This document shows positions 1 through 64,000 of a stretch of DNA of 64,000 bases, piece after piece (position 1 is the first letter of the stretch; every line of letters begins with the position of its first letter). The stretch is from Pseudomonadota bacterium (GTDB taxonomy: Bacteria > Pseudomonadota > Gammaproteobacteria > Steroidobacterales > JBCBZW01): the NCBI GenBank assembly GCA_039193195.1, contig JBCCWS010000021.1, positions 3,247 through 67,246 on the forward strand. Reading direction: 5' to 3'. A program made the position numbers and the translations under genes. The notes under the pieces are model-generated. The model made no database searches and had not been told where the DNA came from. It was given only the letters and a program-made list of their open reading frames with translations.

Positions 1-159
1 CAACACTATCGATCGTCACGGGTTCTTTCGCTATTCGCTTCAACGCGTCGCGACGGTGGGAGCCGGAACGGTTCGCGACGCAAGTCACCCTGTCCTAGGT
101 CCACGATCGCGCCCGGTGAGACCGCAAGCGCCGAGCTAACCATGACTCTCGACGCGGCT

Positions 160-171
160 CCCCCCCCCCCC
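160..171. repeat. C12 homopolymer tract (G12 on the other strand)
   Basis: Read directly. Codons 160-171 of the + frame ORF 142-357 are ccc ccc ccc ccc (PPPP). The tract lies in the apparently non-coding 1-551 region. Confidence 0.9.
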
Positions 172-551
172 GGCCGGCGAGTGGATCTTCGCCTCGAGCA
201 CCTGAACCCACGAGCTGGGTCACAGAGTACGCAGCCCGATCGCCAGCAACGCAGAAGCGTACACGGCACCGGTGCCTCTGGCCCCGCTGAGTTCGAGATC
301 AGCTCCGCCTCCGACGGCGGTGTTGGCGCGTGTAACCTCGGCTTATGTGCGGAGTAAGGCCCAATCCTCGCGGCGTGCACATCCTCGAGTATGCTCCGTA
401 CGATGACGAAGCGCCGTTTCCTATCTGGAGACGACCCTTTTACAATTTCAACGAAGCTGCGTTGCCAGGTCCCACGGGAGGAGGAGCAGCGTGTTCAGGG
501 GCGAAAAGGTGCCGCGAAGTCATCAACGAACTTCTAACTCAGGACACTAGG

Positions 552-1967
552 ATGAGCGTCGATAAAGTCTCACGTGCCACACCACTTCTGTTCGCAATCG
601 CGCTTACCTCTACCCCCTCCACCACGGCACTCGCTGCGACAGAGAGGCTGGACTTGGTGTTTCCTCTGTGCCAATGGACACCGGAGCTGAGCCTCGACTG
701 CAGCAAGAACCCGTACACCGCTGGCGTGTACACCACCTTCGATCACGATGGTGAGGCGGGGATCGAGAACGCGTTGATTTCCGCGTTCAATAGGACAGAC
801 GCTTATTGCCGCCTAGGCGTTGCAGTCAACGGCGTTTTGCTGGAAAGTAGGCGGGTTTGTGGCGTGCTCAAGCAAGCGCTCGAGGACACGCCCGGCAACT
901 ACAGCTTCCTAGCACCCTTCGCTGACGATGACCCGTTTCCGCAACTGAACTACCTCGGCAACACCCGCTACGTAGGTCTGGACGGACACCCTGGCACCGA
1001 CTACGAGCTGAAAATCGGCGACCCCCTAGTCGCCGCCCAGTCGGGCGTGCTGTGCGCGCTCACAGGCCTATCGCAAACACAAGGTGGAGACGCTTTGTGG
1101 ACCAACCCCGAGCTCTGCCCCTTCGACACCGATGAGATAAATGGCGGCGATCCGCAGGTCGGAAATGCCGACGCTTGGCACACCTTCAACACCTTCTACG
1201 TCGTCGATCCAGTCGACGGACACTCGAGTTGGTACCTGCACGCCCGTCGACTCTCGACCATCGTTGACGATCAGCTGCGCGAGCAGGGCTATGCGCAGGT
1301 CGAAGCGGGAGACTTGGTTGCCTTCGGCGGAGACACTGGCACAGATCGCCCGGTTCTCCAGTTCGAGCTGCGAGAGCCTGACGGCATCCCCACAGATCCC
1401 TATGGATTGGAGTTCTTGGTGCCTGCCGTATGGGCTGATGCACCTGACCTGTGCGATGCACCGCGCCGTGAGGTCCTGGATACGGCCGAGGGTGAGCCTC
1501 TCTCGAACGGCCTCATCGTAGACGACAACGGTTGGCTGATGCACCGCTTCGAGGTGACAGAGTCTACCCAACTCAACCGGATCGGAATCTGCTTAGAACC
1601 CTCCCGAACGCCCGGCCCAATAAAGATGTTCGCCGCAGTAGTACCGATCGCGAGTCCGGGAGAACTGCCGCCCGCGGACCTCGTCGATGTGGACTTCGCC
1701 GCGCTGGAACTGATCACACTCTTGAGCGCCCCCATCTCAGAGCCGAGATTCTTTGAGGCAGATACTCAGAGCACACTGGATCCCGGGTACTACACTATCG
1801 TGTTCGGCACGGGTGCCCTTGGCGCGGATTCGGTTGGGGAGTCCGGCTTCCTTAACGTCAAAGCCCTGACGACGGACCTCGCCCCCGACGAGCTACCTGT
1901 CACCGCGCGACCGGACACCGGGGAGTACATTTTCCAATTGAGCTCGCCGAGGCTTACCCTCGACTAG
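552..1967 (+). CDS. Secreted LytM/M23-domain protein with a degenerate active site
   Basis: Internal ATG (M70 of ORF 345-1967) is preceded by AGGA and gives the signal-like N-terminus MSVDKVSRATPLLFAIALTS. The HxxxD motif is present (GHPGTDYE). The usual PHLHFE is replaced by PVLQFELRE. Confidence 0.6.
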   Translation: MSVDKVSRATPLLFAIALTSTPSTTALAATERLDLVFPLCQWTPELSLDCSKNPYTAGVYTTFDHDGEAGIENALISAFNRTDAYCRLGVAVNGVLLESRRVCGVLKQALEDTPGNYSFLAPFADDDPFPQLNYLGNTRYVGLDGHPGTDYELKIGDPLVAAQSGVLCALTGLSQTQGGDALWTNPELCPFDTDEINGGDPQVGNADAWHTFNTFYVVDPVDGHSSWYLHARRLSTIVDDQLREQGYAQVEAGDLVAFGGDTGTDRPVLQFELREPDGIPTDPYGLEFLVPAVWADAPDLCDAPRREVLDTAEGEPLSNGLIVDDNGWLMHRFEVTESTQLNRIGICLEPSRTPGPIKMFAAVVPIASPGELPPADLVDVDFAALELITLLSAPISEPRFFEADTQSTLDPGYYTIVFGTGALGADSVGESGFLNVKALTTDLAPDELPVTARPDTGEYIFQLSSPRLTLD

Positions 1968-1998
1968 GGCAGCACGCGGCGCCAGGAGGAGGAAGACG

Positions 1999-2346
1999 AT
2001 GGGCTATATCGATGGGGTCCTATGCGCCGTTCCCACCGCCAAGCGAGAGGAGTATCTCGCGTTCGCCAAGCAAGCGGCGGCGCTGTTCAAACGACACGGT
2101 GCCCTGCGCGTGGTCGACTCCTGGGGCGATGACGTGCCGGACGGGAAGGTGAACTCACTCAACTCGGCCGTGCTGCGCAAAGCCGACGAAACGGTGGTGT
2201 TCTCGTGGATAGAGTGGCCATCTAAGGACGTTCGCAACGCAGCGTGGGCGAAGGTGGAGGAGGATCCTCAGATGCAGGCCCTGCAACTGCCATACGATGG
2301 ATCGCGGATGGTGTTTGGTGGCTTCGATATGCTGCTGGATGCTTGA
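1999..2346 (+). CDS. DUF1428 family protein
   Basis: 115 aa. MGYIDGVLCAVPTAKREEYLAFAK...SWIEWPSKDVRNAAW is typical of DUF1428/YbaA-like proteins. GGAGG lies upstream. Confidence 0.8.
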   Translation: MGYIDGVLCAVPTAKREEYLAFAKQAAALFKRHGALRVVDSWGDDVPDGKVNSLNSAVLRKADETVVFSWIEWPSKDVRNAAWAKVEEDPQMQALQLPYDGSRMVFGGFDMLLDA

Positions 2347-2383
2347 GGCTTCCAGCTGAGCCAGGGACGCATCCGCATAGTGC

Positions 2384-2851
2384 TTACTTGAGCCGCTCAC
2401 CAGCCTTGGTTGTATAGCCTGCCTTGCCGCTGTAGCGTCCGGGTAGGGCGCGCAGATCAGCGTCCGGATACTCCGCACCGTCCTCGTCCATGCGCGACCC
2501 GACGACCAAAAACTGCGCGTCTGTATCGCTCTCGTTTACAAGGTGATGGCCATTCGCCACTCCCCCTTTGAATCCAGCGCATTCCCCGGCACGGAGCGCC
2601 TCCCGTCCGTCCTCTGTGGATAGCACCAACTCGCCGCTCAACACCCACACGAACTCGTCCTCATGCGTATGCCAATGGCGCTGGGCAGACCACGCACCTG
2701 GGGGAAGGGTAACTAGCACCACACCGAACTGCGTAAGCCCCGCGGCGTTGGAGAGATGGCGCTTATGGCGTTGGAGGCAGGGCACGTCGTAGGGCGCCGG
2801 GTAAGTGGTGCCAACGCTCTCGGGCACTTGCTCGATGTCGATCTTCGGCAT
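2384..2851 (-). CDS. Cupin domain protein
   Basis: 155 aa with the cupin motifs HWHTHEDEFVWVLSGE and GHHLVNESD. Confidence 0.8.
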   Translation of the reverse strand: MPKIDIEQVPESVGTTYPAPYDVPCLQRHKRHLSNAAGLTQFGVVLVTLPPGAWSAQRHWHTHEDEFVWVLSGELVLSTEDGREALRAGECAGFKGGVANGHHLVNESDTDAQFLVVGSRMDEDGAEYPDADLRALPGRYSGKAGYTTKAGERLK

Positions 2852-2869
2852 GTGGCCACTCCGTGACGA

Positions 2870-3580
2870 TCAATCGCTCGCGATTGGCGGGCAGGGCACG
2901 GTACGTTCAAGATCCGTGTGATACGTGTAGGCGCGTTGACCCACACGCAAACGGATCATGTAGCCCTTCACCGATTCCGGCGGATAGGTCACGTTAGGAA
3001 CCGGGCAATCCAGGCTGCGATCTGGCCAGGTCTTACCGCGCACGTGCGCCACCCGAATCTTCGCGAGCGGCACGGACAGTCGCTTCGACAGATCCTGACG
3101 CGCCACCGTAGCCTGAGGTACCCAGGAGACTTCCCCGTCAGCCCTCGGGATTGCGCCTGGCATCTCCTTGCGCTCGCAGACCACCGCGCGGCTGGCAGTG
3201 TTGGTGTGCACAAAGTGGATCACCCCGTCCAGGCGCAAGGTTACGCGGTAACCCGGCGTGATCACCTGACCGTAGCCGAAGCCTGGCTCGGGGCAGCCAA
3301 GGCTCGTATCACTCCACTGCATCGCCTTCACCGTGTCCACCTCGATCGCAACGGGGTCCACGCTCAGCTCCGTGGCTAACGCGCCGCGGGCGAGGTCGGC
3401 GATCTCGCGAGTCTTGCTATCGAGCGGAATGAGGCGGCCATCCCCGGTCACTTGTCGTCCTTCGGGCATGGGATTCTCCCCGGCCACGGCGGTGGCCATC
3501 AGCAGCACTGCGCAGGTGGCGGCGATCAGCCAGGGCTGTCGGCCGCTGGCGGTGGAGGTCCTTCGCATCGTCAACGTCAT
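2870..3580 (-). CDS. Hypothetical secreted protein with two tandem Cys-pair domains
   Basis: M22 of ORF 2870-3643 gives a signal peptide (MTLTMRRTSTASGRQPWLIAATCAVLLMATAVAG). Two internal repeats each contain W(S/P)D.SL.CP.P...Y......GY...LR........H followed by a second Cys. Confidence 0.6.
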   Translation of the reverse strand: MTLTMRRTSTASGRQPWLIAATCAVLLMATAVAGENPMPEGRQVTGDGRLIPLDSKTREIADLARGALATELSVDPVAIEVDTVKAMQWSDTSLGCPEPGFGYGQVITPGYRVTLRLDGVIHFVHTNTASRAVVCERKEMPGAIPRADGEVSWVPQATVARQDLSKRLSVPLAKIRVAHVRGKTWPDRSLDCPVPNVTYPPESVKGYMIRLRVGQRAYTYHTDLERTVPCPPIASD

Positions 3581-3720
3581 GAGTTCCTTGGAGAGGTCGA
3601 GCGGTGATAATGCCTTGCGAGCGTAACGGAAGCGCCTGCGCATGAACGTACGGGCAAGCTACGATACCACCCAGACGGGGTATCCCGCCCCGGCCCTGAA
3701 TCGACCACATGGAGCACCGG

Positions 3721-4740
3721 ATGGGCTTACTCGACAAGTTCGAACGCTACCCGCTCACCTTTGGCCCGACGCCCATAGAAGCACTGCCCCGCCTGTCCGA
3801 GGCGCTGGGCGATCAGGTAGAGATCTACGCCAAGCGCGAAGACTGCAACTCCGGCCTCGCCCTCGGCGGCAACAAGTTGCGCAAGCTGGAGTACATCGTG
3901 CCCGACGCCATCGCAAGCGGCGCTGACACATTGGTCTCCATCGGCGGGGTGCAGTCGAATCACACGCGTCTGGTCGCCGCCACCGCCGCCAAAATCGGTA
4001 TGAGGTGTCGGGTGGTGCAGGAGGCGTGGGTGCCGCACGAAGATGCCGTGTACGACCGGGTGGGCAACATCCTAATGACGCGCCTCATGGGCGCTGACTC
4101 ACGCCTGGTCGATGACGGCTTCGACATCGGCATCCGTCAGAGCTGGGAAGCCGCCATGGAGGATGTGCGATCTGAGGGTGGCAAGCCATACGGCATTCCC
4201 GCTGGCGCCTCGGTGCACAAGCTCGGTGGCCTTGGGTACGTCGGCTTTGCGGAGGAGGTGCGCGAGCAGGAGCATGCCCTTGGCTTCTCCTTCGACTACA
4301 TCGTCGTTTGCGTGGTGACCGGTTCAACGCAGGCAGGGATGATCGTGGGCTTCAAGGCGGACGAGCGCGCCGAGCGCGTGATCGGCATCGATGCTTCGGG
4401 CACTGTGGAGCGCACGCGCACGCAGGTCACCCAGATTGCGCGTGACACGGCTGAGCTCATCTGCCTCGGCAAGACAATCAGCGATGAAGATGTGCACATC
4501 AACCCCGACTACGCCTACCCTGCCTACGGTATCCCAAGCCACGAGACCAACGAGGCCATGCGACTCGCTGCTCGCACGGAGGCGATGATCACCGACCCCG
4601 TGTACGAGGGCAAATCGATGCAGGGCATGATCGATCTGGTGCGTAAGGGCTTCTTCCCGCAGGGCTCCAGGGTCCTCTACGCGCATCTCGGTGGCGCCCC
4701 CGCAATCAACGGCTATGCATATACCTATCGAAACGGATAG
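3721..4740 (+). CDS. acdS: 1-aminocyclopropane-1-carboxylate deaminase
   Basis: Near full-length resemblance to Pseudomonas AcdS, recalled from memory ([61 protein letters not shown]). ATG at 3721 (M5) is preceded by GGAG. Confidence 0.9.
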
Positions 4741-5148
4741 TAACGAATACGATGCGAATAGACGATTAAGGCTCTACTGCTGCGGGAGCGCTGGTAAGCT
4801 CTAACCCCATCCAGCGCATGCGCTCCTATAAGCCCTCTCACTAACTCCAATACCCGCCTAGCGCTTAGATCGTCTCACGCTAAATCGAGCCTCACGGCGG
4901 CGAGCACCATCGTAACCGTGTTCCTTGGTTCGCAGACGTAGTCGCCACCGAGATCACCGCGCCTAGCGGTCGAACGCTGAAGCCACGACTGACGACGACT
5001 TCCCGGAGGACGTGGGGTGGGATCCGTAGTAAGCACGGTGCCGCCGGCCTTCGGATCGATGTGCGCGATGGCCACTGCCTCGTGTCAGGGTAGCGCGAGC
5101 GGACTCGGTGCTGGTGGGCCGCGTGTCGGGAGCTCCACCGTCACCCCA

Positions 5149-5233
5149 TCAGTTGATGTTCTGCACCGGCATCCACGAGATCATTCCAGTCGCGCAGATC
5201 GCGGATGGAGGCCTGCCCAGCACGTCGAGATGA
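5149..5233 (-). pseudogene. Relic of the 3' end of an enoyl-CoA hydratase paralogue
   Basis: tcagttgatgttctgcaccggcatccacgagatcattccagtcgcgcagatcgcggatg closely matches the 3' end of the gene at 7228 (tcagttgatgtcctgtacctgcatcaccagatcattccagttgcgctgattctcgatg), with one indel. It translates to ..MPVQNIN* versus ..MQVQDIN*. Confidence 0.4.
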
Positions 5234-6070
5234 CTAGGGCTGCCGGTCACTAAGGAATTCGACGCGATAGCGCCCGCGGCTACTCACGTACAGCAGGCAT
5301 TGCTCGCCGGGCGCTGCCTGGCATGACAGCGCTTGACGCGATGCAGGGGCGCTCAAGTAGCTCCCGGCAGCGAGCGCCTCCGCGTCGGCCTCGCCATACC
5401 CGACCGGCCCACCGATCACCACGAGATGGAGCTGCGCGTCGTCATGTTTCAATTCCCCAGCGGCGCCAGCGGGAAACCGCAGAAGAGCGCCGTGGCGTGC
5501 GTTCCCCTCAAGACTTCCCCAGAGAAACGCGATCTCCACCGCTGCGCCGACCACCCACGCCGTGTCTACGGATCGCAGCCAAACGATGTTCCCGGCCTCC
5601 AGATTGACTGGGCGCTCACCCTCGTCGAAGGCGAGGGCGGTCGGGCGAACCAGATAGGGGCCCGCCTCTATCTCCAGGAAGATCATCGCTGGCTTGCCTG
5701 ACTTCGCGGCGGTGATGTGGGGCTCACCGGCGGGCTGGGTCCAGAAGGAGCCAGGGCCCATCCACATCGGAGCCGCATCGGGATCATCGTTGTGGATCGC
5801 GCCTTCGATCACGACGGCCCGATAAGTGATGTTGTGGATGTGTGGCGGCGAGGAGAATCCGTCTTTGAACTTGACGATCGCGCCCGTCGGCACGTTCTTA
5901 CCGATGTCTCCCCACAGCACGCCCGCCTGCGGGCTCGCATCCCCTCGCGCTGGGTTCAGCGGCTGGAACTCGACTGCGGCGCTCTCAAGCACCCGACCTG
6001 GACGCCCAGGCGCCGCCGCGCAGACGCTGATCACGAGCGCGATCGCCACCGACCGTAGTACTGTGCGCAT
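5234..6070 (-). CDS. DUF4437 (cupin-like) secreted protein
   Basis: M8 start gives the signal peptide [44 protein letters not shown] and WTQPAGEPH are typical of DUF4437. Confidence 0.75.
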
Positions 6071-6436
6071 TGTCACGAGAGCTTCCTGCATTTCCTTCTG
6101 GCTCTGCCACCGGCGGCGCCTACCCCGATGTCACGCGCAGAGCATCGTGAGCCTCAGAACGAGAACCATGACGCCTTCCCAACCGAAGCGCGAACTGCCC
6201 TTGCCCAGTGGCCGCCTTGCGCGGCCCGCATCACCTAAGACAGTACATCGCTATTACATGTCACCGGCAGTGCGACCGGGCTTGCTCTTGCCACTCGTCC
6301 AAGATTCTGGTTCTCTAAGCGCGAGTCGCTGCCGCTGGCAACGACCCCGCCGTCGAGAGGCGCTGCAGCGAGTCGCACAGACTCGTCACGCTCGACATCG
6401 GTGCATGACAAGGGCGCCTTCTTTCGGAGGCAAGTC

Positions 6437-7162
6437 ATGCATACGCAAGACGGCAACCGCGTGGGCCGCGTCGTCGGCCTGTGGCGGTATCCCGTGAAGT
6501 CTATGGGCGCTGAAGCGCTTACCGACGTCGAGGCGGGTTGGTTCGGGCTCGACGGCGACCGCCGCTGGGCATTCGTTCGCAACGATCGACCGCAAAGCGG
6601 CTTTCCCTGGCTCACCCTGCGCGACCGAAGCGACATGCGGCGGTTCCTGCCATCCTTCGTCGACGCCGATCGGCCGAACGCATCGGTCACCGAGGTCACC
6701 ATGCCGAGCGGACAGACACTGGACGTCACGGACCCGACCCTCGCCCGCGAACTATGGCCCGATGGGGCTCGGGTCGTCCGCTACGACCGCGGGGTGTTCG
6801 ACACCTTTCCTCTCTCACTAATCACCTCCCAGACGATCACCCAACTCGGCGAGCGAGTAGGCCGAACGCTGGATCCACGGCGTTTCCGGCCTAATTTGCT
6901 TATCGATGCCGCAACCGACGAGGGGTTCCCGGAGGACGAATGGGTTGGAAGCGTCGTGCGTATCGGCTCGGCTCACCTTCGGATCGATGTGCGCGACCGG
7001 CGCTGCGCGGTGATCACCATAGACCCGGCAACGTTGGCGCGCGATCGCACCGTGCTGCGAACAGTCGCACAGGCCCGTGACGGGTGCCTGGGTGTGTATG
7101 GGACCACGGTAGGGCCGGGGCGAATGGCCGTCGGTGACGACGTATTCCTCATGCCAGGATAG
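6437..7162 (+). CDS. MOSC domain-containing protein
   Basis: N-terminal beta-barrel signature VGRVVGLWRYPVKSMGAE and a C-terminal MOSC region (RFRPNLLID, RCAVITIDP). Confidence 0.8.
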   Translation: MHTQDGNRVGRVVGLWRYPVKSMGAEALTDVEAGWFGLDGDRRWAFVRNDRPQSGFPWLTLRDRSDMRRFLPSFVDADRPNASVTEVTMPSGQTLDVTDPTLARELWPDGARVVRYDRGVFDTFPLSLITSQTITQLGERVGRTLDPRRFRPNLLIDAATDEGFPEDEWVGSVVRIGSAHLRIDVRDRRCAVITIDPATLARDRTVLRTVAQARDGCLGVYGTTVGPGRMAVGDDVFLMPG

Positions 7163-7227
7163 CGCTGGTGGCCTAGGCGCGAGCTCCCCGATCGATATCG
7201 CATCGGGGAGCCCGTGTCCTCAGGCCG

Positions 7228-8076
7228 TCAGTTGATGTCCTGTACCTGCATCACCAGATCATTCCAGTTGCGCTGATTCTCGATGTCGTGTTCCAAGCCC
7301 TGCTCGTCGGCTATCCGGAAACGCTTGAGCGCTGGGGTCTTGCTAGTCGCCTGATACAGCCAGTAGGCTTCAGCCTTGAGGGCCTCATCGATCGGCTTGT
7401 CGATCGACTCGTACACCATCTGCTTGCAAGCGTTGATTGACTGCGCCGGGAACCGGGCGATGCGCTTGGCAAGCGCATCCACGTAGGCACCGATCTCCTG
7501 TGGGTCCAGGGCCTTGTTGATGGTGCCGAGGGCTTCGGCCTCGTCCGCATCGAAATCGCGCGCGCTCAAGATGATCTCCAGTGCTCGGCCAAGGCCCGTC
7601 TGGCGCGCCATGCGTGAGGCACCGCCACCGCAAGGCAAGATGCCCATGCCGACCTCCATCTGCATGAACTTGAACTTACCGCGGGCGGCGAAGCGCATGT
7701 CCATGGCGAGGGCAAGCTCATGACCGCCACCGCGGGCGAACCCTTCCAGCTTCGCGATCGTCGCTTGGGGCACCCTGCTGATCCGTTCGCACACCGCCTG
7801 CAGATCCAGCAGCGCCGCCTCATCGCGAGAAACCGCCTGTGAAGACATATCCTTCAACAGCTCGGTGTCGTAGTGACACACCCACACTTCCGGATTCGCC
7901 GACTCGAAGACGACGACCTTGGTGTCCCTGTCTCGCTCCAGGCGCATGGCGAGGCTGTTCAGATCGGCCAACATCTCCTGACCCTGTACGTTGACGGTGC
8001 CGAAGTCGAAGGTGACCGTGAGAATCCCCTCGTCCTTGTGTTCTGTCTTGAAGGTGGTAAATCCTGCGTACTTCAT
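7228..8076 (-). CDS. Enoyl-CoA hydratase/isomerase (crotonase) family protein
   Basis: 282 aa with crotonase-fold motifs (KLEGFARGGGHELALAMDMRFAA, GILPCGGGASR). Confidence 0.85.
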   Translation of the reverse strand: MKYAGFTTFKTEHKDEGILTVTFDFGTVNVQGQEMLADLNSLAMRLERDRDTKVVVFESANPEVWVCHYDTELLKDMSSQAVSRDEAALLDLQAVCERISRVPQATIAKLEGFARGGGHELALAMDMRFAARGKFKFMQMEVGMGILPCGGGASRMARQTGLGRALEIILSARDFDADEAEALGTINKALDPQEIGAYVDALAKRIARFPAQSINACKQMVYESIDKPIDEALKAEAYWLYQATSKTPALKRFRIADEQGLEHDIENQRNWNDLVMQVQDIN

Positions 8077-8115
8077 GGATGGGTCCTCTGTAAATCGAAC
8101 TGGGAAAGGGGCGGC

Positions 8116-8928
8116 TTAGGCGCCCGGCATGCTTTCGAGCTTGGTGATCAAGCTCTCCATCGCCTCGATCAAGGCCTTGGTCTTGGCTGCGCTCTGGGCG
8201 TCAGGGTGCGGGTTGCCCAGGGCTCTACGATCGTTGTCGTAGTAGCGACCTGACACGCCGGCGAATTCATCACTGAGGGCCGTGCGCACGAGAATGTCGG
8301 CACCAATCCCGAGGTCCTTTCCGGAGGTGCCGAAGGCCTCCCTGACCATCTTGCTGCCGAGCAGCGATCCGGGATTGACTGCCATCACCGAGGGCCCGCT
8401 GTCCGCCAGCTCGCGCGCCATGTGGAAGGACCACATCGTGATCGCCAGCTTGCTCTGGGCGTAGGCTTCGTCGTCAGAGAGCGCACGCTCACCGCGAAGC
8501 GCTCTCAGCTCTAGCGGGGCTTGCGCTGCGGAGGAGAGGTTGATCACTCGTCCCTGTGGCGGCATCGCCGTCAGCAGGCGTCTCGTGAGCACGTACGGCG
8601 CTACGGTATTGACGATGAAGCGCACGTCCAAGCCCTCCAGGGTGTTCGGATGAGAGGTCTTGTACACTCCGGCATTGTTGATAAGCACATCGATATGTTT
8701 GTGCTCGCTGAGAGCCGTATCGGCGAGCGCCCGCACGTTGGTCAGGCGGGACAGATCGGCCCGGTGCGTCTGCACCGTGCCGTTCGTGGAGAGCGAGGCT
8801 TTGAGCCTGTCGAGTTTCTCGGCGCTGCGCCCGTGGAGCAGCAGCTGGTGGCCCTGGGAGGCCAGAATCTTGGCGGTCTCATAGCCTATGCCGTCGGTCG
8901 CCCCAGTCAGGAGAATCGTTTTGCTCAT
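8116..8928 (-). CDS. SDR family oxidoreductase
   Basis: TGATDGIGYE Rossmann motif, NNAG, and YAQSK (YxxxK) catalytic motif. Confidence 0.85.
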   Translation of the reverse strand: MSKTILLTGATDGIGYETAKILASQGHQLLLHGRSAEKLDRLKASLSTNGTVQTHRADLSRLTNVRALADTALSEHKHIDVLINNAGVYKTSHPNTLEGLDVRFIVNTVAPYVLTRRLLTAMPPQGRVINLSSAAQAPLELRALRGERALSDDEAYAQSKLAITMWSFHMARELADSGPSVMAVNPGSLLGSKMVREAFGTSGKDLGIGADILVRTALSDEFAGVSGRYYDNDRRALGNPHPDAQSAAKTKALIEAMESLITKLESMPGA

Positions 8929-8938
8929 CGTGGTTCCG

Positions 8939-9916
8939 TCAGTGCGTGAAGTCTGGAAGTAGGGCCTCGGCCAAGCGCTCGAGCGTGAGTCGCGGATCGA
9001 GTCTGTTGAAGCGCAAATTGAGTGCCACGTGGTTCACCCCGATCGCCTGGCGGGCCTCGAGGTAGCTTCGCAGCGCATCGATACCGAGGCGAAACCCTAG
9101 GTGAAGGGGTTGGGGCGGGGCGTCGGGGCGCTCCGCCAGGTCGATGTACAGGGGTTCCATCACGGGCCGCTCAGGTGCGCCACCCGTGGCGGCGCGAGCG
9201 CGAAGTTCTCGGATAAAGCGCGCTTGCTGAGCTACGGGACGGGGATAGGTGATCCACCCATCGCCGTGCGCGGCAAGCCAAGCAGGATCCTGCTGGCTTG
9301 CGCCAGTGATCAGTAGCGGTAGCTTGCCAGCTACCGGCTTGGGCAGCAGATCCATATCACCGGTAACGTCGCCGAAGGCATTGCGTACCTGCGGCCTCGA
9401 TTCGGCCACTTGTCGAATGTAGGCGTAGCTGTCGCGGAAACGCCTACCCCGCTGATCGAAGGGGACGTCGAGTGCTGGGTACTCCTCGGGTCGGTCGCCG
9501 GAGGCAATACCGAGCAGTAGCCTGCCGTTGGATAGCACATCAGCGCTAGCGGCTGCCTTCGCCACATGGGCGGGGTGACGCAGGGGCAGGATAATGCTGG
9601 CTACACCGAGGGCGATGGCCTGCGTCTGCATCGCGAGGGCCCCCAAGTAGACAAACGGGTCGAATAGCTGGCCTGCGTCCCCGAAAGACGGCACGTCGAA
9701 GGGCACGTCACGCAGCCACACGGCCGAGAACCCGAGCGCTTCGGCCAGCTGTACGCGCTCCAGGTGCTGCGCTAGGGAAGGCACCGACGTGCTCGCGTAG
9801 GCCTCGATGGGCACGACCAACCCGATCGACAGTCGGCCGGGGCTAAAGACCATTCGGTAGCCAGCGTTGAGCTTGGGAAACCGTGCTGGCGGCACGGCCG
9901 TTTCGGGCATCGTCAT
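8939..9916 (-). CDS. LLM-class (luciferase-like) flavin-dependent oxidoreductase
   Basis: Luciferase-like monooxygenase pattern (LAEALGFSAVWLRD, GRLLLGIASGDRPEEY). Start set at M43; the longer ORF extension is Arg/Ala-rich and reaches into the LysR intergenic region. Confidence 0.8.
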   Translation of the reverse strand: MTMPETAVPPARFPKLNAGYRMVFSPGRLSIGLVVPIEAYASTSVPSLAQHLERVQLAEALGFSAVWLRDVPFDVPSFGDAGQLFDPFVYLGALAMQTQAIALGVASIILPLRHPAHVAKAAASADVLSNGRLLLGIASGDRPEEYPALDVPFDQRGRRFRDSYAYIRQVAESRPQVRNAFGDVTGDMDLLPKPVAGKLPLLITGASQQDPAWLAAHGDGWITYPRPVAQQARFIRELRARAATGGAPERPVMEPLYIDLAERPDAPPQPLHLGFRLGIDALRSYLEARQAIGVNHVALNLRFNRLDPRLTLERLAEALLPDFTH

Positions 9917-10077
9917 GAGCTTGGGTCCTGCGCTGGACGCGTGGCGACTGAAGTAAGCGAAGCGCCTGCACAACTGCACGAACGCCTGCGTACCCGCTCG
10001 AGCGGGTAGGTTCAGCAAGACTAATACCCCCCAATTCGGCAATAAACGACCGCCGGAAGAGAATAGAATTCGATTTT

Positions 10078-10090
10078 TCGATACAATCGA
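10078..10090. promoter_or_regulatory. LysR-type T-N11-A box (TCGATacaATCGA)
   Basis: Perfect 5-bp inverted arms in a 13-bp T-N11-A unit within the divergent intergenic region between the LLM gene and the LysR gene. An extra TTCGAT direct repeat lies just upstream. Confidence 0.45.
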
Positions 10091-10136
10091 GCTTGGTCAC
10101 GATCCGATCGTGGCGCGCGGCGATAGGAGGGATGGG

Positions 10137-11045
10137 ATGGATACGGACGGCATACGGCTCTTCGTCATGGCCGCTGACATGCTCAACATCAGCGCCGCGG
10201 GACGACAGCTAGGCCTAGCCCCCGCCGTGGCCAGCGGGCGGCTGGCCAAGCTCGAGAAGCAGCTAGGCGCCGACCTGCTGCACCGCTCCACCCGCAAGAT
10301 CTCCCTCTCCCTAGAGGGCGCCGAGTTCCTGCCCTTCGCGCGGGAGATACTCGCCCAGGAAGATGCGGCGAGGGCGGCCTTGGGACTCGGCAGCAGCGAG
10401 GTGACCGGCAGCCTGCGCTTTGCTGCATCGAGCACCTTCGCCCAACTCTACGTGGCCCCTATCCTGCCGGAGTTCCTCGAGCGCTACCCCAGCGTGCGCC
10501 TCGAGCTGAAGCTCTCGGACACGCAGATGGATCTAATCGAGGGCGGCTTTGACCTCGCGCTGCGCATCTACCCAATCGAGCAGAGCAGCCTGCGGGCGCG
10601 CAAGCTCGCCAGCGACAAGCGCATTCTCTGCGCCTCGCCTGACTACCTTGCTCGCTACGGCACGCCCGACACGCCCGCCGACCTACAGAGTCATCGCCTA
10701 TTGGTATTCATGGACGGCGCGGCCCGACGACTCAGCGCGCCAGGCGACAGGCCTACCTGCACGTTTCCTCCGGAGGGTTCGGACGGGCGCGTGGTCTTCG
10801 ATGATGGGGCGAGCATGCGCATTGCCACCGAGGCAGGCGTTGGGATCTCCATGAACTCCCTCTGGAGCACTAGCGCGCAGCTCAACCGCGGCGCGCTCGT
10901 GCGCGTGTTGCCGGAGTATGAGGTGGATGACGACTCGGCCATCTGGCTCGTCTACCCCAAGTCCAACGTGCTCACGGCCAAAGTGCGCGTCTTCATCGAC
11001 TTTCTGATCGAGAAGATCGGCAAGCCGCCGGTTTGGGAATGCTAA
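10137..11045 (+). CDS. LysR family transcriptional regulator
   Basis: HTH region IRLFVMAADMLNISAAGRQLGLAPAVASGRLAKLEKQLG plus a LysR substrate-binding domain. ATG at 10137 is preceded by AGGAGG. Confidence 0.85.
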   Translation: MDTDGIRLFVMAADMLNISAAGRQLGLAPAVASGRLAKLEKQLGADLLHRSTRKISLSLEGAEFLPFAREILAQEDAARAALGLGSSEVTGSLRFAASSTFAQLYVAPILPEFLERYPSVRLELKLSDTQMDLIEGGFDLALRIYPIEQSSLRARKLASDKRILCASPDYLARYGTPDTPADLQSHRLLVFMDGAARRLSAPGDRPTCTFPPEGSDGRVVFDDGASMRIATEAGVGISMNSLWSTSAQLNRGALVRVLPEYEVDDDSAIWLVYPKSNVLTAKVRVFIDFLIEKIGKPPVWEC

Positions 11046-11172
11046 GGCCCACGCTCACGCCTGCGAACCCCTCACTTTCCGAATACAGATTTCCCTGCCA
11101 CCGGATGTTCGCTCGCACAGCCACTCCCTAAGCTAGCTGCCCATCGAACATCACCCTTGGCAGGAGAATGCT

Positions 11173-11475
11173 ATGACCTACTACTCCGTCCTCGCCGTCA
11201 CGCCCACCCGCGATGACTGGATCCCCGCTTACCTAGAACAGGCCAACGCGCTCGTCGCCCAGCACGGCGGCAAGTACCTAGCGCGCACCTCAGACCACGA
11301 GCGACTGGAGGGAGAAGGCGAAGAGGTAGCCCTTCGCATCATCATCGAGTGGCCGTCGAAGGAGGCGGCGATGGCCTTCGTCAAAGATCCTGCCTACGCG
11401 CCACACCTCGAGGCACGAACTAATGGATCGAATAGCCATCACTTTCTGATCGAGGGCAAGGACGATCTCGCCTAG
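11173..11475 (+). CDS. DUF1330 domain protein
   Basis: 100 aa. YLEQANALVAQHGGKYLAR...IIIEWPSKEAAMAFVKDPAY is typical of DUF1330. Confidence 0.8.
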   Translation: MTYYSVLAVTPTRDDWIPAYLEQANALVAQHGGKYLARTSDHERLEGEGEEVALRIIIEWPSKEAAMAFVKDPAYAPHLEARTNGSNSHHFLIEGKDDLA

Positions 11476-11560
11476 GGCGGAGTTCTGTTCATCCGCTAGG
11501 CAGGATCGATCTGCCCGAGCCCTTCAACACCTCCCCAACAATCGCACCGTGCGCCCGGAG

Positions 11561-11591
11561 GATCACCAGGGCCTTGCTGGCGCTGGTGATC
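11561..11591. terminator. Hairpin between convergent genes (9-bp perfect stem GATCACCAG/CTGGTGATC)
   Basis: Inverted repeat read directly, extendable to 11 of 13 bp, with a 13-nt loop. No clear U-tract, so terminator function is uncertain. Confidence 0.35.
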
Positions 11592-11662
11592 CACCGCTGC
11601 CCGTAAACCCGCTTCAGCGATACCACTGGACAACTGGCGCTGTGGAGGTGGGGCCGTAGTGA

Positions 11663-12226
11663 CTAGGGCACCGTGGCAGGGCGCCCTTGCCATCGCTGTA
11701 AGCGGCGCGCCTTGATCCACTCCATCAAGGTAGCGTAAGCCAGCCAGAGGGCAGCGGCAGGAAGGTCACGCAGGGAACGAGCCTGCGTGGCGACGGGCAC
11801 CCGCCTGTAGCGCGAGCCGTCGAACAGGGCCTCATGGCGCTTGCTCTGGAAGTCGCTCGAGATGACGTACCACTGGGTTGGGCCGGATACTCTTTGTCGC
11901 ACTAACGCTTCACTGTATCGTCGGTTTTGCGCCGTGTTGCGTGCGCGTTCCTCCAGCCATGCGCGGTGCGGGTCTAAGCCGAGCGAGAGCGCGTAGGCGA
12001 ACATGGCCCGAGCCTCACTCACCTCCCGCCCCCTACCCACGCTCAGCGGATTGGGGCCGCCGGAGAAGACCACCATCGCCGCAGGGTGGGCTTTTAGGAG
12101 GGCGAGCGCCCCCTCGACGCGGCGGCGAGAGACCAAGTCGCAGGTGCCGTTGGCGCCTACGTACCACCCGGGCACCAGAATGATGGTCGACGTGATTGGC
12201 GCCATTGGCCCTATCGATGCCTCCAT
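11663..12226 (-). CDS. YdcF/DUF218 (ElyC/SanA-like) family protein
   Basis: IILVPGWYV...MVVFSGGPNP...SEARAMFAYAL..G.......LEERARNTAQN pattern of DUF218. Confidence 0.7.
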   Translation of the reverse strand: MEASIGPMAPITSTIILVPGWYVGANGTCDLVSRRRVEGALALLKAHPAAMVVFSGGPNPLSVGRGREVSEARAMFAYALSLGLDPHRAWLEERARNTAQNRRYSEALVRQRVSGPTQWYVISSDFQSKRHEALFDGSRYRRVPVATQARSLRDLPAAALWLAYATLMEWIKARRLQRWQGRPATVP

Positions 12227-12229
12227 CGG

Positions 12230-12976
12230 CTAGCCCTTTCGTCGACGGGCCCGAGCGGCCAGCAAGCCAACGCCACCCGACAGCAACCACACGGCCCCAG
12301 GCAGCGGGATCACCTCGGCGGCGTAGCTATCGATGGTGAGAGCGATCTCCCCCGTCCCCGCGGCGCCAAACCCGATGCCCACCCCCGTCAGGCCCGCGCC
12401 AAGCGTGGCGCCGCTCAAGTCCTCGATGGTCTCCATGGCGATCATCATCCCGAACGAATCGAGTAGCGTCGCCGTGAGGAGATCATCGATGACGGTCAGC
12501 GTGAGGTTCAGGGGCCCCTCGCCAGGCAGCGCGACCGTGCTCTCGAGCAGGCGCTCGCTGACGCCCCCGGCAGAACGGCTGATGAACAGCGTGCCCGTGC
12601 CCAAGTCCACCCCAGCCGTGTAGGCGCTCTGCGAATCGAAGTCGGCGCGGGCGAAGACTAGCGCCTCATCGTCCGAGTCGCCGGCAGCATCGATGTCGGC
12701 CGACACGGAGACGTTGCGACCGGAAAAGACGTTCACCAGGAACGACTGCGAAACGGCGTCCGCCCCAAAGCCATCCGACCCCGCACCGAGGAACAAGAGT
12801 CCGTTCATGATCGTGGGGTCGCCAATGGCGACGTCGCCCTGCGCGTCGAAGCTCACGGTGATCGCATCTCCCGGCCCTGGGAGGGTCGTTTCGAAATCGT
12901 ACTCGAGAGACGAGGCATGGCCTGCTGAGATCGTCAGCGCGAAAATGAGGGCACTACTCGCTAGCATCCGGGGCAT
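12230..12976 (-). CDS. VPLPA-CTERM sorting-domain protein
   Basis: Signal peptide, then C-terminal VIPLPGAVWLLSGGVGLLAARARRRKG (VPLPA motif, TM helix, basic tail). Confidence 0.7.
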   Translation of the reverse strand: MPRMLASSALIFALTISAGHASSLEYDFETTLPGPGDAITVSFDAQGDVAIGDPTIMNGLLFLGAGSDGFGADAVSQSFLVNVFSGRNVSVSADIDAAGDSDDEALVFARADFDSQSAYTAGVDLGTGTLFISRSAGGVSERLLESTVALPGEGPLNLTLTVIDDLLTATLLDSFGMMIAMETIEDLSGATLGAGLTGVGIGFGAAGTGEIALTIDSYAAEVIPLPGAVWLLSGGVGLLAARARRRKG

Positions 12977-13309
12977 GGTGGCTTCTCCAGTTCGTTGCCA
13001 GGGCGGGACGGGAGGAGCACGCGAGACGCAGCGCCAACGGCACAGGATCCTGCTCCCCTATCTCACTCATACGGAAACGAGCAGCGAATCCTGTCAGTTA
13101 CCTGCAACGGGCAGAAACGGGGGTTCCCCAAAAGGCGAGAGCCTGACGTAAGCCACTGATGCAGCAGCCCCAGCTCCCGCGAGTGCGCAGCCCGCATCAA
13201 GGGAGTGTGGCCGCCCTCAGCGAGCGCTTACCGGCGCAAGAGCAGGGCCGAAACGTATCGCTTGGCGCCGCGCGTCACAGTGACGCAGGGCGCAGCAAGG
13301 CGAGGTCCC

Positions 13310-14605
13310 TCAGCGCCACTTCTCCGCCAGCTTGTACCACTGCATCCCCAAGGCCAATGCCTGGTTGCCAAACCACTCAGGCAGGGGAATCCGCCAATGC
13401 CTCATGGTGGCGAAGTGATCGTACTCGGTCATGTCACCGGCGACGGCGTGCGCCAGAATCTCGCTCATGATGTGCGAGGTGGCGACGCCATGGCCGGAGT
13501 AGCCCTGCAGGTAGTAGACGTTGTTCGCCGTGCGACCGACTTGGGGGATGCGGTTCAGCACGATCCCCGCCAATCCGGTCCATTCGAACTCGATCTCAAT
13601 GCCCCGCAGCTGGGGGAACACATGCAAAAGCGCGGGCAGGAGTTCCCCCGCGACCGATTTCGAATCGCGCCCAGAGTAGTTCGTGCCCCCGCCGAACATC
13701 AGTCGCTTGTCTGCCGTCAGGCGGTAGTAGTCGAGGATGAAGCGGCAGTCGTACACGGCCAGATCCTTCGGATTTACCGACGCGACCTGCTCATCGCTCA
13801 GCACCTCCGTCGCCATGTTGCCGAGCGACGCGGGGAACAACATTCCCATTAGCTTACGTCGCTCGAGGCGATGGTAGGCATTGCCCGTCAGGACGACCGT
13901 ATCGGCGGAGATCACCCCGTGCTGCGTGACCACTTGCGGCTTCGGTCCGTGCTTGATTCGCACCACCGGTGAGTGCTCGAAGAACCGGGTGCCCAGGCTT
14001 TGTGCCGCCCGCGCCTCGCCGATGCAGAGATTCACCGAGTGCAGGTGCATGTTCTTCGTGTTGTGTAGGGCGCCGTGGTAGATCTCAGTCCCGAGGTACT
14101 CGGGCACTTCCTCGCGGCTGAGCATCGTCAGGTATTGCCCCATGCCCCGGGCGTGCCCCTGATTGTGCATCGCCTGCAGCTCGGGCATGTGCCCTGGCGT
14201 ATAGGCGGCGTGCAGGTGACCGTGCTTCAGGTCGCAATCGATGGCGTACTTTTCGACCCGAGCCTTGATGATGTCGTGCCCGCGCCAGCGCATCCGCCAA
14301 ACGTAGTCCTCCGCCGCTGAACCCAGGCGCTTTCGAAGAGCCCTGGTCATTGCCTCATCGCCCGACAAGCTGCCGGTGATCTGCCCGCCGTTGCGCCCGG
14401 TGGCCCCCCAGGCGATCTTGTTCGCCTCGACGACGGCGACCTCAAAGCCCCTCTCAGCGAGCTCCAGGGCCGTGTTCACGCCGCTGAAGCCCCCGCCGAT
14501 GATGGCGATATCTGCCCGGACATCACCGCGAAGCGAAGGGTAGTCAGTCTCTCGCAAGATCGTTGCGTTGTAGTAGGAGTTACATCGGGGCTGGGAGTCG
14601 GGCAC
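13310..14605 (-). CDS. FAD-dependent oxidoreductase (gamma-glutamylputrescine oxidase PuuB-like)
   Basis: DIAIIGGGFSGVNTALELAERG dinucleotide motif, GATGRNGGQ, and overall DAO-family length. GTG start. Confidence 0.8.
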   Translation of the reverse strand: MPDSQPRCNSYYNATILRETDYPSLRGDVRADIAIIGGGFSGVNTALELAERGFEVAVVEANKIAWGATGRNGGQITGSLSGDEAMTRALRKRLGSAAEDYVWRMRWRGHDIIKARVEKYAIDCDLKHGHLHAAYTPGHMPELQAMHNQGHARGMGQYLTMLSREEVPEYLGTEIYHGALHNTKNMHLHSVNLCIGEARAAQSLGTRFFEHSPVVRIKHGPKPQVVTQHGVISADTVVLTGNAYHRLERRKLMGMLFPASLGNMATEVLSDEQVASVNPKDLAVYDCRFILDYYRLTADKRLMFGGGTNYSGRDSKSVAGELLPALLHVFPQLRGIEIEFEWTGLAGIVLNRIPQVGRTANNVYYLQGYSGHGVATSHIMSEILAHAVAGDMTEYDHFATMRHWRIPLPEWFGNQALALGMQWYKLAEKWR

Positions 14606-14724
14606 GAAATCTCGCCGAGGCTGCAGTGGGTGACGGTCTCACTATACGTGGTGTACGACAGTGTGTAGGCCCCACCCCGGCATGACCATGGTGAAGGCTA
14701 CGCTCGCGGATGAAGCGGGTGAGT

Positions 14725-15309
14725 TCAGCGGAGGTCGCGGTCCGAGCCGAGCACCCATCGCAAGGTCTCGGCAAGCCGGCTAGCCAGTTCTTCCTGATCC
14801 GATTCGAGCGCTCTCGCGGTGACTGTGTACCCCTCCAACCATGGCATCAGCAGCGCAGTCGCCGCGCTCGCCGCCGCGGGGGACTTGGCGAAGGGTTCGA
14901 GGAATCCGGTGATCACCGCGCAGTACTCCCGGTAGTACACGTCGAGCAGCGCATGCACCTGCGCATTGCGAGAGGATAGTGCCCAGAACTCGCGGAACAC
15001 GCAGCAGGTCTGCTCGTCCTGAGCGTATTCGAAGCCGAGTGCTATCAAGCGGGCAACTCGCTCCTCGCAACTATCGGCCTGGCCACCCTCAATTCGGTCG
15101 CGGAGCGCTGCAGTGCATTGCGCGAAGTGCAAACCCACTAAGGCCGTTAGCACATCGTTCTTGGTGGGAAAGTAATGCTGGAGATGCCCCAACGAGATAC
15201 CCGCCGCCTCCGCCACCTTGCGCATCGTGAGACCGTGATCCCCTCGCTCGCGCAAGATGGACATCGCGCAGGCCAGGATCTCGGCCGCCTTGGGACGTTC
15301 GTTCCGCAT
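14725..15309 (-). CDS. TetR family transcriptional regulator
   Basis: TetR HTH (LTMRKVAEAAGISLGHLQHYFPTKNDVL). Start taken at M27. Confidence 0.85.
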   Translation of the reverse strand: MRNERPKAAEILACAMSILRERGDHGLTMRKVAEAAGISLGHLQHYFPTKNDVLTALVGLHFAQCTAALRDRIEGGQADSCEERVARLIALGFEYAQDEQTCCVFREFWALSSRNAQVHALLDVYYREYCAVITGFLEPFAKSPAAASAATALLMPWLEGYTVTARALESDQEELASRLAETLRWVLGSDRDLR

Positions 15310-15380
15310 GTGACTGACTACCCTTCCCAGCCACCGACCCACATCCGCACGAGGCCGCCGATTCTGGTCACAACCAAGCG

Positions 15381-16380
<1,000 letters not shown>

Positions 16381-16599
16381 GAAATCCAGGGCCGTTTGCC
16401 GACTCGCCGCCGCGCACTCCCGTGGCATGGCGTGGCGATGGGGCACCGGGCAACCGCGTAGCCGAGAATGCAATACAAATGAGAACGATTTTTGGTTACG
16501 CTGCAGCGATCGGGGTGGTGGAGTGACACCATGGCGCGCGCTGCGCTCGTTACGCGCTGGGTCCTGGTTGACGAGGCTCATAGGGCAGAACTCCTGGCT

Positions 16600-16782
16600 T
16601 CAGGCGGCCGTGAAGGCGCAAAAGATGGAAAAGGCCGAGATCGCGAGCACGCCCGCCATGATGGGGCTGGCGCGGACCATGCTCTGCTCGATCAGGATGT
16701 AGAAAAACGCGAGGGCCCAGTAAGCTGGGAACAACACCAGAGCGAAGACGACATTGTCCACGCCAGAGCCGCCCTTGGGCAT
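16600..16782 (-). CDS. Small (60 aa) two-helix membrane protein, hypothetical
   Basis: Hydrophobic sequence VVFALVLFPAYWALAFFYILIE...IMAGVLAISAFSIFCAFTAA with third codon positions mostly G/C. No family recognised. Confidence 0.4.
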   Translation of the reverse strand: MPKGGSGVDNVVFALVLFPAYWALAFFYILIEQSMVRASPIMAGVLAISAFSIFCAFTAA

Positions 16783-17042
16783 CCACAGGGTGTGCAGGCC
16801 ATGATCAGAATCGCGACGATCAGCGATAGGGGCCCCGCCAGTCGCCGGCTAGGGAGACTTGCTAGCGCCCGACGGCGTGCCGGTGATCGGCATCGACACC
16901 GTGTTGCTGGTGGCGGGCACAGCAACCCTTCTGGGCGCATTGGGAGTGAAGTTGCTGCCGAGTCCGCGGGCGAGCGACGAGCCAATGGAGCTCGCGGCCA
17001 CCAGCGCCGATTAGTCACTGGCAGGCGAGAAGCGCATCCCCT

Positions 17043-17339
17043 ATGAGCATGCTTTTGGCGTTAGTCATCGCTAGCACAGTGAGCATCGGCGCCATCGCTT
17101 TCCTGACGAGCACGGATAGGCGCCGGCGCAAAGTCCACCACAATGATCGTCGTCAGCGCGCACGTCTGCCCGGCATCGCCGCATGGGTGCTCACGTTCGC
17201 GCCCGCCGTCGTGCTGTGGCAACTGCAACAGTTCAGCGCATTGCTGAGCTGGATCGGTGTGCTCAGCGTAGCCGGCTGGCTGGTGGCAGCGAGCCCGCCT
17301 CGCCAGTCGCCTACCGAGCCGGCGCGTTCGACGCGGTGA
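17043..17339 (+). CDS. Hypothetical small membrane protein
   Basis: 98 aa with three hydrophobic segments, immediately upstream of the OMP gene. No family recognised. Confidence 0.45.
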   Translation: MSMLLALVIASTVSIGAIAFLTSTDRRRRKVHHNDRRQRARLPGIAAWVLTFAPAVVLWQLQQFSALLSWIGVLSVAGWLVAASPPRQSPTEPARSTR

Positions 17340-17366
17340 CTATCACCGCTTACCCGTTGAACTGAG

Positions 17367-19295
17367 TTGACCGCTCCGCGGCCACGGCGGCTTTGGCACG
17401 CCCTGCTCGCGACGTTCGTCCTGCTTGCGCTCGACGCGTCGGCGCAGCGGGCGGCGGAGAACGTCGTCCGTTCCGTAGACGATGCATTCGGCGCCAGCGT
17501 GGGCGAGGAGCAGATCGGCTTGTACAGCCCGGGCAGCGTGCGGGGCTTCAGCCCGACCAGCGCCGGAAATGTGCGCATCGAGGGTCTGTTCATCGATCGC
17601 CAGACGGGCTTCAGCGGGCGCCTCGTCTCCGGCTCCACGATCCGCGCAGGTTTGACGGCGCAAGGCTATCTACTGCCCGCGCCGACGGGCATAGCCGACT
17701 TTTCGTTGCGACGCGTCGCCGAGAGCCCTACGCAAAGCGCCATCCTGCGACTCAACGAGTACGGGGGCTACGGCTTCGCCATCGACCTCCAGGGGCGCTT
17801 CGCCGATGGCGTCGTGGAAACCACCGGCGGCGTCGGCTTCGATCGCTTCGAATTCGGCGACGGCTCAACAGACAAGTTCGCTACCGTCGGGGGCACCGTG
17901 CGCTTGCAACCGCGCCCGCGTGTCGACGTCACGCTGCTCGCCGACTACACGGCCCTGCTCCAAGAGCAAATATCCCCCCGCTACTTCCCGGCAACCGCCG
18001 ACACGCCGCCTCGCGTGCCCCGTCGGGAGTTCGTCGGACAGTCCTGGGTGGGCTTCGAAGGCGATCGCTACAACGTCGGTCTGATCGCCAAGCTCGAGCC
18101 CCGCCTCGTCGACATCGAGCTAGGGCTATTTCGCTCCGGCTTCGATGATGACGGCCAGGCAGGCCAGTTCTTCACCCAGGTACAACCCGACGCGACAGGG
18201 CAACGATTGGCATTCCTCGGCCCCGCCCGCGACGCGGTGTCCGATTCCTTGGAGGCGCGCTTCTCCAAGCGCCTGCAGGGCGAGCGACGCTTGCACACCT
18301 TCGCCCTCAGCGTACGCGCAAGGCAGCGCGAGCGACGCTTCGGCGGCGGTGTCGAAATCGATCTCGGTGAGGGACGCATCGATGTCGCTAATCCCCTGCC
18401 CGAACCCGACGTGACCTTCTCCGAGGTCAGCCGGGAAGAGGTCGATCAGATCACCGGCGGATTGAGCTACGACCTGCGCTGGCAAGGAGTCGGTCAGCTC
18501 AACCTAGGCGTTCAGTTCACCGACTACAAACGGGTGCTGAACGACCCTCTCGACAGCCCCGTCACCTCCAACGCCAGCCCAGTGCTCTACAACGCCACCG
18601 GCGCCCTCGAACTACGCCCCTGGCTGGTCGCTTACGGCGGCGTCGTGACGGGCTTTGAGGAAAGCCCCACGGCACCGGCGATTTCCCTCAATCGAAATGA
18701 GGCGCCGCCAGCGATAGAGACCCGCCAAGCCGATGCGGGCCTGCGCGCAAGGGTGGGGTCCCTCACGGCCGTGGCCGGCGTCTTCTCGATCGAGAAGCCC
18801 TTCTTCGGCCTCAACGGCGAACGACTGTTCATCGAGCGTGGCACCGTGACCAATCGGGGCGTGGAGCTGTCACTCGCCGGGTTGGTCACGCCCGAACTGC
18901 AGATGGTCGTTGGTACCCTGCTGCTCGATGCCACGCTCACGGGCGACGCCGTGGACGAAGGGGAACTGTCCTCGAACCCCATCGGCGTGGTGCGCCGAGT
19001 AACGACCGTAGACCTCGACTATCGGCCGCGTTGGGCATCTGGATGGTCCTTCGACGTGAGCGTCTTCAGCCGTGGGCTCGAGAATGGCGATGAGCTCGAT
19101 CAGCTGCGCATCCCGGAACGCACTCTGGTAAATCTCGGATTCCGCCGTCAGTTCACCCTTCGCGAGCGCACGCTGGTGCTGCGCGGCAGGTTGAGCAACC
19201 TGTTCGATACCTTCGGTTGGAGCGTCAGCGGTAACGGTGCGTTCACCTTCGAGGGACCGCGCGCCTTCACACTGTCTCTCAGAGCGGATTTTTGA
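17367..19295 (+). CDS. TonB-dependent receptor-like outer membrane beta-barrel
   Basis: TTG start, signal peptide (LLATFVLLALDASAQ), plug-like N-terminus (VRGFSP.SAGNVRIEGLFIDRQ), and a C-terminal FTLSLRADF ending in Phe. Confidence 0.65.
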   Translation: MTAPRPRRLWHALLATFVLLALDASAQRAAENVVRSVDDAFGASVGEEQIGLYSPGSVRGFSPTSAGNVRIEGLFIDRQTGFSGRLVSGSTIRAGLTAQGYLLPAPTGIADFSLRRVAESPTQSAILRLNEYGGYGFAIDLQGRFADGVVETTGGVGFDRFEFGDGSTDKFATVGGTVRLQPRPRVDVTLLADYTALLQEQISPRYFPATADTPPRVPRREFVGQSWVGFEGDRYNVGLIAKLEPRLVDIELGLFRSGFDDDGQAGQFFTQVQPDATGQRLAFLGPARDAVSDSLEARFSKRLQGERRLHTFALSVRARQRERRFGGGVEIDLGEGRIDVANPLPEPDVTFSEVSREEVDQITGGLSYDLRWQGVGQLNLGVQFTDYKRVLNDPLDSPVTSNASPVLYNATGALELRPWLVAYGGVVTGFEESPTAPAISLNRNEAPPAIETRQADAGLRARVGSLTAVAGVFSIEKPFFGLNGERLFIERGTVTNRGVELSLAGLVTPELQMVVGTLLLDATLTGDAVDEGELSSNPIGVVRRVTTVDLDYRPRWASGWSFDVSVFSRGLENGDELDQLRIPERTLVNLGFRRQFTLRERTLVLRGRLSNLFDTFGWSVSGNGAFTFEGPRAFTLSLRADF

Positions 19296-19403
19296 GTCTC
19301 CACATGTCGTGGACGTGAGTCTGCGCCCCAACGACCGCCTTGATGATCGCCCAGTGCAAGCCCAGCCGCGGCGTCGCCGCCACTAATTCCCAGCAGCGAT
19401 GAG

Positions 19404-19424
19404 TATCTTGATGTAAAGTAACTT
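19404..19424. promoter_or_regulatory. Candidate MarR operator, site A: TATCTTGATgtaAAGTaACTT
   Basis: An AT-rich 21-mer upstream of marR that matches site B at 18 of 21 positions with identical spacing. Confidence 0.4.
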
Positions 19425-19509
19425 ACTCAGGGAATCGCCGCGACCGGCGCCCACCAGCTCGCAACCACGCCGTCTGCTCCTACCACGAGCACGCCACCGC
19501 GTAGCGCGC

Positions 19510-20040
19510 GTGCTAGACACACCCGGGAGATCGCACATCAACAGCAACCAGCCTATTGATCTGCTCGACGAGCTGCTCGCGGATTGGGCACGCGAACGCC
19601 CGGATCTCAACGCCGGCGCCATGGGCGTCGTGGGACGTATCGTCTATCTCGGCGCCCTCCTCGAACAGCAGGCAAACACCGCGCTGAAACCGCTGAGCCT
19701 TCGCTATACAGACTTCGATGTCCTCGCCACCCTGCGCCGATCCGGCACGCCCTACAAGCGCACCCCCACAGCGCTACGCCGCTCCGTTTTGATCACCTCC
19801 GGCGCCATGACCGCCTGCCTCGATCGCCTTGAGCAAGCCGAGCTAATCGCGCGAGAGCCGGACCCGACGGACCGGCGCGGCACTATCGTAAAGCTCACGC
19901 GCAAGGGGCAGCGGACCGTGGACGACGCCGTCGCCGTGCGCTTTCAGGTGGCGCACGAGGCCCTGGGCGGCCTGAACGAGCAGGAGGCGCGCCGGCTGGC
20001 GGATCTTCTTCGCAAGCTCTCGCTTACCTTAGCGATCTGA
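19510..20040 (+). CDS. MarR family transcriptional regulator
   Basis: Winged-helix region (FDVLATLRRSG.PY..TPTALRRSVLITSGAMTACLDRLEQAELIAREPDPTDRRGTIVKLTRKG). GTG start. Confidence 0.85.
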   Translation: MLDTPGRSHINSNQPIDLLDELLADWARERPDLNAGAMGVVGRIVYLGALLEQQANTALKPLSLRYTDFDVLATLRRSGTPYKRTPTALRRSVLITSGAMTACLDRLEQAELIAREPDPTDRRGTIVKLTRKGQRTVDDAVAVRFQVAHEALGGLNEQEARRLADLLRKLSLTLAI

Positions 20041-20047
20041 CCGGCGC

Positions 20048-21559
20048 TCAGCCCTTCGCCACGTCCAAACCACCTTCGCTGAAGGGAAACATCTCGCGCA
20101 GCTGGATGTTCTCGTAGCGCAGTGCGTCCAGGTGCACGGTGCCTAGGTACGGGCCTGGGGCATCGACGATCATGATCGTCTTCGCGTAGCCGTTATCGTC
20201 AAATCCCCGCCGAAAGTGCGCGCGCGATTTCAGTACCCAGGTCGAGTAGCGATCAACACCCTCGATACCGATCGCGCGTACCATGGCGGGCGAGGTAATT
20301 TGCACCAGCTGATCGGAAAGCACCAGCAGCGAATCCTGCCCGAAGGCGATGGCGACGTAGCGCTGGCGCTGCTCTCCTGCCCCGTGCTCGTACAGACCCG
20401 AGATCGTCCCGGTGATCGGCACCGGCTGGCCGCTCGCGCCGTCCACAACGAACCCTCCTACGGAGCCAACGAACGGATCCCCCGCCCGCGCGTCGCGTTC
20501 GAACAGCGCGCTGACCGCACGCTCATCCCGCAAGGTGGCGTAGAGCACGCCGGGCAACCCTTGGCGCAGGATCTCGCGCAGAATATGGGTGGCGTCGCCG
20601 GCACGATCGGAGTAATCGGCGAGCACGACGGGCGTGGCACCCGCGTGGGTCGCCTCGAGCGCCTGGGTCACCGCGCGATCGGGCGCCACGATCGGCGTGC
20701 TGAACAGCGCGCGTCGTCGGCGCAGCATGTAGTCGCCCATGTCCTCGGCGATGTGCTGGGCCAAGGCGAGATCATCGTTGGTCATGACCTGTACCGTGGC
20801 CCCAGCATCGACCGCGTCATTCCAGGGAAAACCGAAGAAAACACTTACGTAGGTATCAGGCTCGCGTGCCTCCCACACTAGCGCACGCTGGATGATGCTC
20901 ATCCAGGGGTCCTGGCCGGTCCACTGCAGCACCGTCGGCGTGATGATGGGGGGCTTCACGGTGGCGGTCTTGACACGGTAGTCGCCACGGGCCGCACGAA
21001 TGAGCAGGCGGGCCGCGCGCGCGCCCTGCAATGCGCTGTCGTAGTGGGGGAAATACTTGTAGGCGAGGGAGAAGTCAGCGTGGCGCAGGAACGCCTCGTC
21101 CTCGTTGCCGTGGGGGTCGAAGGTGCCGGCGATCGGCACGTCGGGGCCAACCACTTCCCGCACACGGCGGGCTAGCTCTGCCTCGGGCCTTGCGATTCCC
21201 TCAACGGCGGCCGCGCCATGCAAACGCAAATACACCGCTTCAAACGGCCCCCGCCGACGAAGATCATGGGCGATCATGCCCGTGTAGTGCTCGAAGGCTT
21301 CGGCGGTGATGGCGCCCACGGAGGATCCTCCAATCACCTCGCCAAAGGACCGCAGGGCAACCACCTCGACGCCCGCGTGTTCCTCCGCCACCTGGCGGAA
21401 GCTGCGAATCGCGTCGTAGTGCGTGAGCAGGGCATCGCCGTCGAGCACGGCCGGCGCGAAATCGCCCAGACCAGCCCTCGCAGCTGAGAACGTCGTGGCT
21501 TCGTGGACGAATTGCGCGACGGCGATTCGCACCGGCTGAGTTTGGGTGTCTCGGGGCAT
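20048..21559 (-). CDS. M81 family metallopeptidase (MlrC-like)
   Basis: VRIAVAQFVHEATTF N-terminus and MlrC N- and C-terminal domain pattern. ATG at 21559 (M28) is preceded by GGAG and avoids overlapping the upstream gene. Confidence 0.85.
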   Translation of the reverse strand: MPRDTQTQPVRIAVAQFVHEATTFSAARAGLGDFAPAVLDGDALLTHYDAIRSFRQVAEEHAGVEVVALRSFGEVIGGSSVGAITAEAFEHYTGMIAHDLRRRGPFEAVYLRLHGAAAVEGIARPEAELARRVREVVGPDVPIAGTFDPHGNEDEAFLRHADFSLAYKYFPHYDSALQGARAARLLIRAARGDYRVKTATVKPPIITPTVLQWTGQDPWMSIIQRALVWEAREPDTYVSVFFGFPWNDAVDAGATVQVMTNDDLALAQHIAEDMGDYMLRRRRALFSTPIVAPDRAVTQALEATHAGATPVVLADYSDRAGDATHILREILRQGLPGVLYATLRDERAVSALFERDARAGDPFVGSVGGFVVDGASGQPVPITGTISGLYEHGAGEQRQRYVAIAFGQDSLLVLSDQLVQITSPAMVRAIGIEGVDRYSTWVLKSRAHFRRGFDDNGYAKTIMIVDAPGPYLGTVHLDALRYENIQLREMFPFSEGGLDVAKG

Positions 21560-21570
21560 TCGCCTACTCC

Positions 21571-23208
21571 TCAACCGATCGGAAGGGTCACGCTCCAACG
21601 CTTCACTCGCGCGTAGCGGGCCCGTTGGCCAGCCGTCCACACGTGCACCCCCGTGTCCCGTCCCTCCGCGTTCTGCACGATCTGCAAACGGTACTCCCCA
21701 CCTTCATCCACCAGCGTCTGCTCATCGACTGCATGCAGTCGAACAGGGTCACGCTCTGCGCGCAGCAATCCGACTCGGAACGACTCCTCCCCCATGTAGA
21801 GCGCATTGCCCTTCACGAACAATCTGAAGGGTTCTGGCGCGTTGAATCGACCGCGCCAGTCGGCGTCGTCCTCAGGACTGATCGCATCGTACTCAGCGGC
21901 GATCGCCACCAGCTGCTCACGCGCAAGGGTGCGGTCGTCGACCAGAACTTCCCGGTGGCTTGGCCAGCCGAACTGGTCGGCGATGGCCCGCAGGAGCTCC
22001 TTGTACAACGCTCGACCGTTGGCACCGTTGGTGAAGATGACGACGCCCTCCCCACGATTGGGGTAGACCTCATACCACGCCTTATAGGCATCGTTGGCGC
22101 CCGAGTGGACCATGCGGCGATCCCTTCCCGCTCCCTCCAAGCGCGGACCGAGCCCGTGTGGGCTGGGGCCCACTTCCGTAAGGGCATCGCGGGCCAGTGC
22201 GGGGGGCAGGAATCCACCTTCAGCCGCCACGGTGCTATCACTCAGCGCCAAGAGCAGGCGCGCGTAGTCCGAGGGCGTGGTCCACAACCCGGAGGCGGCG
22301 GTCTCCGCGAACGTGTGCCAACCCCGCGGCAAGGCCGTCGGAGAGCCATGGCGATCGTGGGCGTTGGCGATATTTCCGAAGGAGGCCGGTAAGGGATTCT
22401 CATAGGTACTTCGCGACAGTCCCAAAGGGGCGAAGAGCAGTTGCTCCGCCGCGGCCTCGAAGGTCATGTTAGTGACGTCGGCGATCACTAGGGAGGCCAC
22501 CGTCGTGCCACCGCCGGAATAGCGGGACGTGGCGCCGGGCTCGGAAATCACGCGAATCGGCGCGTTCTTGGCGGGCCCTGAACCGTCGAGGATCTGCAGC
22601 AGGCTCGGGATGCGCTCTTGCGGCAGGTAGTCAGCGAAACCGTGCACTGATATGCCCGCGGAGTGTGACAGCAGGCCGCGCAGGGTCACGGGCTTGCCGT
22701 TGGCAACCTCAGCAGGGGGTACGCGCCACGACCGGAGGTAGCGGTTCACCTCCGTATCCAGATCGATGCGTCCGTCGCCTACCAGGCGCAGGGCGGTCAG
22801 CGCAGCCGCCGTCTTGCTGAGCGATCCCACGGAGAACACCGTTTGCGGATCGACCCGTTCGCTGCCCCCCGATGCGCGCACGCCGTAACCCTTAGCGAGA
22901 CGTATCTCCCCGCCCTTGATCAACGCGACGGAAACACCCGGCACGCCGTGATGGGCCATGCGCTCTTCGAGGGTCCAGCGTACCGGAGGGTCATCGATCG
23001 CGCGCACCGCGGGACGCAGGCCCGATTCAAAGGCCTCACTGGTGGTCTGTCCGTGTACGGCACGGGCGAAAAGCAGCACGAGTCCTAAGAGTGCGATGAC
23101 GCCCCACCCATGGATTGCCGGGAGGCTGCTCGCGGCTGCTCGGCTGCAATCCCCAGGCGCCGTTGCACGAGAACAGGCAAGAAAGGAACAACGTTGTGAA
23201 CTGGTCAT
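21571..23208 (-). CDS. Serine hydrolase (beta-lactamase/transpeptidase fold) with extra C-terminal domain
   Basis: SxxK motif FSVGSLSKT, hydrophobic signal-like segment, and about 150 extra C-terminal residues. Confidence 0.8.
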   Translation of the reverse strand: MTSSQRCSFLACSRATAPGDCSRAAASSLPAIHGWGVIALLGLVLLFARAVHGQTTSEAFESGLRPAVRAIDDPPVRWTLEERMAHHGVPGVSVALIKGGEIRLAKGYGVRASGGSERVDPQTVFSVGSLSKTAAALTALRLVGDGRIDLDTEVNRYLRSWRVPPAEVANGKPVTLRGLLSHSAGISVHGFADYLPQERIPSLLQILDGSGPAKNAPIRVISEPGATSRYSGGGTTVASLVIADVTNMTFEAAAEQLLFAPLGLSRSTYENPLPASFGNIANAHDRHGSPTALPRGWHTFAETAASGLWTTPSDYARLLLALSDSTVAAEGGFLPPALARDALTEVGPSPHGLGPRLEGAGRDRRMVHSGANDAYKAWYEVYPNRGEGVVIFTNGANGRALYKELLRAIADQFGWPSHREVLVDDRTLAREQLVAIAAEYDAISPEDDADWRGRFNAPEPFRLFVKGNALYMGEESFRVGLLRAERDPVRLHAVDEQTLVDEGGEYRLQIVQNAEGRDTGVHVWTAGQRARYARVKRWSVTLPIG

Positions 23209-23254
23209 CAGCAGAATTTTAGGTGGTAGCGATGACTGCAGGGTGCAGGATTTT

Positions 23255-23275
23255 TATCTTGATATCAAGTTACTT
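23255..23275. promoter_or_regulatory. Candidate MarR operator, site B: TATCTTGATatcAAGTtACTT
   Basis: Lies in the AT-rich divergent promoter region and contains the perfect 12-bp palindrome CTTGATATCAAG. Matches site A at 18 of 21 positions. Confidence 0.4.
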
Positions 23276-23318
23276 TAGATATAGATTTATTGCCCTCCTC
23301 GAATTGCAGGCATCTCGC

Positions 23319-24293
23319 GTGATCTACTTCATCTGCGAATCAGCAGCCGAACAGTGCGTGGCGCAAGCGGATGTGACCGACGCCGTGGCGAGCGCATTCC
23401 GCGCGATGGCCACGGGCCAGGCGCAGAGCTTTCCCGTCGTGCGCCAGGCGCTGGGCTACGCGGACGCCGTGTTCGGCTTCAAATCGGGCTTCGATGCGTC
23501 GGCACCGGTCCTGGGCGTCAAGGCGGGCGGCCTATGGCCGGCCAACCGTGATCGAGGGCTCGCCAACCACCAGTCGACCATCCTGCTGTGTGACCCGGAC
23601 TCCGGTCAGCCGCAGGCACTGGTGTGCGGCACGCACCTCACCGGCCTGCGGACGGCCGCCGCCAGCGCGCTGTCCATTCGGTACCTTGCCCGCGACGACG
23701 CCCGCACGCTCGGCGTTCTCGGCGCTGGCGGCCAAGCGGACTTCCAGGTACGCGCGGCGGTGGCTGAGCGCCGCTTCGAGCGCGTGCTCGTAGCCTCGCG
23801 GCGCGGTGAGAGCGCACAGCGACTTCGGGAGTCGCTGACAGATCTCGCCGTAGCGGTGGAGGTCTGCGACCCCCAGGCCCTCTGCGAGCAGAGCGATGTG
23901 ATCATCACCGTCGCGCTGTCATTCGCGCCGATTCTCGACGCCGCCTGGATTCGCCCCGGCACCCATCTGGCCTGCATGGGCACGGACACGCGAGGCAAGC
24001 AGGAGGTGGACGCACAGCTATTTCGCGCATGCGCTGCGTTCGGGGATGTGCCAGAGCAGAACGCGACCCTCGGCGAATGCCGGCACGCGGTCGACGAAGG
24101 CTGGCTGACGTCTCGTGACATCGTGCCCTTGGGCCGCGTGCTCAGCGCAAAGCACCCAGGGCGAACGCGGCACGATGAGATCACGCTCTTCGACAGCACG
24201 GGGGTTGGCTTGCAAGATCTGGCCGCCGCTCGCGTCGCCCTGGACAAAGCCATAGCCGCGGGGGCCGCGATCCCCCTCGATCCAAGGTCATGA
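23319..24293 (+). CDS. Ornithine cyclodeaminase/mu-crystallin family protein
   Basis: OCD-family pattern (GFKSG......LGVKAGG.WP.N, LTGLRTAAASAL, GAGGQA). Start set at in-frame GTG 23319; the longer ORF runs into the AT-rich promoter region. Confidence 0.75.
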   Translation: MIYFICESAAEQCVAQADVTDAVASAFRAMATGQAQSFPVVRQALGYADAVFGFKSGFDASAPVLGVKAGGLWPANRDRGLANHQSTILLCDPDSGQPQALVCGTHLTGLRTAAASALSIRYLARDDARTLGVLGAGGQADFQVRAAVAERRFERVLVASRRGESAQRLRESLTDLAVAVEVCDPQALCEQSDVIITVALSFAPILDAAWIRPGTHLACMGTDTRGKQEVDAQLFRACAAFGDVPEQNATLGECRHAVDEGWLTSRDIVPLGRVLSAKHPGRTRHDEITLFDSTGVGLQDLAAARVALDKAIAAGAAIPLDPRS

Positions 24294-25450
24294 ATCACAA
24301 CGCCCTGCTGCCCGAGGGATTCGACGCCCTTGAGACGCCGTGCTTACTGCTCGACCTGCCGCGGATGCGTCGCAACCTCGAGCGGCTCTCCGCTCATATG
24401 GAACGCCTCGGCGGCCATCTACGCCCCCATGTGAAAACCCACAAATCCGTGCCCGTCGCGCGCGAAGTGCAGCGCGCGGGCCGGGTGCAGGGCATCACCG
24501 TCTCCACCCTGCGCGAGGCGGACTACTTCTTCGCCCACGGCTTCCGCGACATCCTCTACGGTGCAGGCATTACACCTAACAAAATTATTCATGCCGCGGA
24601 CCTCCTGAAGCAGGGCTGCCGCTTGCAGCTGACGGTCGACTCCCCCGAGATGGCCCAGGCGTGTGCCCAGGCCGGCGAAGCCCAGGGCGTGACCTTTCCC
24701 ATCATGATCGAACTCGACACCGACGGCCATCGCGCGGGGGCCCTGCCGCGCAGCGATAGGCTTATCGAGGTGGGCCGCCTGCTCCACAGCGCTCGGCACA
24801 CCGAGCTCGCGGGGGTGATGACGCACGCCGGCGAATCCTACGGCTGCGACACCGCCCAGGCGCGCAAGCACTTGGCCCAGCAGGAACGGGACCGATCGCT
24901 GCTCGCTGCCTCGCGCTTGCGCGACGCTGGCCTTCCGTGCCCGGTGGTGTCTGTCGGCTCAACGCCCACCGCTTTCGCGATCGACGATTTGCAGGGCGTC
25001 ACCGAAGTGCGCGCCGGGGTCTACACCTTCTTCGACCTCGTCATGGCGGGTATCGGTATGTGCTCGCTGGAGGACATCGCCTTAAGCGTGCTGGTGAGCG
25101 TGAGCGGGTACCAGCGAGAGCGTAACTGGCTCATTACCGATGGCGGCTGGACCGCCCTGTCGCGCGATCGAGGGACCCAAAGCCAGCGGGTGGATCAGGG
25201 CTACGGCGTGGTCACCGATCGCAACGGCACCCCGCTGCAAGACCTCGTCGTGGTCTCGACCAATCAGGAGCACGGTGTCGTATCGCGCCGCGAGGGTGAC
25301 GCCCCCCTGCCATGGCAGGAGCTTCCGATCGGCTCCCTCTTGCAGGTGCTACCCAACCACGCCTGCGCGACCGCCGCGCAGTACTCACACTTTCATGTCG
25401 TTGAAGACGGCGAGATCATCGATCGATGGGAGCGACTGTATGGCAGTTAA
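24290..25450 (+). CDS. DSD1-family PLP enzyme (D-serine dehydratase-like / D-threonine aldolase-like, fold type III)
   Basis: TPCLLLDL..M.RNL......M...G..LRPHVKTHK (PLP lysine context) and a C-terminal LPNHAC motif. ATGA overlap with the OCD gene. Confidence 0.75.
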   Translation: MNHNALLPEGFDALETPCLLLDLPRMRRNLERLSAHMERLGGHLRPHVKTHKSVPVAREVQRAGRVQGITVSTLREADYFFAHGFRDILYGAGITPNKIIHAADLLKQGCRLQLTVDSPEMAQACAQAGEAQGVTFPIMIELDTDGHRAGALPRSDRLIEVGRLLHSARHTELAGVMTHAGESYGCDTAQARKHLAQQERDRSLLAASRLRDAGLPCPVVSVGSTPTAFAIDDLQGVTEVRAGVYTFFDLVMAGIGMCSLEDIALSVLVSVSGYQRERNWLITDGGWTALSRDRGTQSQRVDQGYGVVTDRNGTPLQDLVVVSTNQEHGVVSRREGDAPLPWQELPIGSLLQVLPNHACATAAQYSHFHVVEDGEIIDRWERLYGS

Positions 25451-26951
25451 TCGCGCAGGGACGGAGCAGACGACAAGATCATGGACCCGCGTACTATCGT
25501 ATTCATTAGTAAAACTCGGCCTAGCACTAGTGAGCACTATGGCCACCGCAGCCCCAGCCCTCAAGCAGGTGGCCGTCGAACTCGATAGCGGCGAGTCCAT
25601 CACCCTCGAGGAGGGGCACATTGACGTACCCGAGAACCGCGCTGATGAGAACGCCAGGACGATCAGTATCGGGTTTCGGCGGGTGCCGGCCCTCGCGGGA
25701 ACTCAGGGAGCGCCGACGTTCCTGCTCGCGGGCGGACCAGGGTCCTCCTACAACCAGCAACTGGAGGACGGCGGCTACCTGCAGGAGGACAAGGCCCGCC
25801 TGATCCGGCTCTTTCAGCCCCATGGCGATGTGATTATCGTGGACCTTCGGGGCGGCTACCTCTCCACACCCCACGCCGAATGCACGGGTCCTCGTCAGAA
25901 GTGGCGGGTGATCAAGACCCAAGCGCAGTTCCTGGATCTGTGGCAAGCATCGGCAGCCGCCTGCCGGGAGAAGCTCCTAGACGAGGGGTTCGATCTCGAT
26001 GGCTACACGGTGCTCGAAGCGGCGGCCGACGTGCTCGCCGTGGCCGACGCCCTCGGCTACGACCAGCTGGGCCTCTTCGGCATCAGCTTCGGCTCCCATT
26101 GGGCGATCACCCTGGCCCGGGTGGCACCGACGCGCATCAGCCACATGATCATCTCCGGCGTGGAGGGCCTGGATGAGACCGTCGACGACCCGATCGCCAC
26201 CACCGCCGCCCTCGAGCGCATCGCCGGCTCCGCCCGAGGGGCTTGGAACGGTGCGCACGGCTTCGACAATCCCCTGCAGGCTGCGACCGGGCTGATCGAA
26301 ACGCCACCGCGTGAACGGCCTGTCTCTCGCGGTCTCACGCCGTACGAGCTCGGTACAAGCTTGCGCGGGGGCTTGGACTACAGCCTGACCAAGCGTCGCC
26401 ATATGACCGACTGGCCGGCCGAGTACGCCAAGCTTCTCAAGGGCGCCTTCTTCATGACTCAGGCCAGACGCCTGCTGATCTCCTGGAACATCGGCAAGGG
26501 CTGGGGCCCGGCGGCCCTCGGCACCTTCGATTGCACCTCCTGGATCAGCGACGCCCGAGCCGAGCGCTTGCGGCAAGGGCAGCAACCCTTCGCCAGCGAT
26601 CTCGCCACCTATGAGGCCTATTGCCGCGGCTGGCAGATCACACCCCTGCCCGCCTGGTTCCGTGAGCCCTTCCAAAGCCCCGTGCGAGCCCTATTCATCC
26701 ACGGCAACTGGGACACGGCCACCCCCATAGAGAATGCCTACGCCGCCTTCCCGAACTTCCCCAATGCCTCGCTCACGGTAGTCGAGCGCGGCTCCCACGC
26801 CGCATTCCACGAAGCGCTGGTCGCCGATCCGCAGCTTGCCATTGCCATTGGCGAGTGGCTCGAAGGCGGCACTGCCCCGCCCGCCACGATCACCCTTCCC
26901 GTCCCCGAGTTCGCGCGGGCCACCGTGGGCATACCGCGTGAGCGCCGATGA
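25440..26951 (+). CDS. Secreted alpha/beta hydrolase (S33 prolyl aminopeptidase-like)
   Basis: GGPGSS oxyanion motif, GISFGS nucleophile elbow and an N-terminal signal-like segment. ATG 25440 (M101 of the long ORF) overlaps the upstream stop by 11 nt. Confidence 0.7.
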   Translation: MAVNRAGTEQTTRSWTRVLSYSLVKLGLALVSTMATAAPALKQVAVELDSGESITLEEGHIDVPENRADENARTISIGFRRVPALAGTQGAPTFLLAGGPGSSYNQQLEDGGYLQEDKARLIRLFQPHGDVIIVDLRGGYLSTPHAECTGPRQKWRVIKTQAQFLDLWQASAAACREKLLDEGFDLDGYTVLEAAADVLAVADALGYDQLGLFGISFGSHWAITLARVAPTRISHMIISGVEGLDETVDDPIATTAALERIAGSARGAWNGAHGFDNPLQAATGLIETPPRERPVSRGLTPYELGTSLRGGLDYSLTKRRHMTDWPAEYAKLLKGAFFMTQARRLLISWNIGKGWGPAALGTFDCTSWISDARAERLRQGQQPFASDLATYEAYCRGWQITPLPAWFREPFQSPVRALFIHGNWDTATPIENAYAAFPNFPNASLTVVERGSHAAFHEALVADPQLAIAIGEWLEGGTAPPATITLPVPEFARATVGIPRERR

Positions 26952-26961
26952 GGACCCTGCC

Positions 26962-28791
26962 ATGACTGTGCTCAAGCGTCTGCTGCTAGGCGGTGGAGTC
27001 GTCTTGCTAGGGGTGGGTGCGCTCGCCTACGCCGCGCTCTGGTGGCGACCGATCAACGTCAACCTCTACATCAACAAGATCACGCTGCAGTTCATGCTGA
27101 GTTCGCCGGAACTGCTCACACAGATCGGGGCGATCGACAACACGCCTCTCGACTTTCACTCCGGCCGCCTCGCCAGCTACACGGCGGAGCAGGATGAGAA
27201 GACGCGCAGGCTCCTGCGCAGCGCCCTCGAGGGCCTAGATCGCTACGGGCCGGAGGGTCTCGAGGGGCAGGACCTTTGGAGCTGGAAAATCGCGGCTTGG
27301 TTCTTCGAGAGCCTGCTTCGGCAAGCCGAGCTCGACCCCTTCGGCTATCGCGTCAATCAGCTCACCGGCGTGACGATCGCCCTCCCCGCCCTACTGACAG
27401 ATGCACACAAGATAGAGAGCGCAAAGAGCGTAGAGCGCTACTTGAGCCGCCTCAGCGAGTTTGCCCGGGTGCTGCGCGAGGTGACCGCACGGGTGCAGCG
27501 AGATCGCGAAGGTGGCGTGCGCCCTCCGGATTTCATTATCGATAAGACCCTTGAGGGCATGCGCAACTTCACAGCGGCAGAGGCGCCGGACAACGTGCTG
27601 GTGAGCTCCCTGGCCCGCCGCCTGGAAGCCGCCAAGCGTTTCGGTGAGGCCACCCAGTACGCCTACCTGGCGCGAGCGACAGAGCGGGTCCGAACCGAGG
27701 TCATTCCCGCCTACGATGAGCTCATCGAGCTGTTCGAGGCGATGCGCCCCGAGAGCGACCATCACGCGGGTATCTGGCGCATTCCAAACGGTGCGGCGAT
27801 CTACGCTGCCGCCCTGGAGGCGAACACCACCACTAAGCTCTCGGCTGATGAGCTGCATCGCATCGGCCTCGATGAAATCGCGCGCATTCAAGGAGAGATG
27901 GACACGATCCTGGTCAGCCAAGGGCTCAGCGAGGGCACGGTGGCCGAGCGCATGCAGCAGCTGAGCGAGGATCCGGCGAACCTGTTTAGCAACGATGAAT
28001 CAGGTCGCAGCGCCATGATCGCCTACGCGCATGCCCTAGACGCCAAGCTGATGGAGTCAATCGGTACGTACTTCAATACGCTGCCGCCCCAGCCAGTGGA
28101 GATTCTGCGCGTCCCCGAGTACGCGGAAGCATCCTCTAGCACGGGCTACTATCGACCACCCGCCTTGGACGGGTCCAGGCCAGGTCGCTTCTACATCAAC
28201 CAGCGCGATACTGCGGAGATTCCGAGGTTCGCGCTCCCGACGCTCATGTACCATGAGGCCTCGCCCGGCCATCACTTCCAGGGGGCCCTCGCCCAGCTGA
28301 TCGACGGCGTGCCGTTTCTGCGCACGGTGCCCGCCTTCAATGCCTATGTCGAAGGATGGGCTTTGTACAGCGAGCGACTGGTGGCCGAAGACATCGGCGT
28401 GTACGCGGACGATCCCCTGGGCGACCTCGGCAGGCTGCAGATGGAGCTTTTCCGCGCCACCCGCTTGGTCGTGGACACGGGTCTACACGCCAAGCGTTGG
28501 TCGCGCGAGCAAGCCGTCGAATACCTCGGCGCTCAGACCGGACTGCCCGACGGTCGCGTGGAGCGCGAGATCGACCGCTACGCCGTGAACCCGGGGCAGG
28601 CGACGGGCTACAAGACGGGACAGCTGGCGATCCTGCGAATGCGCGAGCGAGCCGAGCGGGCCTTAGGCGAGGAATTCAACCTACGCGACTTCCACGACGT
28701 GCTCCTGCTCAATGGCGCCATGCCGCTGGGCGTGTTGGATGAGATCGTGGACGGCTGGATCCAAACACAGGGCAGTCAGCAGAGCCGCTAG
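26962..28791 (+). CDS. DUF885 family protein (putative metallopeptidase-like)
   Basis: Start at M43 gives the TM/signal MTVLKRLLLGGGVVLLGVGALAYAAL. Conserved YHEASPGHHFQ and IDRY...PGQA motifs of DUF885. Confidence 0.8.
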   Translation: MTVLKRLLLGGGVVLLGVGALAYAALWWRPINVNLYINKITLQFMLSSPELLTQIGAIDNTPLDFHSGRLASYTAEQDEKTRRLLRSALEGLDRYGPEGLEGQDLWSWKIAAWFFESLLRQAELDPFGYRVNQLTGVTIALPALLTDAHKIESAKSVERYLSRLSEFARVLREVTARVQRDREGGVRPPDFIIDKTLEGMRNFTAAEAPDNVLVSSLARRLEAAKRFGEATQYAYLARATERVRTEVIPAYDELIELFEAMRPESDHHAGIWRIPNGAAIYAAALEANTTTKLSADELHRIGLDEIARIQGEMDTILVSQGLSEGTVAERMQQLSEDPANLFSNDESGRSAMIAYAHALDAKLMESIGTYFNTLPPQPVEILRVPEYAEASSSTGYYRPPALDGSRPGRFYINQRDTAEIPRFALPTLMYHEASPGHHFQGALAQLIDGVPFLRTVPAFNAYVEGWALYSERLVAEDIGVYADDPLGDLGRLQMELFRATRLVVDTGLHAKRWSREQAVEYLGAQTGLPDGRVEREIDRYAVNPGQATGYKTGQLAILRMRERAERALGEEFNLRDFHDVLLLNGAMPLGVLDEIVDGWIQTQGSQQSR

Positions 28792-28800
28792 AGTGATGAG

Positions 28801-29799
28801 ATGAGCGAACAGGCACTCCCCACCTTCGCGGACATCGAGGCCGCCGCCGCGCGACTACGCGGGGTGGCGCAACGCACGCCGACGCTTCGCAACGACCACC
28901 TGGATCGCGCGGTGGGCCGCCGCACGGCGATCAAGCCCGAACTGCTGCAAGTGGCGGGCAGCTTCAAGTTCCGCGGCGCCTACAATCGCATCAGTCAGCT
29001 GTCGGCGGCGGAGAAGGCGAGCGGCGTCATCGCGTGGTCGTCGGGCAATCACGCGCAGGGCGTGGCGGCCGCAGCCGCGTTGTGCGGGGTTCGCGCGCGG
29101 ATTGTCATGCCGGCAGACGCACCAGCCATCAAGCTCGACAACACCCGCGCCTTGGGTGCTGAGCTTGTCACCTACGATCGGCGTACCGAGTCCCGCGAGG
29201 ACATCGCCCACGCCCTGGCAGCGCGCGACGGCGGCGTTATCGTGCCCTCCTTCGACGATCCCCACATCATCGCGGGCCAAGGCACGGTGGGTCTTGAGTT
29301 GTTCCAAGACCTGACCTCACAAGGCGAACAGGTAGATGCGCTGCTCGTGTGCTGCGGAGGCGGCGGACTCATCGCAGGCTGCGCCCTAGCGGCGCAGGCA
29401 CTCAGCCCACACACACACTTATTCGCCGTGGAGCCGGCGCACTACGACGATCACGCGCGCTCCCTGCAGTCCGGCCAGCGAGAGGAGGCCAATACGCGAC
29501 AGGCCTCTATCTGCGACGCCCTGCTCGCTCCACGTCCAGGCGCCTTGACCTTCGCCGTCAACCAGCCGCGGTTGCGAGGCGGGCTGGTGGTGACCGAAGA
29601 CGAAGTGCGCAACGCCATGCGCTATGCCTTTACGCGACTGAAGCTCGTGGTGGAGCCCGGCGGCGCTGTCGCCCTGGCCGCACTGCTCAGTGACAAGTTG
29701 GATGCTGCCTACGAGCGCGTCGCCATCGTGCTGAGCGGCGGCAACGTAGACCCCCGGCTCTTCGCGGCGATCCTCCAGGGCCGCGACGAAACGCGCTAG
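28801..29799 (+). CDS. Fold-type II PLP dehydratase (threonine/serine dehydratase, serine racemase or threo-3-hydroxyaspartate ammonia-lyase-like)
   Basis: KPELLQVAGSFKFRGAYN (PLP lysine), SSGNHAQG, and the GGGGL glycine loop. Confidence 0.85.
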   Translation: MSEQALPTFADIEAAAARLRGVAQRTPTLRNDHLDRAVGRRTAIKPELLQVAGSFKFRGAYNRISQLSAAEKASGVIAWSSGNHAQGVAAAAALCGVRARIVMPADAPAIKLDNTRALGAELVTYDRRTESREDIAHALAARDGGVIVPSFDDPHIIAGQGTVGLELFQDLTSQGEQVDALLVCCGGGGLIAGCALAAQALSPHTHLFAVEPAHYDDHARSLQSGQREEANTRQASICDALLAPRPGALTFAVNQPRLRGGLVVTEDEVRNAMRYAFTRLKLVVEPGGAVALAALLSDKLDAAYERVAIVLSGGNVDPRLFAAILQGRDETR

Positions 29800-30009
29800 T
29801 TTCTCGCCCTAAGCGCTGGAATGGCGCGACCGATCTGTCCAAACGCCGCCTCACGCTCGTGGGGCAGCGGGATCGCTTGAGATCATGGGAGCACGACGCG
29901 GTGGCGAACGCCGCCATCGTGCACAAACACACTCCCTCAGCGTCACCCCTCAGCCACCCGCAAGGCACGATCCGCCGCCTACGTGAGCATCAAGGAGCAA
30001 TCGCAAGAC

Positions 30010-31050
30010 ATGGACCGACTACGAGTGTTCGGTAGCCTGCTCACCCTAACCGTCGCAACGGCAACGGCCGCCCACCCATCGAGCGAAGGCGCGCACGGCG
30101 GCCACGCGAGGGTAGAGATCGACGATCCCCATCACCATCTAGACGCCAAGCCCTGGACATCCCTCGACGTGCTCGATGGCCCGGAGAGGTTCCAGTTCCT
30201 GGTCGTGACCGATCGCACCGGCGGCGCCCGGGCAGGCGTGTTCGCGCAGGCAGCGCAGAAGATCGATCTCCTGCAGCCGGCCTTCGTGATGTCCGTAGGC
30301 GATTTCATCGAAGGCTATACGGACGACGAAGCTGTTCTGCATGAGCAGTGGAACGCGTTCGATGCGATCGTCGACCGTATCGATGCGCCCTTCTTCTACA
30401 CCCCCGGCAACCACGACTGGCAAAACAGAGCGATGGCGCAGGTGTGGACCGAGCGCCTAGGCAAGAGCTTCTATCACTTCCGCTACAAGGACACGCTCTT
30501 CATCGTCCTGAACTCGGAGCTCTTCGACCGTCGGCACGCCCCCTGGTGGCGACGCGAGTGGACGCAGCTGTTCGCCGCCGAACAGGCCGAGCAGCTCACC
30601 TACCTGGAGCGGGTGCTGGGCACTCACCAGGACGTGCGCTGGACCTTCGTGTTCGTCCACAAACCCTATTGGCGCCAAAGATGGGCGCATCCGCCTAAGG
30701 GTGAGAGCAGCCCAGCGGAGGGTCCGTGGCCAAAGCACAACTACAGACCTCCCGAGTGGATCGAGGTAGAAGCGATGCTCGACGATCGCAACTACACAAT
30801 CTTCGCAGGCCACCTGCACACCTACGAGTTCGACGACAGCAGCAGCGACGCCGAGCACACACACGAGAAGATCGCCCTCGCCACCACAGGCGGGGTGAGC
30901 GCCCTACGGGGGGTCGAGTACGGCGAGTTCGATCACATGGTATGGGTGACGATGACGCGCGACGGCCCGGTCATCGCCAACCTACTGCAGCACGGGATTC
31001 TGCCGAAGGTGTTCCCCATGGCGAAGCAGCGCCCGTACTGGGTGGACTGA
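30010..31050 (+). CDS. Secreted metallophosphoesterase
   Basis: Calcineurin-like motifs (VVTDRTGG, SVGDFIEG, TPGNHD, FVHKP, AGHLH). Start at M10 gives a signal peptide; the start is uncertain (29983 GTG is possible). Confidence 0.7.
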   Translation: MDRLRVFGSLLTLTVATATAAHPSSEGAHGGHARVEIDDPHHHLDAKPWTSLDVLDGPERFQFLVVTDRTGGARAGVFAQAAQKIDLLQPAFVMSVGDFIEGYTDDEAVLHEQWNAFDAIVDRIDAPFFYTPGNHDWQNRAMAQVWTERLGKSFYHFRYKDTLFIVLNSELFDRRHAPWWRREWTQLFAAEQAEQLTYLERVLGTHQDVRWTFVFVHKPYWRQRWAHPPKGESSPAEGPWPKHNYRPPEWIEVEAMLDDRNYTIFAGHLHTYEFDDSSSDAEHTHEKIALATTGGVSALRGVEYGEFDHMVWVTMTRDGPVIANLLQHGILPKVFPMAKQRPYWVD

Positions 31051-31096
31051 GCGAGAGGCGTATCGTTTGCACCGACACCGACACCGGTGACCTATT

Positions 31097-31137
31097 GGGC
31101 GACACCGTGCGAAGGCCACGGACGGTGTCTGTCGCCC
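31097..31137. terminator. Imperfect GC-rich hairpin between convergent genes
   Basis: GACACCGT (31101-31108) pairs with ACGGTGTC (31122-31129). Outer GGGC/GCCC pairing is possible with a bulge. No strong U-run. Confidence 0.3.
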
Positions 31138-31201
31138 ATTGCCTCAGGGTTTCAAGCGGCCCGGCAGCTTCTAGTTGGGGCGCTGAGTGAGCTCCTCGCG
31201 A

Positions 31202-31606
31202 TCAGCTCTTCTTGCGCACGTACAAGACCAGGCTGTGGTCCTCGATCTCATAGCCGTACTTGTCAGCGATCTCATGCTGAATTCGTTCGATGTCATCGTT
31301 GACGAACTCGATCACCTCACCGGTCTCGACACACACCATGTGGTCATGGTGCTCACCCTCGTCGAGTTCGAACACGGAATGACCGCCCTCGAAGTTGTGC
31401 CGAGTGACTAGCCCCGCGCCCTCGAACTGGGTAAGCACCCGGTAAACGGTGGCGAGACCGATCTCTTCGCCCGAATCGAGCAATGCTTTGTAGATGTCCT
31501 CAGCGCTGAGATGGCGCTGCTCACTGCTCTCGAGAATCTCGAGAATCTTCAGGCGCGGCAGTGTGACTTTGAGGCCAGCCTTGCGCAGGTCTTTCTGTTG
31601 CAGCAT
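31202..31606 (-). CDS. fur: Ferric uptake regulator
   Basis: 134 aa with very close resemblance to Pseudomonas/enterobacterial Fur (LRKAGLKVTLPRLKILEILE, GLATVYRVLTQFE.AGLV.RHNFEGGH.VFEL, HHDHMVC..TGEVIEF). Confidence 0.9.
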   Translation of the reverse strand: MLQQKDLRKAGLKVTLPRLKILEILESSEQRHLSAEDIYKALLDSGEEIGLATVYRVLTQFEGAGLVTRHNFEGGHSVFELDEGEHHDHMVCVETGEVIEFVNDDIERIQHEIADKYGYEIEDHSLVLYVRKKS

Positions 31607-31927
31607 AGGGAGGGTCCTTGGCGCGGCCTTGGCCGCTGGCGATGGGTCGGAGAGTATGGCTGATCACCCGTCCCGACACCATTGGCCGGCGAGACGATGC
31701 GCCTTGTGCATAGCGCCGCTTGTTCTTGCGCCCAACCGTTCCCCAGGAAGGTAGGCAGCCCGCGGGCGCTTGACGTACCACGTCGCCCAAATCGCCTGGC
31801 ATCGAGGCGATAAAATAGGGTCGCAGGCGCGGGGTGCCAAGCGCGAGCGTCAGCTTTTTTGTGGTTGGCGAGCGCGCTTAGCCCCGCGTCGGCCGTCGTC
31901 CCCCTGAATGCTCATCGATGCACCTTT

Positions 31928-31950
31928 AAATGCGATCAATTATCATTCAT
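31928..31950. promoter_or_regulatory. Weak Fur/Zur-family-like AT-rich box: AAATGCGATCAATTATCATTCAT
   Basis: Lies about 50 nt upstream of the 31999 gene. TTATCATT resembles the TAATCATT core of the Fur consensus, but the overall match is only moderate. Confidence 0.25.
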
Positions 31951-31998
31951 GCTCTGATTCGATTCGCGTAACCTCGCCGTCGAAAAGGAAGCCACATC

Positions 31999-32592
31999 AT
32001 GCTGAAGCGCCTCATTTTGCTCATGGTGATCGCCGTCGTCCCGGCTGCCGTCGCTAGCGGGGCCACGCTGCTGAGCGTTGATCTCGCCGTACAAGATCAG
32101 ATGACGATCACGGCCACGGACGGCCTGTCCGCGGCGACTATCACCGATTCTGACCAAGTTGGGATCTATCTTGCTGGTATCTTCGGGAACTCGTTCATAG
32201 GCCCGGGTGTTTTCGGGATCTCCGTGAGCGGCGACCTGGTCAGCGCTCAAGACAACCCCAGCGGGTTTCCGCTGTTGTTCGCCGATACCGCGGGCGGTGC
32301 GGGACTGAACGTCTGGAATTACGCCGACGGCGCCGACAGCAGCTTCGTCACCGGCGAACTCGCCTTCGCCGGGTCGGCCACTTGGAGCCTCGATCCGGCC
32401 AACGGCGCGTACCAGGCGCTGCTTGATGGTGCCCGCTCTGGTGACATCTACTTCGCTGCCTTTTCAGACGCCGGACTAGGGGATGCCGTGGTCATTGGGC
32501 AGTGGGCAGTCGCGGCGGTGCCCGTGCCTGGGGCACTCTGGTTGCTCGCTTCTGCGCTCGCAGGCATTGGCGTTCTGCGCCGAAAGCGATAG
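31999..32592 (+). CDS. VPLPA-CTERM sorting-domain protein
   Basis: Signal peptide plus C-terminal VPVPGALWLLASALAGIGVLRRKR. Confidence 0.7.
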   Translation: MLKRLILLMVIAVVPAAVASGATLLSVDLAVQDQMTITATDGLSAATITDSDQVGIYLAGIFGNSFIGPGVFGISVSGDLVSAQDNPSGFPLLFADTAGGAGLNVWNYADGADSSFVTGELAFAGSATWSLDPANGAYQALLDGARSGDIYFAAFSDAGLGDAVVIGQWAVAAVPVPGALWLLASALAGIGVLRRKR

Positions 32593-32689
32593 CCTACGCG
32601 GCCCGGTTCAAAATTGAGTGCGCATGGGCCCCCTGGACGACCGCCGTCGGGGGCGCCATTCGCGCTGTCGATTTCCTAGGAGAGAGCTG

Positions 32690-32944
32690 ATGAAACCCGA
32701 GATTCACCCCGAGTATCGAGAGGTGGTGTTCCACGATACGAGCGCGGACGAGTACTTCGTCGTCGGCTCGACGCTGAAGACCAAGCAGACGATCGAGTAC
32801 GAGGGCAAGACCTACCCCTACATGACCATCGACGTGTCGAGCGCATCGCATCCGTACTACACGGGCAAACACCGCGTTGCCGAGAAAGACGGGCGCATCG
32901 CCAAGTTCAACAAGCGCTACAAGCGAAAAGCCTCGGAGACGTAG
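32690..32944 (+). CDS. rpmE2: 50S ribosomal protein L31 type B (Zn-independent paralogue)
   Basis: [26 protein letters not shown]......[24 protein letters not shown]. There is no Cys, so the CxxC Zn motif is absent. GGAGAG RBS. Confidence 0.9.
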
Positions 32945-32948
32945 CCGC

Positions 32949-34505
32949 TCACCCCAGCGGGTGACGGTCACGTACGCCCGCGCTGCGCGGTGCCAAGTCG
33001 CGCACCTCCTCAAACACCTGCGCCAGCGCGAGCAGGCTGAAGTCCGTAAACGGCAATCCGGCAAACGATATATTGCCGCGGGGTACACCATCGGGACCTG
33101 ACGCGACGGGCACCGACACCTCCGGCAAGCCAAGCCAGTTCACAAAAGACAGGGGCGTGCGGCCGCTCGGCCATGACTCGCCGCCGCGCAGCGCCTCATG
33201 ATTGAGGGTCGGCCACACCATGGCATCCAGCTTGCGCTCCGCGCAGAAGCGCTCGAGCTCTGCCACCAGGGCGTCGCGCCGCTCGGCGTACGCCAGGCCC
33301 TGCGCGGACTCCTCGTACGGCGTTTGCGCCATGGCCAATACGGCCTCGGGCTCGGCGGGCAGGTCGCTGTAGAACTCCCGATAGGCGGGCAACGCCAAGG
33401 GCAACAGCTGCGCTGCGCCCTGCGGCCGTCTATCCAGATAGCGAACCAGCGCATTCGCACTCGCTCGCGTACCGAAGGGGCTTGCGCCAGCCGCCTGCAG
33501 ACGGGCCGACAGGTTGTCGATAGTGGTGGGTGGGTCGATCGGCATGATGGTGGCGCCAGCCGCCTGCAGGCGCTCGAGGGCGTCTTGAAAGGCCGCCGCT
33601 TGGGTAGCGGGTAGTGCATCGAGGCCCGCATGGGCCTTGACGAGCCCAAGGCGCACATCCGCCAGCCCCTCCCATGAAGAAGGATAGGCGACAGTACCGG
33701 TGGCGCGCAGCGAAAACGCGTCGGAGCTATCCGGGCCCGCCATCACCGAGAGGACGCGCGCGGCGACACGCGCGTTGGTAGCCATCGGGCCGTGGCAGTC
33801 GATCCACGGCCAGGTCGGGACCACCCCTGAGCGGGGCACGAGGCCGAAGGTCGTCTTGACGCCAACGACGCCACAGTAGTGTGCGGGGATGCGGTTCGAA
33901 CCCCCATCGTCCGTGCCGAAGGCCGCGTCACAATAGCCAGCGGCGACCGCCGCCGCTCCCCCGCCACTGGACCCACCAGCGATACGCTCGCGGTCGGGAT
34001 AACGCGGGTTCCACACCTGCCCCGTAGCGCTTGCCAAGCCTGCGCCGCCATAGGCGAAGTCATCGGCAGCGCCCTTGCCCAAAAGGGCCGCCCCTGCCGC
34101 GCGCACACGCGCGACCGCCAGCGCGTCTTCGCTCGCCGGTGCGGTAAACAGCCGTGCCCAGGTGCTGTTGGATCCGTCCGTCGCCACGCCCGCCACGTCG
34201 AAGGTGGATTTGGCAAGAACCGTGAGCCCGGTGAGCGCTCCCGCGGCCGATCCAGCGCTCGCTGCCTGGTCTATGCGCCCGGCGTCCTCCAGGACTTGGG
34301 GATTCAGCCAGGCGATCGCCTGCAGAGCCTGATCGCGGGCCATGATGCGACCCAAGGATTGCCTGACCGAGTCAACTGCAGTACTAGGCTGGGAGTCATC
34401 GCCGGAGGCCGCATACCACGGCTGCGGCTCGGCCGACGGCGGCACCATGCTCGCCACGTACAGGCCACCCGCAGCCTTCAGCACCTCCCTGCGTCGTATG
34501 GTCAT
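32949..34505 (-). CDS. Amidase-signature family amidase with twin-arginine signal
   Basis: MTIRRREVLKAAGG (Tat-like) and the AS signature GGSSGGGAAAVAAG...GTDDGGSNRIPA. Confidence 0.85.
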   Translation of the reverse strand: MTIRRREVLKAAGGLYVASMVPPSAEPQPWYAASGDDSQPSTAVDSVRQSLGRIMARDQALQAIAWLNPQVLEDAGRIDQAASAGSAAGALTGLTVLAKSTFDVAGVATDGSNSTWARLFTAPASEDALAVARVRAAGAALLGKGAADDFAYGGAGLASATGQVWNPRYPDRERIAGGSSGGGAAAVAAGYCDAAFGTDDGGSNRIPAHYCGVVGVKTTFGLVPRSGVVPTWPWIDCHGPMATNARVAARVLSVMAGPDSSDAFSLRATGTVAYPSSWEGLADVRLGLVKAHAGLDALPATQAAAFQDALERLQAAGATIMPIDPPTTIDNLSARLQAAGASPFGTRASANALVRYLDRRPQGAAQLLPLALPAYREFYSDLPAEPEAVLAMAQTPYEESAQGLAYAERRDALVAELERFCAERKLDAMVWPTLNHEALRGGESWPSGRTPLSFVNWLGLPEVSVPVASGPDGVPRGNISFAGLPFTDFSLLALAQVFEEVRDLAPRSAGVRDRHPLG

Positions 34506-35746
34506 AGCATCCTCCGACGAAGGTCAGGGCCGTAGAAGGCCTGCCAGTACGCAGTGTCCACGTCTGCGTTCGGGTGAAGCTCCGGTCGCTCCCAGCTGAA
34601 GATCGTCACGACATCGCCCGCCGTGACGTCGGTCTTCCGATCACCGAGATCGATCATCATATGGTTGTAGTTTCTGCCCTCGGTGGCATCGTAGAGTCGT
34701 CCCCGGATCTCGACGCGCTTTGCACGATCACGCGCGGGATAGTAGCGAAGCCCGTCATGGACCCCAATGCCGATGGTGGCGAAGTAGCGAGGCGCTGTCA
34801 GCTCGATGGGTAAGCCGGCGATGGACCCATGGTCTGGCGCGAGTTTCTCCACGCGCAATACGCGGGTCATCAGGCGGTGCGCGACCCGAAGATCGATCCG
34901 ACTCGCCTGCCATCGACTCGCACTCGGGTACACCCCGTAGACGATCAACCCCGGTCGCGTAGCGTTACATCCCTCCAGCGCCTGCGGCCGCCCTAAGATC
35001 GGACCGGAATGAGGTGCGTGGGTGATCGAGGGTTGCAGGCCAGCCGCGGCGATCTGCCTAAGCGATGCATTAAAGCGTTCGATCTGCAGGGCGATCACGG
35101 CGTCCTCGTCCACGTAGTAGGTCGATACGCCCTCGAGCAGCAGATAGTCGGCCTCGGCGAGCGCACTGGCCCAACGCGACGCCTCACTGTAGAGCGCGCC
35201 CATTCGTCCATAGCCCGTATCGATCTCCAGGTGAATCGGGATGGGGCGCTTGAGGGCCATAGCCAGCGGGGCCAACATCGCAACTTCATCGAGCGAGGTG
35301 AGCGATAGCCTGACGCCGCGGGATGCCAGCGCCGCCGCCGTCGGTGGATCTACCCTAGCCCCCATCAGCAGTACCGGTTTGCGGACGCCAGCGTCGACCA
35401 AGCGCAGCGCTTGCGCCGGTCGTACGACCATGGTGCCCCACACCGCCGGCGCCTCGTCCAGCACCTTGGCGACCGCTACGTCACCGAGGCCATAGCCGTT
35501 GGTCTTGACCACGGCGACGATCTGGCGACCACCGGTGGCCTCGCTGATCACCGAAGCGTTGTGCTTGAGCGCCTCTGCACGCGCCTCGATCCACGGTATG
35601 TAGTGACCGGTGTTCGTCTCGGCTGTCGATGCCGCTTCCTGAGGGCCTGAGCGTGCCCGCGAACCGACCAGAAGGGTCGCCGCGAGAGCCGACTGCCCAA
35701 AGGCTCGGCGCGTTACCGTTCCGGTCGTGCTGTCTTTCCCACTCAT
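34502..35746 (-). CDS. Alanine racemase-family PLP enzyme with twin-arginine signal (predicted periplasmic)
   Basis: VTRRAFGQSALAATLL (Tat-like) and the PLP-lysine motif VAVVKTNGYGLG. ATGA overlap with the amidase gene. Confidence 0.8.
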   Translation of the reverse strand: MSGKDSTTGTVTRRAFGQSALAATLLVGSRARSGPQEAASTAETNTGHYIPWIEARAEALKHNASVISEATGGRQIVAVVKTNGYGLGDVAVAKVLDEAPAVWGTMVVRPAQALRLVDAGVRKPVLLMGARVDPPTAAALASRGVRLSLTSLDEVAMLAPLAMALKRPIPIHLEIDTGYGRMGALYSEASRWASALAEADYLLLEGVSTYYVDEDAVIALQIERFNASLRQIAAAGLQPSITHAPHSGPILGRPQALEGCNATRPGLIVYGVYPSASRWQASRIDLRVAHRLMTRVLRVEKLAPDHGSIAGLPIELTAPRYFATIGIGVHDGLRYYPARDRAKRVEIRGRLYDATEGRNYNHMMIDLGDRKTDVTAGDVVTIFSWERPELHPNADVDTAYWQAFYGPDLRRRML

Positions 35747-35787
35747 CGCCCCCTCCCTGGAATCATGGCGCCGCGATCACGGTGCTA

Positions 35788-37833
35788 CTAGTGCTGGCCT
35801 TCAACGCTCAAGGTCACAAACACCCCACGGTCCCGATCGACTAGCTCGGATCCAGCGAAGTCACCTGAGCGATCGGGTTCGAAGAATGTACGGTCGCTTC
35901 GGAAGTTCCTCTCCCCGAGATTTCGCACCGCTAGGCGGAGCTTGAGGCCGAAGTAGCGGGTGGTTTCAGCGAACAATTCGAGTTGGCCTTCCCGGCGGGA
36001 GTCTAGGGCCTCGTTCGCGAAGAAGAACTCGTTGTTCTCGACGGCGGTGTAGTTGATACCCCAGGAGGACTTCGCACCGACCAAGTCTTGCCTGAAGTTA
36101 ATCGAGACCAACGGCGTCGGCACATCGTCCAAGGTTCGCCGCACGCCCGTGAGGGGATCGTCAAAGGTCGAGTCTTGCACCGTCGCGCGAACCTCAAGCA
36201 GGCCTCCCGAAATCACGCGCTGAAGACGCAGGGCCCCAGAGGTCACCACCCCGAAAACTCGGCCCTCGCCCGCGTTCGCTAAACCGAAGGCGCCGGACGG
36301 CAGCACGAGTTGCTCCAGCACGTCGCTGCGCCACTCGTGGAATAGCTCTACGTTCAGCGCGCCAAGGGCTTCGCTACGCCAATCGGCGGCCAGCACGGCA
36401 CGCCACGTTTGATCCGGCCCGAGATCCGGATTGCCCCCGAATTGACGATCTTGCTCGCCCTCGGCCGATGCAGCGAAATCGCCGAAATTGAGTTGACCGA
36501 CATTACGACGCACGCCCGCGCGCAGCTGCAGCGCGGGGATGGGACGGTGCAGGACGTTAGCGAATGGCTTCGCGAAGACGAAGGTCTGAGCACTCTGCGC
36601 ACTGCCCGAAACAGAGATCCGGGAGGCCTCGACGGCCATCCCCGTCTCCACCGTCCAACGCGGACGTGGCACCCAGATCATGTTGGCGAAGGCCTCCGTT
36701 CGCCACTCTTCGACGAGCACATCTGCCGCTGGCAACTCGATCGGCGTCTCCACCCCATTCGCATCTCGCGAAAACAGGGTGAACTCGCTATCGAGCCGAT
36801 TGTAGGCCGCCTCTACGCCAAACTCAGGTTTGGCATTGCGGTCTCCGCCGCGCGCAAAGGTCGCTCGAAGAATCGACTCGACCGGCACCTGATCATTGGT
36901 GAAGCGCGAACCACCGCTAATGGTGCCGACGGGACGTTCATCGCGTATCACGGTCTCCTCATCCAGCGGCCGGGAGGCGGCGAGCAGAATGCCTTTGAAG
37001 GTCCAGTCGTTCGTATAGTTTCGAGTCCAATCGATACTCGCTTCGCCGGTAATTTCGATGCTGTCGAAATCGACATAGACACGACCGTCCGGTGCACCAT
37101 CCGGCTCGCGGCCGTCGAACTGGAAGCGATCGGTGACGGGCAGAAAGGCCGAGTAGCCAAAGCGTCCGTTGAGCGTCAGGGTGCCGCCCGCTAGCGTGCG
37201 AATCGCCTCCGTCGAGGCAAACCCTTGCGTCAAGACGCTGGGACGGTCCTCCGTCTGTGCTGCCACCAAAGCCCCGTCAGCGTCGAATACGTCGCGCCGT
37301 CCCACCAGGTCGAACTGCTCCCAGAAGCCATTTAGCCTAGTCGACGTCGCCCACGTGCCCGTGCGCGCGGTGAGCGAGCCCTGCAGGCTCGGGTAGATCA
37401 CGCCCTCGCCGTTGCGCTGGAGCGCCGCTCGCCAAGTCATGGAGCGCCCTTGCGTGCTGCGAATGATGTTCGCCACCACGGCCTGCCCCGTGGCTTCGCT
37501 CGTGCCCGCCGCGCCGCGAATGACCTCGACGCGTGCAACGTCATTCGCTGGAATACGGGTCAACGCATCCTCGATGCCGCCGGTCTTGGTGGTGGGACGG
37601 GCGCCGTCCACGAGCACATTTCCAGCCGCCCCACCAAAGCCGCGCAGGCTGTCGCCAGGATCGAAGGTGAAGCCCGGAATTCGGTTGACGATGTCGCGAG
37701 CGGTCTGGGGGTTGAACCGATCGAAGTAGGCGCGGGCGTACTCGCGAGTTTGCTCACTGAGATCGGTTGCGGGATCGGCTGACTCCTGTGCTGCGGCGAC
37801 GAGCTGCACACCCATCGCAACCCACATGGTCAT
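35788..37833 (-). CDS. TonB-dependent receptor
   Basis: Plug domain (ARDIVNRIPGFTFD...GNVLVDGARP...VARVEVIRG) followed by a long beta-barrel. Start is uncertain: M79 is used here, and the ORF is open up to 38067. Confidence 0.8.
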   Translation of the reverse strand: MTMWVAMGVQLVAAAQESADPATDLSEQTREYARAYFDRFNPQTARDIVNRIPGFTFDPGDSLRGFGGAAGNVLVDGARPTTKTGGIEDALTRIPANDVARVEVIRGAAGTSEATGQAVVANIIRSTQGRSMTWRAALQRNGEGVIYPSLQGSLTARTGTWATSTRLNGFWEQFDLVGRRDVFDADGALVAAQTEDRPSVLTQGFASTEAIRTLAGGTLTLNGRFGYSAFLPVTDRFQFDGREPDGAPDGRVYVDFDSIEITGEASIDWTRNYTNDWTFKGILLAASRPLDEETVIRDERPVGTISGGSRFTNDQVPVESILRATFARGGDRNAKPEFGVEAAYNRLDSEFTLFSRDANGVETPIELPAADVLVEEWRTEAFANMIWVPRPRWTVETGMAVEASRISVSGSAQSAQTFVFAKPFANVLHRPIPALQLRAGVRRNVGQLNFGDFAASAEGEQDRQFGGNPDLGPDQTWRAVLAADWRSEALGALNVELFHEWRSDVLEQLVLPSGAFGLANAGEGRVFGVVTSGALRLQRVISGGLLEVRATVQDSTFDDPLTGVRRTLDDVPTPLVSINFRQDLVGAKSSWGINYTAVENNEFFFANEALDSRREGQLELFAETTRYFGLKLRLAVRNLGERNFRSDRTFFEPDRSGDFAGSELVDRDRGVFVTLSVEGQH

Positions 37834-38116
37834 CGCCAAAGCGATCCCAATGCCTACCAGCTTGCGGTCAGCTCCCTGTGCGGCAGGAGCGCACTGCCCG
37901 CGGACCCAGGAGTCATCAGTGGTGAAGCCAAACACGCAATCCCTACCGCTACGGCCGTACGACGCGCTGGCGAGGACTCTGTGGACGCAGGCAGGAGGGC
38001 CGTGCCGGCGTACAGGTGCTGCAACGCTGTCCTTACGACGCCGCTCGACAGGGAAAGCCGTAACCATCGGAGCATGAGGTCGACGGTACTCACCGCTGAT
38101 CCAGGGGAATACGACC

Positions 38117-38126
38117 GTAAGTTACT
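38117..38126. promoter_or_regulatory. Third copy of the operator core (GTAAGTTACT), site C
   Basis: The 10-mer is identical to the reverse complement of site A (AGTAACTTAC). It lies in the intergenic region upstream of the TBDR operon. Confidence 0.3.
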
Positions 38127-38216
38127 CGACTGACTCGGATTCCACTCAAGACCACGCCATCCGCCCCCGCGGCCCAGCACAAGCGCGCCGCGACCTACCA
38201 GGCGCTCGGATGGCTT

Positions 38217-40034
38217 TTACCAACCGACCGCCTGCCCGTCCTTGCGGTGATCCGACCCAGCGCGGTAAACCCCGTTCACCGCCAGGTCCTCAGCAACGCT
38301 ACGCGCGTCGACCGCCGGCGCCGTCATGTCCGGGTCCTTCGTGAACAAGATGCCCTGGTAGCCGCCAACACTGGCCCCGCCAGTGGGGCGCACCTCGTGC
38401 CCGCGCGCGCGCAGCGCCCCACCTACGAGATCGAATAGTGGCGCCTCGATCAGCAGCACGTTGCGACGCTGGTTGTGGGTGAACCGAGCTGCGTCCGTCG
38501 TCATCTGCACGTTCATGCCGTGGTCGATCATGTTCACGATGTGCTGGGCGTGGGTCTCCGGCTGCACGGAGCCACCCATGTTGCCGAACGCCATGAGCGG
38601 CTCGTCTTCCTGCATGACGAACCCGGCGATGATCGTGTGGAAGGGGCGCTTGCGCGGGGCGACGACGTTGGGTGACTCGGGGTCCAAGCTGAACGCAACG
38701 CCGCGATTGTGCAAGATCATCCCGTACGGAGGAATGGTGATGCCGCTGCCGTAAACGCTGTAGATGCTATGTACAAGAGACACCATGTTTCCCCAGCGGT
38801 CGGCGGCTGCGAGATAAATCGTGCCGCCACCCAGGTAGCCGCGCTCCGACGGTTCGGCCGCTGCCTGCATGTCGATGCGATCGCACAACCCAGCCGCGTA
38901 CTCCTTCGACAGGAGCTGCGATACGGGCACATCAGCGAACTGTGGATCGGCGTTGTAAGCGTGCAGGTCTGAGTACGCCAGCTTCTTCGCCTCCACCATG
39001 AGGTGCAGCGTGTCAGGGTGGGCCGGGCCGTTGGCGGCAAGCTCTACCCCGTGCGCCTGACTGCAGGTCTCGAGAATGTTCAGCATCTCCAGCGCGGCGA
39101 AGCCCTGCCCGGGCGGTGGCAGCTGATACACCTCATAGCCATGATAGGAAGTATTGATCGGCTCTACCCACTCGGACTGAAAAGCGGCGAGGTCAGCCAT
39201 CGTCATCGCGCCCCCTGCCGCTTTCACCTTGGCGACGATCGCCTTTGCAATCCGACCTTCGTAGAAAGCCTGACGACCCTCCTTCTGCAGCAACCGCAAG
39301 GCGTCGGCCAGATCTGGGTTGCGAATAATGCTGTACAGCGGCGGCACCTCTGCGTCGCGTAGGAAGACAGCGGCAGAATCGGGATCGCGGCGCAGCTTGT
39401 CCGCTTGAGCGACGAGGTCTCGATGGCGGCGTTCTGCCTGCCCCCAGCCCTCCTGCGCTATCCGTGCCGCGCGCTCCAGCGTTTGTGCGAAGTCCATTGT
39501 GCCAAAGCGCGAGAGCAGGGCATCGTAGCCCGAGACGGCACCGGGAACGGTCGCGGCGTTCACTCCGTACACCGGCACCCTATCTTCACCGAGCGTCCGC
39601 GTGAAGTAACTGGGCGTCCAGGCCTGCGGCGCGAAGCCTGCCGAGTTGAGGGCGTAGAGCCGGCGGTCCTTGGCAGACCAGACGAGCGCGAACAGATCCC
39701 CGGCAAGGCCCGTGTCGTTCTGGGAGGTCACGTCGAGGACGGCGGCGGCGGCCACGGCGGCATCGACGGCGTTGCCGCCTCGGCGCAGGATCTCGAGACC
39801 AGCTTCGGCGGCCAGGGGATCGCTGGTCGCCACCATGCCGTGGCGCGCAAGCACTTCGGAACGTCCTTGGTGGGCAAACCCCTGAGCCCGGGTGCCTGGC
39901 ATGGTAACGATGCCGGCGGCGGGGTTGGTCTGTCCGTTCTCCGGGATGCCGAAGGGAGTGGCGGACTGGGCAAAGGCCGCTGAGATCAGCAGCATGGTCA
40001 AACCAAAAGCTCGTAAGCACTGAATCATCTTCAC
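38217..40034 (-). CDS. ggt: Gamma-glutamyltransferase
   Basis: Signal peptide, full-length GGT pattern, autoprocessing/nucleophile Thr context GGGTIYLAAAD, and GNMGG. Confidence 0.9.
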   Translation of the reverse strand: MKMIQCLRAFGLTMLLISAAFAQSATPFGIPENGQTNPAAGIVTMPGTRAQGFAHQGRSEVLARHGMVATSDPLAAEAGLEILRRGGNAVDAAVAAAAVLDVTSQNDTGLAGDLFALVWSAKDRRLYALNSAGFAPQAWTPSYFTRTLGEDRVPVYGVNAATVPGAVSGYDALLSRFGTMDFAQTLERAARIAQEGWGQAERRHRDLVAQADKLRRDPDSAAVFLRDAEVPPLYSIIRNPDLADALRLLQKEGRQAFYEGRIAKAIVAKVKAAGGAMTMADLAAFQSEWVEPINTSYHGYEVYQLPPPGQGFAALEMLNILETCSQAHGVELAANGPAHPDTLHLMVEAKKLAYSDLHAYNADPQFADVPVSQLLSKEYAAGLCDRIDMQAAAEPSERGYLGGGTIYLAAADRWGNMVSLVHSIYSVYGSGITIPPYGMILHNRGVAFSLDPESPNVVAPRKRPFHTIIAGFVMQEDEPLMAFGNMGGSVQPETHAQHIVNMIDHGMNVQMTTDAARFTHNQRRNVLLIEAPLFDLVGGALRARGHEVRPTGGASVGGYQGILFTKDPDMTAPAVDARSVAEDLAVNGVYRAGSDHRKDGQAVGW

Positions 40035-40389
40035 TTCGGGTCCTCACAAGGGTCAGCTCGGTTAGGGTAACCCACGGACCTCGGCGTAACCCTTGCACCG
40101 CCTGACTCCACCCTGCAGGAAGCGACCGAATACAACGCTGTGGACCTCTCCGAGATACTGCCGCAGAAGGCGACCGCAGCGACTGGGCAACAAGCCACTC
40201 GGCGTCGCGGGCCAACACGATTGGAAAAGAGTGACCCCAGTTCGCCTAAAGCGAAGGAGAATCCTGCCGATAAGGCCCACTGGAGCATGATGAAAAAACG
40301 CTCCAGATTCGGCACATTAGATACGTCCGCAAAGAACCGAGCCGGCTTGGTCAAGCCACCGCCTCGAGTCCAAAACGGAGCAGCGTCAG

Positions 40390-40758
40390 ATGACTGAAGT
40401 ACAGCAGGAAATCCGTACCGTGGGGCGGCCACAATTGAAGGCCAGCACCCGTTTACGTCTGCCGATCGCATACGCGTGCCTCATCGCAGTTGGCACCTTC
40501 GACATCCTGTTCACCACGATCATCCTCTCCCTGGGAGGTGCCGAGGCCAACCCGATCGCCGCCGCCGTGATCGAGCAGTACGGCCTCGCAGGCTTGGTGG
40601 CTTTCAAATACCTGGTCATCGCCGTGGTGATTCTCGGCTGTGAATTCGTTGCCTCTGCCCGCATCGAGACGGCTCGTCGGCTAGCTCTAGTGGTTGTGGC
40701 GATCACCGCGGCGCCGGTCGTGTGGAGCACAGGCCTGCTGATCAAGCTCGTCGCCTGA
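40390..40758 (+). CDS. DUF5658-like small membrane protein
   Basis: 122 aa and 4 TM segments, with FDILFTTIILSLGGAEANPIAA typical of DUF5658. Confidence 0.6.
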   Translation: MTEVQQEIRTVGRPQLKASTRLRLPIAYACLIAVGTFDILFTTIILSLGGAEANPIAAAVIEQYGLAGLVAFKYLVIAVVILGCEFVASARIETARRLALVVVAITAAPVVWSTGLLIKLVA

Positions 40759-40881
40759 GCCGAAGCATCTGTAGGGACTGGCGGCAGCTTAACGACCACT
40801 GGCGCTTTCCGCGTCGGCCTCTGTAACAGGCATCCACGGTGTCATAGCGCTACCTACCTAGAGAGGCCGTGGCGTTTTACC

Positions 40882-41394
40882 TCACAGCCAACGCGCTGCC
40901 CACAAGCGCCAGCGAAGACCCCACTCACCGGGCAGCCCAAGCAGACGAAAGCGAATCCGGCCGTCGCGATCGACAATGAAGGTCGTGGGCACAGCCACAA
41001 CGCCGTACTGACCGGCAATACGCCCGTCGTCGACGATGGTGGGCATGGTCAGAGACTCGGCGTCCAGGTAGGCGGCCACGTCGGCCTCCTCGCCCGACTG
41101 CATGGCGATGGTGAGCACGTGGCCCTCCGTCGCCAAGCGATCGATCATGTCGTGCTCGCGCATGCAGTTGGGGCACCACACGGCCCAGAAGCGAATCGCC
41201 ACAGGGCCCTCGTCCGTGTACTGCGCTAGGGAAACTGGGCCTGCTTCGAGGCGCTGGGCCGTAAACTGCGGAGCCTGCCCCAGCGCCTGCTGATCGAGCC
41301 AAAGGCGCACGCCGAAGAAGATCGATAGTAGGAGTCCCGCTTCCAACAGGAGCAGGAACCATAAGCGAGTGCGCCGCCGCTTGGGCTTGGACAT
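40882..41394 (-). CDS. TlpA-like membrane-anchored thiol:disulfide oxidoreductase
   Basis: N-terminal TM anchor and the thioredoxin motif FWAVWCPNC. It is the last gene of the filament operon. Confidence 0.8.
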   Translation of the reverse strand: MSKPKRRRTRLWFLLLLEAGLLLSIFFGVRLWLDQQALGQAPQFTAQRLEAGPVSLAQYTDEGPVAIRFWAVWCPNCMREHDMIDRLATEGHVLTIAMQSGEEADVAAYLDAESLTMPTIVDDGRIAGQYGVVAVPTTFIVDRDGRIRFRLLGLPGEWGLRWRLWAARWL

Positions 41395-41403
41395 CGTCTT
41401 ACC

Positions 41404-42819
41404 CTACTGCTCAGTGATGGGCGGCGTATTGTGGCCCGTCACGCCCTTCGATGGCGTGCGACCCACATCTATCAGCGCCTGCTGAACCGCTACCAGGAGC
41501 GCTTCATTGCCGACCGCCTCGGCGTAGCGCAGCTCGTTTCGCAGCAGCTGCACCAGCGCCGCCGTGTCGTTGCGATCCTGATAACCCCCCCTAGCTTGCT
41601 CCACTAGGGCCAAACCGGCAGCCTCCTGGCCGACGCTCAACAGCGCCAAGCCGGAGTCGGCATAAACGGCGGGGTGGGTCTGCACATCGGTGGCAGCGAC
41701 AGCTTCACGCAGGACCGCGATGCCGACGTTGACCTGTCCTCGGCTCATCTGCGCCAGCCCAAGCATCGCCAGTGCCTCCGGACGAAGATCCGTCTCTGCC
41801 AGGCCGATGAGCATGGCGATGGCCGGCTCGTCCTGCCCCACCGCTAGAAACGCTTCGGCCTGGCCGAGGCGTAGGCGCTCGCGGCTCGGCGTTGAGCCAG
41901 GTTCGTTCTCCGCAGCTCGCCAGGCAAGCAGCGCGGCCTGGGGTACTTCACGGTTGAGCTCGACGCGCCCGAGTCGGGCACGCAGGGCTCTGCGCGTCAT
42001 CGAGGGGTTGGCGTCACTCGGGCCAGTGATCTCCAGCAGCAGGCGTAGGGTCATGGGATCGTGCATCGTTGCTAGCGACAAACTCCGCACGGCCATGTCG
42101 CGCGCGCGCACGGCTGCATCGAGGTTACCGACAAGCTGATGGGCCAATGCCGCGTAGAGGTTGGCCTGCGCGGCGACTCCCGCATCCCAGGTGGCCACGC
42201 GGTCGGCCGCCCGCTCGAAGATCCGTGCCGCGTCAGCCGGGCGACCGGCAGCGAGCGTCGCCGTAGCTCGCAGGCGCAGGGCGTCCAGTTCAGCCCAGGG
42301 CGCAGGTGACTTGGCGGGTATCGCGATCGATCGCTCTGCTACCTCAGCAAAACCGCCACGGCGTAGGTCTGCACGAGCTGACGCGCGCTCTCGCTCCCAC
42401 GCCTCGTAGCGCTTCGGTCGCTCGGCGCGATCGGCCACGAAGGCAGCCCAGCCGCCCGCTTCGGGCGCTGCCAGGACGTCTAGCCAGGCCGCGAGCACGT
42501 GCTGGATTTGGAGGGATGTTTGCGTCGCCAGCACGGCCTCACGGGCGCGATCGGGAAACATCCGCACGAGCTCACCGACCGCATTAGCACGCCCCCGCAG
42601 CAGTTGTTGCTGCACGCGCGTAACGAACACCTGCAGGGATTGTGGCTTACCCACCGCATCGCCAAGGACGACGGATTCGCCGTCGATGCGAAGCACGGGC
42701 CCCGAGGAGGTCGACGCTTCGGCTATGGGCGTCTCAGCGGGGCCTTGCGCTGGTCCTGTCGCGCAACTGCCGAGTGCCAGCAGAAGCCCTAGGACGCCGA
42801 GGGCGGCCCATCTTCTCAC
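41404..42819 (-). CDS. TPR-like lipoprotein (possible secretin pilotin/assembly factor)
   Basis: GTG start overlapping the secretin stop, a lipobox LALGSC, and an Ala/Leu-rich helical repeat content. Confidence 0.6.
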   Translation of the reverse strand: MRRWAALGVLGLLLALGSCATGPAQGPAETPIAEASTSSGPVLRIDGESVVLGDAVGKPQSLQVFVTRVQQQLLRGRANAVGELVRMFPDRAREAVLATQTSLQIQHVLAAWLDVLAAPEAGGWAAFVADRAERPKRYEAWERERASARADLRRGGFAEVAERSIAIPAKSPAPWAELDALRLRATATLAAGRPADAARIFERAADRVATWDAGVAAQANLYAALAHQLVGNLDAAVRARDMAVRSLSLATMHDPMTLRLLLEITGPSDANPSMTRRALRARLGRVELNREVPQAALLAWRAAENEPGSTPSRERLRLGQAEAFLAVGQDEPAIAMLIGLAETDLRPEALAMLGLAQMSRGQVNVGIAVLREAVAATDVQTHPAVYADSGLALLSVGQEAAGLALVEQARGGYQDRNDTAALVQLLRNELRYAEAVGNEALLVAVQQALIDVGRTPSKGVTGHNTPPITEQ

Positions 42820-44756
42820 CCCTGATCTCCCGACACGTTGCTCTGATTGACCGAAGGTGCGGTATTGAAGCGGAACAGATCGAAGATCGACCTATCGAAG
42901 GGCGGCTGCTTGTCACGGAACACTCCCCAATCGTCCGACGCGCCGGATTTGGAAGCGTTACCTGGCCGATAAGGATGAATGCTCAGCGACTCGAGCAGGT
43001 TGCGGCTGATCTTATCCGTCTCGATAGGCGTGCTGAGCACGTAAGGTCGTACCAACACGATCAGTTCGCTGCGGCTGATGACCGACGAGGTCCGCCGGAA
43101 CAGGACACCCAGGAGGGGAATATCGCCCAGAATCGGGATCTGTGCACGCTGGTCGCTTTCGGTCTCCTCGATCAGGCCACCGAACGCAAGTAGTAGGCCG
43201 TCGCGCGCCACGATCGTGCCACTCGCCGATTGGCTCTGCACCGTATCGATGGTCTCCGAGGAGAACCCAAGGCCTTGGGGCACGAGGATGGAAGCACCGT
43301 CTGGATTGACCTGGCTGGTCTCCTGCAGTAGACGAAGGGTCACCGTTCGGTCGGCGTTGATATTCGAGGTGATCAGCAGGTCTGTCCCAACGTCGCGCAG
43401 CTCGGTGACCGGCGTGGCCGACAAGGTGGTGGTGGCACCTGTCCCCACGATCACCTGTGGCTCCGTAAAGCCGGTCACCAAGGGCACCTGCTCGCCGGAG
43501 AAGATACGGCTCACCTCGCCGTTGGCTGTCAAAAGGATAGGCGTGGCGAGAGAGGTCACACGCCCCTTGCTCTGGAGCACCTGCAGGCGGGCCTGAAAGT
43601 TGTCCGAGACGGTCTGGAAAACGCCTGCGCTCAGGTCGAGGCCCGAGTCACCCTGGTCGAAGCCGCCGAAGTCACTGCCATCGTCGGAAGCGAAGGCGAA
43701 GTCGAAGCTCGTATCCTGCCCGTCGGACAGGTTGATGCGCAGGACGCGAACCTCCAGCAGAACCAACGACGTCGGCACATCAAGGCCTTCGATAATCGCC
43801 CTGATATCTGCCAGCACCTGCTCATTACCCGAGCGTACGACGATGCGATTGAGCCGCTGGACGGCCGTCACGTAGGTGGGCGCAAAGCGGGTAGCGACGC
43901 GCTGGGCCGCAGCAGCTGCGACCTGATCCCCACGCCGCGCTTCGGCCAGCGCCCGAGCCTCCTGCGCCGTGAGATCCGGCAGTTCCTGAGGCTCGAATTC
44001 CTGGGGCCCGCCGGTGTTTTGGTTCCCACCGAGGAAATTGTTTAACCCGTTGTTGCCGAGGCCGAACTGGTTGCCGTTGAGCGTCTGCACCCCGGTGCGC
44101 CCGGCACCGGTATCGCTGAGGCCGCGGCTGCGACCATCGATGACATCGAAGCGCCGGAACCGATTCTGCAGCTCCTGAAACGAGCGGTCAAAGAACTCGT
44201 TCTCCTCCGTGACGACGACCTGGTCGCCAAAGGTATCGCCGATTACGCGGACCACGTCCCGCGCGTTCGGGTACAAGAGCGTAAACACTTCGGTACGAGT
44301 GGCGCGGAACGCCGCCAGGTCGCCCCGAACATCCTCTGCAGTGGCCAGGAAATGAATGTCGCGGTCCTCGTCGCGGCGCGTAACAAGCCCCTGGGCCACA
44401 GCGATGGCGCTTAGCACCCCCTCGAGATCAAGGTCTCGCAGGGTGACGGTTACCCGCTCGTCCGCCACGCTGCGGCTAACGACCACGTTGGCGTTGGTAG
44501 AACGCCCCAGCTCATCGGCAACGCGACTGAGCGGCACGTCGATAAAACGGGCCTCGATAATGCGCCTGCGATTCTGCGGATCCGTCCTGATGTTGGCTAT
44601 ACCGAGTGGCGTCGTCGCCCCTCTTCCGGGGTCCAAGACGAGATTGCGCAGAGCGTCGGGTGCCACGGTGGGGTCGGACTGGGCGCGTGCTGCCGGCAAG
44701 AGCGTCAGCATTGCCAGGAGCGCAATGCCCGCAATGATCTGCACGGTGCGGTTCAT
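42816..44756 (-). CDS. gspD: Secretin (GspD/PilQ superfamily)
   Basis: ATG at 44756 gives the signal peptide MNRTVQIIAGIALLAMLTLLPAARAQ. The C-terminal secretin domain is present (TPILLTANGE...VP......, IPILGDIPLLGVLFR, SELIVLVRP). ATGA overlap with gspF. Confidence 0.85.
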   Translation of the reverse strand: MNRTVQIIAGIALLAMLTLLPAARAQSDPTVAPDALRNLVLDPGRGATTPLGIANIRTDPQNRRRIIEARFIDVPLSRVADELGRSTNANVVVSRSVADERVTVTLRDLDLEGVLSAIAVAQGLVTRRDEDRDIHFLATAEDVRGDLAAFRATRTEVFTLLYPNARDVVRVIGDTFGDQVVVTEENEFFDRSFQELQNRFRRFDVIDGRSRGLSDTGAGRTGVQTLNGNQFGLGNNGLNNFLGGNQNTGGPQEFEPQELPDLTAQEARALAEARRGDQVAAAAAQRVATRFAPTYVTAVQRLNRIVVRSGNEQVLADIRAIIEGLDVPTSLVLLEVRVLRINLSDGQDTSFDFAFASDDGSDFGGFDQGDSGLDLSAGVFQTVSDNFQARLQVLQSKGRVTSLATPILLTANGEVSRIFSGEQVPLVTGFTEPQVIVGTGATTTLSATPVTELRDVGTDLLITSNINADRTVTLRLLQETSQVNPDGASILVPQGLGFSSETIDTVQSQSASGTIVARDGLLLAFGGLIEETESDQRAQIPILGDIPLLGVLFRRTSSVISRSELIVLVRPYVLSTPIETDKISRNLLESLSIHPYRPGNASKSGASDDWGVFRDKQPPFDRSIFDLFRFNTAPSVNQSNVSGDQG

Positions 44757-45964
44757 AGGGCCGCTCCGTAGAGCGCCATCATGAAGGCGATGTAGACGTA
44801 CCCGACGATGCCGCCGACGACGATGATGACGGCGACCTCGACGAGGCTGGACAACGTGCGAATGAGCGCATCGAGGCGTTGTTCGTGAAATTCGGCGCAG
44901 GAGGTCATGGTTTCGTCTAGGTTTCCTGACTTCTCCCCCACGACAACCATGCTGCTCAGCATCGGGGTGAAGGTCTTGGGGGCCGCGAGCGCCGGCCCGA
45001 GGGCGCCACCGCCGATAACGCGGTCTCGCGCCTCGGCAATGAGTACGGTAAGGCGACGGTTGCCGTGCAGCTCCTGGCAGGTGCGCAGCGCCTCGATGAT
45101 GGTAACGCCGCTCGCCAATAGGTAAGCGAAGGAGCGGCTGAAGTACGCCGTCGCGCTGGTGCGCAGAATGAAGCCTGTTAGTGGCACGCGGAGCGCGATC
45201 GAGTCGATCAGCAAGCGCCCCACCGGCACCGCGTAGGTGACCGCGAAGCAGATCATCGCTAGCAAGATCCCGCCGACGATCATCGGCCACGAGGTCATCA
45301 GAAAATTACTGAGGTCGACCAACCCCTGGGCCATGGGCGGCAGCGGTCGGCCGAGGGCAGCCAGATAGACGGTGATGCGGGGCACGGCGAAGGTGAGAAT
45401 GAACACCGTCACGCCGATCGCGGCCACTAACACAAGGGTCGGGTACATGAGCGCAGAGATCAGCTGGGCAAGCAGCAGTCGCCGTTTTTCGAGCGCATCG
45501 GCCGCCCTCGCCAGCACGACGTCGAGGGTCCCGGTCTGCTCGCCGACCTCGACCAGTTGGCGCACCATGCGCCCCATCCAGGGATGGCGTTCCAGGGCCT
45601 GCGTAACGGTTCTCCCCTCCTGAACGCGCTCGGCGATGTCGACCAAGGTGGCACGCATAAATCTCGGCGACTGCGCGGCCGTCGCCCGCAGCGCCTCGAG
45701 TAGCGTCAACCCACTTCGCAGCATGACGCTGAGCTGTCGCATAGCCACTTCGAAGGTGGCCATGCTCGGGCGCGCAAAGGGCAGGCGGCTGATACGCGCC
45801 TCCAGCTGCAGCGATTGCGCCGGCCGGGTGCGCTCCTCGAGACGCAGCAGCAGGTGACCGTCAGCGCGCAGGGCGGCGGACGCCGCAGTCGCATCGGCCG
45901 CTTCTAGAAAGCCAGACTCGGTCTGACCGGATGGCGTTCGAATGTCGTAGGCGAAACTAGTCAT
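44753..45964 (-). CDS. gspF: Type II secretion/type IV pilus platform protein (GspF/PilC family)
   Basis: 403 aa with a duplicated T2SSF domain and three TM segments. Confidence 0.9.
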   Translation of the reverse strand: MTSFAYDIRTPSGQTESGFLEAADATAASAALRADGHLLLRLEERTRPAQSLQLEARISRLPFARPSMATFEVAMRQLSVMLRSGLTLLEALRATAAQSPRFMRATLVDIAERVQEGRTVTQALERHPWMGRMVRQLVEVGEQTGTLDVVLARAADALEKRRLLLAQLISALMYPTLVLVAAIGVTVFILTFAVPRITVYLAALGRPLPPMAQGLVDLSNFLMTSWPMIVGGILLAMICFAVTYAVPVGRLLIDSIALRVPLTGFILRTSATAYFSRSFAYLLASGVTIIEALRTCQELHGNRRLTVLIAEARDRVIGGGALGPALAAPKTFTPMLSSMVVVGEKSGNLDETMTSCAEFHEQRLDALIRTLSSLVEVAVIIVVGGIVGYVYIAFMMALYGAAL

Positions 45965-45988
45965 TTAGGCTGGGCCGTTCTTATTGAT

Positions 45989-47851
45989 CTAAGGATGGTC
46001 GACGGCGGACGCATCGAGTTCAGCGTCGGCGGTCGATAGGTCTGATTCGCTCGCCGTCAGATCAGCGAAGCTCACCACGTTGCGCAGCACATCGGCGATG
46101 CTCGTGCGACCCTGCAACAGCTTCTCGGCCGCATCGTCGGCGAGCGTCTGCAGCCCGTGCTCCTCGATATAGCTCTTGAGCTGGTCCTCGGTGGCGCGGG
46201 CGGTGATCAATCGCGACAAGCCGCGGTCACAGGTGAGCATCTCGAACAGAGCCAGGCGCCCGATGTAGCCGCGCTGGCCGCAGTAAAGGCAACCCACTGG
46301 CTCCATAATCGACTGACCCGCCAGGTCAGGCCGTCCCAGCACAGCAGCATGGGCCGGATCACACGGTGCCGGCGTCGCGCATGAGGAGCACAGGCGACGG
46401 ACCAAGCGCTGGGCGACGACCATGCGCAAGGTGGCTCCGACCAGATACGGCGGAATGCCCATGTCGATCAGGCGGGTGATCGCACCGGTAGCATCGTTGG
46501 TGTGCAGCGTACTAAACACGAGGTGCCCGGTGAGCGCCGCCTTAACAGCGATATCGGCGGTCTCGCTATCGCGGATCTCACCGATCATGACGACGTCCGG
46601 ATCGTGGCGCAGGGTACTGCGCAGGGCCTTCGGGAAGGTGACCTTCTCCGCCGGATCGACCTCCACTTGGGTGACGCCCTTGATCTGGTACTCGACCGGG
46701 TCTTCGATGGTGATCACATTTAAATCGGTTTCGCTGATCAGCTGCTGGATGGCAGCGAACAGCGTCGTGCTCTTGCCGCTTCCCGTCGGCCCCGTTAGCA
46801 GGACCAGGCCATAGGGCTGGCGGATGGCCTGGCCGAATCGCTTGAGCTGCGTCGCGGACATGCCGAGCGTGCCAAGGCTTAGGTCGTCCGCGTCCTTGCC
46901 GAGCAGACGGAGCGTCACGCGCTCGCCGTGTTTGGTCGGCAGCGTGGCGACGCGAACATCGAGGCGAACGTCGTTGCTCATCTCGTGACGCAAGCGACCG
47001 TCCTGCGGCGCACGACGCTCGGAGATATCGAGGCCGGCCATGACTTTGATGCGACTGATAAGCGCGGCACCACTCTCCGGCGTGAGATCGCGCAGGGTTT
47101 CGATCTGCCCATCCACGCGCACGCGAATCCGAACCTGAGTCTGGAAACTGTCGATGTGGATGTCGCTGGCGCCGTACATCAGTGCCGAGGCAAACACGAG
47201 GTCGTAGGTGGCAACCGCGTCGAGCTCACCGTCATCGCCTCCTTCGGCCCCAATCGACAAGGCATCAGCACCGGCGTAAACCCGCTCGATGACCTTGCCC
47301 AAGGACTCTGCGTCGACCGTGTGCAGCTTGATGTCGCGCCGGTAGGTCCGATTCAGCACCGTCTCGACCTTCGGACTCAGGGGACCGGCCACCGCCACCA
47401 CGACCGCCTCCTCGCTGGTGGCAAAGGGCAGCACCTGCCATTGACGGGCGCGGGCGGCGGGCAGCAGTAGCGCCACGTGTGGGTCCACCCTGACGCGCGC
47501 GATGTCGAGTTGAGAAGTCTTCGGCTCGAGCAGCGCGCCCGACACCAAGCGCACGCCGATAACCGGCCGCTCCGGGGCGTCGCTCCAGGCCACCTCGGCC
47601 GGTTGCGGAGGGCTGCCATCTGCGCTGTCCATCAACAGCCGTTGACCCACTGCGGGTAGCTCAGCCGAGTCGGTCAATTCGATCTCCGCGCCGCCGGGGG
47701 AGACCTGCAGCAGCTGCGCCTCGCGTCGAATACCGTCGGCGAAGTGCAGCCAGATGGAGCGCCCGCGCGGGTGCGGCTGCGCGTGGCCGGTCGGATCGAG
47801 GGTCGCCTCGTGACCGCGCTGCTGCATCGGGTCCGAATCCACCGTGCTCAC
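45989..47851 (-). CDS. gspE: GspE/PilB-family assembly ATPase with extra N-terminal PilZ-like domain
   Basis: Walker A LLTGPTGSGKSTTL, Asp box, Walker B DPDVVMIGEIRD, His box, and tetracysteine CSSC...CLYC. A T2SSE_N-like segment and an additional domain of about 100 aa lie upstream. Confidence 0.9.
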   Translation of the reverse strand: MSTVDSDPMQQRGHEATLDPTGHAQPHPRGRSIWLHFADGIRREAQLLQVSPGGAEIELTDSAELPAVGQRLLMDSADGSPPQPAEVAWSDAPERPVIGVRLVSGALLEPKTSQLDIARVRVDPHVALLLPAARARQWQVLPFATSEEAVVVAVAGPLSPKVETVLNRTYRRDIKLHTVDAESLGKVIERVYAGADALSIGAEGGDDGELDAVATYDLVFASALMYGASDIHIDSFQTQVRIRVRVDGQIETLRDLTPESGAALISRIKVMAGLDISERRAPQDGRLRHEMSNDVRLDVRVATLPTKHGERVTLRLLGKDADDLSLGTLGMSATQLKRFGQAIRQPYGLVLLTGPTGSGKSTTLFAAIQQLISETDLNVITIEDPVEYQIKGVTQVEVDPAEKVTFPKALRSTLRHDPDVVMIGEIRDSETADIAVKAALTGHLVFSTLHTNDATGAITRLIDMGIPPYLVGATLRMVVAQRLVRRLCSSCATPAPCDPAHAAVLGRPDLAGQSIMEPVGCLYCGQRGYIGRLALFEMLTCDRGLSRLITARATEDQLKSYIEEHGLQTLADDAAEKLLQGRTSIADVLRNVVSFADLTASESDLSTADAELDASAVDHP

Positions 47852-49026
47852 CGAACCGCGGTCCTGCGAGCGATGCCAGCCCGGACGTTGTGGCGGCTAA
47901 TCTGCTCGGCGCGGGCGCGCAGCACCTCCGGCCGCTTTGCTGCCGCTGTGGCCGATCGCTCGCTGAGTCTTCCCGCCACCATCAGGCGCGCGAGGTCCTG
48001 CTCGAAGGTCTGCATGCCGTAGCCTGCACCAGCTTCCATGCAGCTGTAGATCTGGCTGCTCTTGCTGTTCAACAGCAGGTTCGACACGGCCGTCGTCACC
48101 ATCAGCACTTCAGACGACACCACGCGCTGGCGGGCCAGCCCCTGTGGATCGTCCGCGTGGACCGCCGTGCCATCCGCGACCAGCAGCCGCTGCGACACCA
48201 CGCAACGCAGCACCAGTGCCAGCTGCTGGCGAATCGCGGTCTGCTCTTCCGCAGGAAACACGCCCACGACGCGTTCGATGGTGCTCACGCAATCGCCAGC
48301 GTGCACCGAGGCCAAAACCAGGTGTCCGGTCTCTGCCGCCGTGATAGCCGTGCGGATGGTGTCCGTGTCGCGGATCTCGCCGACCAGCACGACGTCCGGA
48401 TCCTCACGCAGGCTATTCACCAGGGCGTCGTTGAAGGACTCCGTGTCCAAACCGACCTGACGCTGGTTCACCAGTGCCCGCGCCGGGCGATGGACGTACT
48501 CGATCGGGTCCTCGATCGTGATCACGTGGCACGCGTGGGTGTTGTTGATGCGGTCGATCAACGTCGCGAGGGTAGTCGACTTACCGCTGCCCGTCGGTCC
48601 ACTGACGAGCACCAGTCCGTAGGGCAAATTACAAAGGTCGTAAAGTGCTTCCGGAAGCCCCAGTTCGGCAAGCCCTCGGAACCGGTCCTCGAGGCGTCTT
48701 AGGGCCACCGCCAGGCCGCCGCTGCGCCAAAACAGGTTGAAGCGGTAGCGGGTGCCGTCGGGGCCCGTGAACGCACCGTCTACGCTGCCCGTTCGCCGCT
48801 TACTAAAACCACTGCTGAGATCGTCGACGATCGCCACCATCGTCTCGCGATCGAGCGGCGCTTCACCCGCCAAGGCCTCGAGGGGCCCTTGCGTGCGCAG
48901 GTAGGGCGGCAGGCCCTCGCCTAGGTGGATATCGCTCGCATCGAGCTCCACGCAGCGACGCAGTAGGTGCTCGAGACGTTTGGCCGAGGGCGTGCCCGGC
49001 GGCGAGTCCGCTCCCTGGCTGCTCAC
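47848..49026 (-). CDS. pilT: PilT/PilU-family retraction-type ATPase
   Basis: Walker A VSGPTGSGKSTTL, ITIEDPIEY, DPDVVLVGEIRD, GHLVLASVHA. It has no tetracysteine motif and PilT-like length. GTGA overlaps at both ends. Confidence 0.85.
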   Translation of the reverse strand: MSSQGADSPPGTPSAKRLEHLLRRCVELDASDIHLGEGLPPYLRTQGPLEALAGEAPLDRETMVAIVDDLSSGFSKRRTGSVDGAFTGPDGTRYRFNLFWRSGGLAVALRRLEDRFRGLAELGLPEALYDLCNLPYGLVLVSGPTGSGKSTTLATLIDRINNTHACHVITIEDPIEYVHRPARALVNQRQVGLDTESFNDALVNSLREDPDVVLVGEIRDTDTIRTAITAAETGHLVLASVHAGDCVSTIERVVGVFPAEEQTAIRQQLALVLRCVVSQRLLVADGTAVHADDPQGLARQRVVSSEVLMVTTAVSNLLLNSKSSQIYSCMEAGAGYGMQTFEQDLARLMVAGRLSERSATAAAKRPEVLRARAEQISRHNVRAGIARRTAVR

Positions 49027-49808
49027 GGTTCGCCTCCGGTGTCCGTTACCGTCAGCGCCCAGCGGCGCAGGGACGTCGATGTCAGCGCGGGCTCCATCGT
49101 CAGCGCGGACAGCGCCAGTCCCGGTGGGAAGGTATCGGCGGCCGCCAACTGCCTGCCCATGGCCGACCAGGTCGCCGCCACGTCGACCTGCCAGCGCAGG
49201 CGCCGCGTGGTACCTGTACTCGTACTCGCGAGCCGATTCGCACTCGAGGAGGTCCTCGGTAGCGCACTCGCGTCAACCGACTTTCGCCGCTGCCGGCGGC
49301 TGAGGCTACGGTTAGCCGTGGCACCTGTCGCCGGCCGCGTCGCCGCGCTCGTGGCCGGATTGGGCCTTGGGCTCGTCACGCTCGTCGCCGGGCGGCCTTG
49401 CGAGGCTGTGCTCACGCGTGTGCCCCCCTGCGGCAGCATGCCGAGCACCTGCACCCCGTTTCGACTGAGTTGGCGGGTCAACCGATCCAGGCCCTGCGCC
49501 ATCGCGGAGGCGCGGCTGCCGCTTGGCACGCGCAAGGCATCGACCCGCTCCTTGAGCTGCGCCTCTCGGTTCTTCAGCTCAGCCAAGGTCTGCTCACTCT
49601 CCCGTAGCTCATTGGTGAGATCGCGCTGCTCCCGCGCCCGTCGCGCAAGCGCCTCATCGCTGGTCAGCAGGTTCAAGCGGCGCTCCATATCGGGAATCCG
49701 CGACGTCTCGCCCTTCGGCAGGCCCAGCGACGCGATGACCACCAGGGCTGCCGGCATCAGGCAGACAAGCCAGAGCTCGCGGCGCGAGAGTCGGCGCTTT
49801 AGCATCAT
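49023..49808 (-). CDS. GspM/PilO-like bitopic assembly protein (hypothetical)
   Basis: Short basic N-terminus, one TM (LWLVCLMPAALVVIASL), a coiled-coil segment, a long S/T/R/P/A-rich linker and a small C-terminal domain. The assignment rests on architecture and position only. Confidence 0.45.
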   Translation of the reverse strand: MMLKRRLSRRELWLVCLMPAALVVIASLGLPKGETSRIPDMERRLNLLTSDEALARRAREQRDLTNELRESEQTLAELKNREAQLKERVDALRVPSGSRASAMAQGLDRLTRQLSRNGVQVLGMLPQGGTRVSTASQGRPATSVTSPRPNPATSAATRPATGATANRSLSRRQRRKSVDASALPRTSSSANRLASTSTGTTRRLRWQVDVAATWSAMGRQLAAADTFPPGLALSALTMEPALTSTSLRRWALTVTDTGGEP

Positions 49809-51289
49809 CGACGCGCCTCTCGGGAGGGTGCCCGCAGATCGACCACCGGCTCCATGAGTATGGAGAACTCCCACACCACGCCACCGGAGCCGGCCTTGGG
49901 CTCGATCTGCGCGGGGTTTACGCGCCAATGGGTACTAAGCATTCTGCTTAGGTTGCTGGCCAGGCGCGATGCCGCTTCAGGGGTCGAGGCCACGCCGGAG
50001 ATAGATTGCCAGGGCATGCGATGCTCCAGGGATCGGATCACGATGTCCTCGTCTACCAGCTGGCCCACGGCCTCCATCAAGGCCGCCAGCGCGACACGAC
50101 GATCGACGCCGGCGGTTGTGCGCCAATCGCGGCTGAATCGATCAAGTTCTTGCTCTAAGGCCTGAACGGCACGCTCTCGGCTGCGCACTTCGCTACTGAG
50201 CGTGCGCAAGCGCGCCCGGCGGTCGGTAACGACCTGCTGCTGGCCCTGGGCGTGGTCCAGCTGCGCCTGCAGTACCGTGTATTGCTCCTGCCCCTGGCTG
50301 CGCTGGAGTAGCACCGTCGAAAGCGCTAGTAAGAAGACGACCACGCCTACCGCCACCGCTGTCCAGCGCTCCGTCTGCGCGCTGGGCGGGCGCAGGACCG
50401 GGCCGCCCTCGGTGCGCGAGGCACCCTCTGCTGCGAGACATCGGGCCCAGGCAGCAGCGAACTGCGTAGCCGCATCGTCATCGCCCAGCCTCCAGGTCGG
50501 CAGGCCTGTGTCCTCATCATCAACCCCGTCTTCGGCCAGCCAGCGAGCCGCGCTATTGTCTGGCGAGGTAGTCTCACGCCACTGGTGGCCGCCGCGAACT
50601 TTCACGGCCCCTTCGATCAGGGTTTGCTCCTGGCCGACCGGCTCGGCGCCGCGCAGATACGGCGCGAGCGCCCGTCGCCAGTCGCTCTGCGGCACGGCCC
50701 CCAGCGGGATCAGCGTGACGGCCCCCGCCACGCACTCCACCAGCACTACCGAGTCCGACCAAAACTCCAGGCGGCGCCAAGACCCATCTGGCTCCATGAT
50801 TGCAGGCGAGGCTGGTGCCAAGGCCTCCGCCAGCCCCGCCGGATGGCTGATGCCGGCCAAGCGTGATCTTGCACCTCGCACCGCCTTGGTCACAGCGATC
50901 ATGTCGCTGCGCTTCACCTGGGCGACGAGGAAACTGTCCCCAAGGTCAGCCATACGCCGCCGCTGCACTTCCGTCACCGCGTCGGCCGGCTTGATGTCGC
51001 TGAGCGCCTCGGCCTCGTAGGCTGCCGGCTCAATCAGGTCCTTATCCGACAAGCCGGCGACGGCACCGCTGGACAGTTCGATGGCGCCGAACCAGACCCC
51101 ACTGTCCAGCACCCAAACCCGGCGACCGACAGGCCCGGCCCCATCACTGAGCGCATGGGTGAGCGCTGCGGGCAGATCCGGCCAGGATCGGCGCCAGCGT
51201 TGGACCGGTCGCGCTTCGCTACCCTGATCAGCCCGCAGAAGCAGGCCCTCGGTGCGAATCACCACGGTGATGTCGGGACGAGAGGTCAT
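49805..51289 (-). CDS. GspL- or PilM/PilN-fusion-like bitopic assembly protein (hypothetical)
   Basis: Cytoplasmic domain of about 300 aa, one TM (WTAVAVGVVVFLLALSTVLL), a coiled coil and a periplasmic domain. The assignment rests on architecture and synteny only. Confidence 0.45.
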   Translation of the reverse strand: MTSRPDITVVIRTEGLLLRADQGSEARPVQRWRRSWPDLPAALTHALSDGAGPVGRRVWVLDSGVWFGAIELSSGAVAGLSDKDLIEPAAYEAEALSDIKPADAVTEVQRRRMADLGDSFLVAQVKRSDMIAVTKAVRGARSRLAGISHPAGLAEALAPASPAIMEPDGSWRRLEFWSDSVVLVECVAGAVTLIPLGAVPQSDWRRALAPYLRGAEPVGQEQTLIEGAVKVRGGHQWRETTSPDNSAARWLAEDGVDDEDTGLPTWRLGDDDAATQFAAAWARCLAAEGASRTEGGPVLRPPSAQTERWTAVAVGVVVFLLALSTVLLQRSQGQEQYTVLQAQLDHAQGQQQVVTDRRARLRTLSSEVRSRERAVQALEQELDRFSRDWRTTAGVDRRVALAALMEAVGQLVDEDIVIRSLEHRMPWQSISGVASTPEAASRLASNLSRMLSTHWRVNPAQIEPKAGSGGVVWEFSILMEPVVDLRAPSREARR

Positions 51290-51291
51290 CG

Positions 51292-52329
51292 CTAGCTTTG
51301 CTCTTCTAGCACAAGTTGCGGCAGCGGCGGCAGCCCGCCGGGTACGTTGACAAAGTACACGGGACGACTGACGCGGTCAGTGCCAGGAAGCAGCGCCGGA
51401 TTCAAATCCTCGTCGGGCAGGGGACTGCACTTCGTCTGATAGGCGCGAATCACCCGAGGCCCAACGCTCACGGCGCCACCGGGGATCATGGGCGCCAAGG
51501 GCACGGCGGTCACGCCCACAGCCACGCCATCCACGTTGAGGTCATGCACGGCCTGGGCGAGCGTCAGCACATCACCGCTGGCCGCATCCGGGCCGTAAAC
51601 GCGGATCACTATGCAATCCCCAAACCCGAGGTCGTCGCCCGGATCACTGCCGTCATCGACCACCACCCCCTCGATGACGACATCGCCCTCGAAGCGCGGC
51701 GGCACGACGCTGACCAGGCCGGCAAACTCCGGGGCGGCCTGGGCGACCGCAGTCGCTTCGAACACGGTGAGCAGGTCGCGACCGAAACCGACGCCGCCGG
51801 CGAGGCGATCGGCACCGCGGCTGCGCACGATGCGGATTTCGCCCGGCGCCGCCACCAAGACGCCGTCCTGATCGAAGGCCTCGAAATCCCTGCCCCAGCC
51901 GTCGGTCAGCGTGTCCGCGCCGACAGGCAGGCGCAGGTAGGGTCCACGCCATCCACTGCCAACCGCGAGCCCCGTGTCCCCCGGCGGTGCCCTATCGATG
52001 CGAAAGGCCGATTGGGTCCCGAGCCTTAGCAACTCACCCAGGTCAGCGGGTGGGCGCCCCATGTCCGCCACGAAGCCTGTGATCAGGCGCTGACCGTCGG
52101 GGCCACGTAGGTCCGAGTCGCCGACCACGGCAGCGTCCAGCTGCTCCAGCGTGCGGACCGTTCTTTGGTAGCGCGCGTCGTCGGTCAGACTCGCCGACTG
52201 CGCGATGATGATCGTCCCCAGCGCTGCGAGGATCGTCAACACCACGATCAGTTCCAGCAGCGTTAGCCCCGCCTGGCGTGATCGCGTGCGGATCGGCGCG
52301 TCCGCGCAGAGCAGCTTAATTGACCTCAC
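51292..52329 (-). CDS. Large GspG-like pseudopilin (345 aa)
   Basis: Class III signal ...SRQAG|LTLLELIVVLTILAALG with Glu+5, plus GspG-like motifs GWRGPYL, DGWGRDF and SRGADRLAGG. GTG start. Confidence 0.7.
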   Translation of the reverse strand: MRSIKLLCADAPIRTRSRQAGLTLLELIVVLTILAALGTIIIAQSASLTDDARYQRTVRTLEQLDAAVVGDSDLRGPDGQRLITGFVADMGRPPADLGELLRLGTQSAFRIDRAPPGDTGLAVGSGWRGPYLRLPVGADTLTDGWGRDFEAFDQDGVLVAAPGEIRIVRSRGADRLAGGVGFGRDLLTVFEATAVAQAAPEFAGLVSVVPPRFEGDVVIEGVVVDDGSDPGDDLGFGDCIVIRVYGPDAASGDVLTLAQAVHDLNVDGVAVGVTAVPLAPMIPGGAVSVGPRVIRAYQTKCSPLPDEDLNPALLPGTDRVSRPVYFVNVPGGLPPLPQLVLEEQS

Positions 52330-52334
52330 GAGTT

Positions 52335-53141
52335 CTATTCCTGCGGATCCTGATCCTGCTGAAAGAGGTAGAGCACCAGATCATCACCCTGCTCTTCTTC
52401 GTCGGTGACCAGCGTGTCCAGCGTGCGGTTCGGCCCCGCGGAGAGCAGCCGCACACCGTTCAACTCGGCAGGATCGTCAATGACGCCGTCGCCGTCGGGA
52501 TCGGGGCCGTTGTCATCGCTGTCGAACCACTGGATGACGATTGGCCGGCTCCAGGCGTCGAGGGGAGTGAGGTCATCACCTGGCGCGCCGCCGGGGCCGT
52601 CGCCCTCGCCGTAGCGCGTGGTGAAGGCGCCGTCCACCGTGTAGCCAACCGCCGTGGTCACGTCCAGCCAGGGGCCGCGTCAGCCGATCTGGTTGACGGG
52701 ATCGTAGACTTGCTGCGCCGGTGGGGCGTAGTCGAAGAGCTGCAGGGGCTCGACGAAAAGGTAGCGAAGCTGAGGGTGGTCCTGACGTCCTGCGCTAATC
52801 TCAGCCGGACTCGGCCAAGGCAGCCCTGTGCCGTAGCCGATGTTGCGGTCGAGCGTGTCGCGCGCGTAGCGCATGCTCTGCGCGTAACCGTCCGGCCCGA
52901 CGATCGCCTCGGCGACCCGCGCGAGCGTGGTCTCCGTGATGACCTGCTGCGCCAATTTACCGTCTTGGCCGCCAGCGCCGTCGAGGTCTATCTCCAGCGT
53001 GTTTTGAGTCAAATTCACCAGTACGAGGCCACCGAGCGCCACGAGTACCACGAGCACCACAAGCAACTCGATCAGCGTGACGCCGCGGCAGGGTGCGGCG
53101 GCGTTGGCCCTCTCCGTTAGACGCGAGAGGTCGCTCGGCAC
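52335..53141 (-). pseudogene. GspG-like pseudopilin interrupted by an in-frame TGA (52680-52682)
   Basis: ORFs 52680-53342 and 52335-52661 share one frame. The N-terminal part has ...CRG|VTLIELLVVLVVL and the C-terminal part has DAWSRPIVIQ and LLSAGPNRTLDT. Start proposed at GTG 53141 (uncertain). Confidence 0.6.
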
Positions 53142-53227
53142 CCGCCCGCCGTGCAAGCGATCGAACTCACGGCCTCGACCGACTGTGCTCGAGTCCTCGC
53201 CCAAAAATGGGCTTCGCTCAACGAAGA

Positions 53228-53256
53228 GCCCCTGGGGCGGAAACCGCCCCAGGGGC
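53228..53256 (-). terminator. Perfect 13-bp GC-rich hairpin (GCCCCTGGGGCGG aaa CCGCCCCAGGGGC) downstream of the first pilin gene
   Basis: Read directly and cross-checked against ORF frames. It begins about 34 nt after the pilin stop. On the transcript it is followed by CUCUUCGUU. It sits in the only sizeable gap (148 nt) of the operon. Confidence 0.55.
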
Positions 53257-53289
53257 CACTTGTCGCCAGCAGGCGAGGCCATTCGGGGA

Positions 53290-54129
53290 TTAGATACCCG
53301 AGCCCTGTACCTCATCCCACTGGATGCCGATGTGGTTGTCACCGGTCTCGAACAGGCTGCCGTCCAAGTTGTAGCTCACGCGCTTAAACTCTGCCGAGCC
53401 GTCGCCGGTACCCACACCGCCATCGTCGACCAGGAAGACCGCGCCGAAGCGAGAGTAGGCCTGATTGGGCAGAGCGCCTTCGGTATCGCCGAAGTGGACA
53501 GGCGGCTCAGGCGTGAGCGTGCCGAGCAGAGTCCAGGGCTTGTCGATGCCGAGCCAGACGTACTGCTGCGATCCCGTCGTGGCCGGCAGGAAGACCTCTG
53601 CGGCCTGCACGTCAGTCAGGATGAGGACGGGCGTGGCGTCATCCAGGGTCAGGCAGGTGGCGCCAAGGGTATCGATACCGGAATTGAAGGTGACGTCGTA
53701 GCCGTCGACCGCGGCCGGGTCGCCATGGTTGCAGACGTTGACGATTCCGAGCTCGTTGATGGCTGCCACCTGATCTGTGGTCAGCAGGCCCGTCTGTAGA
53801 GAGCCACCGCCGCCGCCGCCGCCATCAGTATTGGTGGCGGAGTTGTTGACCGGCTCGCCTGCACCTGCACCCGCACCAAAGATGTCGGTGGTCCAGTTGT
53901 CGCCGAAGTTGCCAAGCGTGGCGTTGGCCGCGATCAGCATTTTCGAGACTTCTGAGAAATTGGTCGCGCAGGTGGCGACGTGAGAACGGGTCAACGCGTT
54001 GTTGATCACCGGAACCAGGATACCGCCCGTTGCGACCAGGATGGTCAGCACCACGACCAGTTCGATCAGGGTTAGGCCACGCTGGCTCTTGGGCCCTTGG
54101 CCCCGCCCGTAATTACGCAAAGCGTGCAT
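53290..54129 (-). CDS. Pilin-like protein (279 aa), first gene of the filament operon
   Basis: Class III signal ...KSQRG|LTLIELVVVLTILVATGG with Glu+5. The globular part has 3 Cys and a Gly7 run, and no family is recognised. GGAG RBS. Confidence 0.7.
   Translation of the reverse strand: MHALRNYGRGQGPKSQRGLTLIELVVVLTILVATGGILVPVINNALTRSHVATCATNFSEVSKMLIAANATLGNFGDNWTTDIFGAGAGAGEPVNNSATNTDGGGGGGGSLQTGLLTTDQVAAINELGIVNVCNHGDPAAVDGYDVTFNSGIDTLGATCLTLDDATPVLILTDVQAAEVFLPATTGSQQYVWLGIDKPWTLLGTLTPEPPVHFGDTEGALPNQAYSRFGAVFLVDDGGVGTGDGSAEFKRVSYNLDGSLFETGDNHIGIQWDEVQGSGI
53803..53823 (-). repeat. Trinucleotide repeat (GGC)5-GGT-GGC encoding Gly7 in the pilin-like gene
   Basis: Codons for G103-G109. 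The + strand reads gcc acc gcc gcc gcc gcc gcc. Confidence 0.85.
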
Positions 54130-54218
54130 TAAAATCTCCGTAATTTCAATTATTTACCGCTTCCCTGCCAAGCACCGACCGGAAGGTAGGCTGAGTTCAC
54201 TTGGGCAGGACCGTGGAA

Positions 54219-54228
54219 TGTTATAACA
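54219..54228. promoter_or_regulatory. Perfect palindrome TGTTATAACA within GGAATGTTATAACA (Zur-box-like half site)
   Basis: Lies in the divergent region between the filament operon (start 54129) and rpmJ (54518). GGAATGTTATAA resembles the left half of the enterobacterial Zur box GAAATGTTATAA as I recall it. Confidence 0.3.
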
Positions 54229-54388
54229 AAAGGAACTGGGTCGCACTTTAAATGAAAATGGCTCGCATTTCGGGGTTTCCCCAGCGGGGTTTCGGTTTGG
54301 CGCCAGAAGGCTCAGTCCCCAATTTCCCCGGACCCACCAGGGGTGGCGAAGGGAATGATCGGCTGCACATCGGCCTAACAAGTCATTG

Positions 54389-54419
54389 GTGAATGCGAAT
54401 TGTTTGCAGTACCATTCAC
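54389..54419. promoter_or_regulatory. Inverted repeat GTGAATG-N17-CATTCAC upstream of rpmJ
   Basis: 7-bp perfect arms about 100 nt upstream of the L36 start. Function unknown. Confidence 0.25.
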
Positions 54420-54517
54420 ATCTAGGCCACGGCGGTGTACAACCCAGTGTGCCCGGCAGAGAGCGACGGTCGCACAGCGGCATTGCGCAATGCCACCCCA
54501 CAGGTCGGAGTCAAAAA

Positions 54518-54658
54518 GTGAAAGTCCTAAGCTCGTTGAAGACTGCGAAATCGCGTCATCCGGACTGCCAGATCGTCAAGCGACGCGGGCGAATCTACGT
54601 GATCTGCAAGACGAATCCTCGCTTCAAGGCTGTTCAAGGCAAGAAGAAGAAGCGCTGA
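54518..54658 (+). CDS. rpmJ: 50S ribosomal protein L36, YkgO-type (Zn-independent paralogue)
   Basis: GTG start with GGAG RBS. (M)[45 protein letters not shown] closely resembles E. coli YkgO as recalled. Confidence 0.9.
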
Positions 54659-55188
54659 CATGCCGAGCGGTGGAGCTGCAGCGGGTAGCTCTGTTCGGCT
54701 TACCTAGCTAGTGACGCCGGCCACTCGCGAAGGACCATAGGCGCACGTCACTTCGCCCGCCGCAGAGCCCCAACTTGCCGTGCGTGGCTCGCGCAAGTGA
54801 CGGGCCACCTAGTGGGCCGCTTGCTTCCCTGTCTCAGCTAGCCTCGAATTTCGAACCTTCGGCCCTAAGCACGAAGTCTGGTGACTGCGATCGGTGCGCG
54901 CCGCGTTCGGATTCGCGCAGCCAAGGGCTCGTCTTCGAAGCCCGCATTCCTGATCGCTGGCAATTGGCGGTCCAACCAACCTCAGCAGGGTGCACATCAT
55001 TACGAACAGGGGGGCGACTGGTTGTACTCGTCCGCCTGCGCCGCCTCCAGGGCAGCTGCGCTAACGCCGGGAACGACCACCCTCGCAAAACCGTCGCTTG
55101 CTATTCTCACCAGGTGAAGCCGCGGGCTGGCGCGTTTCGCGGTGATTGCCCGCATACGCCGTTTTGCCCGCGTGACCGGAACCTACTG

Positions 55189-58100
55189 ATGAGAACACCG
55201 CAGCACCTGATCCTCGCCTCCTTCTTGCCCGCCCTGGTCTTTCTGCTCCCCCCGACCGTCGCCTCGGCGAGTGCCACTTACGAGGCCACCCTCTATGACG
55301 CGATCGAATACCGGTTGATCGGTCCATACCGAGGAGGCCGCTCCGCCACCGTGACCGGCGTTCCGGATGATCGGGACACCTACTACTTCGGCTCCTCCGG
55401 TGGCGGTGTCTGGAAGACCGACGACGGCGGCACCAAGTGGCGCAACATCTCCGACGGGTTCTTCGGCGGATCAGTGGGCGCCGTCGCCGTGGCCCAGTCC
55501 GATCCCAACGTGATCTACGCCGGTCTCGGCGAGAAGACCGTGCGCGGAAACGTGTCCTCGAATTTTGGCGTATGGAAGTCCACGGACGCCGGCAAGAGCT
55601 GGCGCTTCATCGGCCTCGAGGACACTCGGCACATCGGCCGCATCCGCGTGCACCCAAGCGACCCCGACACCGTGTACGTGGCAGCGATGGGAGATCTTTG
55701 GCAGGCAAGCGAGGCGAGGGGCGTCTACAAGAGCACGGATGGCGGCGCGACGTGGGAGAAGGTCCTCTACGCCAGCGAAGACGCGGGAGCGGTGGATCTC
55801 GTCTTTGAGCCGGGCAATCCGCGCATCCTGTACGCGAGCACCTGGAACGTGCGACGTACACCGCACGGCTTCTCAAGCGGCGGGCCCGACTCCCATCTGT
55901 GGAAGAGCAGCGACTCGGGGGAAACGTGGTCGAAGCTCACGGATCTACCTAATATTCCTGATGGTCCCCTCGGCATCATCGGCGTGACCGTATCACCGGC
56001 TAACCCCGATCGGATATGGGCGCTGATCGAAGCCGAAGACGGCGGGGTCTTCCGCTCGGATGATGCCGGCGAGACCTGGCACAAGGTGAACAGCGACCGC
56101 GCCTTGCGCTCTCGCGCTTGGTACTACACCCGCATCATCGCAGACACCCAGAACGAGAACCGCGTGTACGTGATGAATGTGTCCTACGCCGTGTCCGAAG
56201 ACGGCGGCAAGACCTTCACCCTGCACCGCGCCCCCCACGGCGACCACCACGACCTCTGGATCGACCCGAACGACAACCAGCGCATGATCATCGCCGACGA
56301 TGGCGGTGCACAGGTCTCCACCGATGGCGCGCAGAGCTGGTCCACTTACCACAACCAACCCACGGCCCAGTTCTACCGCATCGCCACCGACGATCACTTC
56401 CCCTACCGCATCTACGGCGCCCAGCAGGACAACTCCGCCATTCGCATCTACCACCGCACGAACGGCAACGCGATCACGGAGCAAGACTGGGAGATCACCG
56501 CCGGTGGCGAAAGCGCCTACCACGCGATCGATCCGAACGATAACGACATCGTGTACGGCGGCACCTTCAAGGGATACCTAAACCGCTACAACCACGCCAA
56601 CGGCCAGCGCCGCGCCATCAACGTCTGGCCGCTGAATCCGGCAGGTTCCGGCGTGGAAGTGATGAAATACCGCTTCAACTGGAACTACCCGACGTTCTTC
56701 TCCCAGCACGACCCGGAGCGACTCTACGCCTTCTCACATCGAGTACACGTGTCGAGGACAGAAGGGCAGGACTGGCAGACCATCAGTCCGGACCTCACGC
56801 GCGCCATTGCGCAGACGCTGGTGTCTTCCGGCGGGCCGATCACCCAAGACAACACCGGTGTGGAGTACTACGCGACGATCCTCACCGCCGAGGAGAGTCG
56901 GCACGAACCGGGCGTGCTGTGGACGGGGTCTGACGACGGCCTGCTTCACCTCACGCGCGACGACGGTGAGACATGGCAGGACGTGACTCCTCCTGACGCG
57001 CCCAGGCTAATGATGTGGAACTCCATCGACCTCCACCCCCTCAGACCCGGCGGTGCCTACGCGGCAGGCACGCTCTACAAGACCGGCGACTTCAAGCCCT
57101 ACCTGTACAAGACCACAGACTACGGCAAGAGCTGGAAGAAGATCACCGCCGGTATCAAGCCTCTTCACTTCACTCGAGTACTACGCGCCGATCCACAGCG
57201 CGAGGGCCTGCTGTACGCGGGCACCGAATACGGCATGTACGTGTCCTTCGACGACGGGGCGAGCTGGCAGTCCTTCCAACTGAACCTGCCCGACGTGCCC
57301 ATCACCGATCTGCAGGTGCGCGACCGCAACCTCATCGTGGCGACCCAGGGCCGCGGCTTCTGGATCATCGATGACCTCTCGCCGCTCCATCAGCTGAACG
57401 AAGAGGCAGCAAAGGCGAGCGTTCACCTGTTTCAGCCAAAGCCCAGCTACCGCATGCGCCGCCAAGGCCGCGGCAAGCGTGACGCGCTGCTGGAAGGAGA
57501 GAACCACCCTGAAGGCGTGATGCTGTACTTCAATCTCCCCGAAGACCCGCAGGAGGGCGATATCGTAAGCCTCGAGATCCTCGAAGCAGACGGAACACTC
57601 ATCAAGCGCTTCTCCAGCGATGCTTCGGACGAGGATAACGAGGACCTGAAGCTGGAAGTGGAGTCCGGATCGAATCTCTTCGTATGGGACATGCGCTATC
57701 CCGACGCCCTGTCCTTCGACGGAATCATTCTGTACTCGGCGAACACAAAGGGCCCCGTGGCCGTGCCTGGCAACTACCGCGCGAGGTTGAGCGTCAACGG
57801 TGCGAGCAGCGAGCAGGCGTTCGAGATCCTCAAGGACCCGCGCGTGAAGAGCTCACGAGCCGACCTCCAGGCGCAGTTCGATTTCCTGATCCAGGTCAGG
57901 GACAAGCTGAGCCAGGCCCACCAGGCCGTGATCGATGTGCGCGCGCTGCGCGCGGATCTCGACTACCTCGAAGGGAAGCTGCAGGACAAGCCCGGTGCTG
58001 CGGCGCTACAAGAGGCCATCAACACCTTGCGCGAGGAGGCCACGACGATCGAGAGCAACCTGCACGAGACGCGCAACGAGGCCTTTCAGGATCCGCTTAA

Positions 58101-58317
58101 CTTCGGAATCAAACTAAACAATCGCCTCGCGTATCTGGCGACCCATGAGTCTGCCGGTGACTTCCGGCCAACGGATCAGGGAGTCGCGTACCGGAAGGAG
58201 GTCTCGGCGCAGATCGACGAGGAGGTGGCGGCCCTCGAGCAGCTGATCAACGATCGCCTGCCGAAGATCAATCGGATGGTTGAGGAGCAAGGCATAGAGT
58301 TGCTTGCCGTGCCCTGA
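55189..58317 (+). CDS. BNR/Asp-box repeat, sortilin (VPS10)-like secreted protein (1042 aa)
   Basis: M139 gives the signal peptide MRTPQHLILASFLPALVFLLPPTVASA. Many S.D.G.TW Asp-box repeats are present (TDDGGTKW, STDAGKSW, STDGGATW, SSDSGETW, SDDAGETW, SEDGGKTF, STDGAQSW, TRDDGETW, TTDYGKSW, FDDGASW). Confidence 0.8.
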   Translation: MRTPQHLILASFLPALVFLLPPTVASASATYEATLYDAIEYRLIGPYRGGRSATVTGVPDDRDTYYFGSSGGGVWKTDDGGTKWRNISDGFFGGSVGAVAVAQSDPNVIYAGLGEKTVRGNVSSNFGVWKSTDAGKSWRFIGLEDTRHIGRIRVHPSDPDTVYVAAMGDLWQASEARGVYKSTDGGATWEKVLYASEDAGAVDLVFEPGNPRILYASTWNVRRTPHGFSSGGPDSHLWKSSDSGETWSKLTDLPNIPDGPLGIIGVTVSPANPDRIWALIEAEDGGVFRSDDAGETWHKVNSDRALRSRAWYYTRIIADTQNENRVYVMNVSYAVSEDGGKTFTLHRAPHGDHHDLWIDPNDNQRMIIADDGGAQVSTDGAQSWSTYHNQPTAQFYRIATDDHFPYRIYGAQQDNSAIRIYHRTNGNAITEQDWEITAGGESAYHAIDPNDNDIVYGGTFKGYLNRYNHANGQRRAINVWPLNPAGSGVEVMKYRFNWNYPTFFSQHDPERLYAFSHRVHVSRTEGQDWQTISPDLTRAIAQTLVSSGGPITQDNTGVEYYATILTAEESRHEPGVLWTGSDDGLLHLTRDDGETWQDVTPPDAPRLMMWNSIDLHPLRPGGAYAAGTLYKTGDFKPYLYKTTDYGKSWKKITAGIKPLHFTRVLRADPQREGLLYAGTEYGMYVSFDDGASWQSFQLNLPDVPITDLQVRDRNLIVATQGRGFWIIDDLSPLHQLNEEAAKASVHLFQPKPSYRMRRQGRGKRDALLEGENHPEGVMLYFNLPEDPQEGDIVSLEILEADGTLIKRFSSDASDEDNEDLKLEVESGSNLFVWDMRYPDALSFDGIILYSANTKGPVAVPGNYRARLSVNGASSEQAFEILKDPRVKSSRADLQAQFDFLIQVRDKLSQAHQAVIDVRALRADLDYLEGKLQDKPGAAALQEAINTLREEATTIESNLHETRNEAFQDPLNFGIKLNNRLAYLATHESAGDFRPTDQGVAYRKEVSAQIDEEVAALEQLINDRLPKINRMVEEQGIELLAVP

Positions 58318-58363
58318 TCGAATCACGCGCTCGCGTTCGGGCGGCGACTGGTCCACGTGCGCC

Positions 58364-60250
58364 CTAGTGGGTCAGATCGCCGAGCGATCGAATACCCACA
58401 TAGCGCAAAAACGCGCCGGCACCCTCCACCGACAGGTGCCCCGCATCCTTGTACAGCAGGTGCGGCGCCAACGGCGGCCAGCTCTCCTTTGGCCGGTAGA
58501 CGCGCGCACCTCGCCGTTCAGACGCGTCGTAGAAGTCGAACAGCTCCGGCGGCACGGACAAGGTTTCGGCCGTCAGCGCGGGCATGACGAAGGCGCGGGT
58601 CGGCTCGATGTTGTAAACCTGTCGATGGGTGATCAGGTGCACCGTGACGCCGCGCGCGGCCAGGGTGTCGACCATCTCCAGCAACGAGCCGAGCTCCTCG
58701 ACCCGTTCCGCCGGGGTTCGCCGGTTCATGGCCCTCACAAAGTTCACCGTGAACACCACGTCCGTCGCCCGCTCTGGCTGGATGGCATCGAGCCGCTGGC
58801 GGGCCTTCCCGCACGCGCCGCGCCAGTTCTCAAAGGTCGCGGGCATGAAGGTGCACGCGTAGGTCACCCGGGCCGATAGGCCCACCTGATCCTGGCCGGC
58901 AAAGAGCTGAGCGAGCGGGCTGATCAGATCTGCCATGTGCGAATCGCCGACGATAAGGAACTCACGACGCGGCGCCGTCGAGGTGCCCTCGCCTCCCGAC
59001 ACGAGACGGCACTCGGTGCGCGCGTTGGTGGCCGCGCACCGTCGAATCCCCACCCCACCCGGGAGTCCTGGGCTGGTAAGCAAGTGGTTGAGGCCCGGAT
59101 GGCGGAGCACCGAGTAAGGGGTCAAGCGTTTTAGGTGACCGCCGAGGCCGATGGCTGCGCACACGACGAGGGCGACAGCGGAGGTGGCTAGCAAGGCGCG
59201 ACGCGACGCTAGGAGGCGCTTTCGCCTGAACGGCTGCTCCACGAGGTGATAAGTCAGCACCGCGAGCACCACGGTGATGAGCACGCCGCAGGCGCCGATG
59301 AACCAGGCATCGTACTGCGGCGCCAAGGCGTAGCGCAGCAGGATAAGGACCGGGAAGTGCCACAGGTACAGGCTGTAGGAGATCTTTCCCGTGTACACGA
59401 CGGCCGGTGCGGACAAGGCCTTTGCCCACACCTGATCGGCGCGCGCGAAGACGATTAATAACGCCGTGCCGAGCACGGGCGGCACGGTCGCGAGCGAGGG
59501 ATAGCGCAAACGATCATCGATGGCGAAGAAGGACACGAAGATCAGCACGAGCCCGGTGATCGACAAGGTGCTTGCTAACGTGCTCGTACGCTTGGATACG
59601 TACCCAGAGCCTAGCCCGTCGCGTAGAAAGACCGCGACGAGCGCTCCCGTCAATAGCTCCCACGCGCGGCTCGGCAGCAGGTAGTACGCCGCCTGCGGAA
59701 ACAGGCGGGAAGATACCTCCGCCCAGACCAGGGAGACGACGAGCAGTACCGCGAAGTAAAGGAACAGGCGCTTGCCAGGCGTGCCCTTGCAGAAGAGCAG
59801 CAGCAGAGGGAACAGCACGTAGAACTGCTCCTCCACGGCGAGGCTCCAGGTGTTGAGGAACACTGGCGGGAGACGCCAGGCCTGAAAGTAACCCCAGCTC
59901 AGCGTGTAGTGCACGTTACTGGTGAAGGTGGCGTTGGCCATGAGCTCCCGGGCCAAGCGCACAAAGTCATGGGGCAGCATCATCACCCAGGCGGCGAAGG
60001 CGCTGACAGCGAGCACGGCGATCAAGGCCGGCAGGATGCGCCGGGCCCGTCGCTCGTAGAAATGGCTGATGCTGAAGCGATCGTGCTCGATATCCTCGAG
60101 CAAGATCGTGGTGATCAGGAACCCGCTGATCACGAAGAACACATCGACGCCGGCAAAGCCCCCGCTCACCGCTTTCCAGCCCGCGTGAAACGCGATGACC
60201 GGCACCACGGCGAGGGCTCGCAGGCCGTCCATCTCAGCGCGGTACTTCAC
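58364..60250 (-). CDS. Acyltransferase family 3 (OafA/YrhL-like) with C-terminal SGNH domain
   Basis: EMDGLRALAVVPVIAFH...GVDVFFVISGFLIT, about 10 TM segments, and a C-terminal GDSH motif (LIVGDSHMADL). Confidence 0.85.
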   Translation of the reverse strand: MKYRAEMDGLRALAVVPVIAFHAGWKAVSGGFAGVDVFFVISGFLITTILLEDIEHDRFSISHFYERRARRILPALIAVLAVSAFAAWVMMLPHDFVRLARELMANATFTSNVHYTLSWGYFQAWRLPPVFLNTWSLAVEEQFYVLFPLLLLFCKGTPGKRLFLYFAVLLVVSLVWAEVSSRLFPQAAYYLLPSRAWELLTGALVAVFLRDGLGSGYVSKRTSTLASTLSITGLVLIFVSFFAIDDRLRYPSLATVPPVLGTALLIVFARADQVWAKALSAPAVVYTGKISYSLYLWHFPVLILLRYALAPQYDAWFIGACGVLITVVLAVLTYHLVEQPFRRKRLLASRRALLATSAVALVVCAAIGLGGHLKRLTPYSVLRHPGLNHLLTSPGLPGGVGIRRCAATNARTECRLVSGGEGTSTAPRREFLIVGDSHMADLISPLAQLFAGQDQVGLSARVTYACTFMPATFENWRGACGKARQRLDAIQPERATDVVFTVNFVRAMNRRTPAERVEELGSLLEMVDTLAARGVTVHLITHRQVYNIEPTRAFVMPALTAETLSVPPELFDFYDASERRGARVYRPKESWPPLAPHLLYKDAGHLSVEGAGAFLRYVGIRSLGDLTH

Positions 60251-60379
60251 TTGCGACGCACAGCTCTTGCCTTACCTAGGGCCGCGCATGATAGCGCTAA
60301 GCGGACGATACCTGGCAAGCATGACGCGTCCTTCGTGTAGGCTGCTCACGCTTGCCCGTCACGGGTATCTTGAGGTGGA

Positions 60380-62296
60380 ATGACTATGCAGCTAGCGGTG
60401 AGGCTTAGGGTGTTGACGATGGTCTGCGCGATGGCCTATGGCAGCGCCATCGCCCAGGACATACCCGAGGAGACCTTTGAGGCGCCAACCACGCTCGAGG
60501 AACTCACCGAGCGTATCGCCAAGACCGTACAGGAAAGCGAGAGCGCCGTAGGGCTGGTCGCCGCCCTGGTGAATGCGGACGGCCTGCTGTGGGCCGAGGG
60601 CTTTGGCTACGCCGACAAGGCGTCGCTAACGCCCGCCACGCCAGATACGCCGTTTCGCGCCGGCTCCATCTCCAAGAGCATCACGGGCCTGATCTCAGCT
60701 CGCCTCGCTGAGGATGGCCTGCTCGATCTCAACGCGACGCTGCGGGAGCTCGCGCCGGAGATCGAGTTCACCAATCGCTGGGAGGACGACAATCCGGTCA
60801 GGCTGGTCCACCTGCTCGAGCACACGACCGGCTGGGATGACATCCACATCAGCGAGTATCGCGACTTCGGCCCCAATCCCTCGACCGAGCAGGGCCTGCG
60901 CTTCAATCCCCGCTCGCGCACCTCCCGCTGGCGCCCCGGGCGCTACGGGTCCTACGCCAACTCGGGCCCCGCCTCCATGGGCTTCGTGCTGGAGAAGGTG
61001 ACCGGGCGCAGCTTCGAGGAGTTGGCGCAGACGCTGGTACTAGGTCCCATCGGCGCCGAAACGGCCACCTTCGATCAGTCGACTGAGACGGCGGAATCGA
61101 CCGCGACCAGCTACCGGCCAGATGGCAGCGCCAGCCCCTACACGCGCATCTGGGCCAGCGCGTCGGGCTCCCTGAGTCTGTCGGTGCGCGATCTCGGTCA
61201 GCTGGCACGTCTGCTCATTCGACGCGGCGAGGTGGACGGTGAGCAGATCATCTCGGCCGCCGCCATCGAGCGAATCGAGACGCCCACCACATCCCTGGCC
61301 GGCGAGCAGCGCCTGGCTCACGGCTACGGCCTCGGCAACTACGCGAACTTCTTCGACGAAGTCGAGTACCGCGGCCACGACGGCGGTATCGACGGCTTCA
61401 TCAGCACCTACGCCTACCGCAAGGACGCCGGGGTGGGCCTTGCCATGATGATCAACTCGCCCGACGGCGTGACCTTCCGCGCAGTACGCAAGCTGCTGGC
61501 GAGCTACCTCAACAAGCAGTATCCGCCCGCGGATGCGGCGCCGTCGCCGGCGGATGCGGATAACCTAGAGCGCTTCGTTGGGTTCTATCGCCCCTTCACG
61601 CCGCGCAATGAGTTCGCCCGGCTGATCAGTGATCTCACGGGCGTCGTGCGCATCGAAGCCGCGGGGGACACGCTCGAGATGACACCGCTGCTAGGCGGCG
61701 AGCGCAAGCGCTACCTTCCCATCGGCGACGGCCTGTTTGTCGGCGAGGGGCGCGCCAAGCCCGAACTGCTCTTCTACGACGGTCCATCGGGAGCGCTCGA
61801 AGCCTTCGCGGGCTTCAACAACACCTTGCGAGAGGTATCTGCCCTAGACGTACTCGCCCGCTTGGCTTTCCTTGCCACCGTGGTCATCGCGGTCATCGCG
61901 GCGCTGCTGTTCGCGGCCATCTGGGTCATCGCCTATCCCCTTGGCGCGTTGCGCGAGAGCAACCGCTGGCGTGTATGGCTCTGGCCGTTCCTGAGCGTGC
62001 TAGCCCTGGGCGGTGCCGTCGCCGGCTTGATGCTCGGCGCGAGCGCCGATCCTATCGCTGCGCTCGGCGGACCGTCGATCTACTCGCTTGCCCTGCAGTA
62101 CGGCGGCTGGGTCACGATGTTGTGCGCCGTGCTTGGCATGGTAGCCGCCCTGACCAATCGCAGCAGTTCGGATTGGTCCCGACTTCACGCTGGCTTCACC
62201 TCGATGCTGCTGTTCGCATTCACCGGCTATCTTTGGTCGTATGGCTGGATCGGGATCACGATCTGGGGATACTCCCCTAACGTCGTGGGTAGCTGA
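60380..62296 (+). CDS. Beta-lactamase-fold serine hydrolase with C-terminal multi-TM domain
   Basis: Signal peptide, SxxK motif (FRAGSISKS), and four hydrophobic helices in the last 150 aa or so. Confidence 0.8.
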   Translation: MTMQLAVRLRVLTMVCAMAYGSAIAQDIPEETFEAPTTLEELTERIAKTVQESESAVGLVAALVNADGLLWAEGFGYADKASLTPATPDTPFRAGSISKSITGLISARLAEDGLLDLNATLRELAPEIEFTNRWEDDNPVRLVHLLEHTTGWDDIHISEYRDFGPNPSTEQGLRFNPRSRTSRWRPGRYGSYANSGPASMGFVLEKVTGRSFEELAQTLVLGPIGAETATFDQSTETAESTATSYRPDGSASPYTRIWASASGSLSLSVRDLGQLARLLIRRGEVDGEQIISAAAIERIETPTTSLAGEQRLAHGYGLGNYANFFDEVEYRGHDGGIDGFISTYAYRKDAGVGLAMMINSPDGVTFRAVRKLLASYLNKQYPPADAAPSPADADNLERFVGFYRPFTPRNEFARLISDLTGVVRIEAAGDTLEMTPLLGGERKRYLPIGDGLFVGEGRAKPELLFYDGPSGALEAFAGFNNTLREVSALDVLARLAFLATVVIAVIAALLFAAIWVIAYPLGALRESNRWRVWLWPFLSVLALGGAVAGLMLGASADPIAALGGPSIYSLALQYGGWVTMLCAVLGMVAALTNRSSSDWSRLHAGFTSMLLFAFTGYLWSYGWIGITIWGYSPNVVGS

Positions 62297-62340
62297 GCAT
62301 GGCGCAAGGTCGCTCGATCGCCTCGCACCCGCTTTTGCCC

Positions 62341-64000
62341 CTACAGCTCGGCCGGTGTGATCTGCTCTATGGCGCTACGGGTTGCAGCCAGTAGAGGGTC
62401 CTGGGCACGGGCGGGCACATCCAAAGACACTAAGGCTGACCTTAGCAAGGGCAGCGCTTGATCCCGGCGCTCCAAGGCGATCAGACAGCGCCCCAGCAAG
62501 CTGCGCGCTTCGGCGAGCTCGCGGCTATCAGCCCCCAGGTGCTGTACGCCAAGGGCAACGGCCTGCCCTAAGGTACGCTCAGCTGCCGCGAGGTCCGCAC
62601 CGGCGAGCGACATGGCACCGTGAGCGATGAGAACGGAAATGTAGATCGGATGGCTGGGTGACAGGCTCTGGTCGGCGATCTCGCGCGCCTCGGAGAGCAT
62701 CCGCTCAGCTTCCTCGACATGGCCAAACGAAAGTTCCAATCGTCCGAGGCTCTTTAGAGACTGGGCGATGCGTGGATGCGCTGCCTCCAGGACGCGGCGG
62801 CGAATGGCTAGTGCTTCGCGATGCGCCGGCAAGGCCTCGTCGCGGCGATCCGTCTCCACCAGGATGTTGGCTAGATTGTGCAGGTTTGTCGCCACCCGCT
62901 CGTTATCTGCACCGAAGAGGCGTCGGTTGTGCGCCAGCGCTTCGCGCATCAGCGGCTCGGCGGTGACGTAGTCGGCGGTGACGTAGTAGAACATGCTCAA
63001 GTTGTTCAGCCGAAGCACGGTGGTGGGATGTTCTGGCCCGAGGATGCGGCGGTCAATATCGTAGGAAGCTCTTAGCAGGGGCTCCGCCTCCTCGTAGTCC
63101 CCACGCTGACCCAGCATTACCCCTAGGTTACCCTGAGTCAGCGCCACGCTCTCATGGCGCTCACCGAGCTCGTCCAGCTTAATCTCCAAGGCCCGTCGAT
63201 AGAGAGGCTCCGCCTCGTCGAAGTGGCCCTGCCACTTCAGATGCTGGGCCAGGTCGTGGAGCGCCCCAGCCGCACTCAAGCTGCGCTCGCCATCGAGCCG
63301 CTGATACATGGCGAGGGAACGGCGGTGAAGGGGGTCCGCCGCTTCGTACTTCGAGGCCTCCGACAGGGCGATGGCCAAATCGCCAAGTGCCTTGGCGTAG
63401 GCTGGGCGATCACGCGTCGAGTGGGCTTCGAAGCGCGCAAGCGCCTGCCGTCCCAGTGCTTCTGACCGCTCATGCTCGCCGCGCTCGAAATACACGCGAC
63501 CCAGGTGCTGCAGGCCCTGCGCTCGCAGCTCGCGCGGATCGCCATCGAGCTCGTCCATCACCTCCAGGGACCGCTGCAGGAGGCGCTGCGCATCGTCCAG
63601 GCGGCCGAGGCTCTCGTACAGGGTGCCCACCACCTGCAGCAGTTCCGCCTGCAAGTCAGGCTCGCCGGCCAACTGCGCGGCGACCCGCTCCGCCCCGGTG
63701 TCCAGAATCTCCGCGGCCGTCAGCTCCGTGCCGGCCTGCGCGCCTGGACGATTCACTTCGAAGATGTCGATCAACAACCGCTTGACCCGCTCGGCGCGAA
63801 CCGCTTCTGCGGAGGCGATCTGCGCCTGCCAGACGGCGCCCATCAAGCCGCCTAAGAGAGAGATAAACGCCAGTGCAGCGGCGCCCACGGCCACTCTGTT
63901 TCGGGCGACGAATCTGCGCGTTCGGTAGGCCAAGGAGTCCGGGCGCGCGAGCACGGGGTATCCCTTGCGGAAGCGCACCAGGTCATCTGCGAGCGCCTGC
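62341..64000 (-). CDS. TPR-repeat C-terminal part of a Ser/Thr protein kinase-like gene (5' end outside the window)
   Basis: The frame stays open to the window edge (..QALADDLVRFRKGYPVLARPDSLAYRTRRFVARNR), which resembles the linker following bacterial STK domains. A TM helix and many TPR units follow. Confidence 0.65.
   Translation of the reverse strand, partial: QALADDLVRFRKGYPVLARPDSLAYRTRRFVARNRVAVGAAALAFISLLGGLMGAVWQAQIASAEAVRAERVKRLLIDIFEVNRPGAQAGTELTAAEILDTGAERVAAQLAGEPDLQAELLQVVGTLYESLGRLDDAQRLLQRSLEVMDELDGDPRELRAQGLQHLGRVYFERGEHERSEALGRQALARFEAHSTRDRPAYAKALGDLAIALSEASKYEAADPLHRRSLAMYQRLDGERSLSAAGALHDLAQHLKWQGHFDEAEPLYRRALEIKLDELGERHESVALTQGNLGVMLGQRGDYEEAEPLLRASYDIDRRILGPEHPTTVLRLNNLSMFYYVTADYVTAEPLMREALAHNRRLFGADNERVATNLHNLANILVETDRRDEALPAHREALAIRRRVLEAAHPRIAQSLKSLGRLELSFGHVEEAERMLSEAREIADQSLSPSHPIYISVLIAHGAMSLAGADLAAAERTLGQAVALGVQHLGADSRELAEARSLLGRCLIALERRDQALPLLRSALVSLDVPARAQDPLLAATRSAIEQITPAEL

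What the first reader, a model, noticed from the sequence alone, without database searches (positions are those of the whole stretch)
40882..54129. Compact 13-kb type IV filament operon combining T2SS-type pseudopilins with a PilT retraction ATPase
Eleven minus-strand genes run from 54129 to 40882. They have 4-nt start/stop overlaps (42816-42819, 44753-44756, 47848-47851, 49023-49026, 49805-49808) or gaps of 25 nt or less, apart from one 148-nt gap that holds a strong hairpin. The gene order is: pilin-like (279 aa), TGA-interrupted GspG-like pseudopilin, GspG-like pseudopilin (345 aa), GspL- or PilMN-like (494 aa), GspM/PilO-like, PilT-like ATPase, GspE/PilB-like ATPase (tetracysteine), GspF/PilC platform, secretin, TPR lipoprotein, TlpA-like thioredoxin. 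Canonical T2SS lack PilT and carry GspC/H/I/J/K. Canonical T4aP carry PilP, an AMIN-domain PilQ, a minor pilin set and often PilD. None of those is visible in this operon. All three pilin-like proteins have G|(L/V)TL(I/L)EL with Glu+5. Their predicted leaders are long (about 18-20 aa) with Leu/Val at +1, which is T4b-like, yet two of them carry GspG-like motifs (GWRGPYL, DGWGR/DAWSRP, S.G.D/N). I cannot place this combination in a named class. A dedicated thioredoxin and TPR lipoprotein at the 3' end are also atypical.
Basis: partly seen in the sequence, partly recalled or inferred. Interest (0 to 1): 0.75.

Follow-up and report, generated by a model that had tools for sequence, protein, structure and literature searches.

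The report
Uncharacterised retractile type IV pilus cassette
This is a real, self-contained gene cluster for a pilus machine with its own retraction motor; it fits no named class, but it is a conserved cassette found widely in Planctomycetota and Verrucomicrobiota, not a one-off hybrid.

Summary
The eleven minus-strand genes, the five 4-nt overlaps, the 148-nt gap with its hairpin and the G|LTL(I/L)EL prepilin motifs are all present as described. Domain searches confirm a PilT-family ATPase, a GspE/PilB-type ATPase, a GspF/PilC platform, a secretin without AMIN and a thioredoxin-fold protein. A structure model shows the 494-aa protein is GspL-type. No core component reaches the curated cut-off of any T2SS, T4aP or MSH equivalog model.

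It is not unique. The same order (three pilins, L, M, PilT, E, F, usually secretin and a TPR-like lipoprotein) occurs in 20 other loci, including cultured Roseiconus lacunae and Rubellicoccus peritrichatus. The GspL-like family has 686 clusters at 50% identity.

- The in-frame TGA is TGG (Trp) in an independent assembly of the same strain and in all relatives.
- "GspG-like" rests on short motifs only; profile searches find nothing.
- The thioredoxin is lineage-specific, whereas the TPR-like lipoprotein is conserved.
- A conserved DUF5658 membrane-protein gene next to the operon was missed.
- The first pilin, probably the major one, has a confidently predicted head domain with no solved structural relative.

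Most likely this is a retractile pilus. It is a new variant of a known kind.

The parts
54130..54517 (-). Upstream non-coding region that presumably holds the operon promoter; it is bounded by a divergent L36 gene on the + strand.
   Evidence: No ORF here has a family hit. The sigma-70 and sigma-54 pattern scans found nothing convincing. The promoter is inferred, not shown.
53290..54129 (-). Pilin 1 (279 aa), the candidate major pilin. It has an 18-aa leader, then G|LTLIEL, Glu+5 and Pro+22.
   Evidence: N_methyl motif. 88 homologues. The AF2 model has pLDDT 89.9 and pTM 0.85, with a long alpha-1 helix (residues 21-72) and a beta-rich head. The best Foldseek match in the PDB has E=0.65, so no solved relative exists. 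It is the first gene and is followed by a conserved hairpin.
53227..53257 (-). G+C-rich hairpin (14-bp stem, UUU loop) followed by CUUCGUU; a candidate attenuator or partial terminator after the major pilin gene.
   Evidence: Every relative examined has a strong hairpin in the same gap, often followed by a U run.
52335..53141 (-). Pilin 2 (about 268 codons), with an in-frame TGA at 52680-52682 in this assembly.
   Evidence: The TGA aligns with an invariant TGG in motif G-W-R-x-x-W-L in 9 of 9 relatives. The independent Logan assembly L022 has TGG and an intact 273-aa gene. Conserved motifs are DGWG.P[IV][VI]IQ and [VA]RL[VIL]SAG.
51292..52329 (-). Pilin 3 (345 aa): N-terminal pilin helix, the motifs GWRGPYLRLP...DGWG, and a C-terminal extra domain.
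   Evidence: N_methyl motif. The NCBIfam GspG model matches only residues 21-68, at 29 bits against a cut-off of 88.9. Alignment A2. hhalign shows only helix homology to pilins 1 and 2.
49805..51289 (-). GspL-type assembly protein (494 aa): actin-like cytoplasmic domain, one TM helix, coiled coil and a periplasmic ferredoxin-like domain.
   Evidence: No Pfam, NCBIfam or PDB sequence hit. The AF2 model matches cyto-EpsL 1yf5 at E 8.7e-9, GspL 4pht and PulL 5tkw, then PilM. The C-terminal domain matches periplasmic EpsL 2w7v (TM 0.74), PulL, XcpY and PilO.
49023..49808 (-). GspM/PilO-like candidate (261 aa): basic N-terminus, TM helix, coiled coil, low-complexity insert and a small conserved C-terminal domain.
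   Evidence: The assignment rests on topology and position only (alignment A4). There is no Pfam, NCBIfam or PDB hit.
47848..49026 (-). PilT-family retraction ATPase (392 aa).
   Evidence: TIGR01420 scores 375 bits against a cut-off of 319. The best PDB matches are PilT of A. aeolicus and P. aeruginosa (272 and 265 bits), ahead of PilU (203). Walker A, Asp box, Walker B and His box are intact. The AIRNLIRE motif is divergent, reading AVSNLLLN.
45989..47851 (-). Extension ATPase of GspE/PilB type (620 aa): a degenerate PilZ-like N-domain, an MshEN/T2SSE_N domain, the ATPase core and a tetracysteine motif.
   Evidence: T2SSE scores 403 bits and MshEN 42 bits. GspE scores 478 and PilB 462, both below their cut-offs. 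PDB GspE scores 357 and PilF 353 bits. Relatives have a canonical PilZ domain, but its motifs are degenerate here.
44753..45964 (-). Inner-membrane platform, GspF/PilC type (403 aa).
   Evidence: T2SSF scores 174 bits. GspF scores 262 and PilC 248 bits, both below their cut-offs.
42816..44756 (-). Outer-membrane secretin (646 aa) with a signal peptide and no AMIN domain.
   Evidence: Pfam Secretin scores 113 bits. GspD scores 144, PilQ 108 and MshL 96 bits, all below their cut-offs. In the PDB, GspD scores 72-57 bits, PilQ 54-41 and RcpA 36.
41404..42819 (-). Conserved lipoprotein (471 aa) with TPR-like helical repeats; a candidate secretin pilotin.
   Evidence: The lipobox Cys19 is near-invariant (>=90% of sequences), and profile hits to TPR proteins are weak, E 0.02-0.3 at profile positions 333-429. 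The gene follows the secretin in 13 of the 14 relatives that show the gene after it; Methylocaldum L015 is the exception.
40882..41394 (-). Membrane-anchored thiol-disulfide oxidoreductase (170 aa, WCPNC), ResA/DsbE/TlpA-like; a lineage-specific addition.
   Evidence: AhpC-TSA scores 65 bits and Redoxin 50 bits. Among the loci it is found only in L004.
40390..40758 (+). DUF5658 small membrane protein (122 aa, about three TM helices by inspection of alignment A9), convergent with the operon; a conserved neighbour of the cassette.
   Evidence: PF18902 at E 1e-9. Homologues are adjacent to the cassette in 8 further loci. The invariant residues are D38, E52-x-N-P, K73-Y74 and C84.

Best explanation
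The locus encodes a complete, self-contained type IV filament machine that most likely builds a retractile surface pilus.

Proposed sequence of events:
1. Pilin 1 is made in excess, because a hairpin after its gene attenuates read-through into the rest of the operon.
2. Pilin 1 and two larger minor pilins are cleaved after the conserved Gly by a prepilin peptidase encoded elsewhere.
3. A GspF/PilC platform and a GspL-type/GspM-like pair form the inner-membrane assembly complex. The cytoplasmic actin-like domain of the L protein docks the GspE/PilB-type hexameric ATPase, which drives extension.
4. The adjacent PilT-family ATPase replaces it to drive retraction.
5. The fibre leaves through a secretin whose assembly is helped by the TPR-like lipoprotein encoded next to it.
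6. In most relatives the extension ATPase carries an N-terminal PilZ domain with intact c-di-GMP-binding motifs. In this genome those motifs are degenerate.

Shown here: gene content, the fold of the L protein, PilT family membership, intact ATPase motifs, conservation of the cassette and of the hairpin.
Inferred: the filament, retraction, the docking, the pilotin role, and the roles of the M-like protein and DUF5658.
For: - PilT family model above its curated cut-off (375 against 319 bits) with intact catalytic boxes.
- PilT lies between the M-like gene and E in 20 of 21 related loci.
- The first pilin gene is separated from the rest by a conserved strong hairpin. From my knowledge, this is the usual arrangement for an abundant major pilin.
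- The pilin 1 model is a classic long alpha-1 helix plus a globular head.
- The L protein matches cyto-EpsL/PilM and periplasmic EpsL/PilO folds. The EpsE-EpsL complex 4pht is the second-best hit for L and the top hit for E.
- The secretin and the lipoprotein genes overlap by 4 nt.
- The PilZ-MshEN-ATPase architecture occurs in relatives.
- The flanks differ between loci, so the cassette is the conserved unit.
Against: - There is no experimental evidence for any member of this cassette, and no paper describing it was found.
- Several parts lean towards T2SS: the GspL-type fused protein, a secretin nearer to GspD than to PilQ and lacking AMIN, and GspE scoring slightly above PilB in all seven ATPases tested.
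- The PilT AIRNLIRE motif is divergent.
- No prepilin peptidase, PilP/GspC or tip adhesin is present in the window.
- A related cassette in Methylocaldum lacks PilT.
- The M-like assignment rests on topology only.
Confidence: 0.6

Rival explanations
1. It is a divergent type II secretion system. A short periplasmic pseudopilus made of the three pilin-like proteins pushes folded proteins through the secretin, and PilT merely speeds pseudopilus disassembly.
For: The L protein has a GspL-type fused fold. The secretin scores best with GspD and has no AMIN domain. GspE scores slightly above PilB in all seven ATPases tested. Pilins 2 and 3 carry short GspG-like motifs.
Against: PilT is conserved in the cassette (20 of 21 related loci), whereas canonical T2SS lack it. 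All Gsp equivalog cut-offs are missed by wide margins. There is no GspC/H/I/J/K. The T2SSG model and head-domain profiles fail. The first pilin has a large novel head and its own attenuator, which suggests a long fibre. No obvious secreted-enzyme genes travel with the cassette.
Confidence: 0.15
2. It is a retractile pilus whose main role is capture and import of macromolecules (polysaccharide or DNA), not motility or adhesion. It could correspond to the dextran-binding fibres seen on Planctomycetes.
For: The cassette is present in cultured and uncultured Planctomycetota and Verrucomicrobiota. Fibres that bind dextran have been reported, and a 2025 review states that the components are unknown (PMC5394234; PMC12673574). 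A retraction motor is built in.
Against: There is no direct link. No ComEA/ComEC or glycan-binding genes are in the cassette. The reported fibres are 12 nm wide, thicker than typical type IV pili (my knowledge). The window's MAG is labelled Pseudomonadota.
Confidence: 0.15
3. In this particular genome the locus is defective, because pilin 2 carries a premature stop.
For: A TGA at 52680-52682 replaces an invariant Trp.
Against: An independent assembly of the same strain has TGG. It differs from the window at only 2 of 5201 bases, both G->A changes away from conserved residues. There are no frameshifts, and the 114 codons after the stop remain 74% identical to the closest relative.
Confidence: 0.05

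Closest known systems
MSHA pilus system (Vibrio cholerae msh locus)
   Same: The extension ATPase carries an MshEN domain, the secretin lacks AMIN, and a TPR protein belongs to the system. From my knowledge, MSH also has a fused PilM/N-like protein with a PilO-like partner (MshI, MshJ). Retraction depends on PilT (PMC9815625, listed). No prepilin peptidase lies in the locus (PMC6668835).
   Different: The MshL model scores 96 bits against a cut-off of 250. No NCBIfam family matches the L- or M-like proteins. Here PilT is encoded inside the operon. From my knowledge, gene order differs, MSH carries about seven pilin-like genes against three here, and there are no MshK/M/F equivalents. Relatives have an extra PilZ domain.
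Type IVa pilus (Pil system of Pseudomonas, Myxococcus, Thermus)
   Same: A PilT-family retraction ATPase, a PilB-like ATPase with tetracysteine, a PilC-like platform and a secretin. Pilin 1 has Glu+5 and Pro+22. From my knowledge, T4aP also has a TPR lipoprotein pilotin (PilF/Tgl).
   Different: A single operon. A fused GspL-type protein replaces separate PilM and PilN. No PilP, no AMIN domain, no FimU/PilVWXE/PilY1 set. Residue +1 is Leu, not Phe, and leaders are 18-21 aa. The PilB and PilQ models are far below their cut-offs.
Type II secretion system (Gsp/Eps/Pul)
   Same: A GspL-type fused protein. The secretin and ATPase score marginally best with the GspD and GspE models. The locus is a single operon. 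Two pilins carry short GspG-like motifs.
   Different: It contains PilT, lacks GspC/H/I/J/K, fails every equivalog cut-off, and the first pilin has an unrelated large head domain.
Bundle-forming pilus (type IVb, EPEC bfp operon)
   Same: From my knowledge, BFP also is one operon with the major pilin gene first, includes both an extension ATPase and a PilT-like retraction ATPase (BfpD, BfpF), and has long leaders with a +1 residue that is not Phe.
   Different: The ATPase is much closer to GspE/PilB (about 350 bits) than to BfpD (142 bits). The secretin is not a lipoprotein. No prepilin peptidase is in the operon. The accessory proteins differ.

Membership tests
Type II secretion system (canonical Gsp) | GspD, GspE, GspF and GspG reach the NCBIfam equivalog cut-offs | tested here: not met
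   GspD 143.7 against 351; GspE 478 against 630; GspF 262 against 424; GspG 29 and 18 against 88.9. Six related E ATPases also fall below the cut-off.
Type II secretion system (canonical Gsp) | Minor pseudopilins GspH/I/J/K and GspC are present | tested here: not met
   No Pfam or NCBIfam hit in the operon or elsewhere in the window. Divergent analogues cannot be excluded.
Type II secretion system (canonical Gsp) | GspL-type fused cytoplasmic/TM/periplasmic protein | tested here: met
   The Foldseek top hits are cyto-EpsL, GspL and PulL for the cytoplasmic domain, and periplasmic EpsL, PulL and XcpY for the C-terminal domain. No sequence-level match was found.
Type II secretion system (canonical Gsp) | No PilT retraction ATPase in the system | tested here: not met
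   A PilT-family gene at 47848-49026 scores above the curated cut-off.
Type II secretion system (canonical Gsp) | Major pseudopilin with a GspG (T2SSG) head domain | tested here: not met
   PF08334 matches 0 of 11 pilin-2 and 1 of 13 pilin-3 orthologues, at E 2e-3. The head-only profile of pilin 2 finds no PDB hit at E<=10. Only short motifs are shared.
Type IVa pilus | PilT/PilU family ATPase | tested here: met
   TIGR01420 scores 375 bits against a cut-off of 319. The best PDB hits are PilT.
Type IVa pilus | PilB and PilQ reach their model cut-offs (PilB equivalog, PilQ subfamily); PilQ carries AMIN domains | tested here: not met
   PilB 462 against 676; PilQ 108 against 284; no AMIN hit.
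Type IVa pilus | Separate PilM, PilN, PilO and PilP, plus the minor pilin set with PilY1 | tested here: not met
   There is one fused L-type protein and one M-like protein. No PilP or PilY1 family hit was found, and only three pilin genes are present.
Type IVb pilus | Extension ATPase groups with the BfpD/TcpT type | tested here: not met
   BfpD scores 142 bits against about 350 for GspE, PilB and PilF. This is a similarity ranking, not a tree.
Type IVb pilus | Long leader peptide and a +1 residue that is not Phe | tested here: inconclusive
   Residue +1 is Leu (Val in pilin 2), and the leaders are 18-21 aa if the predicted starts are right. The start codons are not verified.
MSHA pilus | MshL secretin equivalog | tested here: not met
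   TIGR02519 scores 95.8 bits against a cut-off of 250.
MSHA pilus | MshEN domain on the extension ATPase | tested here: met
   PF05157 scores 42 bits against a cut-off of 23. The c-di-GMP-binding motifs of MshEN were not assessed.
Tad/Flp pilus | TadA-type ATPase and RcpA-type secretin | tested here: not met
   The TadA-like model scores 53 bits against 373. RcpA scores 36 bits in the PDB search.
Type IV filament superfamily (generic) | ATPase, inner-membrane platform and a pilin with a class III signal peptide; a secretin in diderms | tested here: met
   The definition of the 'generic' model is in PMC6668835.

The most novel reading that the evidence does not exclude
This cassette (three pilins, GspL-like, GspM-like, PilT, PilZ/MshEN-ATPase, platform, secretin, TPR lipoprotein and DUF5658) is a distinct, phylogenetically coherent class of retractile type IV filament, on a par with MSH or T4b. 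It is characteristic of Planctomycetota and Verrucomicrobiota, and its major pilin has a new head fold. It may build the so far genetically unassigned fibres that capture polysaccharides on planctomycetal cells. DUF5658 may be a new accessory or processing factor.
Probability: 0.2. Interest if true: 0.75.

Novelty: new variant of a known kind. Interest (0 to 1): 0.5.

Why it matters
Type IV filaments are classified mostly from proteobacterial and firmicute models. This cassette is a conserved, compact, ten-to-eleven-gene machine with a built-in retraction motor.

- Five of its proteins have no family model: the L-like and M-like proteins, the heads of pilins 1 and 2, and the lipoprotein.
- Its probable major pilin has a confidently predicted fold with no solved relative.
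- It occurs in cultured Planctomycetota and Verrucomicrobiota, so it can be tested genetically.
- It gives a concrete candidate for the unassigned surface fibres of these phyla.
- It offers a natural PilZ-ATPase fusion for studying c-di-GMP control of pilus extension.
- It adds a data point on how GspL-type and PilM/N-type assembly modules, and PilT, were retained or lost as T2SS, MSH and T4aP diverged.

Tried and rejected
- Recoding or selenocysteine at the TGA. Rejected: the codon aligns with an invariant TGG (Trp), not Cys, and an independent assembly has TGG.
- Sequence-level identification by profile against PDB sequences gave nothing useful for the L-like protein, the M-like protein or the lipoprotein (only weak TPR hits). 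For the pilins it gave only N-terminal helix matches, and nothing for the pilin 2 head alone.
- hhalign between the three pilin families found homology in the N-terminal helix only.
- The sigma-70 scan gave no excess over shuffles, and a sigma-54 pattern search upstream of pilin 1 found nothing.
- A possible link between the TonB receptor plus thioredoxin near the window cassette and a similar pair in L019. Rejected: tblastn shows no homology.
- A search for a prepilin peptidase or further filament genes in the rest of the window found none.
- Literature searches for this architecture, for Planctomycetes/Verrucomicrobia pilus genetics and for DUF5658 found nothing specific.
Bit-score rankings were used instead.
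- The taxonomic origin of the contig could not be settled (NCBI label Pseudomonadota, while most relatives are labelled Planctomycetota).


Full report
**1.
ORF listing and translation give eleven consecutive minus-strand genes from 54129 to 40882. The start/stop overlaps read GTGA or ATGA at all five stated positions, and the other gaps are 2, 5, 9 and 24 nt. The one long gap (53142-53289) contains a 14-bp G+C-rich stem with a UUU loop at 53257..53227, followed by CUUCGUU. The region folds at -86 kcal/mol, z = -5.6 against shuffles. The flanking genes are unrelated. On one side lie a divergent L36 gene and a Sortilin/BNR protein. On the other lie gamma-glutamyltranspeptidase and a TonB-dependent receptor. 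The rest of the window is metabolic and regulatory, with no prepilin peptidase or other filament gene.

**2. What the proteins are.**
Pfam and NCBIfam give the following.
- PilT/PilU family: 375 bits, cut-off 319.
- T2SSE ATPase with an MshEN domain: GspE 478 bits, PilB 462 bits, cut-offs 630 and 676.
- T2SSF platform: GspF 262 bits, PilC 248 bits.
- Secretin without AMIN: GspD 144, PilQ 108, MshL 96 bits, all far below their cut-offs.
- An AhpC-TSA/Redoxin protein.
- N_methyl motifs on pilins 1 and 3. Pilin 2 could not be scanned because of its in-frame stop; 10 of the 11 sequences in the pilin-2 alignment (ten orthologues plus the window copy) carry the motif.

Against PDB sequences the extension ATPase is equidistant from GspE (357 bits) and PilF/PilB (353 and 343) and far from BfpD (142). 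The second ATPase is clearly PilT (272 bits; PilU 203). Its Walker A, Asp, Walker B and His boxes are intact, but the AIRNLIRE motif reads AVSNLLLN.

The 494-aa protein has no sequence-level relative in Pfam, NCBIfam or the PDB. An AlphaFold model was built from 20 homologues. Its overall pLDDT is 68, and the N-terminal domain reaches 85-90. The model matches cyto-EpsL (E 8.7e-9), GspL and PulL, then PilM. Its C-terminal domain matches periplasmic EpsL (TM 0.74), PulL, XcpY and PilO. It is therefore a GspL-type fused protein.

The 261-aa protein has the topology expected of GspM/PilO: a TM helix, a coiled coil and a small C-terminal domain. Nothing confirms this beyond topology. The 471-aa protein has a near-invariant lipobox cysteine and weak TPR-like matches.

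**3. The pilins.**
All three carry R-x-G|LTL(I/L)EL(V/I)VVL (Val at +1 in the window copy of pilin 2), and this is conserved in relatives. Profile comparisons show that they share only the N-terminal helix.

These do resemble GspG by eye. However, the Pfam T2SSG model matches 0 of 11 and 1 of 13 orthologues. PDB profile searches hit only the helix. A head-only profile of pilin 2 finds nothing at E<=10. 'T2SS-type pseudopilins' is thus a motif-level resemblance, not a demonstrated membership.

Pilin 1 is the first gene and is followed by the hairpin. Its model is of high confidence (pLDDT 89.9, pTM 0.85): a 52-residue alpha-1 helix and a beta-rich head. The head has no significant match in the PDB; the best E is 0.65.

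**4. The TGA.**
The stop aligns with an invariant TGG (Trp) of the motif G-W-R in nine relatives. An independent Logan assembly of the same strain (SRR22824305) was compared with the window.
- The two are 99.96% identical over 5201 nt.
- The Logan assembly has TGG at this codon and an intact 273-aa gene.
- The only other difference is also a G->A change in the window. It turns a conserved Gly of pilin 1 into Asp.

Both are therefore strain variants or consensus errors of the MAG, not features of the system.

**5. It is a conserved cassette.**
The L-like protein retrieved 23 close homologues, and a genome scan found 11 species representatives. tblastn mapping shows the same order in all of them: pilin 1, gap with hairpin, pilin 2, pilin 3, L, M, PilT, E, F, secretin, lipoprotein.

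Following the ATPase and pilin 1 outwards extends the cassette to more loci:
- a TARA ocean scaffold and another MAG;
- a JGI metagenome;
- Verrucomicrobiota, including cultured Rubellicoccus peritrichatus;
- cultured Roseiconus lacunae of the Pirellulaceae, where the secretin gene is divergent.

PilT is present in 20 of 21 related loci. A more distant cassette in Methylocaldum lacks it. A profile of the L-like family finds 686 clusters at 50% identity with E<=1e-3 and 135 with E<=1e-30. The ten members sampled have no significant GspL or PilM Pfam hit; the only related match is one sub-threshold PilN hit (E 0.005, 17.3 bits against a cut-off of 22.8). All seven extension ATPases tested score slightly higher with GspE than with PilB and fall far below both cut-offs.

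Most planctomycetal orthologues carry an N-terminal PilZ domain with canonical RRxxxR and D-x-S-x-x-G motifs. In the window and its closest relative these motifs are degenerate.

The thioredoxin occurs only in the window and in L004. A DUF5658 membrane-protein gene is adjacent in the window (opposite strand) and in eight other loci.

**6. Interpretation.**
Four things point to a long, retractile pilus and not to a T2SS pseudopilus:
- a conserved PilT;
- a first pilin gene set apart by an attenuator;
- a large-headed first pilin;
- the absence of GspC/H/I/J/K.

The assembly module is GspL/M-like, and the secretin and ATPase lean marginally towards T2SS. The system thus sits between the named classes. 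In parts list it comes closest to MSH: an MshEN ATPase, a secretin without AMIN, a TPR protein and PilT dependence. It fails the MshL model, however, and from my knowledge of the msh locus it also differs in gene order and pilin set.

Denise et al. 2019 found 884 'generic' filament systems that fit no class (PMC6668835). An unclassifiable system in under-studied phyla is therefore expected, not shocking. No paper describing this cassette was found. A 2025 review states that the components behind the fibre-mediated macromolecule uptake of Planctomycetes are unknown (PMC12673574; PMC5394234). That link is speculative.

**7. Verdict.**
The locus is a new variant of a known kind: a conserved but uncharacterised type IV filament cassette of Planctomycetota and Verrucomicrobiota, most likely a retractile pilus. 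Interest is moderate (0.5).

Limits of this analysis:
- no labelled phylogeny was built;
- no structure models were made for pilins 2 and 3 or the M-like protein;
- the rest of the genome could not be searched;
- the phylum of the source MAG is uncertain.

Noticed in passing
window 40390-40758 (+): A DUF5658 small membrane protein gene is convergent with the operon. Homologues are adjacent to the cassette in eight other loci (L001, L003, L007, L008, L009, L011, L012, L014). The invariant residues are D38, E52-x-N-P, K73-Y74 and C84. No literature, PDB relative or NCBIfam model exists. It may be a conserved accessory factor.
   Followed up: partly
window 52680 and 53885: These are the only two differences in 5201 nt from an independent Logan assembly of the same strain (L022). 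Both are G->A on the coding strand and both hit conserved residues (Trp to stop in pilin 2, Gly to Asp in pilin 1). This suggests consensus errors or a minor variant in the MAG.
   Followed up: yes
window 54518-54658 (+): A 46-aa ribosomal protein L36 gene (Pfam E 2e-19) of the C-terminally extended type that lacks the zinc cysteines; from my knowledge it resembles E. coli YkgO. It is divergent from the pilin operon, and a FUR-family regulator lies at 31205-31663.
   Followed up: partly
window 6349-6426 (+): An Rfam SAH riboswitch match exactly at the gathering score (37 bits, E 0.003). It overlaps the start of a MOSC-domain ORF instead of preceding a SAH-recycling gene. If real, it would favour a proteobacterial origin of the contig.
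   Followed up: no
window 45989-47851 (-), N-terminal 110 residues: The PilZ-like N-domain of the extension ATPase has lost the RRxxxR and D-x-S-x-x-G motifs that are intact in most planctomycetal orthologues. The same loss is seen in the closest relative, L004.
   Followed up: partly
window 53290-54129 (-), Cys133 and Cys159 of pilin 1: An extra cysteine pair is present only in the window and L005, within the subclade in which the window and L004 carry the operon-encoded thioredoxin-fold oxidoreductase. All orthologues share only Cys54. There may be a link between a lineage-specific disulfide and the added redox gene.
   Followed up: no
L016 4036-4731, L017 3462-4139, L020 2386-2979: A DtxR-family metal-dependent regulator gene sits next to the first pilin gene in three of the more distant cassettes, which hints at metal-responsive control there. 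The window has none.
   Followed up: no
L015 (Methylocaldum sp. MU1018, CM132195.1 361777-383576): A related cassette with a PilZ-MshEN ATPase, a platform, L-like and M-like proteins and four pilin-like ORFs, but without PilT. Its 778-aa secretin carries DUF3438 and is followed by a Pom-family protein. The same ATPase type also occurs in Methylothermus.
   Followed up: partly
window 49023-49808 (-), residues about 130-200: A long Ser/Thr/Pro/Ala/Arg-rich low-complexity insert splits the periplasmic part of the M-like protein in the window and L004. It is much shorter or absent in other orthologues.
   Followed up: no
whole window and loci L004, L005: NCBI labels the source MAG and its two closest relatives Pseudomonadota. 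The other cassette carriers are labelled Planctomycetota, Phycisphaeraceae or Verrucomicrobiota. G+C content is even across the window (0.61-0.68). Horizontal transfer, mis-binning or mislabelling could not be told apart.
   Followed up: partly

What the first reader, a model, noticed from the sequence alone, without database searches (positions are those of the whole stretch)
52680..52682. In-frame TGA exactly at a conserved Trp codon of a GspG-like pseudopilin
ORFs 52680-53342 and 52335-52661 are in the same frame (53342-52661=681, divisible by 3). They are separated only by TGA 52680-52682 and six sense codons. Read through, the junction is ..YDPVNQIG-TGA-RGPWLDVTTAVGY... The adjacent paralogue has GSGWRGPYLRLPVG at the equivalent place, so the stop replaces the expected TGG (Trp). 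The downstream piece carries the conserved C-terminal pseudopilin motifs (DAWSRPIVIQ, LLSAGPNRTLDT), so the upstream fragment alone would be a truncated pilin. Three explanations are possible: a sequencing error, a recent TGG-to-TGA nonsense mutation inactivating one filament subunit, or leaky UGA decoding. Leaky decoding by near-cognate tRNA-Trp would restore the ancestral residue and could set a low subunit stoichiometry.
Basis: seen in the sequence. Interest (0 to 1): 0.6.

Follow-up and report, generated by a model that had tools for sequence, protein, structure and literature searches.

The report
Opal stop in a pseudopilin gene
One pilin-like gene of a Planctomycetota secretion or pilus operon has a TGA stop where every relative has a tryptophan codon; this is most likely an ordinary recent nonsense mutation (or an uncorrected base call), not programmed recoding.

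Summary
On the minus strand, TGA at 52680-52682 joins two same-frame ORFs. Read through, they give one 268-273 aa prepilin-type protein. Full-length homologues (230-280 aa) exist in Planctomycetota metagenome bins.

The stop falls on a Trp that is invariant in 24 aligned homologues (GWRGxWL motif). All 37 homologue or paralogue hits checked at DNA level have TGG there and no internal stop.

Nothing points to recoding:
- TGA ends 45% of 1003 long ORFs.
- RF2 is present, with the efficient Ala246-type motif.
- The single tRNA-Trp(CCA) has a normal 5-bp anticodon stem.
- There is no tRNA-Sec and no SelB.
- There is no RNA structure downstream of the stop and no Rfam match.
- The TGA is not conserved in any relative.

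The rest of the operon is intact and syntenic with four related loci. The part after the stop is as similar to the closest homologue as the part before it (63% each).

Best reading: a recent TGG-to-TGA mutation that truncates this pilin. Only background read-through by tRNA-Trp would happen to restore the original residue. The finding is ordinary.

The parts
52680..52682 (-). In-frame opal codon TGA replacing the invariant Trp codon (TGG) of the GWRGxWL motif. The diagnostic base is window 52680 (+ strand T now, C in the TGG form), which is G000 contig C21 position 55926.
52683..53141 (-). 5' part of the pseudopilin gene. The probable start is GTG 53141, giving a 20-aa leader ending CRG, then VTLIELL with Glu at +5, the hydrophobic N-terminal helix and the first half of the globular domain ending ...YDPVNQIG. 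Longer in-frame starts exist (TTG 53156; ATG 53282, used by the public 200-aa gene call P0003).
   Evidence: N_methyl 21.1 bits; TIGR02532 18.9 bits, cut-off 16.3
52335..52679 (-). 3' part of the same gene in the same frame (RGPWLDV...DAWSRPIVIQ...RLLSAGPNRTLDT...DDLVLYLF). It ends at TAG 52335-52337 and still keeps all invariant family residues.
52659..52661 (-). GTG six codons after the TGA. It is the mechanical start of the 108-aa downstream ORF. It could only serve as a re-initiation codon, and its product would have no signal or prepilin leader.
   Evidence: inference
53290..54129 (-). First gene of the operon, a 279-aa prepilin-type protein (likely the major subunit). It is intact and 76% identical to its L028 counterpart.
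53228..53256 (-). Perfect 13-bp GC-rich hairpin with a UUU loop, in the 148-nt gap between the first pilin gene and the broken gene.
51292..52329 (-). Downstream 345-aa paralogous prepilin-type protein with GWRGPYL (TGG). Its start lies 5 nt after the broken gene's TAG.
42816..51289 (-). Rest of the filament machinery, all open: 494-aa and about 233-aa unknown proteins, a PilT-like ATPase (392 aa), a GspE/MshE-type ATPase (620 aa), a GspF platform protein (403 aa) and a secretin.

Best explanation
A single G-to-A transition turned the invariant Trp codon TGG of a prepilin-type (pseudopilin) gene into the opal codon TGA. The organism uses the standard code, so RF2 terminates there. The product is a truncated prepilin of about 158 aa before leader cleavage. 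It keeps the leader, the N-terminal helix and half of the globular domain. It lacks the conserved C-terminal part (DxWGxPIVIQ, RLxSAGPD, DDxVLYL) and is presumably non-functional (inferred). The event is evolutionarily recent: the downstream 113 codons are still open and as conserved as the upstream part, and every other gene of the operon is intact. Any residual full-length protein would come from ordinary background misreading of UGA by Trp-tRNA(CCA), which would happen to restore the ancestral residue. That leak is expected to be small and is not a designed feature (inferred). About 345 untranslated nucleotides then precede the next gene, so expression of downstream genes may also drop through polarity (inferred).
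For: - TGA lies at the invariant W159 column.
- 37 of 37 homologue or paralogue hits have TGG and no internal stop.
- Homologues are single ORFs of 230-280 aa.
- The gene order pilin279, this gene, pilin345, orf494, orf233, PilT, GspE is conserved in L028, L003, L005 and L024. All other genes align full length.
- Identity to the closest homologue is 63.2% before the stop and 63.4% after it.
- TGA is the commonest stop: 452 of 1003 long high-GC3 ORFs.
- RF2 is present at 493.6 bits against a cut-off of 370, with the YRASGAGGQ motif (Ala at the E. coli 246 position).
- There is one canonical tRNA-Trp(CCA) with a 5-bp anticodon stem, and no UCA or Sec tRNA.
- No SelB was found.
- No unusual RNA fold follows the stop (z = +1.19), and there is no Rfam match.
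- In-frame stops are rare in this assembly: 1 of 63 ECF-sigma hits and 0 of 60 ABC hits.
- The one other case is a truncated ECF-sigma remnant, also with TGA at a Trp position. This shows that such lesions occur in decaying genes of this genome.
Against:
- No closely related genome carries the operon: same-genus and same-family representatives lack it, and there was no near-identical DNA in the metagenome collection. The age of the lesion and its polymorphism therefore cannot be measured.
- The excess of lineage-specific changes after the stop is weak (8 of 59 conserved columns against 2 of 74 before it, p = 0.023; against relatives p = 0.09). Terminal branch shares vary as much among intact relatives. 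Relaxed selection is neither shown nor excluded.
- UGA followed by C is recalled as a weak termination context in E. coli, so some read-through is physically likely.
Confidence: 0.62

Rival explanations
1. Assembly or consensus artefact, or a minority allele: the organism (or most cells of the population) actually has TGG, and the gene is intact.
For: - The downstream part is perfectly preserved, with no second lesion in the gene or the operon.
- This is a draft assembly of 113 contigs.
- Reads could not be checked.
Against: - Substitution errors are rare in consensus assemblies. In-frame stops in conserved domains are rare in this one: 1 of 123 domain hits.
- That one other case sits in a clearly decayed gene.
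- The site is not in a homopolymer or repeat.
- Only one copy of the locus is in the assembly.
- Real nonsense pseudogenes are expected to outnumber error-made stops in a 6.7-Mb genome (general knowledge).
Confidence: 0.24
2. Selected leaky stop: UGA-C is kept because low-level decoding by Trp-tRNA(CCA) yields a small, tuned amount of full-length minor pilin. The classic analogue is the UGA read-through that makes the minor coat protein A1 of phage Q-beta.
For: - Near-cognate tRNA-Trp is the known UGA misreader and would insert exactly the ancestral residue. E. coli K-12 reporters give about 2-4% read-through (PMC10570021).
- The base after the stop is C.
- The downstream part keeps all invariant residues.
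- Minor pilins are needed in small amounts (general knowledge).
Against: - The TGA is unique to this genome: 0 of 37 relatives have it.
- There is no downstream structure.
- tRNA-Trp is canonical with a 5-bp anticodon stem. Efficient UGA reading was tied to 4-bp stems (PMC13092985).
- RF2 has Ala at the 246 position. Percent-level UGA read-through products in E. coli depended on the weak K-12 Thr246 variant and were absent with the Ala246 RF2 (PMC5373646).
- TGA-C ends 89 ordinary long ORFs here.
Confidence: 0.07
3. mRNA editing: TadA deaminates the A of UGA to inosine, so the ribosome reads UGG (Trp) on a fraction of transcripts.
For: - The A is followed by CG (GACG).
- It can be drawn as the third base of a 7-nt loop UGACGCG closed by GGC/GCC, the position of A34 in tRNA-Arg(ACG).
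- GACG sites have been reported as edited in Xanthomonas fliC and after TadA overexpression (PMC7467310).
Against: - The required motif is YUACGAA in a stem-loop. Single changes at each tested position nearly abolish editing, and only 5% of known sites deviate by 2-3 bases (PMC12255301).
- This site has 3 mismatches, including the U before the A.
- The predicted fold is weaker than shuffled controls.
- ACG follows simply from TGA plus an Arg codon CGC.
Confidence: 0.02
4. Nascent gene fission: the N-terminal and C-terminal halves are made as two proteins that work together, as in the Geobacter PilA-N/PilA-C split pilin.
For: - A GTG lies six codons after the stop.
- The best PDB sequence matches of the N-terminal helix are the short 'Geopilin domain 1' proteins.
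Against: - The 108-aa downstream product would start MTTAVGYTVDG... with no signal peptide or prepilin leader, so it could not reach the periplasm.
- There is no clear Shine-Dalgarno sequence before the GTG.
- No relative is split.
Confidence: 0.02
5. Altered genetic code or selenocysteine at this UGA.
For: None beyond the in-frame TGA itself.
Against: - RF2 is present.
- TGA makes up 45% of stops.
- There is no tRNA with a UCA anticodon and no tRNA-Sec.
- No SelB scored above the cut-off.
- No SECIS-like hairpin was found.
- There were 0 internal stops in 60 ABC domains.
Confidence: 0.01

Closest known systems
Ordinary nonsense-mutation pseudogene (internal stop, as flagged by genome annotation pipelines)
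   Same: A single in-frame stop at a codon that is sense in all homologues. It is lineage-specific, and the gene is otherwise intact.
   Different: The lesion is the mildest possible kind: UGA at a Trp codon, so background misreading restores the wild-type residue. The surrounding operon shows no decay.
Type II secretion pseudopilin GspG / type IV pilin superfamily
   Same: It has a prepilin leader with Gly at -1 and Glu at +5 and a hydrophobic N-terminal helix. It has the motifs W-x-G-P-[YW]-L, D-x-W-G-x-P and S-x-G-x-D-G in the same order as GspG (order recalled from memory). It sits in an operon with GspE, GspF and a secretin.
   Different: No hit to the GspG models (PF08334, TIGR01710) and no structural match to solved pilins beyond the helix. 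It is twice the length of GspG, with long insertions. The operon also carries a PilT-like ATPase. The family appears confined to Planctomycetota bins.
Phage Q-beta A1 read-through protein (UGA decoded by tRNA-Trp at a few per cent)
   Same: The same codon and the same near-cognate tRNA would act, and a low-abundance structural subunit would result.
   Different: In Q-beta the stop is conserved and the extension is an added domain. Here the stop interrupts a conserved domain, is not conserved, and has no supporting signal.
TadA-dependent A-to-I mRNA editing in bacteria (YUACGAA loop)
   Same: An A followed by CG, at a loop position like A34.
   Different: Three of seven motif positions differ, including the essential U at -1. 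No known bacterial editing site rescues a stop codon, as far as the papers read here show.

Membership tests
Prepilin-type (type IV pilin-like) proteins | N-terminal cleavage/methylation motif: Gly at -1, hydrophobic +1, Glu at +5, followed by a hydrophobic helix | tested here: met
   TIGR02532 scored 18.9 bits against a cut-off of 16.3. Pfam N_methyl scored 21.1 against a cut-off of 21.2, which is borderline. CRG|VTLIELL is read. The AF2 helix spans residues 28-51. PDB profile hits to pilin N-termini reached E = 2e-6.
T2SS major pseudopilin GspG (PF08334 / TIGR01710) | Match of the globular domain to the GspG model or fold | tested here: not met
   P0001 had no PF08334 or TIGR01710 hit. The neighbouring pilins hit TIGR01710 only over its first 50 positions, far below the cut-off. 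Foldseek against PDB gave no match with E <= 0.001.
Nonsense-mutation pseudogene | In-frame stop at a position that is a sense codon in homologues, with homologous sequence continuing in frame after it | tested here: met
Nonsense-mutation pseudogene | The stop is present in the organism's DNA (read support) | not testable with these tools
No independent assembly was found.
Programmed stop-codon read-through | The stop codon is conserved among orthologues | tested here: not met
   0 of 37 homologue or paralogue hits have a stop at this column.
Programmed stop-codon read-through | A stimulatory context, downstream RNA structure, or specialised tRNA or release-factor state | tested here: not met
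   The fold z-score was +1.19. tRNA-Trp is canonical with a 5-bp anticodon stem. RF2 is the Ala246 type. The only feature present is C after UGA.
UGA-to-Trp code reassignment (table 4 type) | Loss of RF2, a tRNA-Trp(UCA) or 4-bp-stem tRNA-Trp, and TGA not used as a stop | tested here: not met
Selenoprotein | tRNA-Sec, SelB, and a SECIS hairpin after the UGA | tested here: not met
TadA mRNA editing site | YUACGAA motif in a 7-nt loop on a stem | tested here: not met
   The site reads UGACGCG: 4 of 7 positions match and the U at -1 is missing. There is no stable stem. RNA-level data are not available.

The most novel reading that the evidence does not exclude
The UGA is kept, not merely tolerated. 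A small, possibly condition-dependent fraction of ribosomes (through Trp-tRNA misreading at UGA-C) or of transcripts (through A-to-I editing at GACG) would restore Trp. The cell would then make trace amounts of a minor filament subunit from a gene that looks broken.
Probability: 0.06. Interest if true: 0.6.

Novelty: new member of a known kind. Interest (0 to 1): 0.15.

Why it matters
It matters mainly for annotation. The two ORFs (the public call is a 200-aa fragment) are one pseudopilin gene interrupted by an opal codon. This strain's filament system may therefore be impaired or down-regulated.

It is also a clean example of the most forgiving kind of nonsense mutation, since misreading of UGA by tRNA-Trp puts the original residue back. 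It gives no evidence of a new recoding mechanism.

If the low-probability tuned-leak or editing reading were true, it would be a rare bacterial chromosomal case of stop-codon rescue that sets subunit dosage.

Tried and rejected
- **Independent assemblies:** the exact-protein look-up of the public 200-aa fragment found nothing. Two exact-pattern scans of metagenome contigs, with N at the diagnostic base, found nothing.
- **Close orthologues:** same-genus and same-family genome representatives lack the pseudopilin genes and match only paralogous ATPase genes. TGG versus TGA therefore could not be compared at short distance.
- **Code change or selenocysteine:** rejected.
- **4-bp anticodon-stem tRNA-Trp:** rejected.
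- **Read-through structure or known RNA family:** none found.
- **Relaxed selection after the stop:** only a weak, non-robust excess of lineage-specific changes. dN/dS was not attempted because the closest relative is only 64% identical, so synonymous sites are saturated.
- **GspG membership by profile or fold:** not supported. The AF2 model was of moderate quality only (pLDDT 73.5).
- **Sulfatase and DUF1559 families as extra pseudogene yardsticks:** no members in this genome.
- **Genome-wide scan for interrupted genes by coding potential:** considered and dropped. Same-frame adjacent genes cannot be told apart from interrupted genes without a homology database.

Full report
**Observation.** The gene lies on the minus strand. 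The sequence reads ...GTC AAC CAG ATC GGC TGA CGC GGC CCC TGG CTG GAC GTG ACC.... The ORFs 52680-53342 and 52335-52661 share a frame and are separated only by TGA (52682-52680) and six sense codons. Reading TGA as Trp gives one protein, P0001. It is 273 aa from TTG 53156, or 268 aa from the more likely start GTG 53141. The adjacent 345-aa paralogue has GSGWRGPYLRLPVG.

**Is the position meaningful?** A search of 5.8 billion proteins found 47 homologues. Most are 230-280 aa and most come from Planctomycetota bins. The closest is 64% identical, and the homologues aligned span the junction. In an alignment of 24 of them, the stop column (W159) is one of 24 invariant columns and sits in the motif GWRGxWL. 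Even the shortest homologues span it. In 25 genomic loci of relatives, plus the window's own paralogue, tblastn placed 37 aligned hits over this column. All 37 have TGG and none has an internal stop. The lesion is therefore a single, lineage-specific G-to-A change at an invariant Trp codon.

**Context.** The gene is second in a minus-strand operon:
- a 279-aa prepilin-type protein, followed by a 13-bp perfect hairpin;
- this gene;
- a 345-aa paralogue;
- two proteins of unknown function (494 aa and about 233 aa);
- a PilT-like ATPase, a GspE/MshE-type ATPase, GspF and a secretin.

The same order is found in L028 (the contig of the closest homologue) and in L003, L005 and L024. Every other window gene aligns over its full length. 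The broken gene's divergence from L028 (64%) lies between that of its neighbours (76%, 60%, 56%). Same-genus and same-family representative genomes do not have the pseudopilin genes, so the operon is an accessory trait.

**Genetic code and decoding machinery.**
- The genome (6.7 Mb, 64% GC, 113 contigs) has one tRNA-Trp(CCA), with a canonical 5-bp anticodon stem. It has no tRNA with a UCA anticodon and no tRNA-Sec.
- RF2 is present at 493.6 bits (cut-off 370) and carries YRASGAGGQ, that is Ala at the E. coli 246 position.
- No SelB scored above the cut-off.
- TGA ends 452 of 1003 long high-GC3 ORFs, 89 of them as TGA-C.
- Sixty ABC-transporter domains have no internal stop.
- Of 63 ECF-sigma hits, one has an internal stop.

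That one case is a truncated C-terminal remnant in which TGA replaces the Trp of ...RDWRFAKAWL..., again as TGA-CGC. It confirms an earlier unchecked note and shows the same kind of lesion in a plainly decaying gene. The shared TGA-CGC follows from the ancestral Trp-Arg dipeptide in both motifs.

**Signals for recoding.** The 121 nt around and after the stop fold less well than shuffled controls (z = +1.19). No Rfam family matches the region 52000-54700.

**What the literature adds on read-through.**
- UGA misreading by Trp-tRNA competes with RF2 and reaches about 2-4% in E. coli K-12 reporters (PMC10570021).
- K-12 carries an unusually weak Thr246 RF2. The read-through products studied were absent with the Ala246 form (PMC5373646).
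- Efficient UGA reading by tRNA-Trp(CCA) has been tied to 4-bp anticodon stems (PMC13092985), which this tRNA lacks.
- That C after UGA is a weak termination context in E. coli is my recollection and was not checked here.

**A-to-I editing.** Editing would turn UGA into UGI, which is read as UGG. The site offers GACG and a possible 7-nt loop, UGACGCG. The required motif is YUACGAA. Single substitutions nearly abolish editing, and only 5% of known sites deviate by 2-3 bases (PMC12255301). This site deviates at three positions. GACG editing has been reported once, in Xanthomonas fliC (PMC7467310). I rate editing at about 2%.

**Age of the lesion.** Identity to the closest homologue is 63.2% before the stop and 63.4% after it. 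At columns conserved in the outgroup, P0001 has 2 private changes in 74 columns before the stop and 8 in 59 after it (p = 0.023). Against its two closest relatives the excess is not significant (p = 0.09). Terminal-branch shares in separate N-part and C-part trees (3.4% against 5.5%) vary no more than in intact relatives. There is thus no clear decay. The stop is either recent or not real.

**What the protein is.** It passes the prepilin N-terminal domain model (TIGR02532) and is borderline for Pfam N_methyl. The globular part matches no GspG model and no solved structure. The AF2 model had pLDDT 73.5, and Foldseek found nothing at E <= 0.001. 'GspG-like' therefore rests on motif order and operon context only.

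**Verdict.** A tuned leak (0.07), editing (0.02), gene fission (0.02) and code change or Sec (0.01) have little or no support. The finding is ordinary, and interest is low.

Noticed in passing
G000 contig C5:162958-163140 (+), outside the window: A C-terminal remnant of an ECF sigma factor (only model positions 108-165 match) has an in-frame TGA where the family motif RDWRFA.AWL has Trp. As in the pilin gene, it reads TGA-CGC. It was the only one of 63 ECF-sigma hits with an internal stop.
   Followed up: partly
window 53228-53256: A perfect 13-bp GC-rich hairpin with a UUU loop lies in the only long gap of the operon, between the first pilin gene and the broken gene. The public 200-aa gene call for the broken gene (start ATG 53282) would be translated through it, so GTG 53141 is a more plausible start.
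   Followed up: partly
window 40882-54129 versus G001, G002 and L028: The operon is missing from the same-genus and same-family representative genomes. It is syntenic with distant Planctomycetota bins. Its closest copy (60-76% protein identity across the three pilin-type genes) is in a bin labelled Pseudomonadota (GCA_039188505.1), which suggests a mislabelled bin or horizontal transfer.
   Followed up: partly
window 52455-52520 (minus strand; residues about 213-232 of P0001): An acidic insertion, DSDDNGPDPDGDGVIDDP, is shared with only the closest homologues (P0002, P0004, P0005, P0010). It resembles a DxDxDG-type calcium-binding loop.
   Followed up: no
G000 contig C12:78578-79597 (-): The prfB (RF2) match runs from model position 12 to 352 in one open frame of 361 aa with no stop. 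This RF2 gene therefore seems to lack the programmed +1 frameshift site found in many bacteria.
   Followed up: no
window 47848-49026: A PilT-like retraction-type ATPase (T2SSE domain, 392 aa) sits in an operon whose pilins carry T2SS-pseudopilin-like motifs. It is conserved at 68-78% identity in the related loci.
   Followed up: partly
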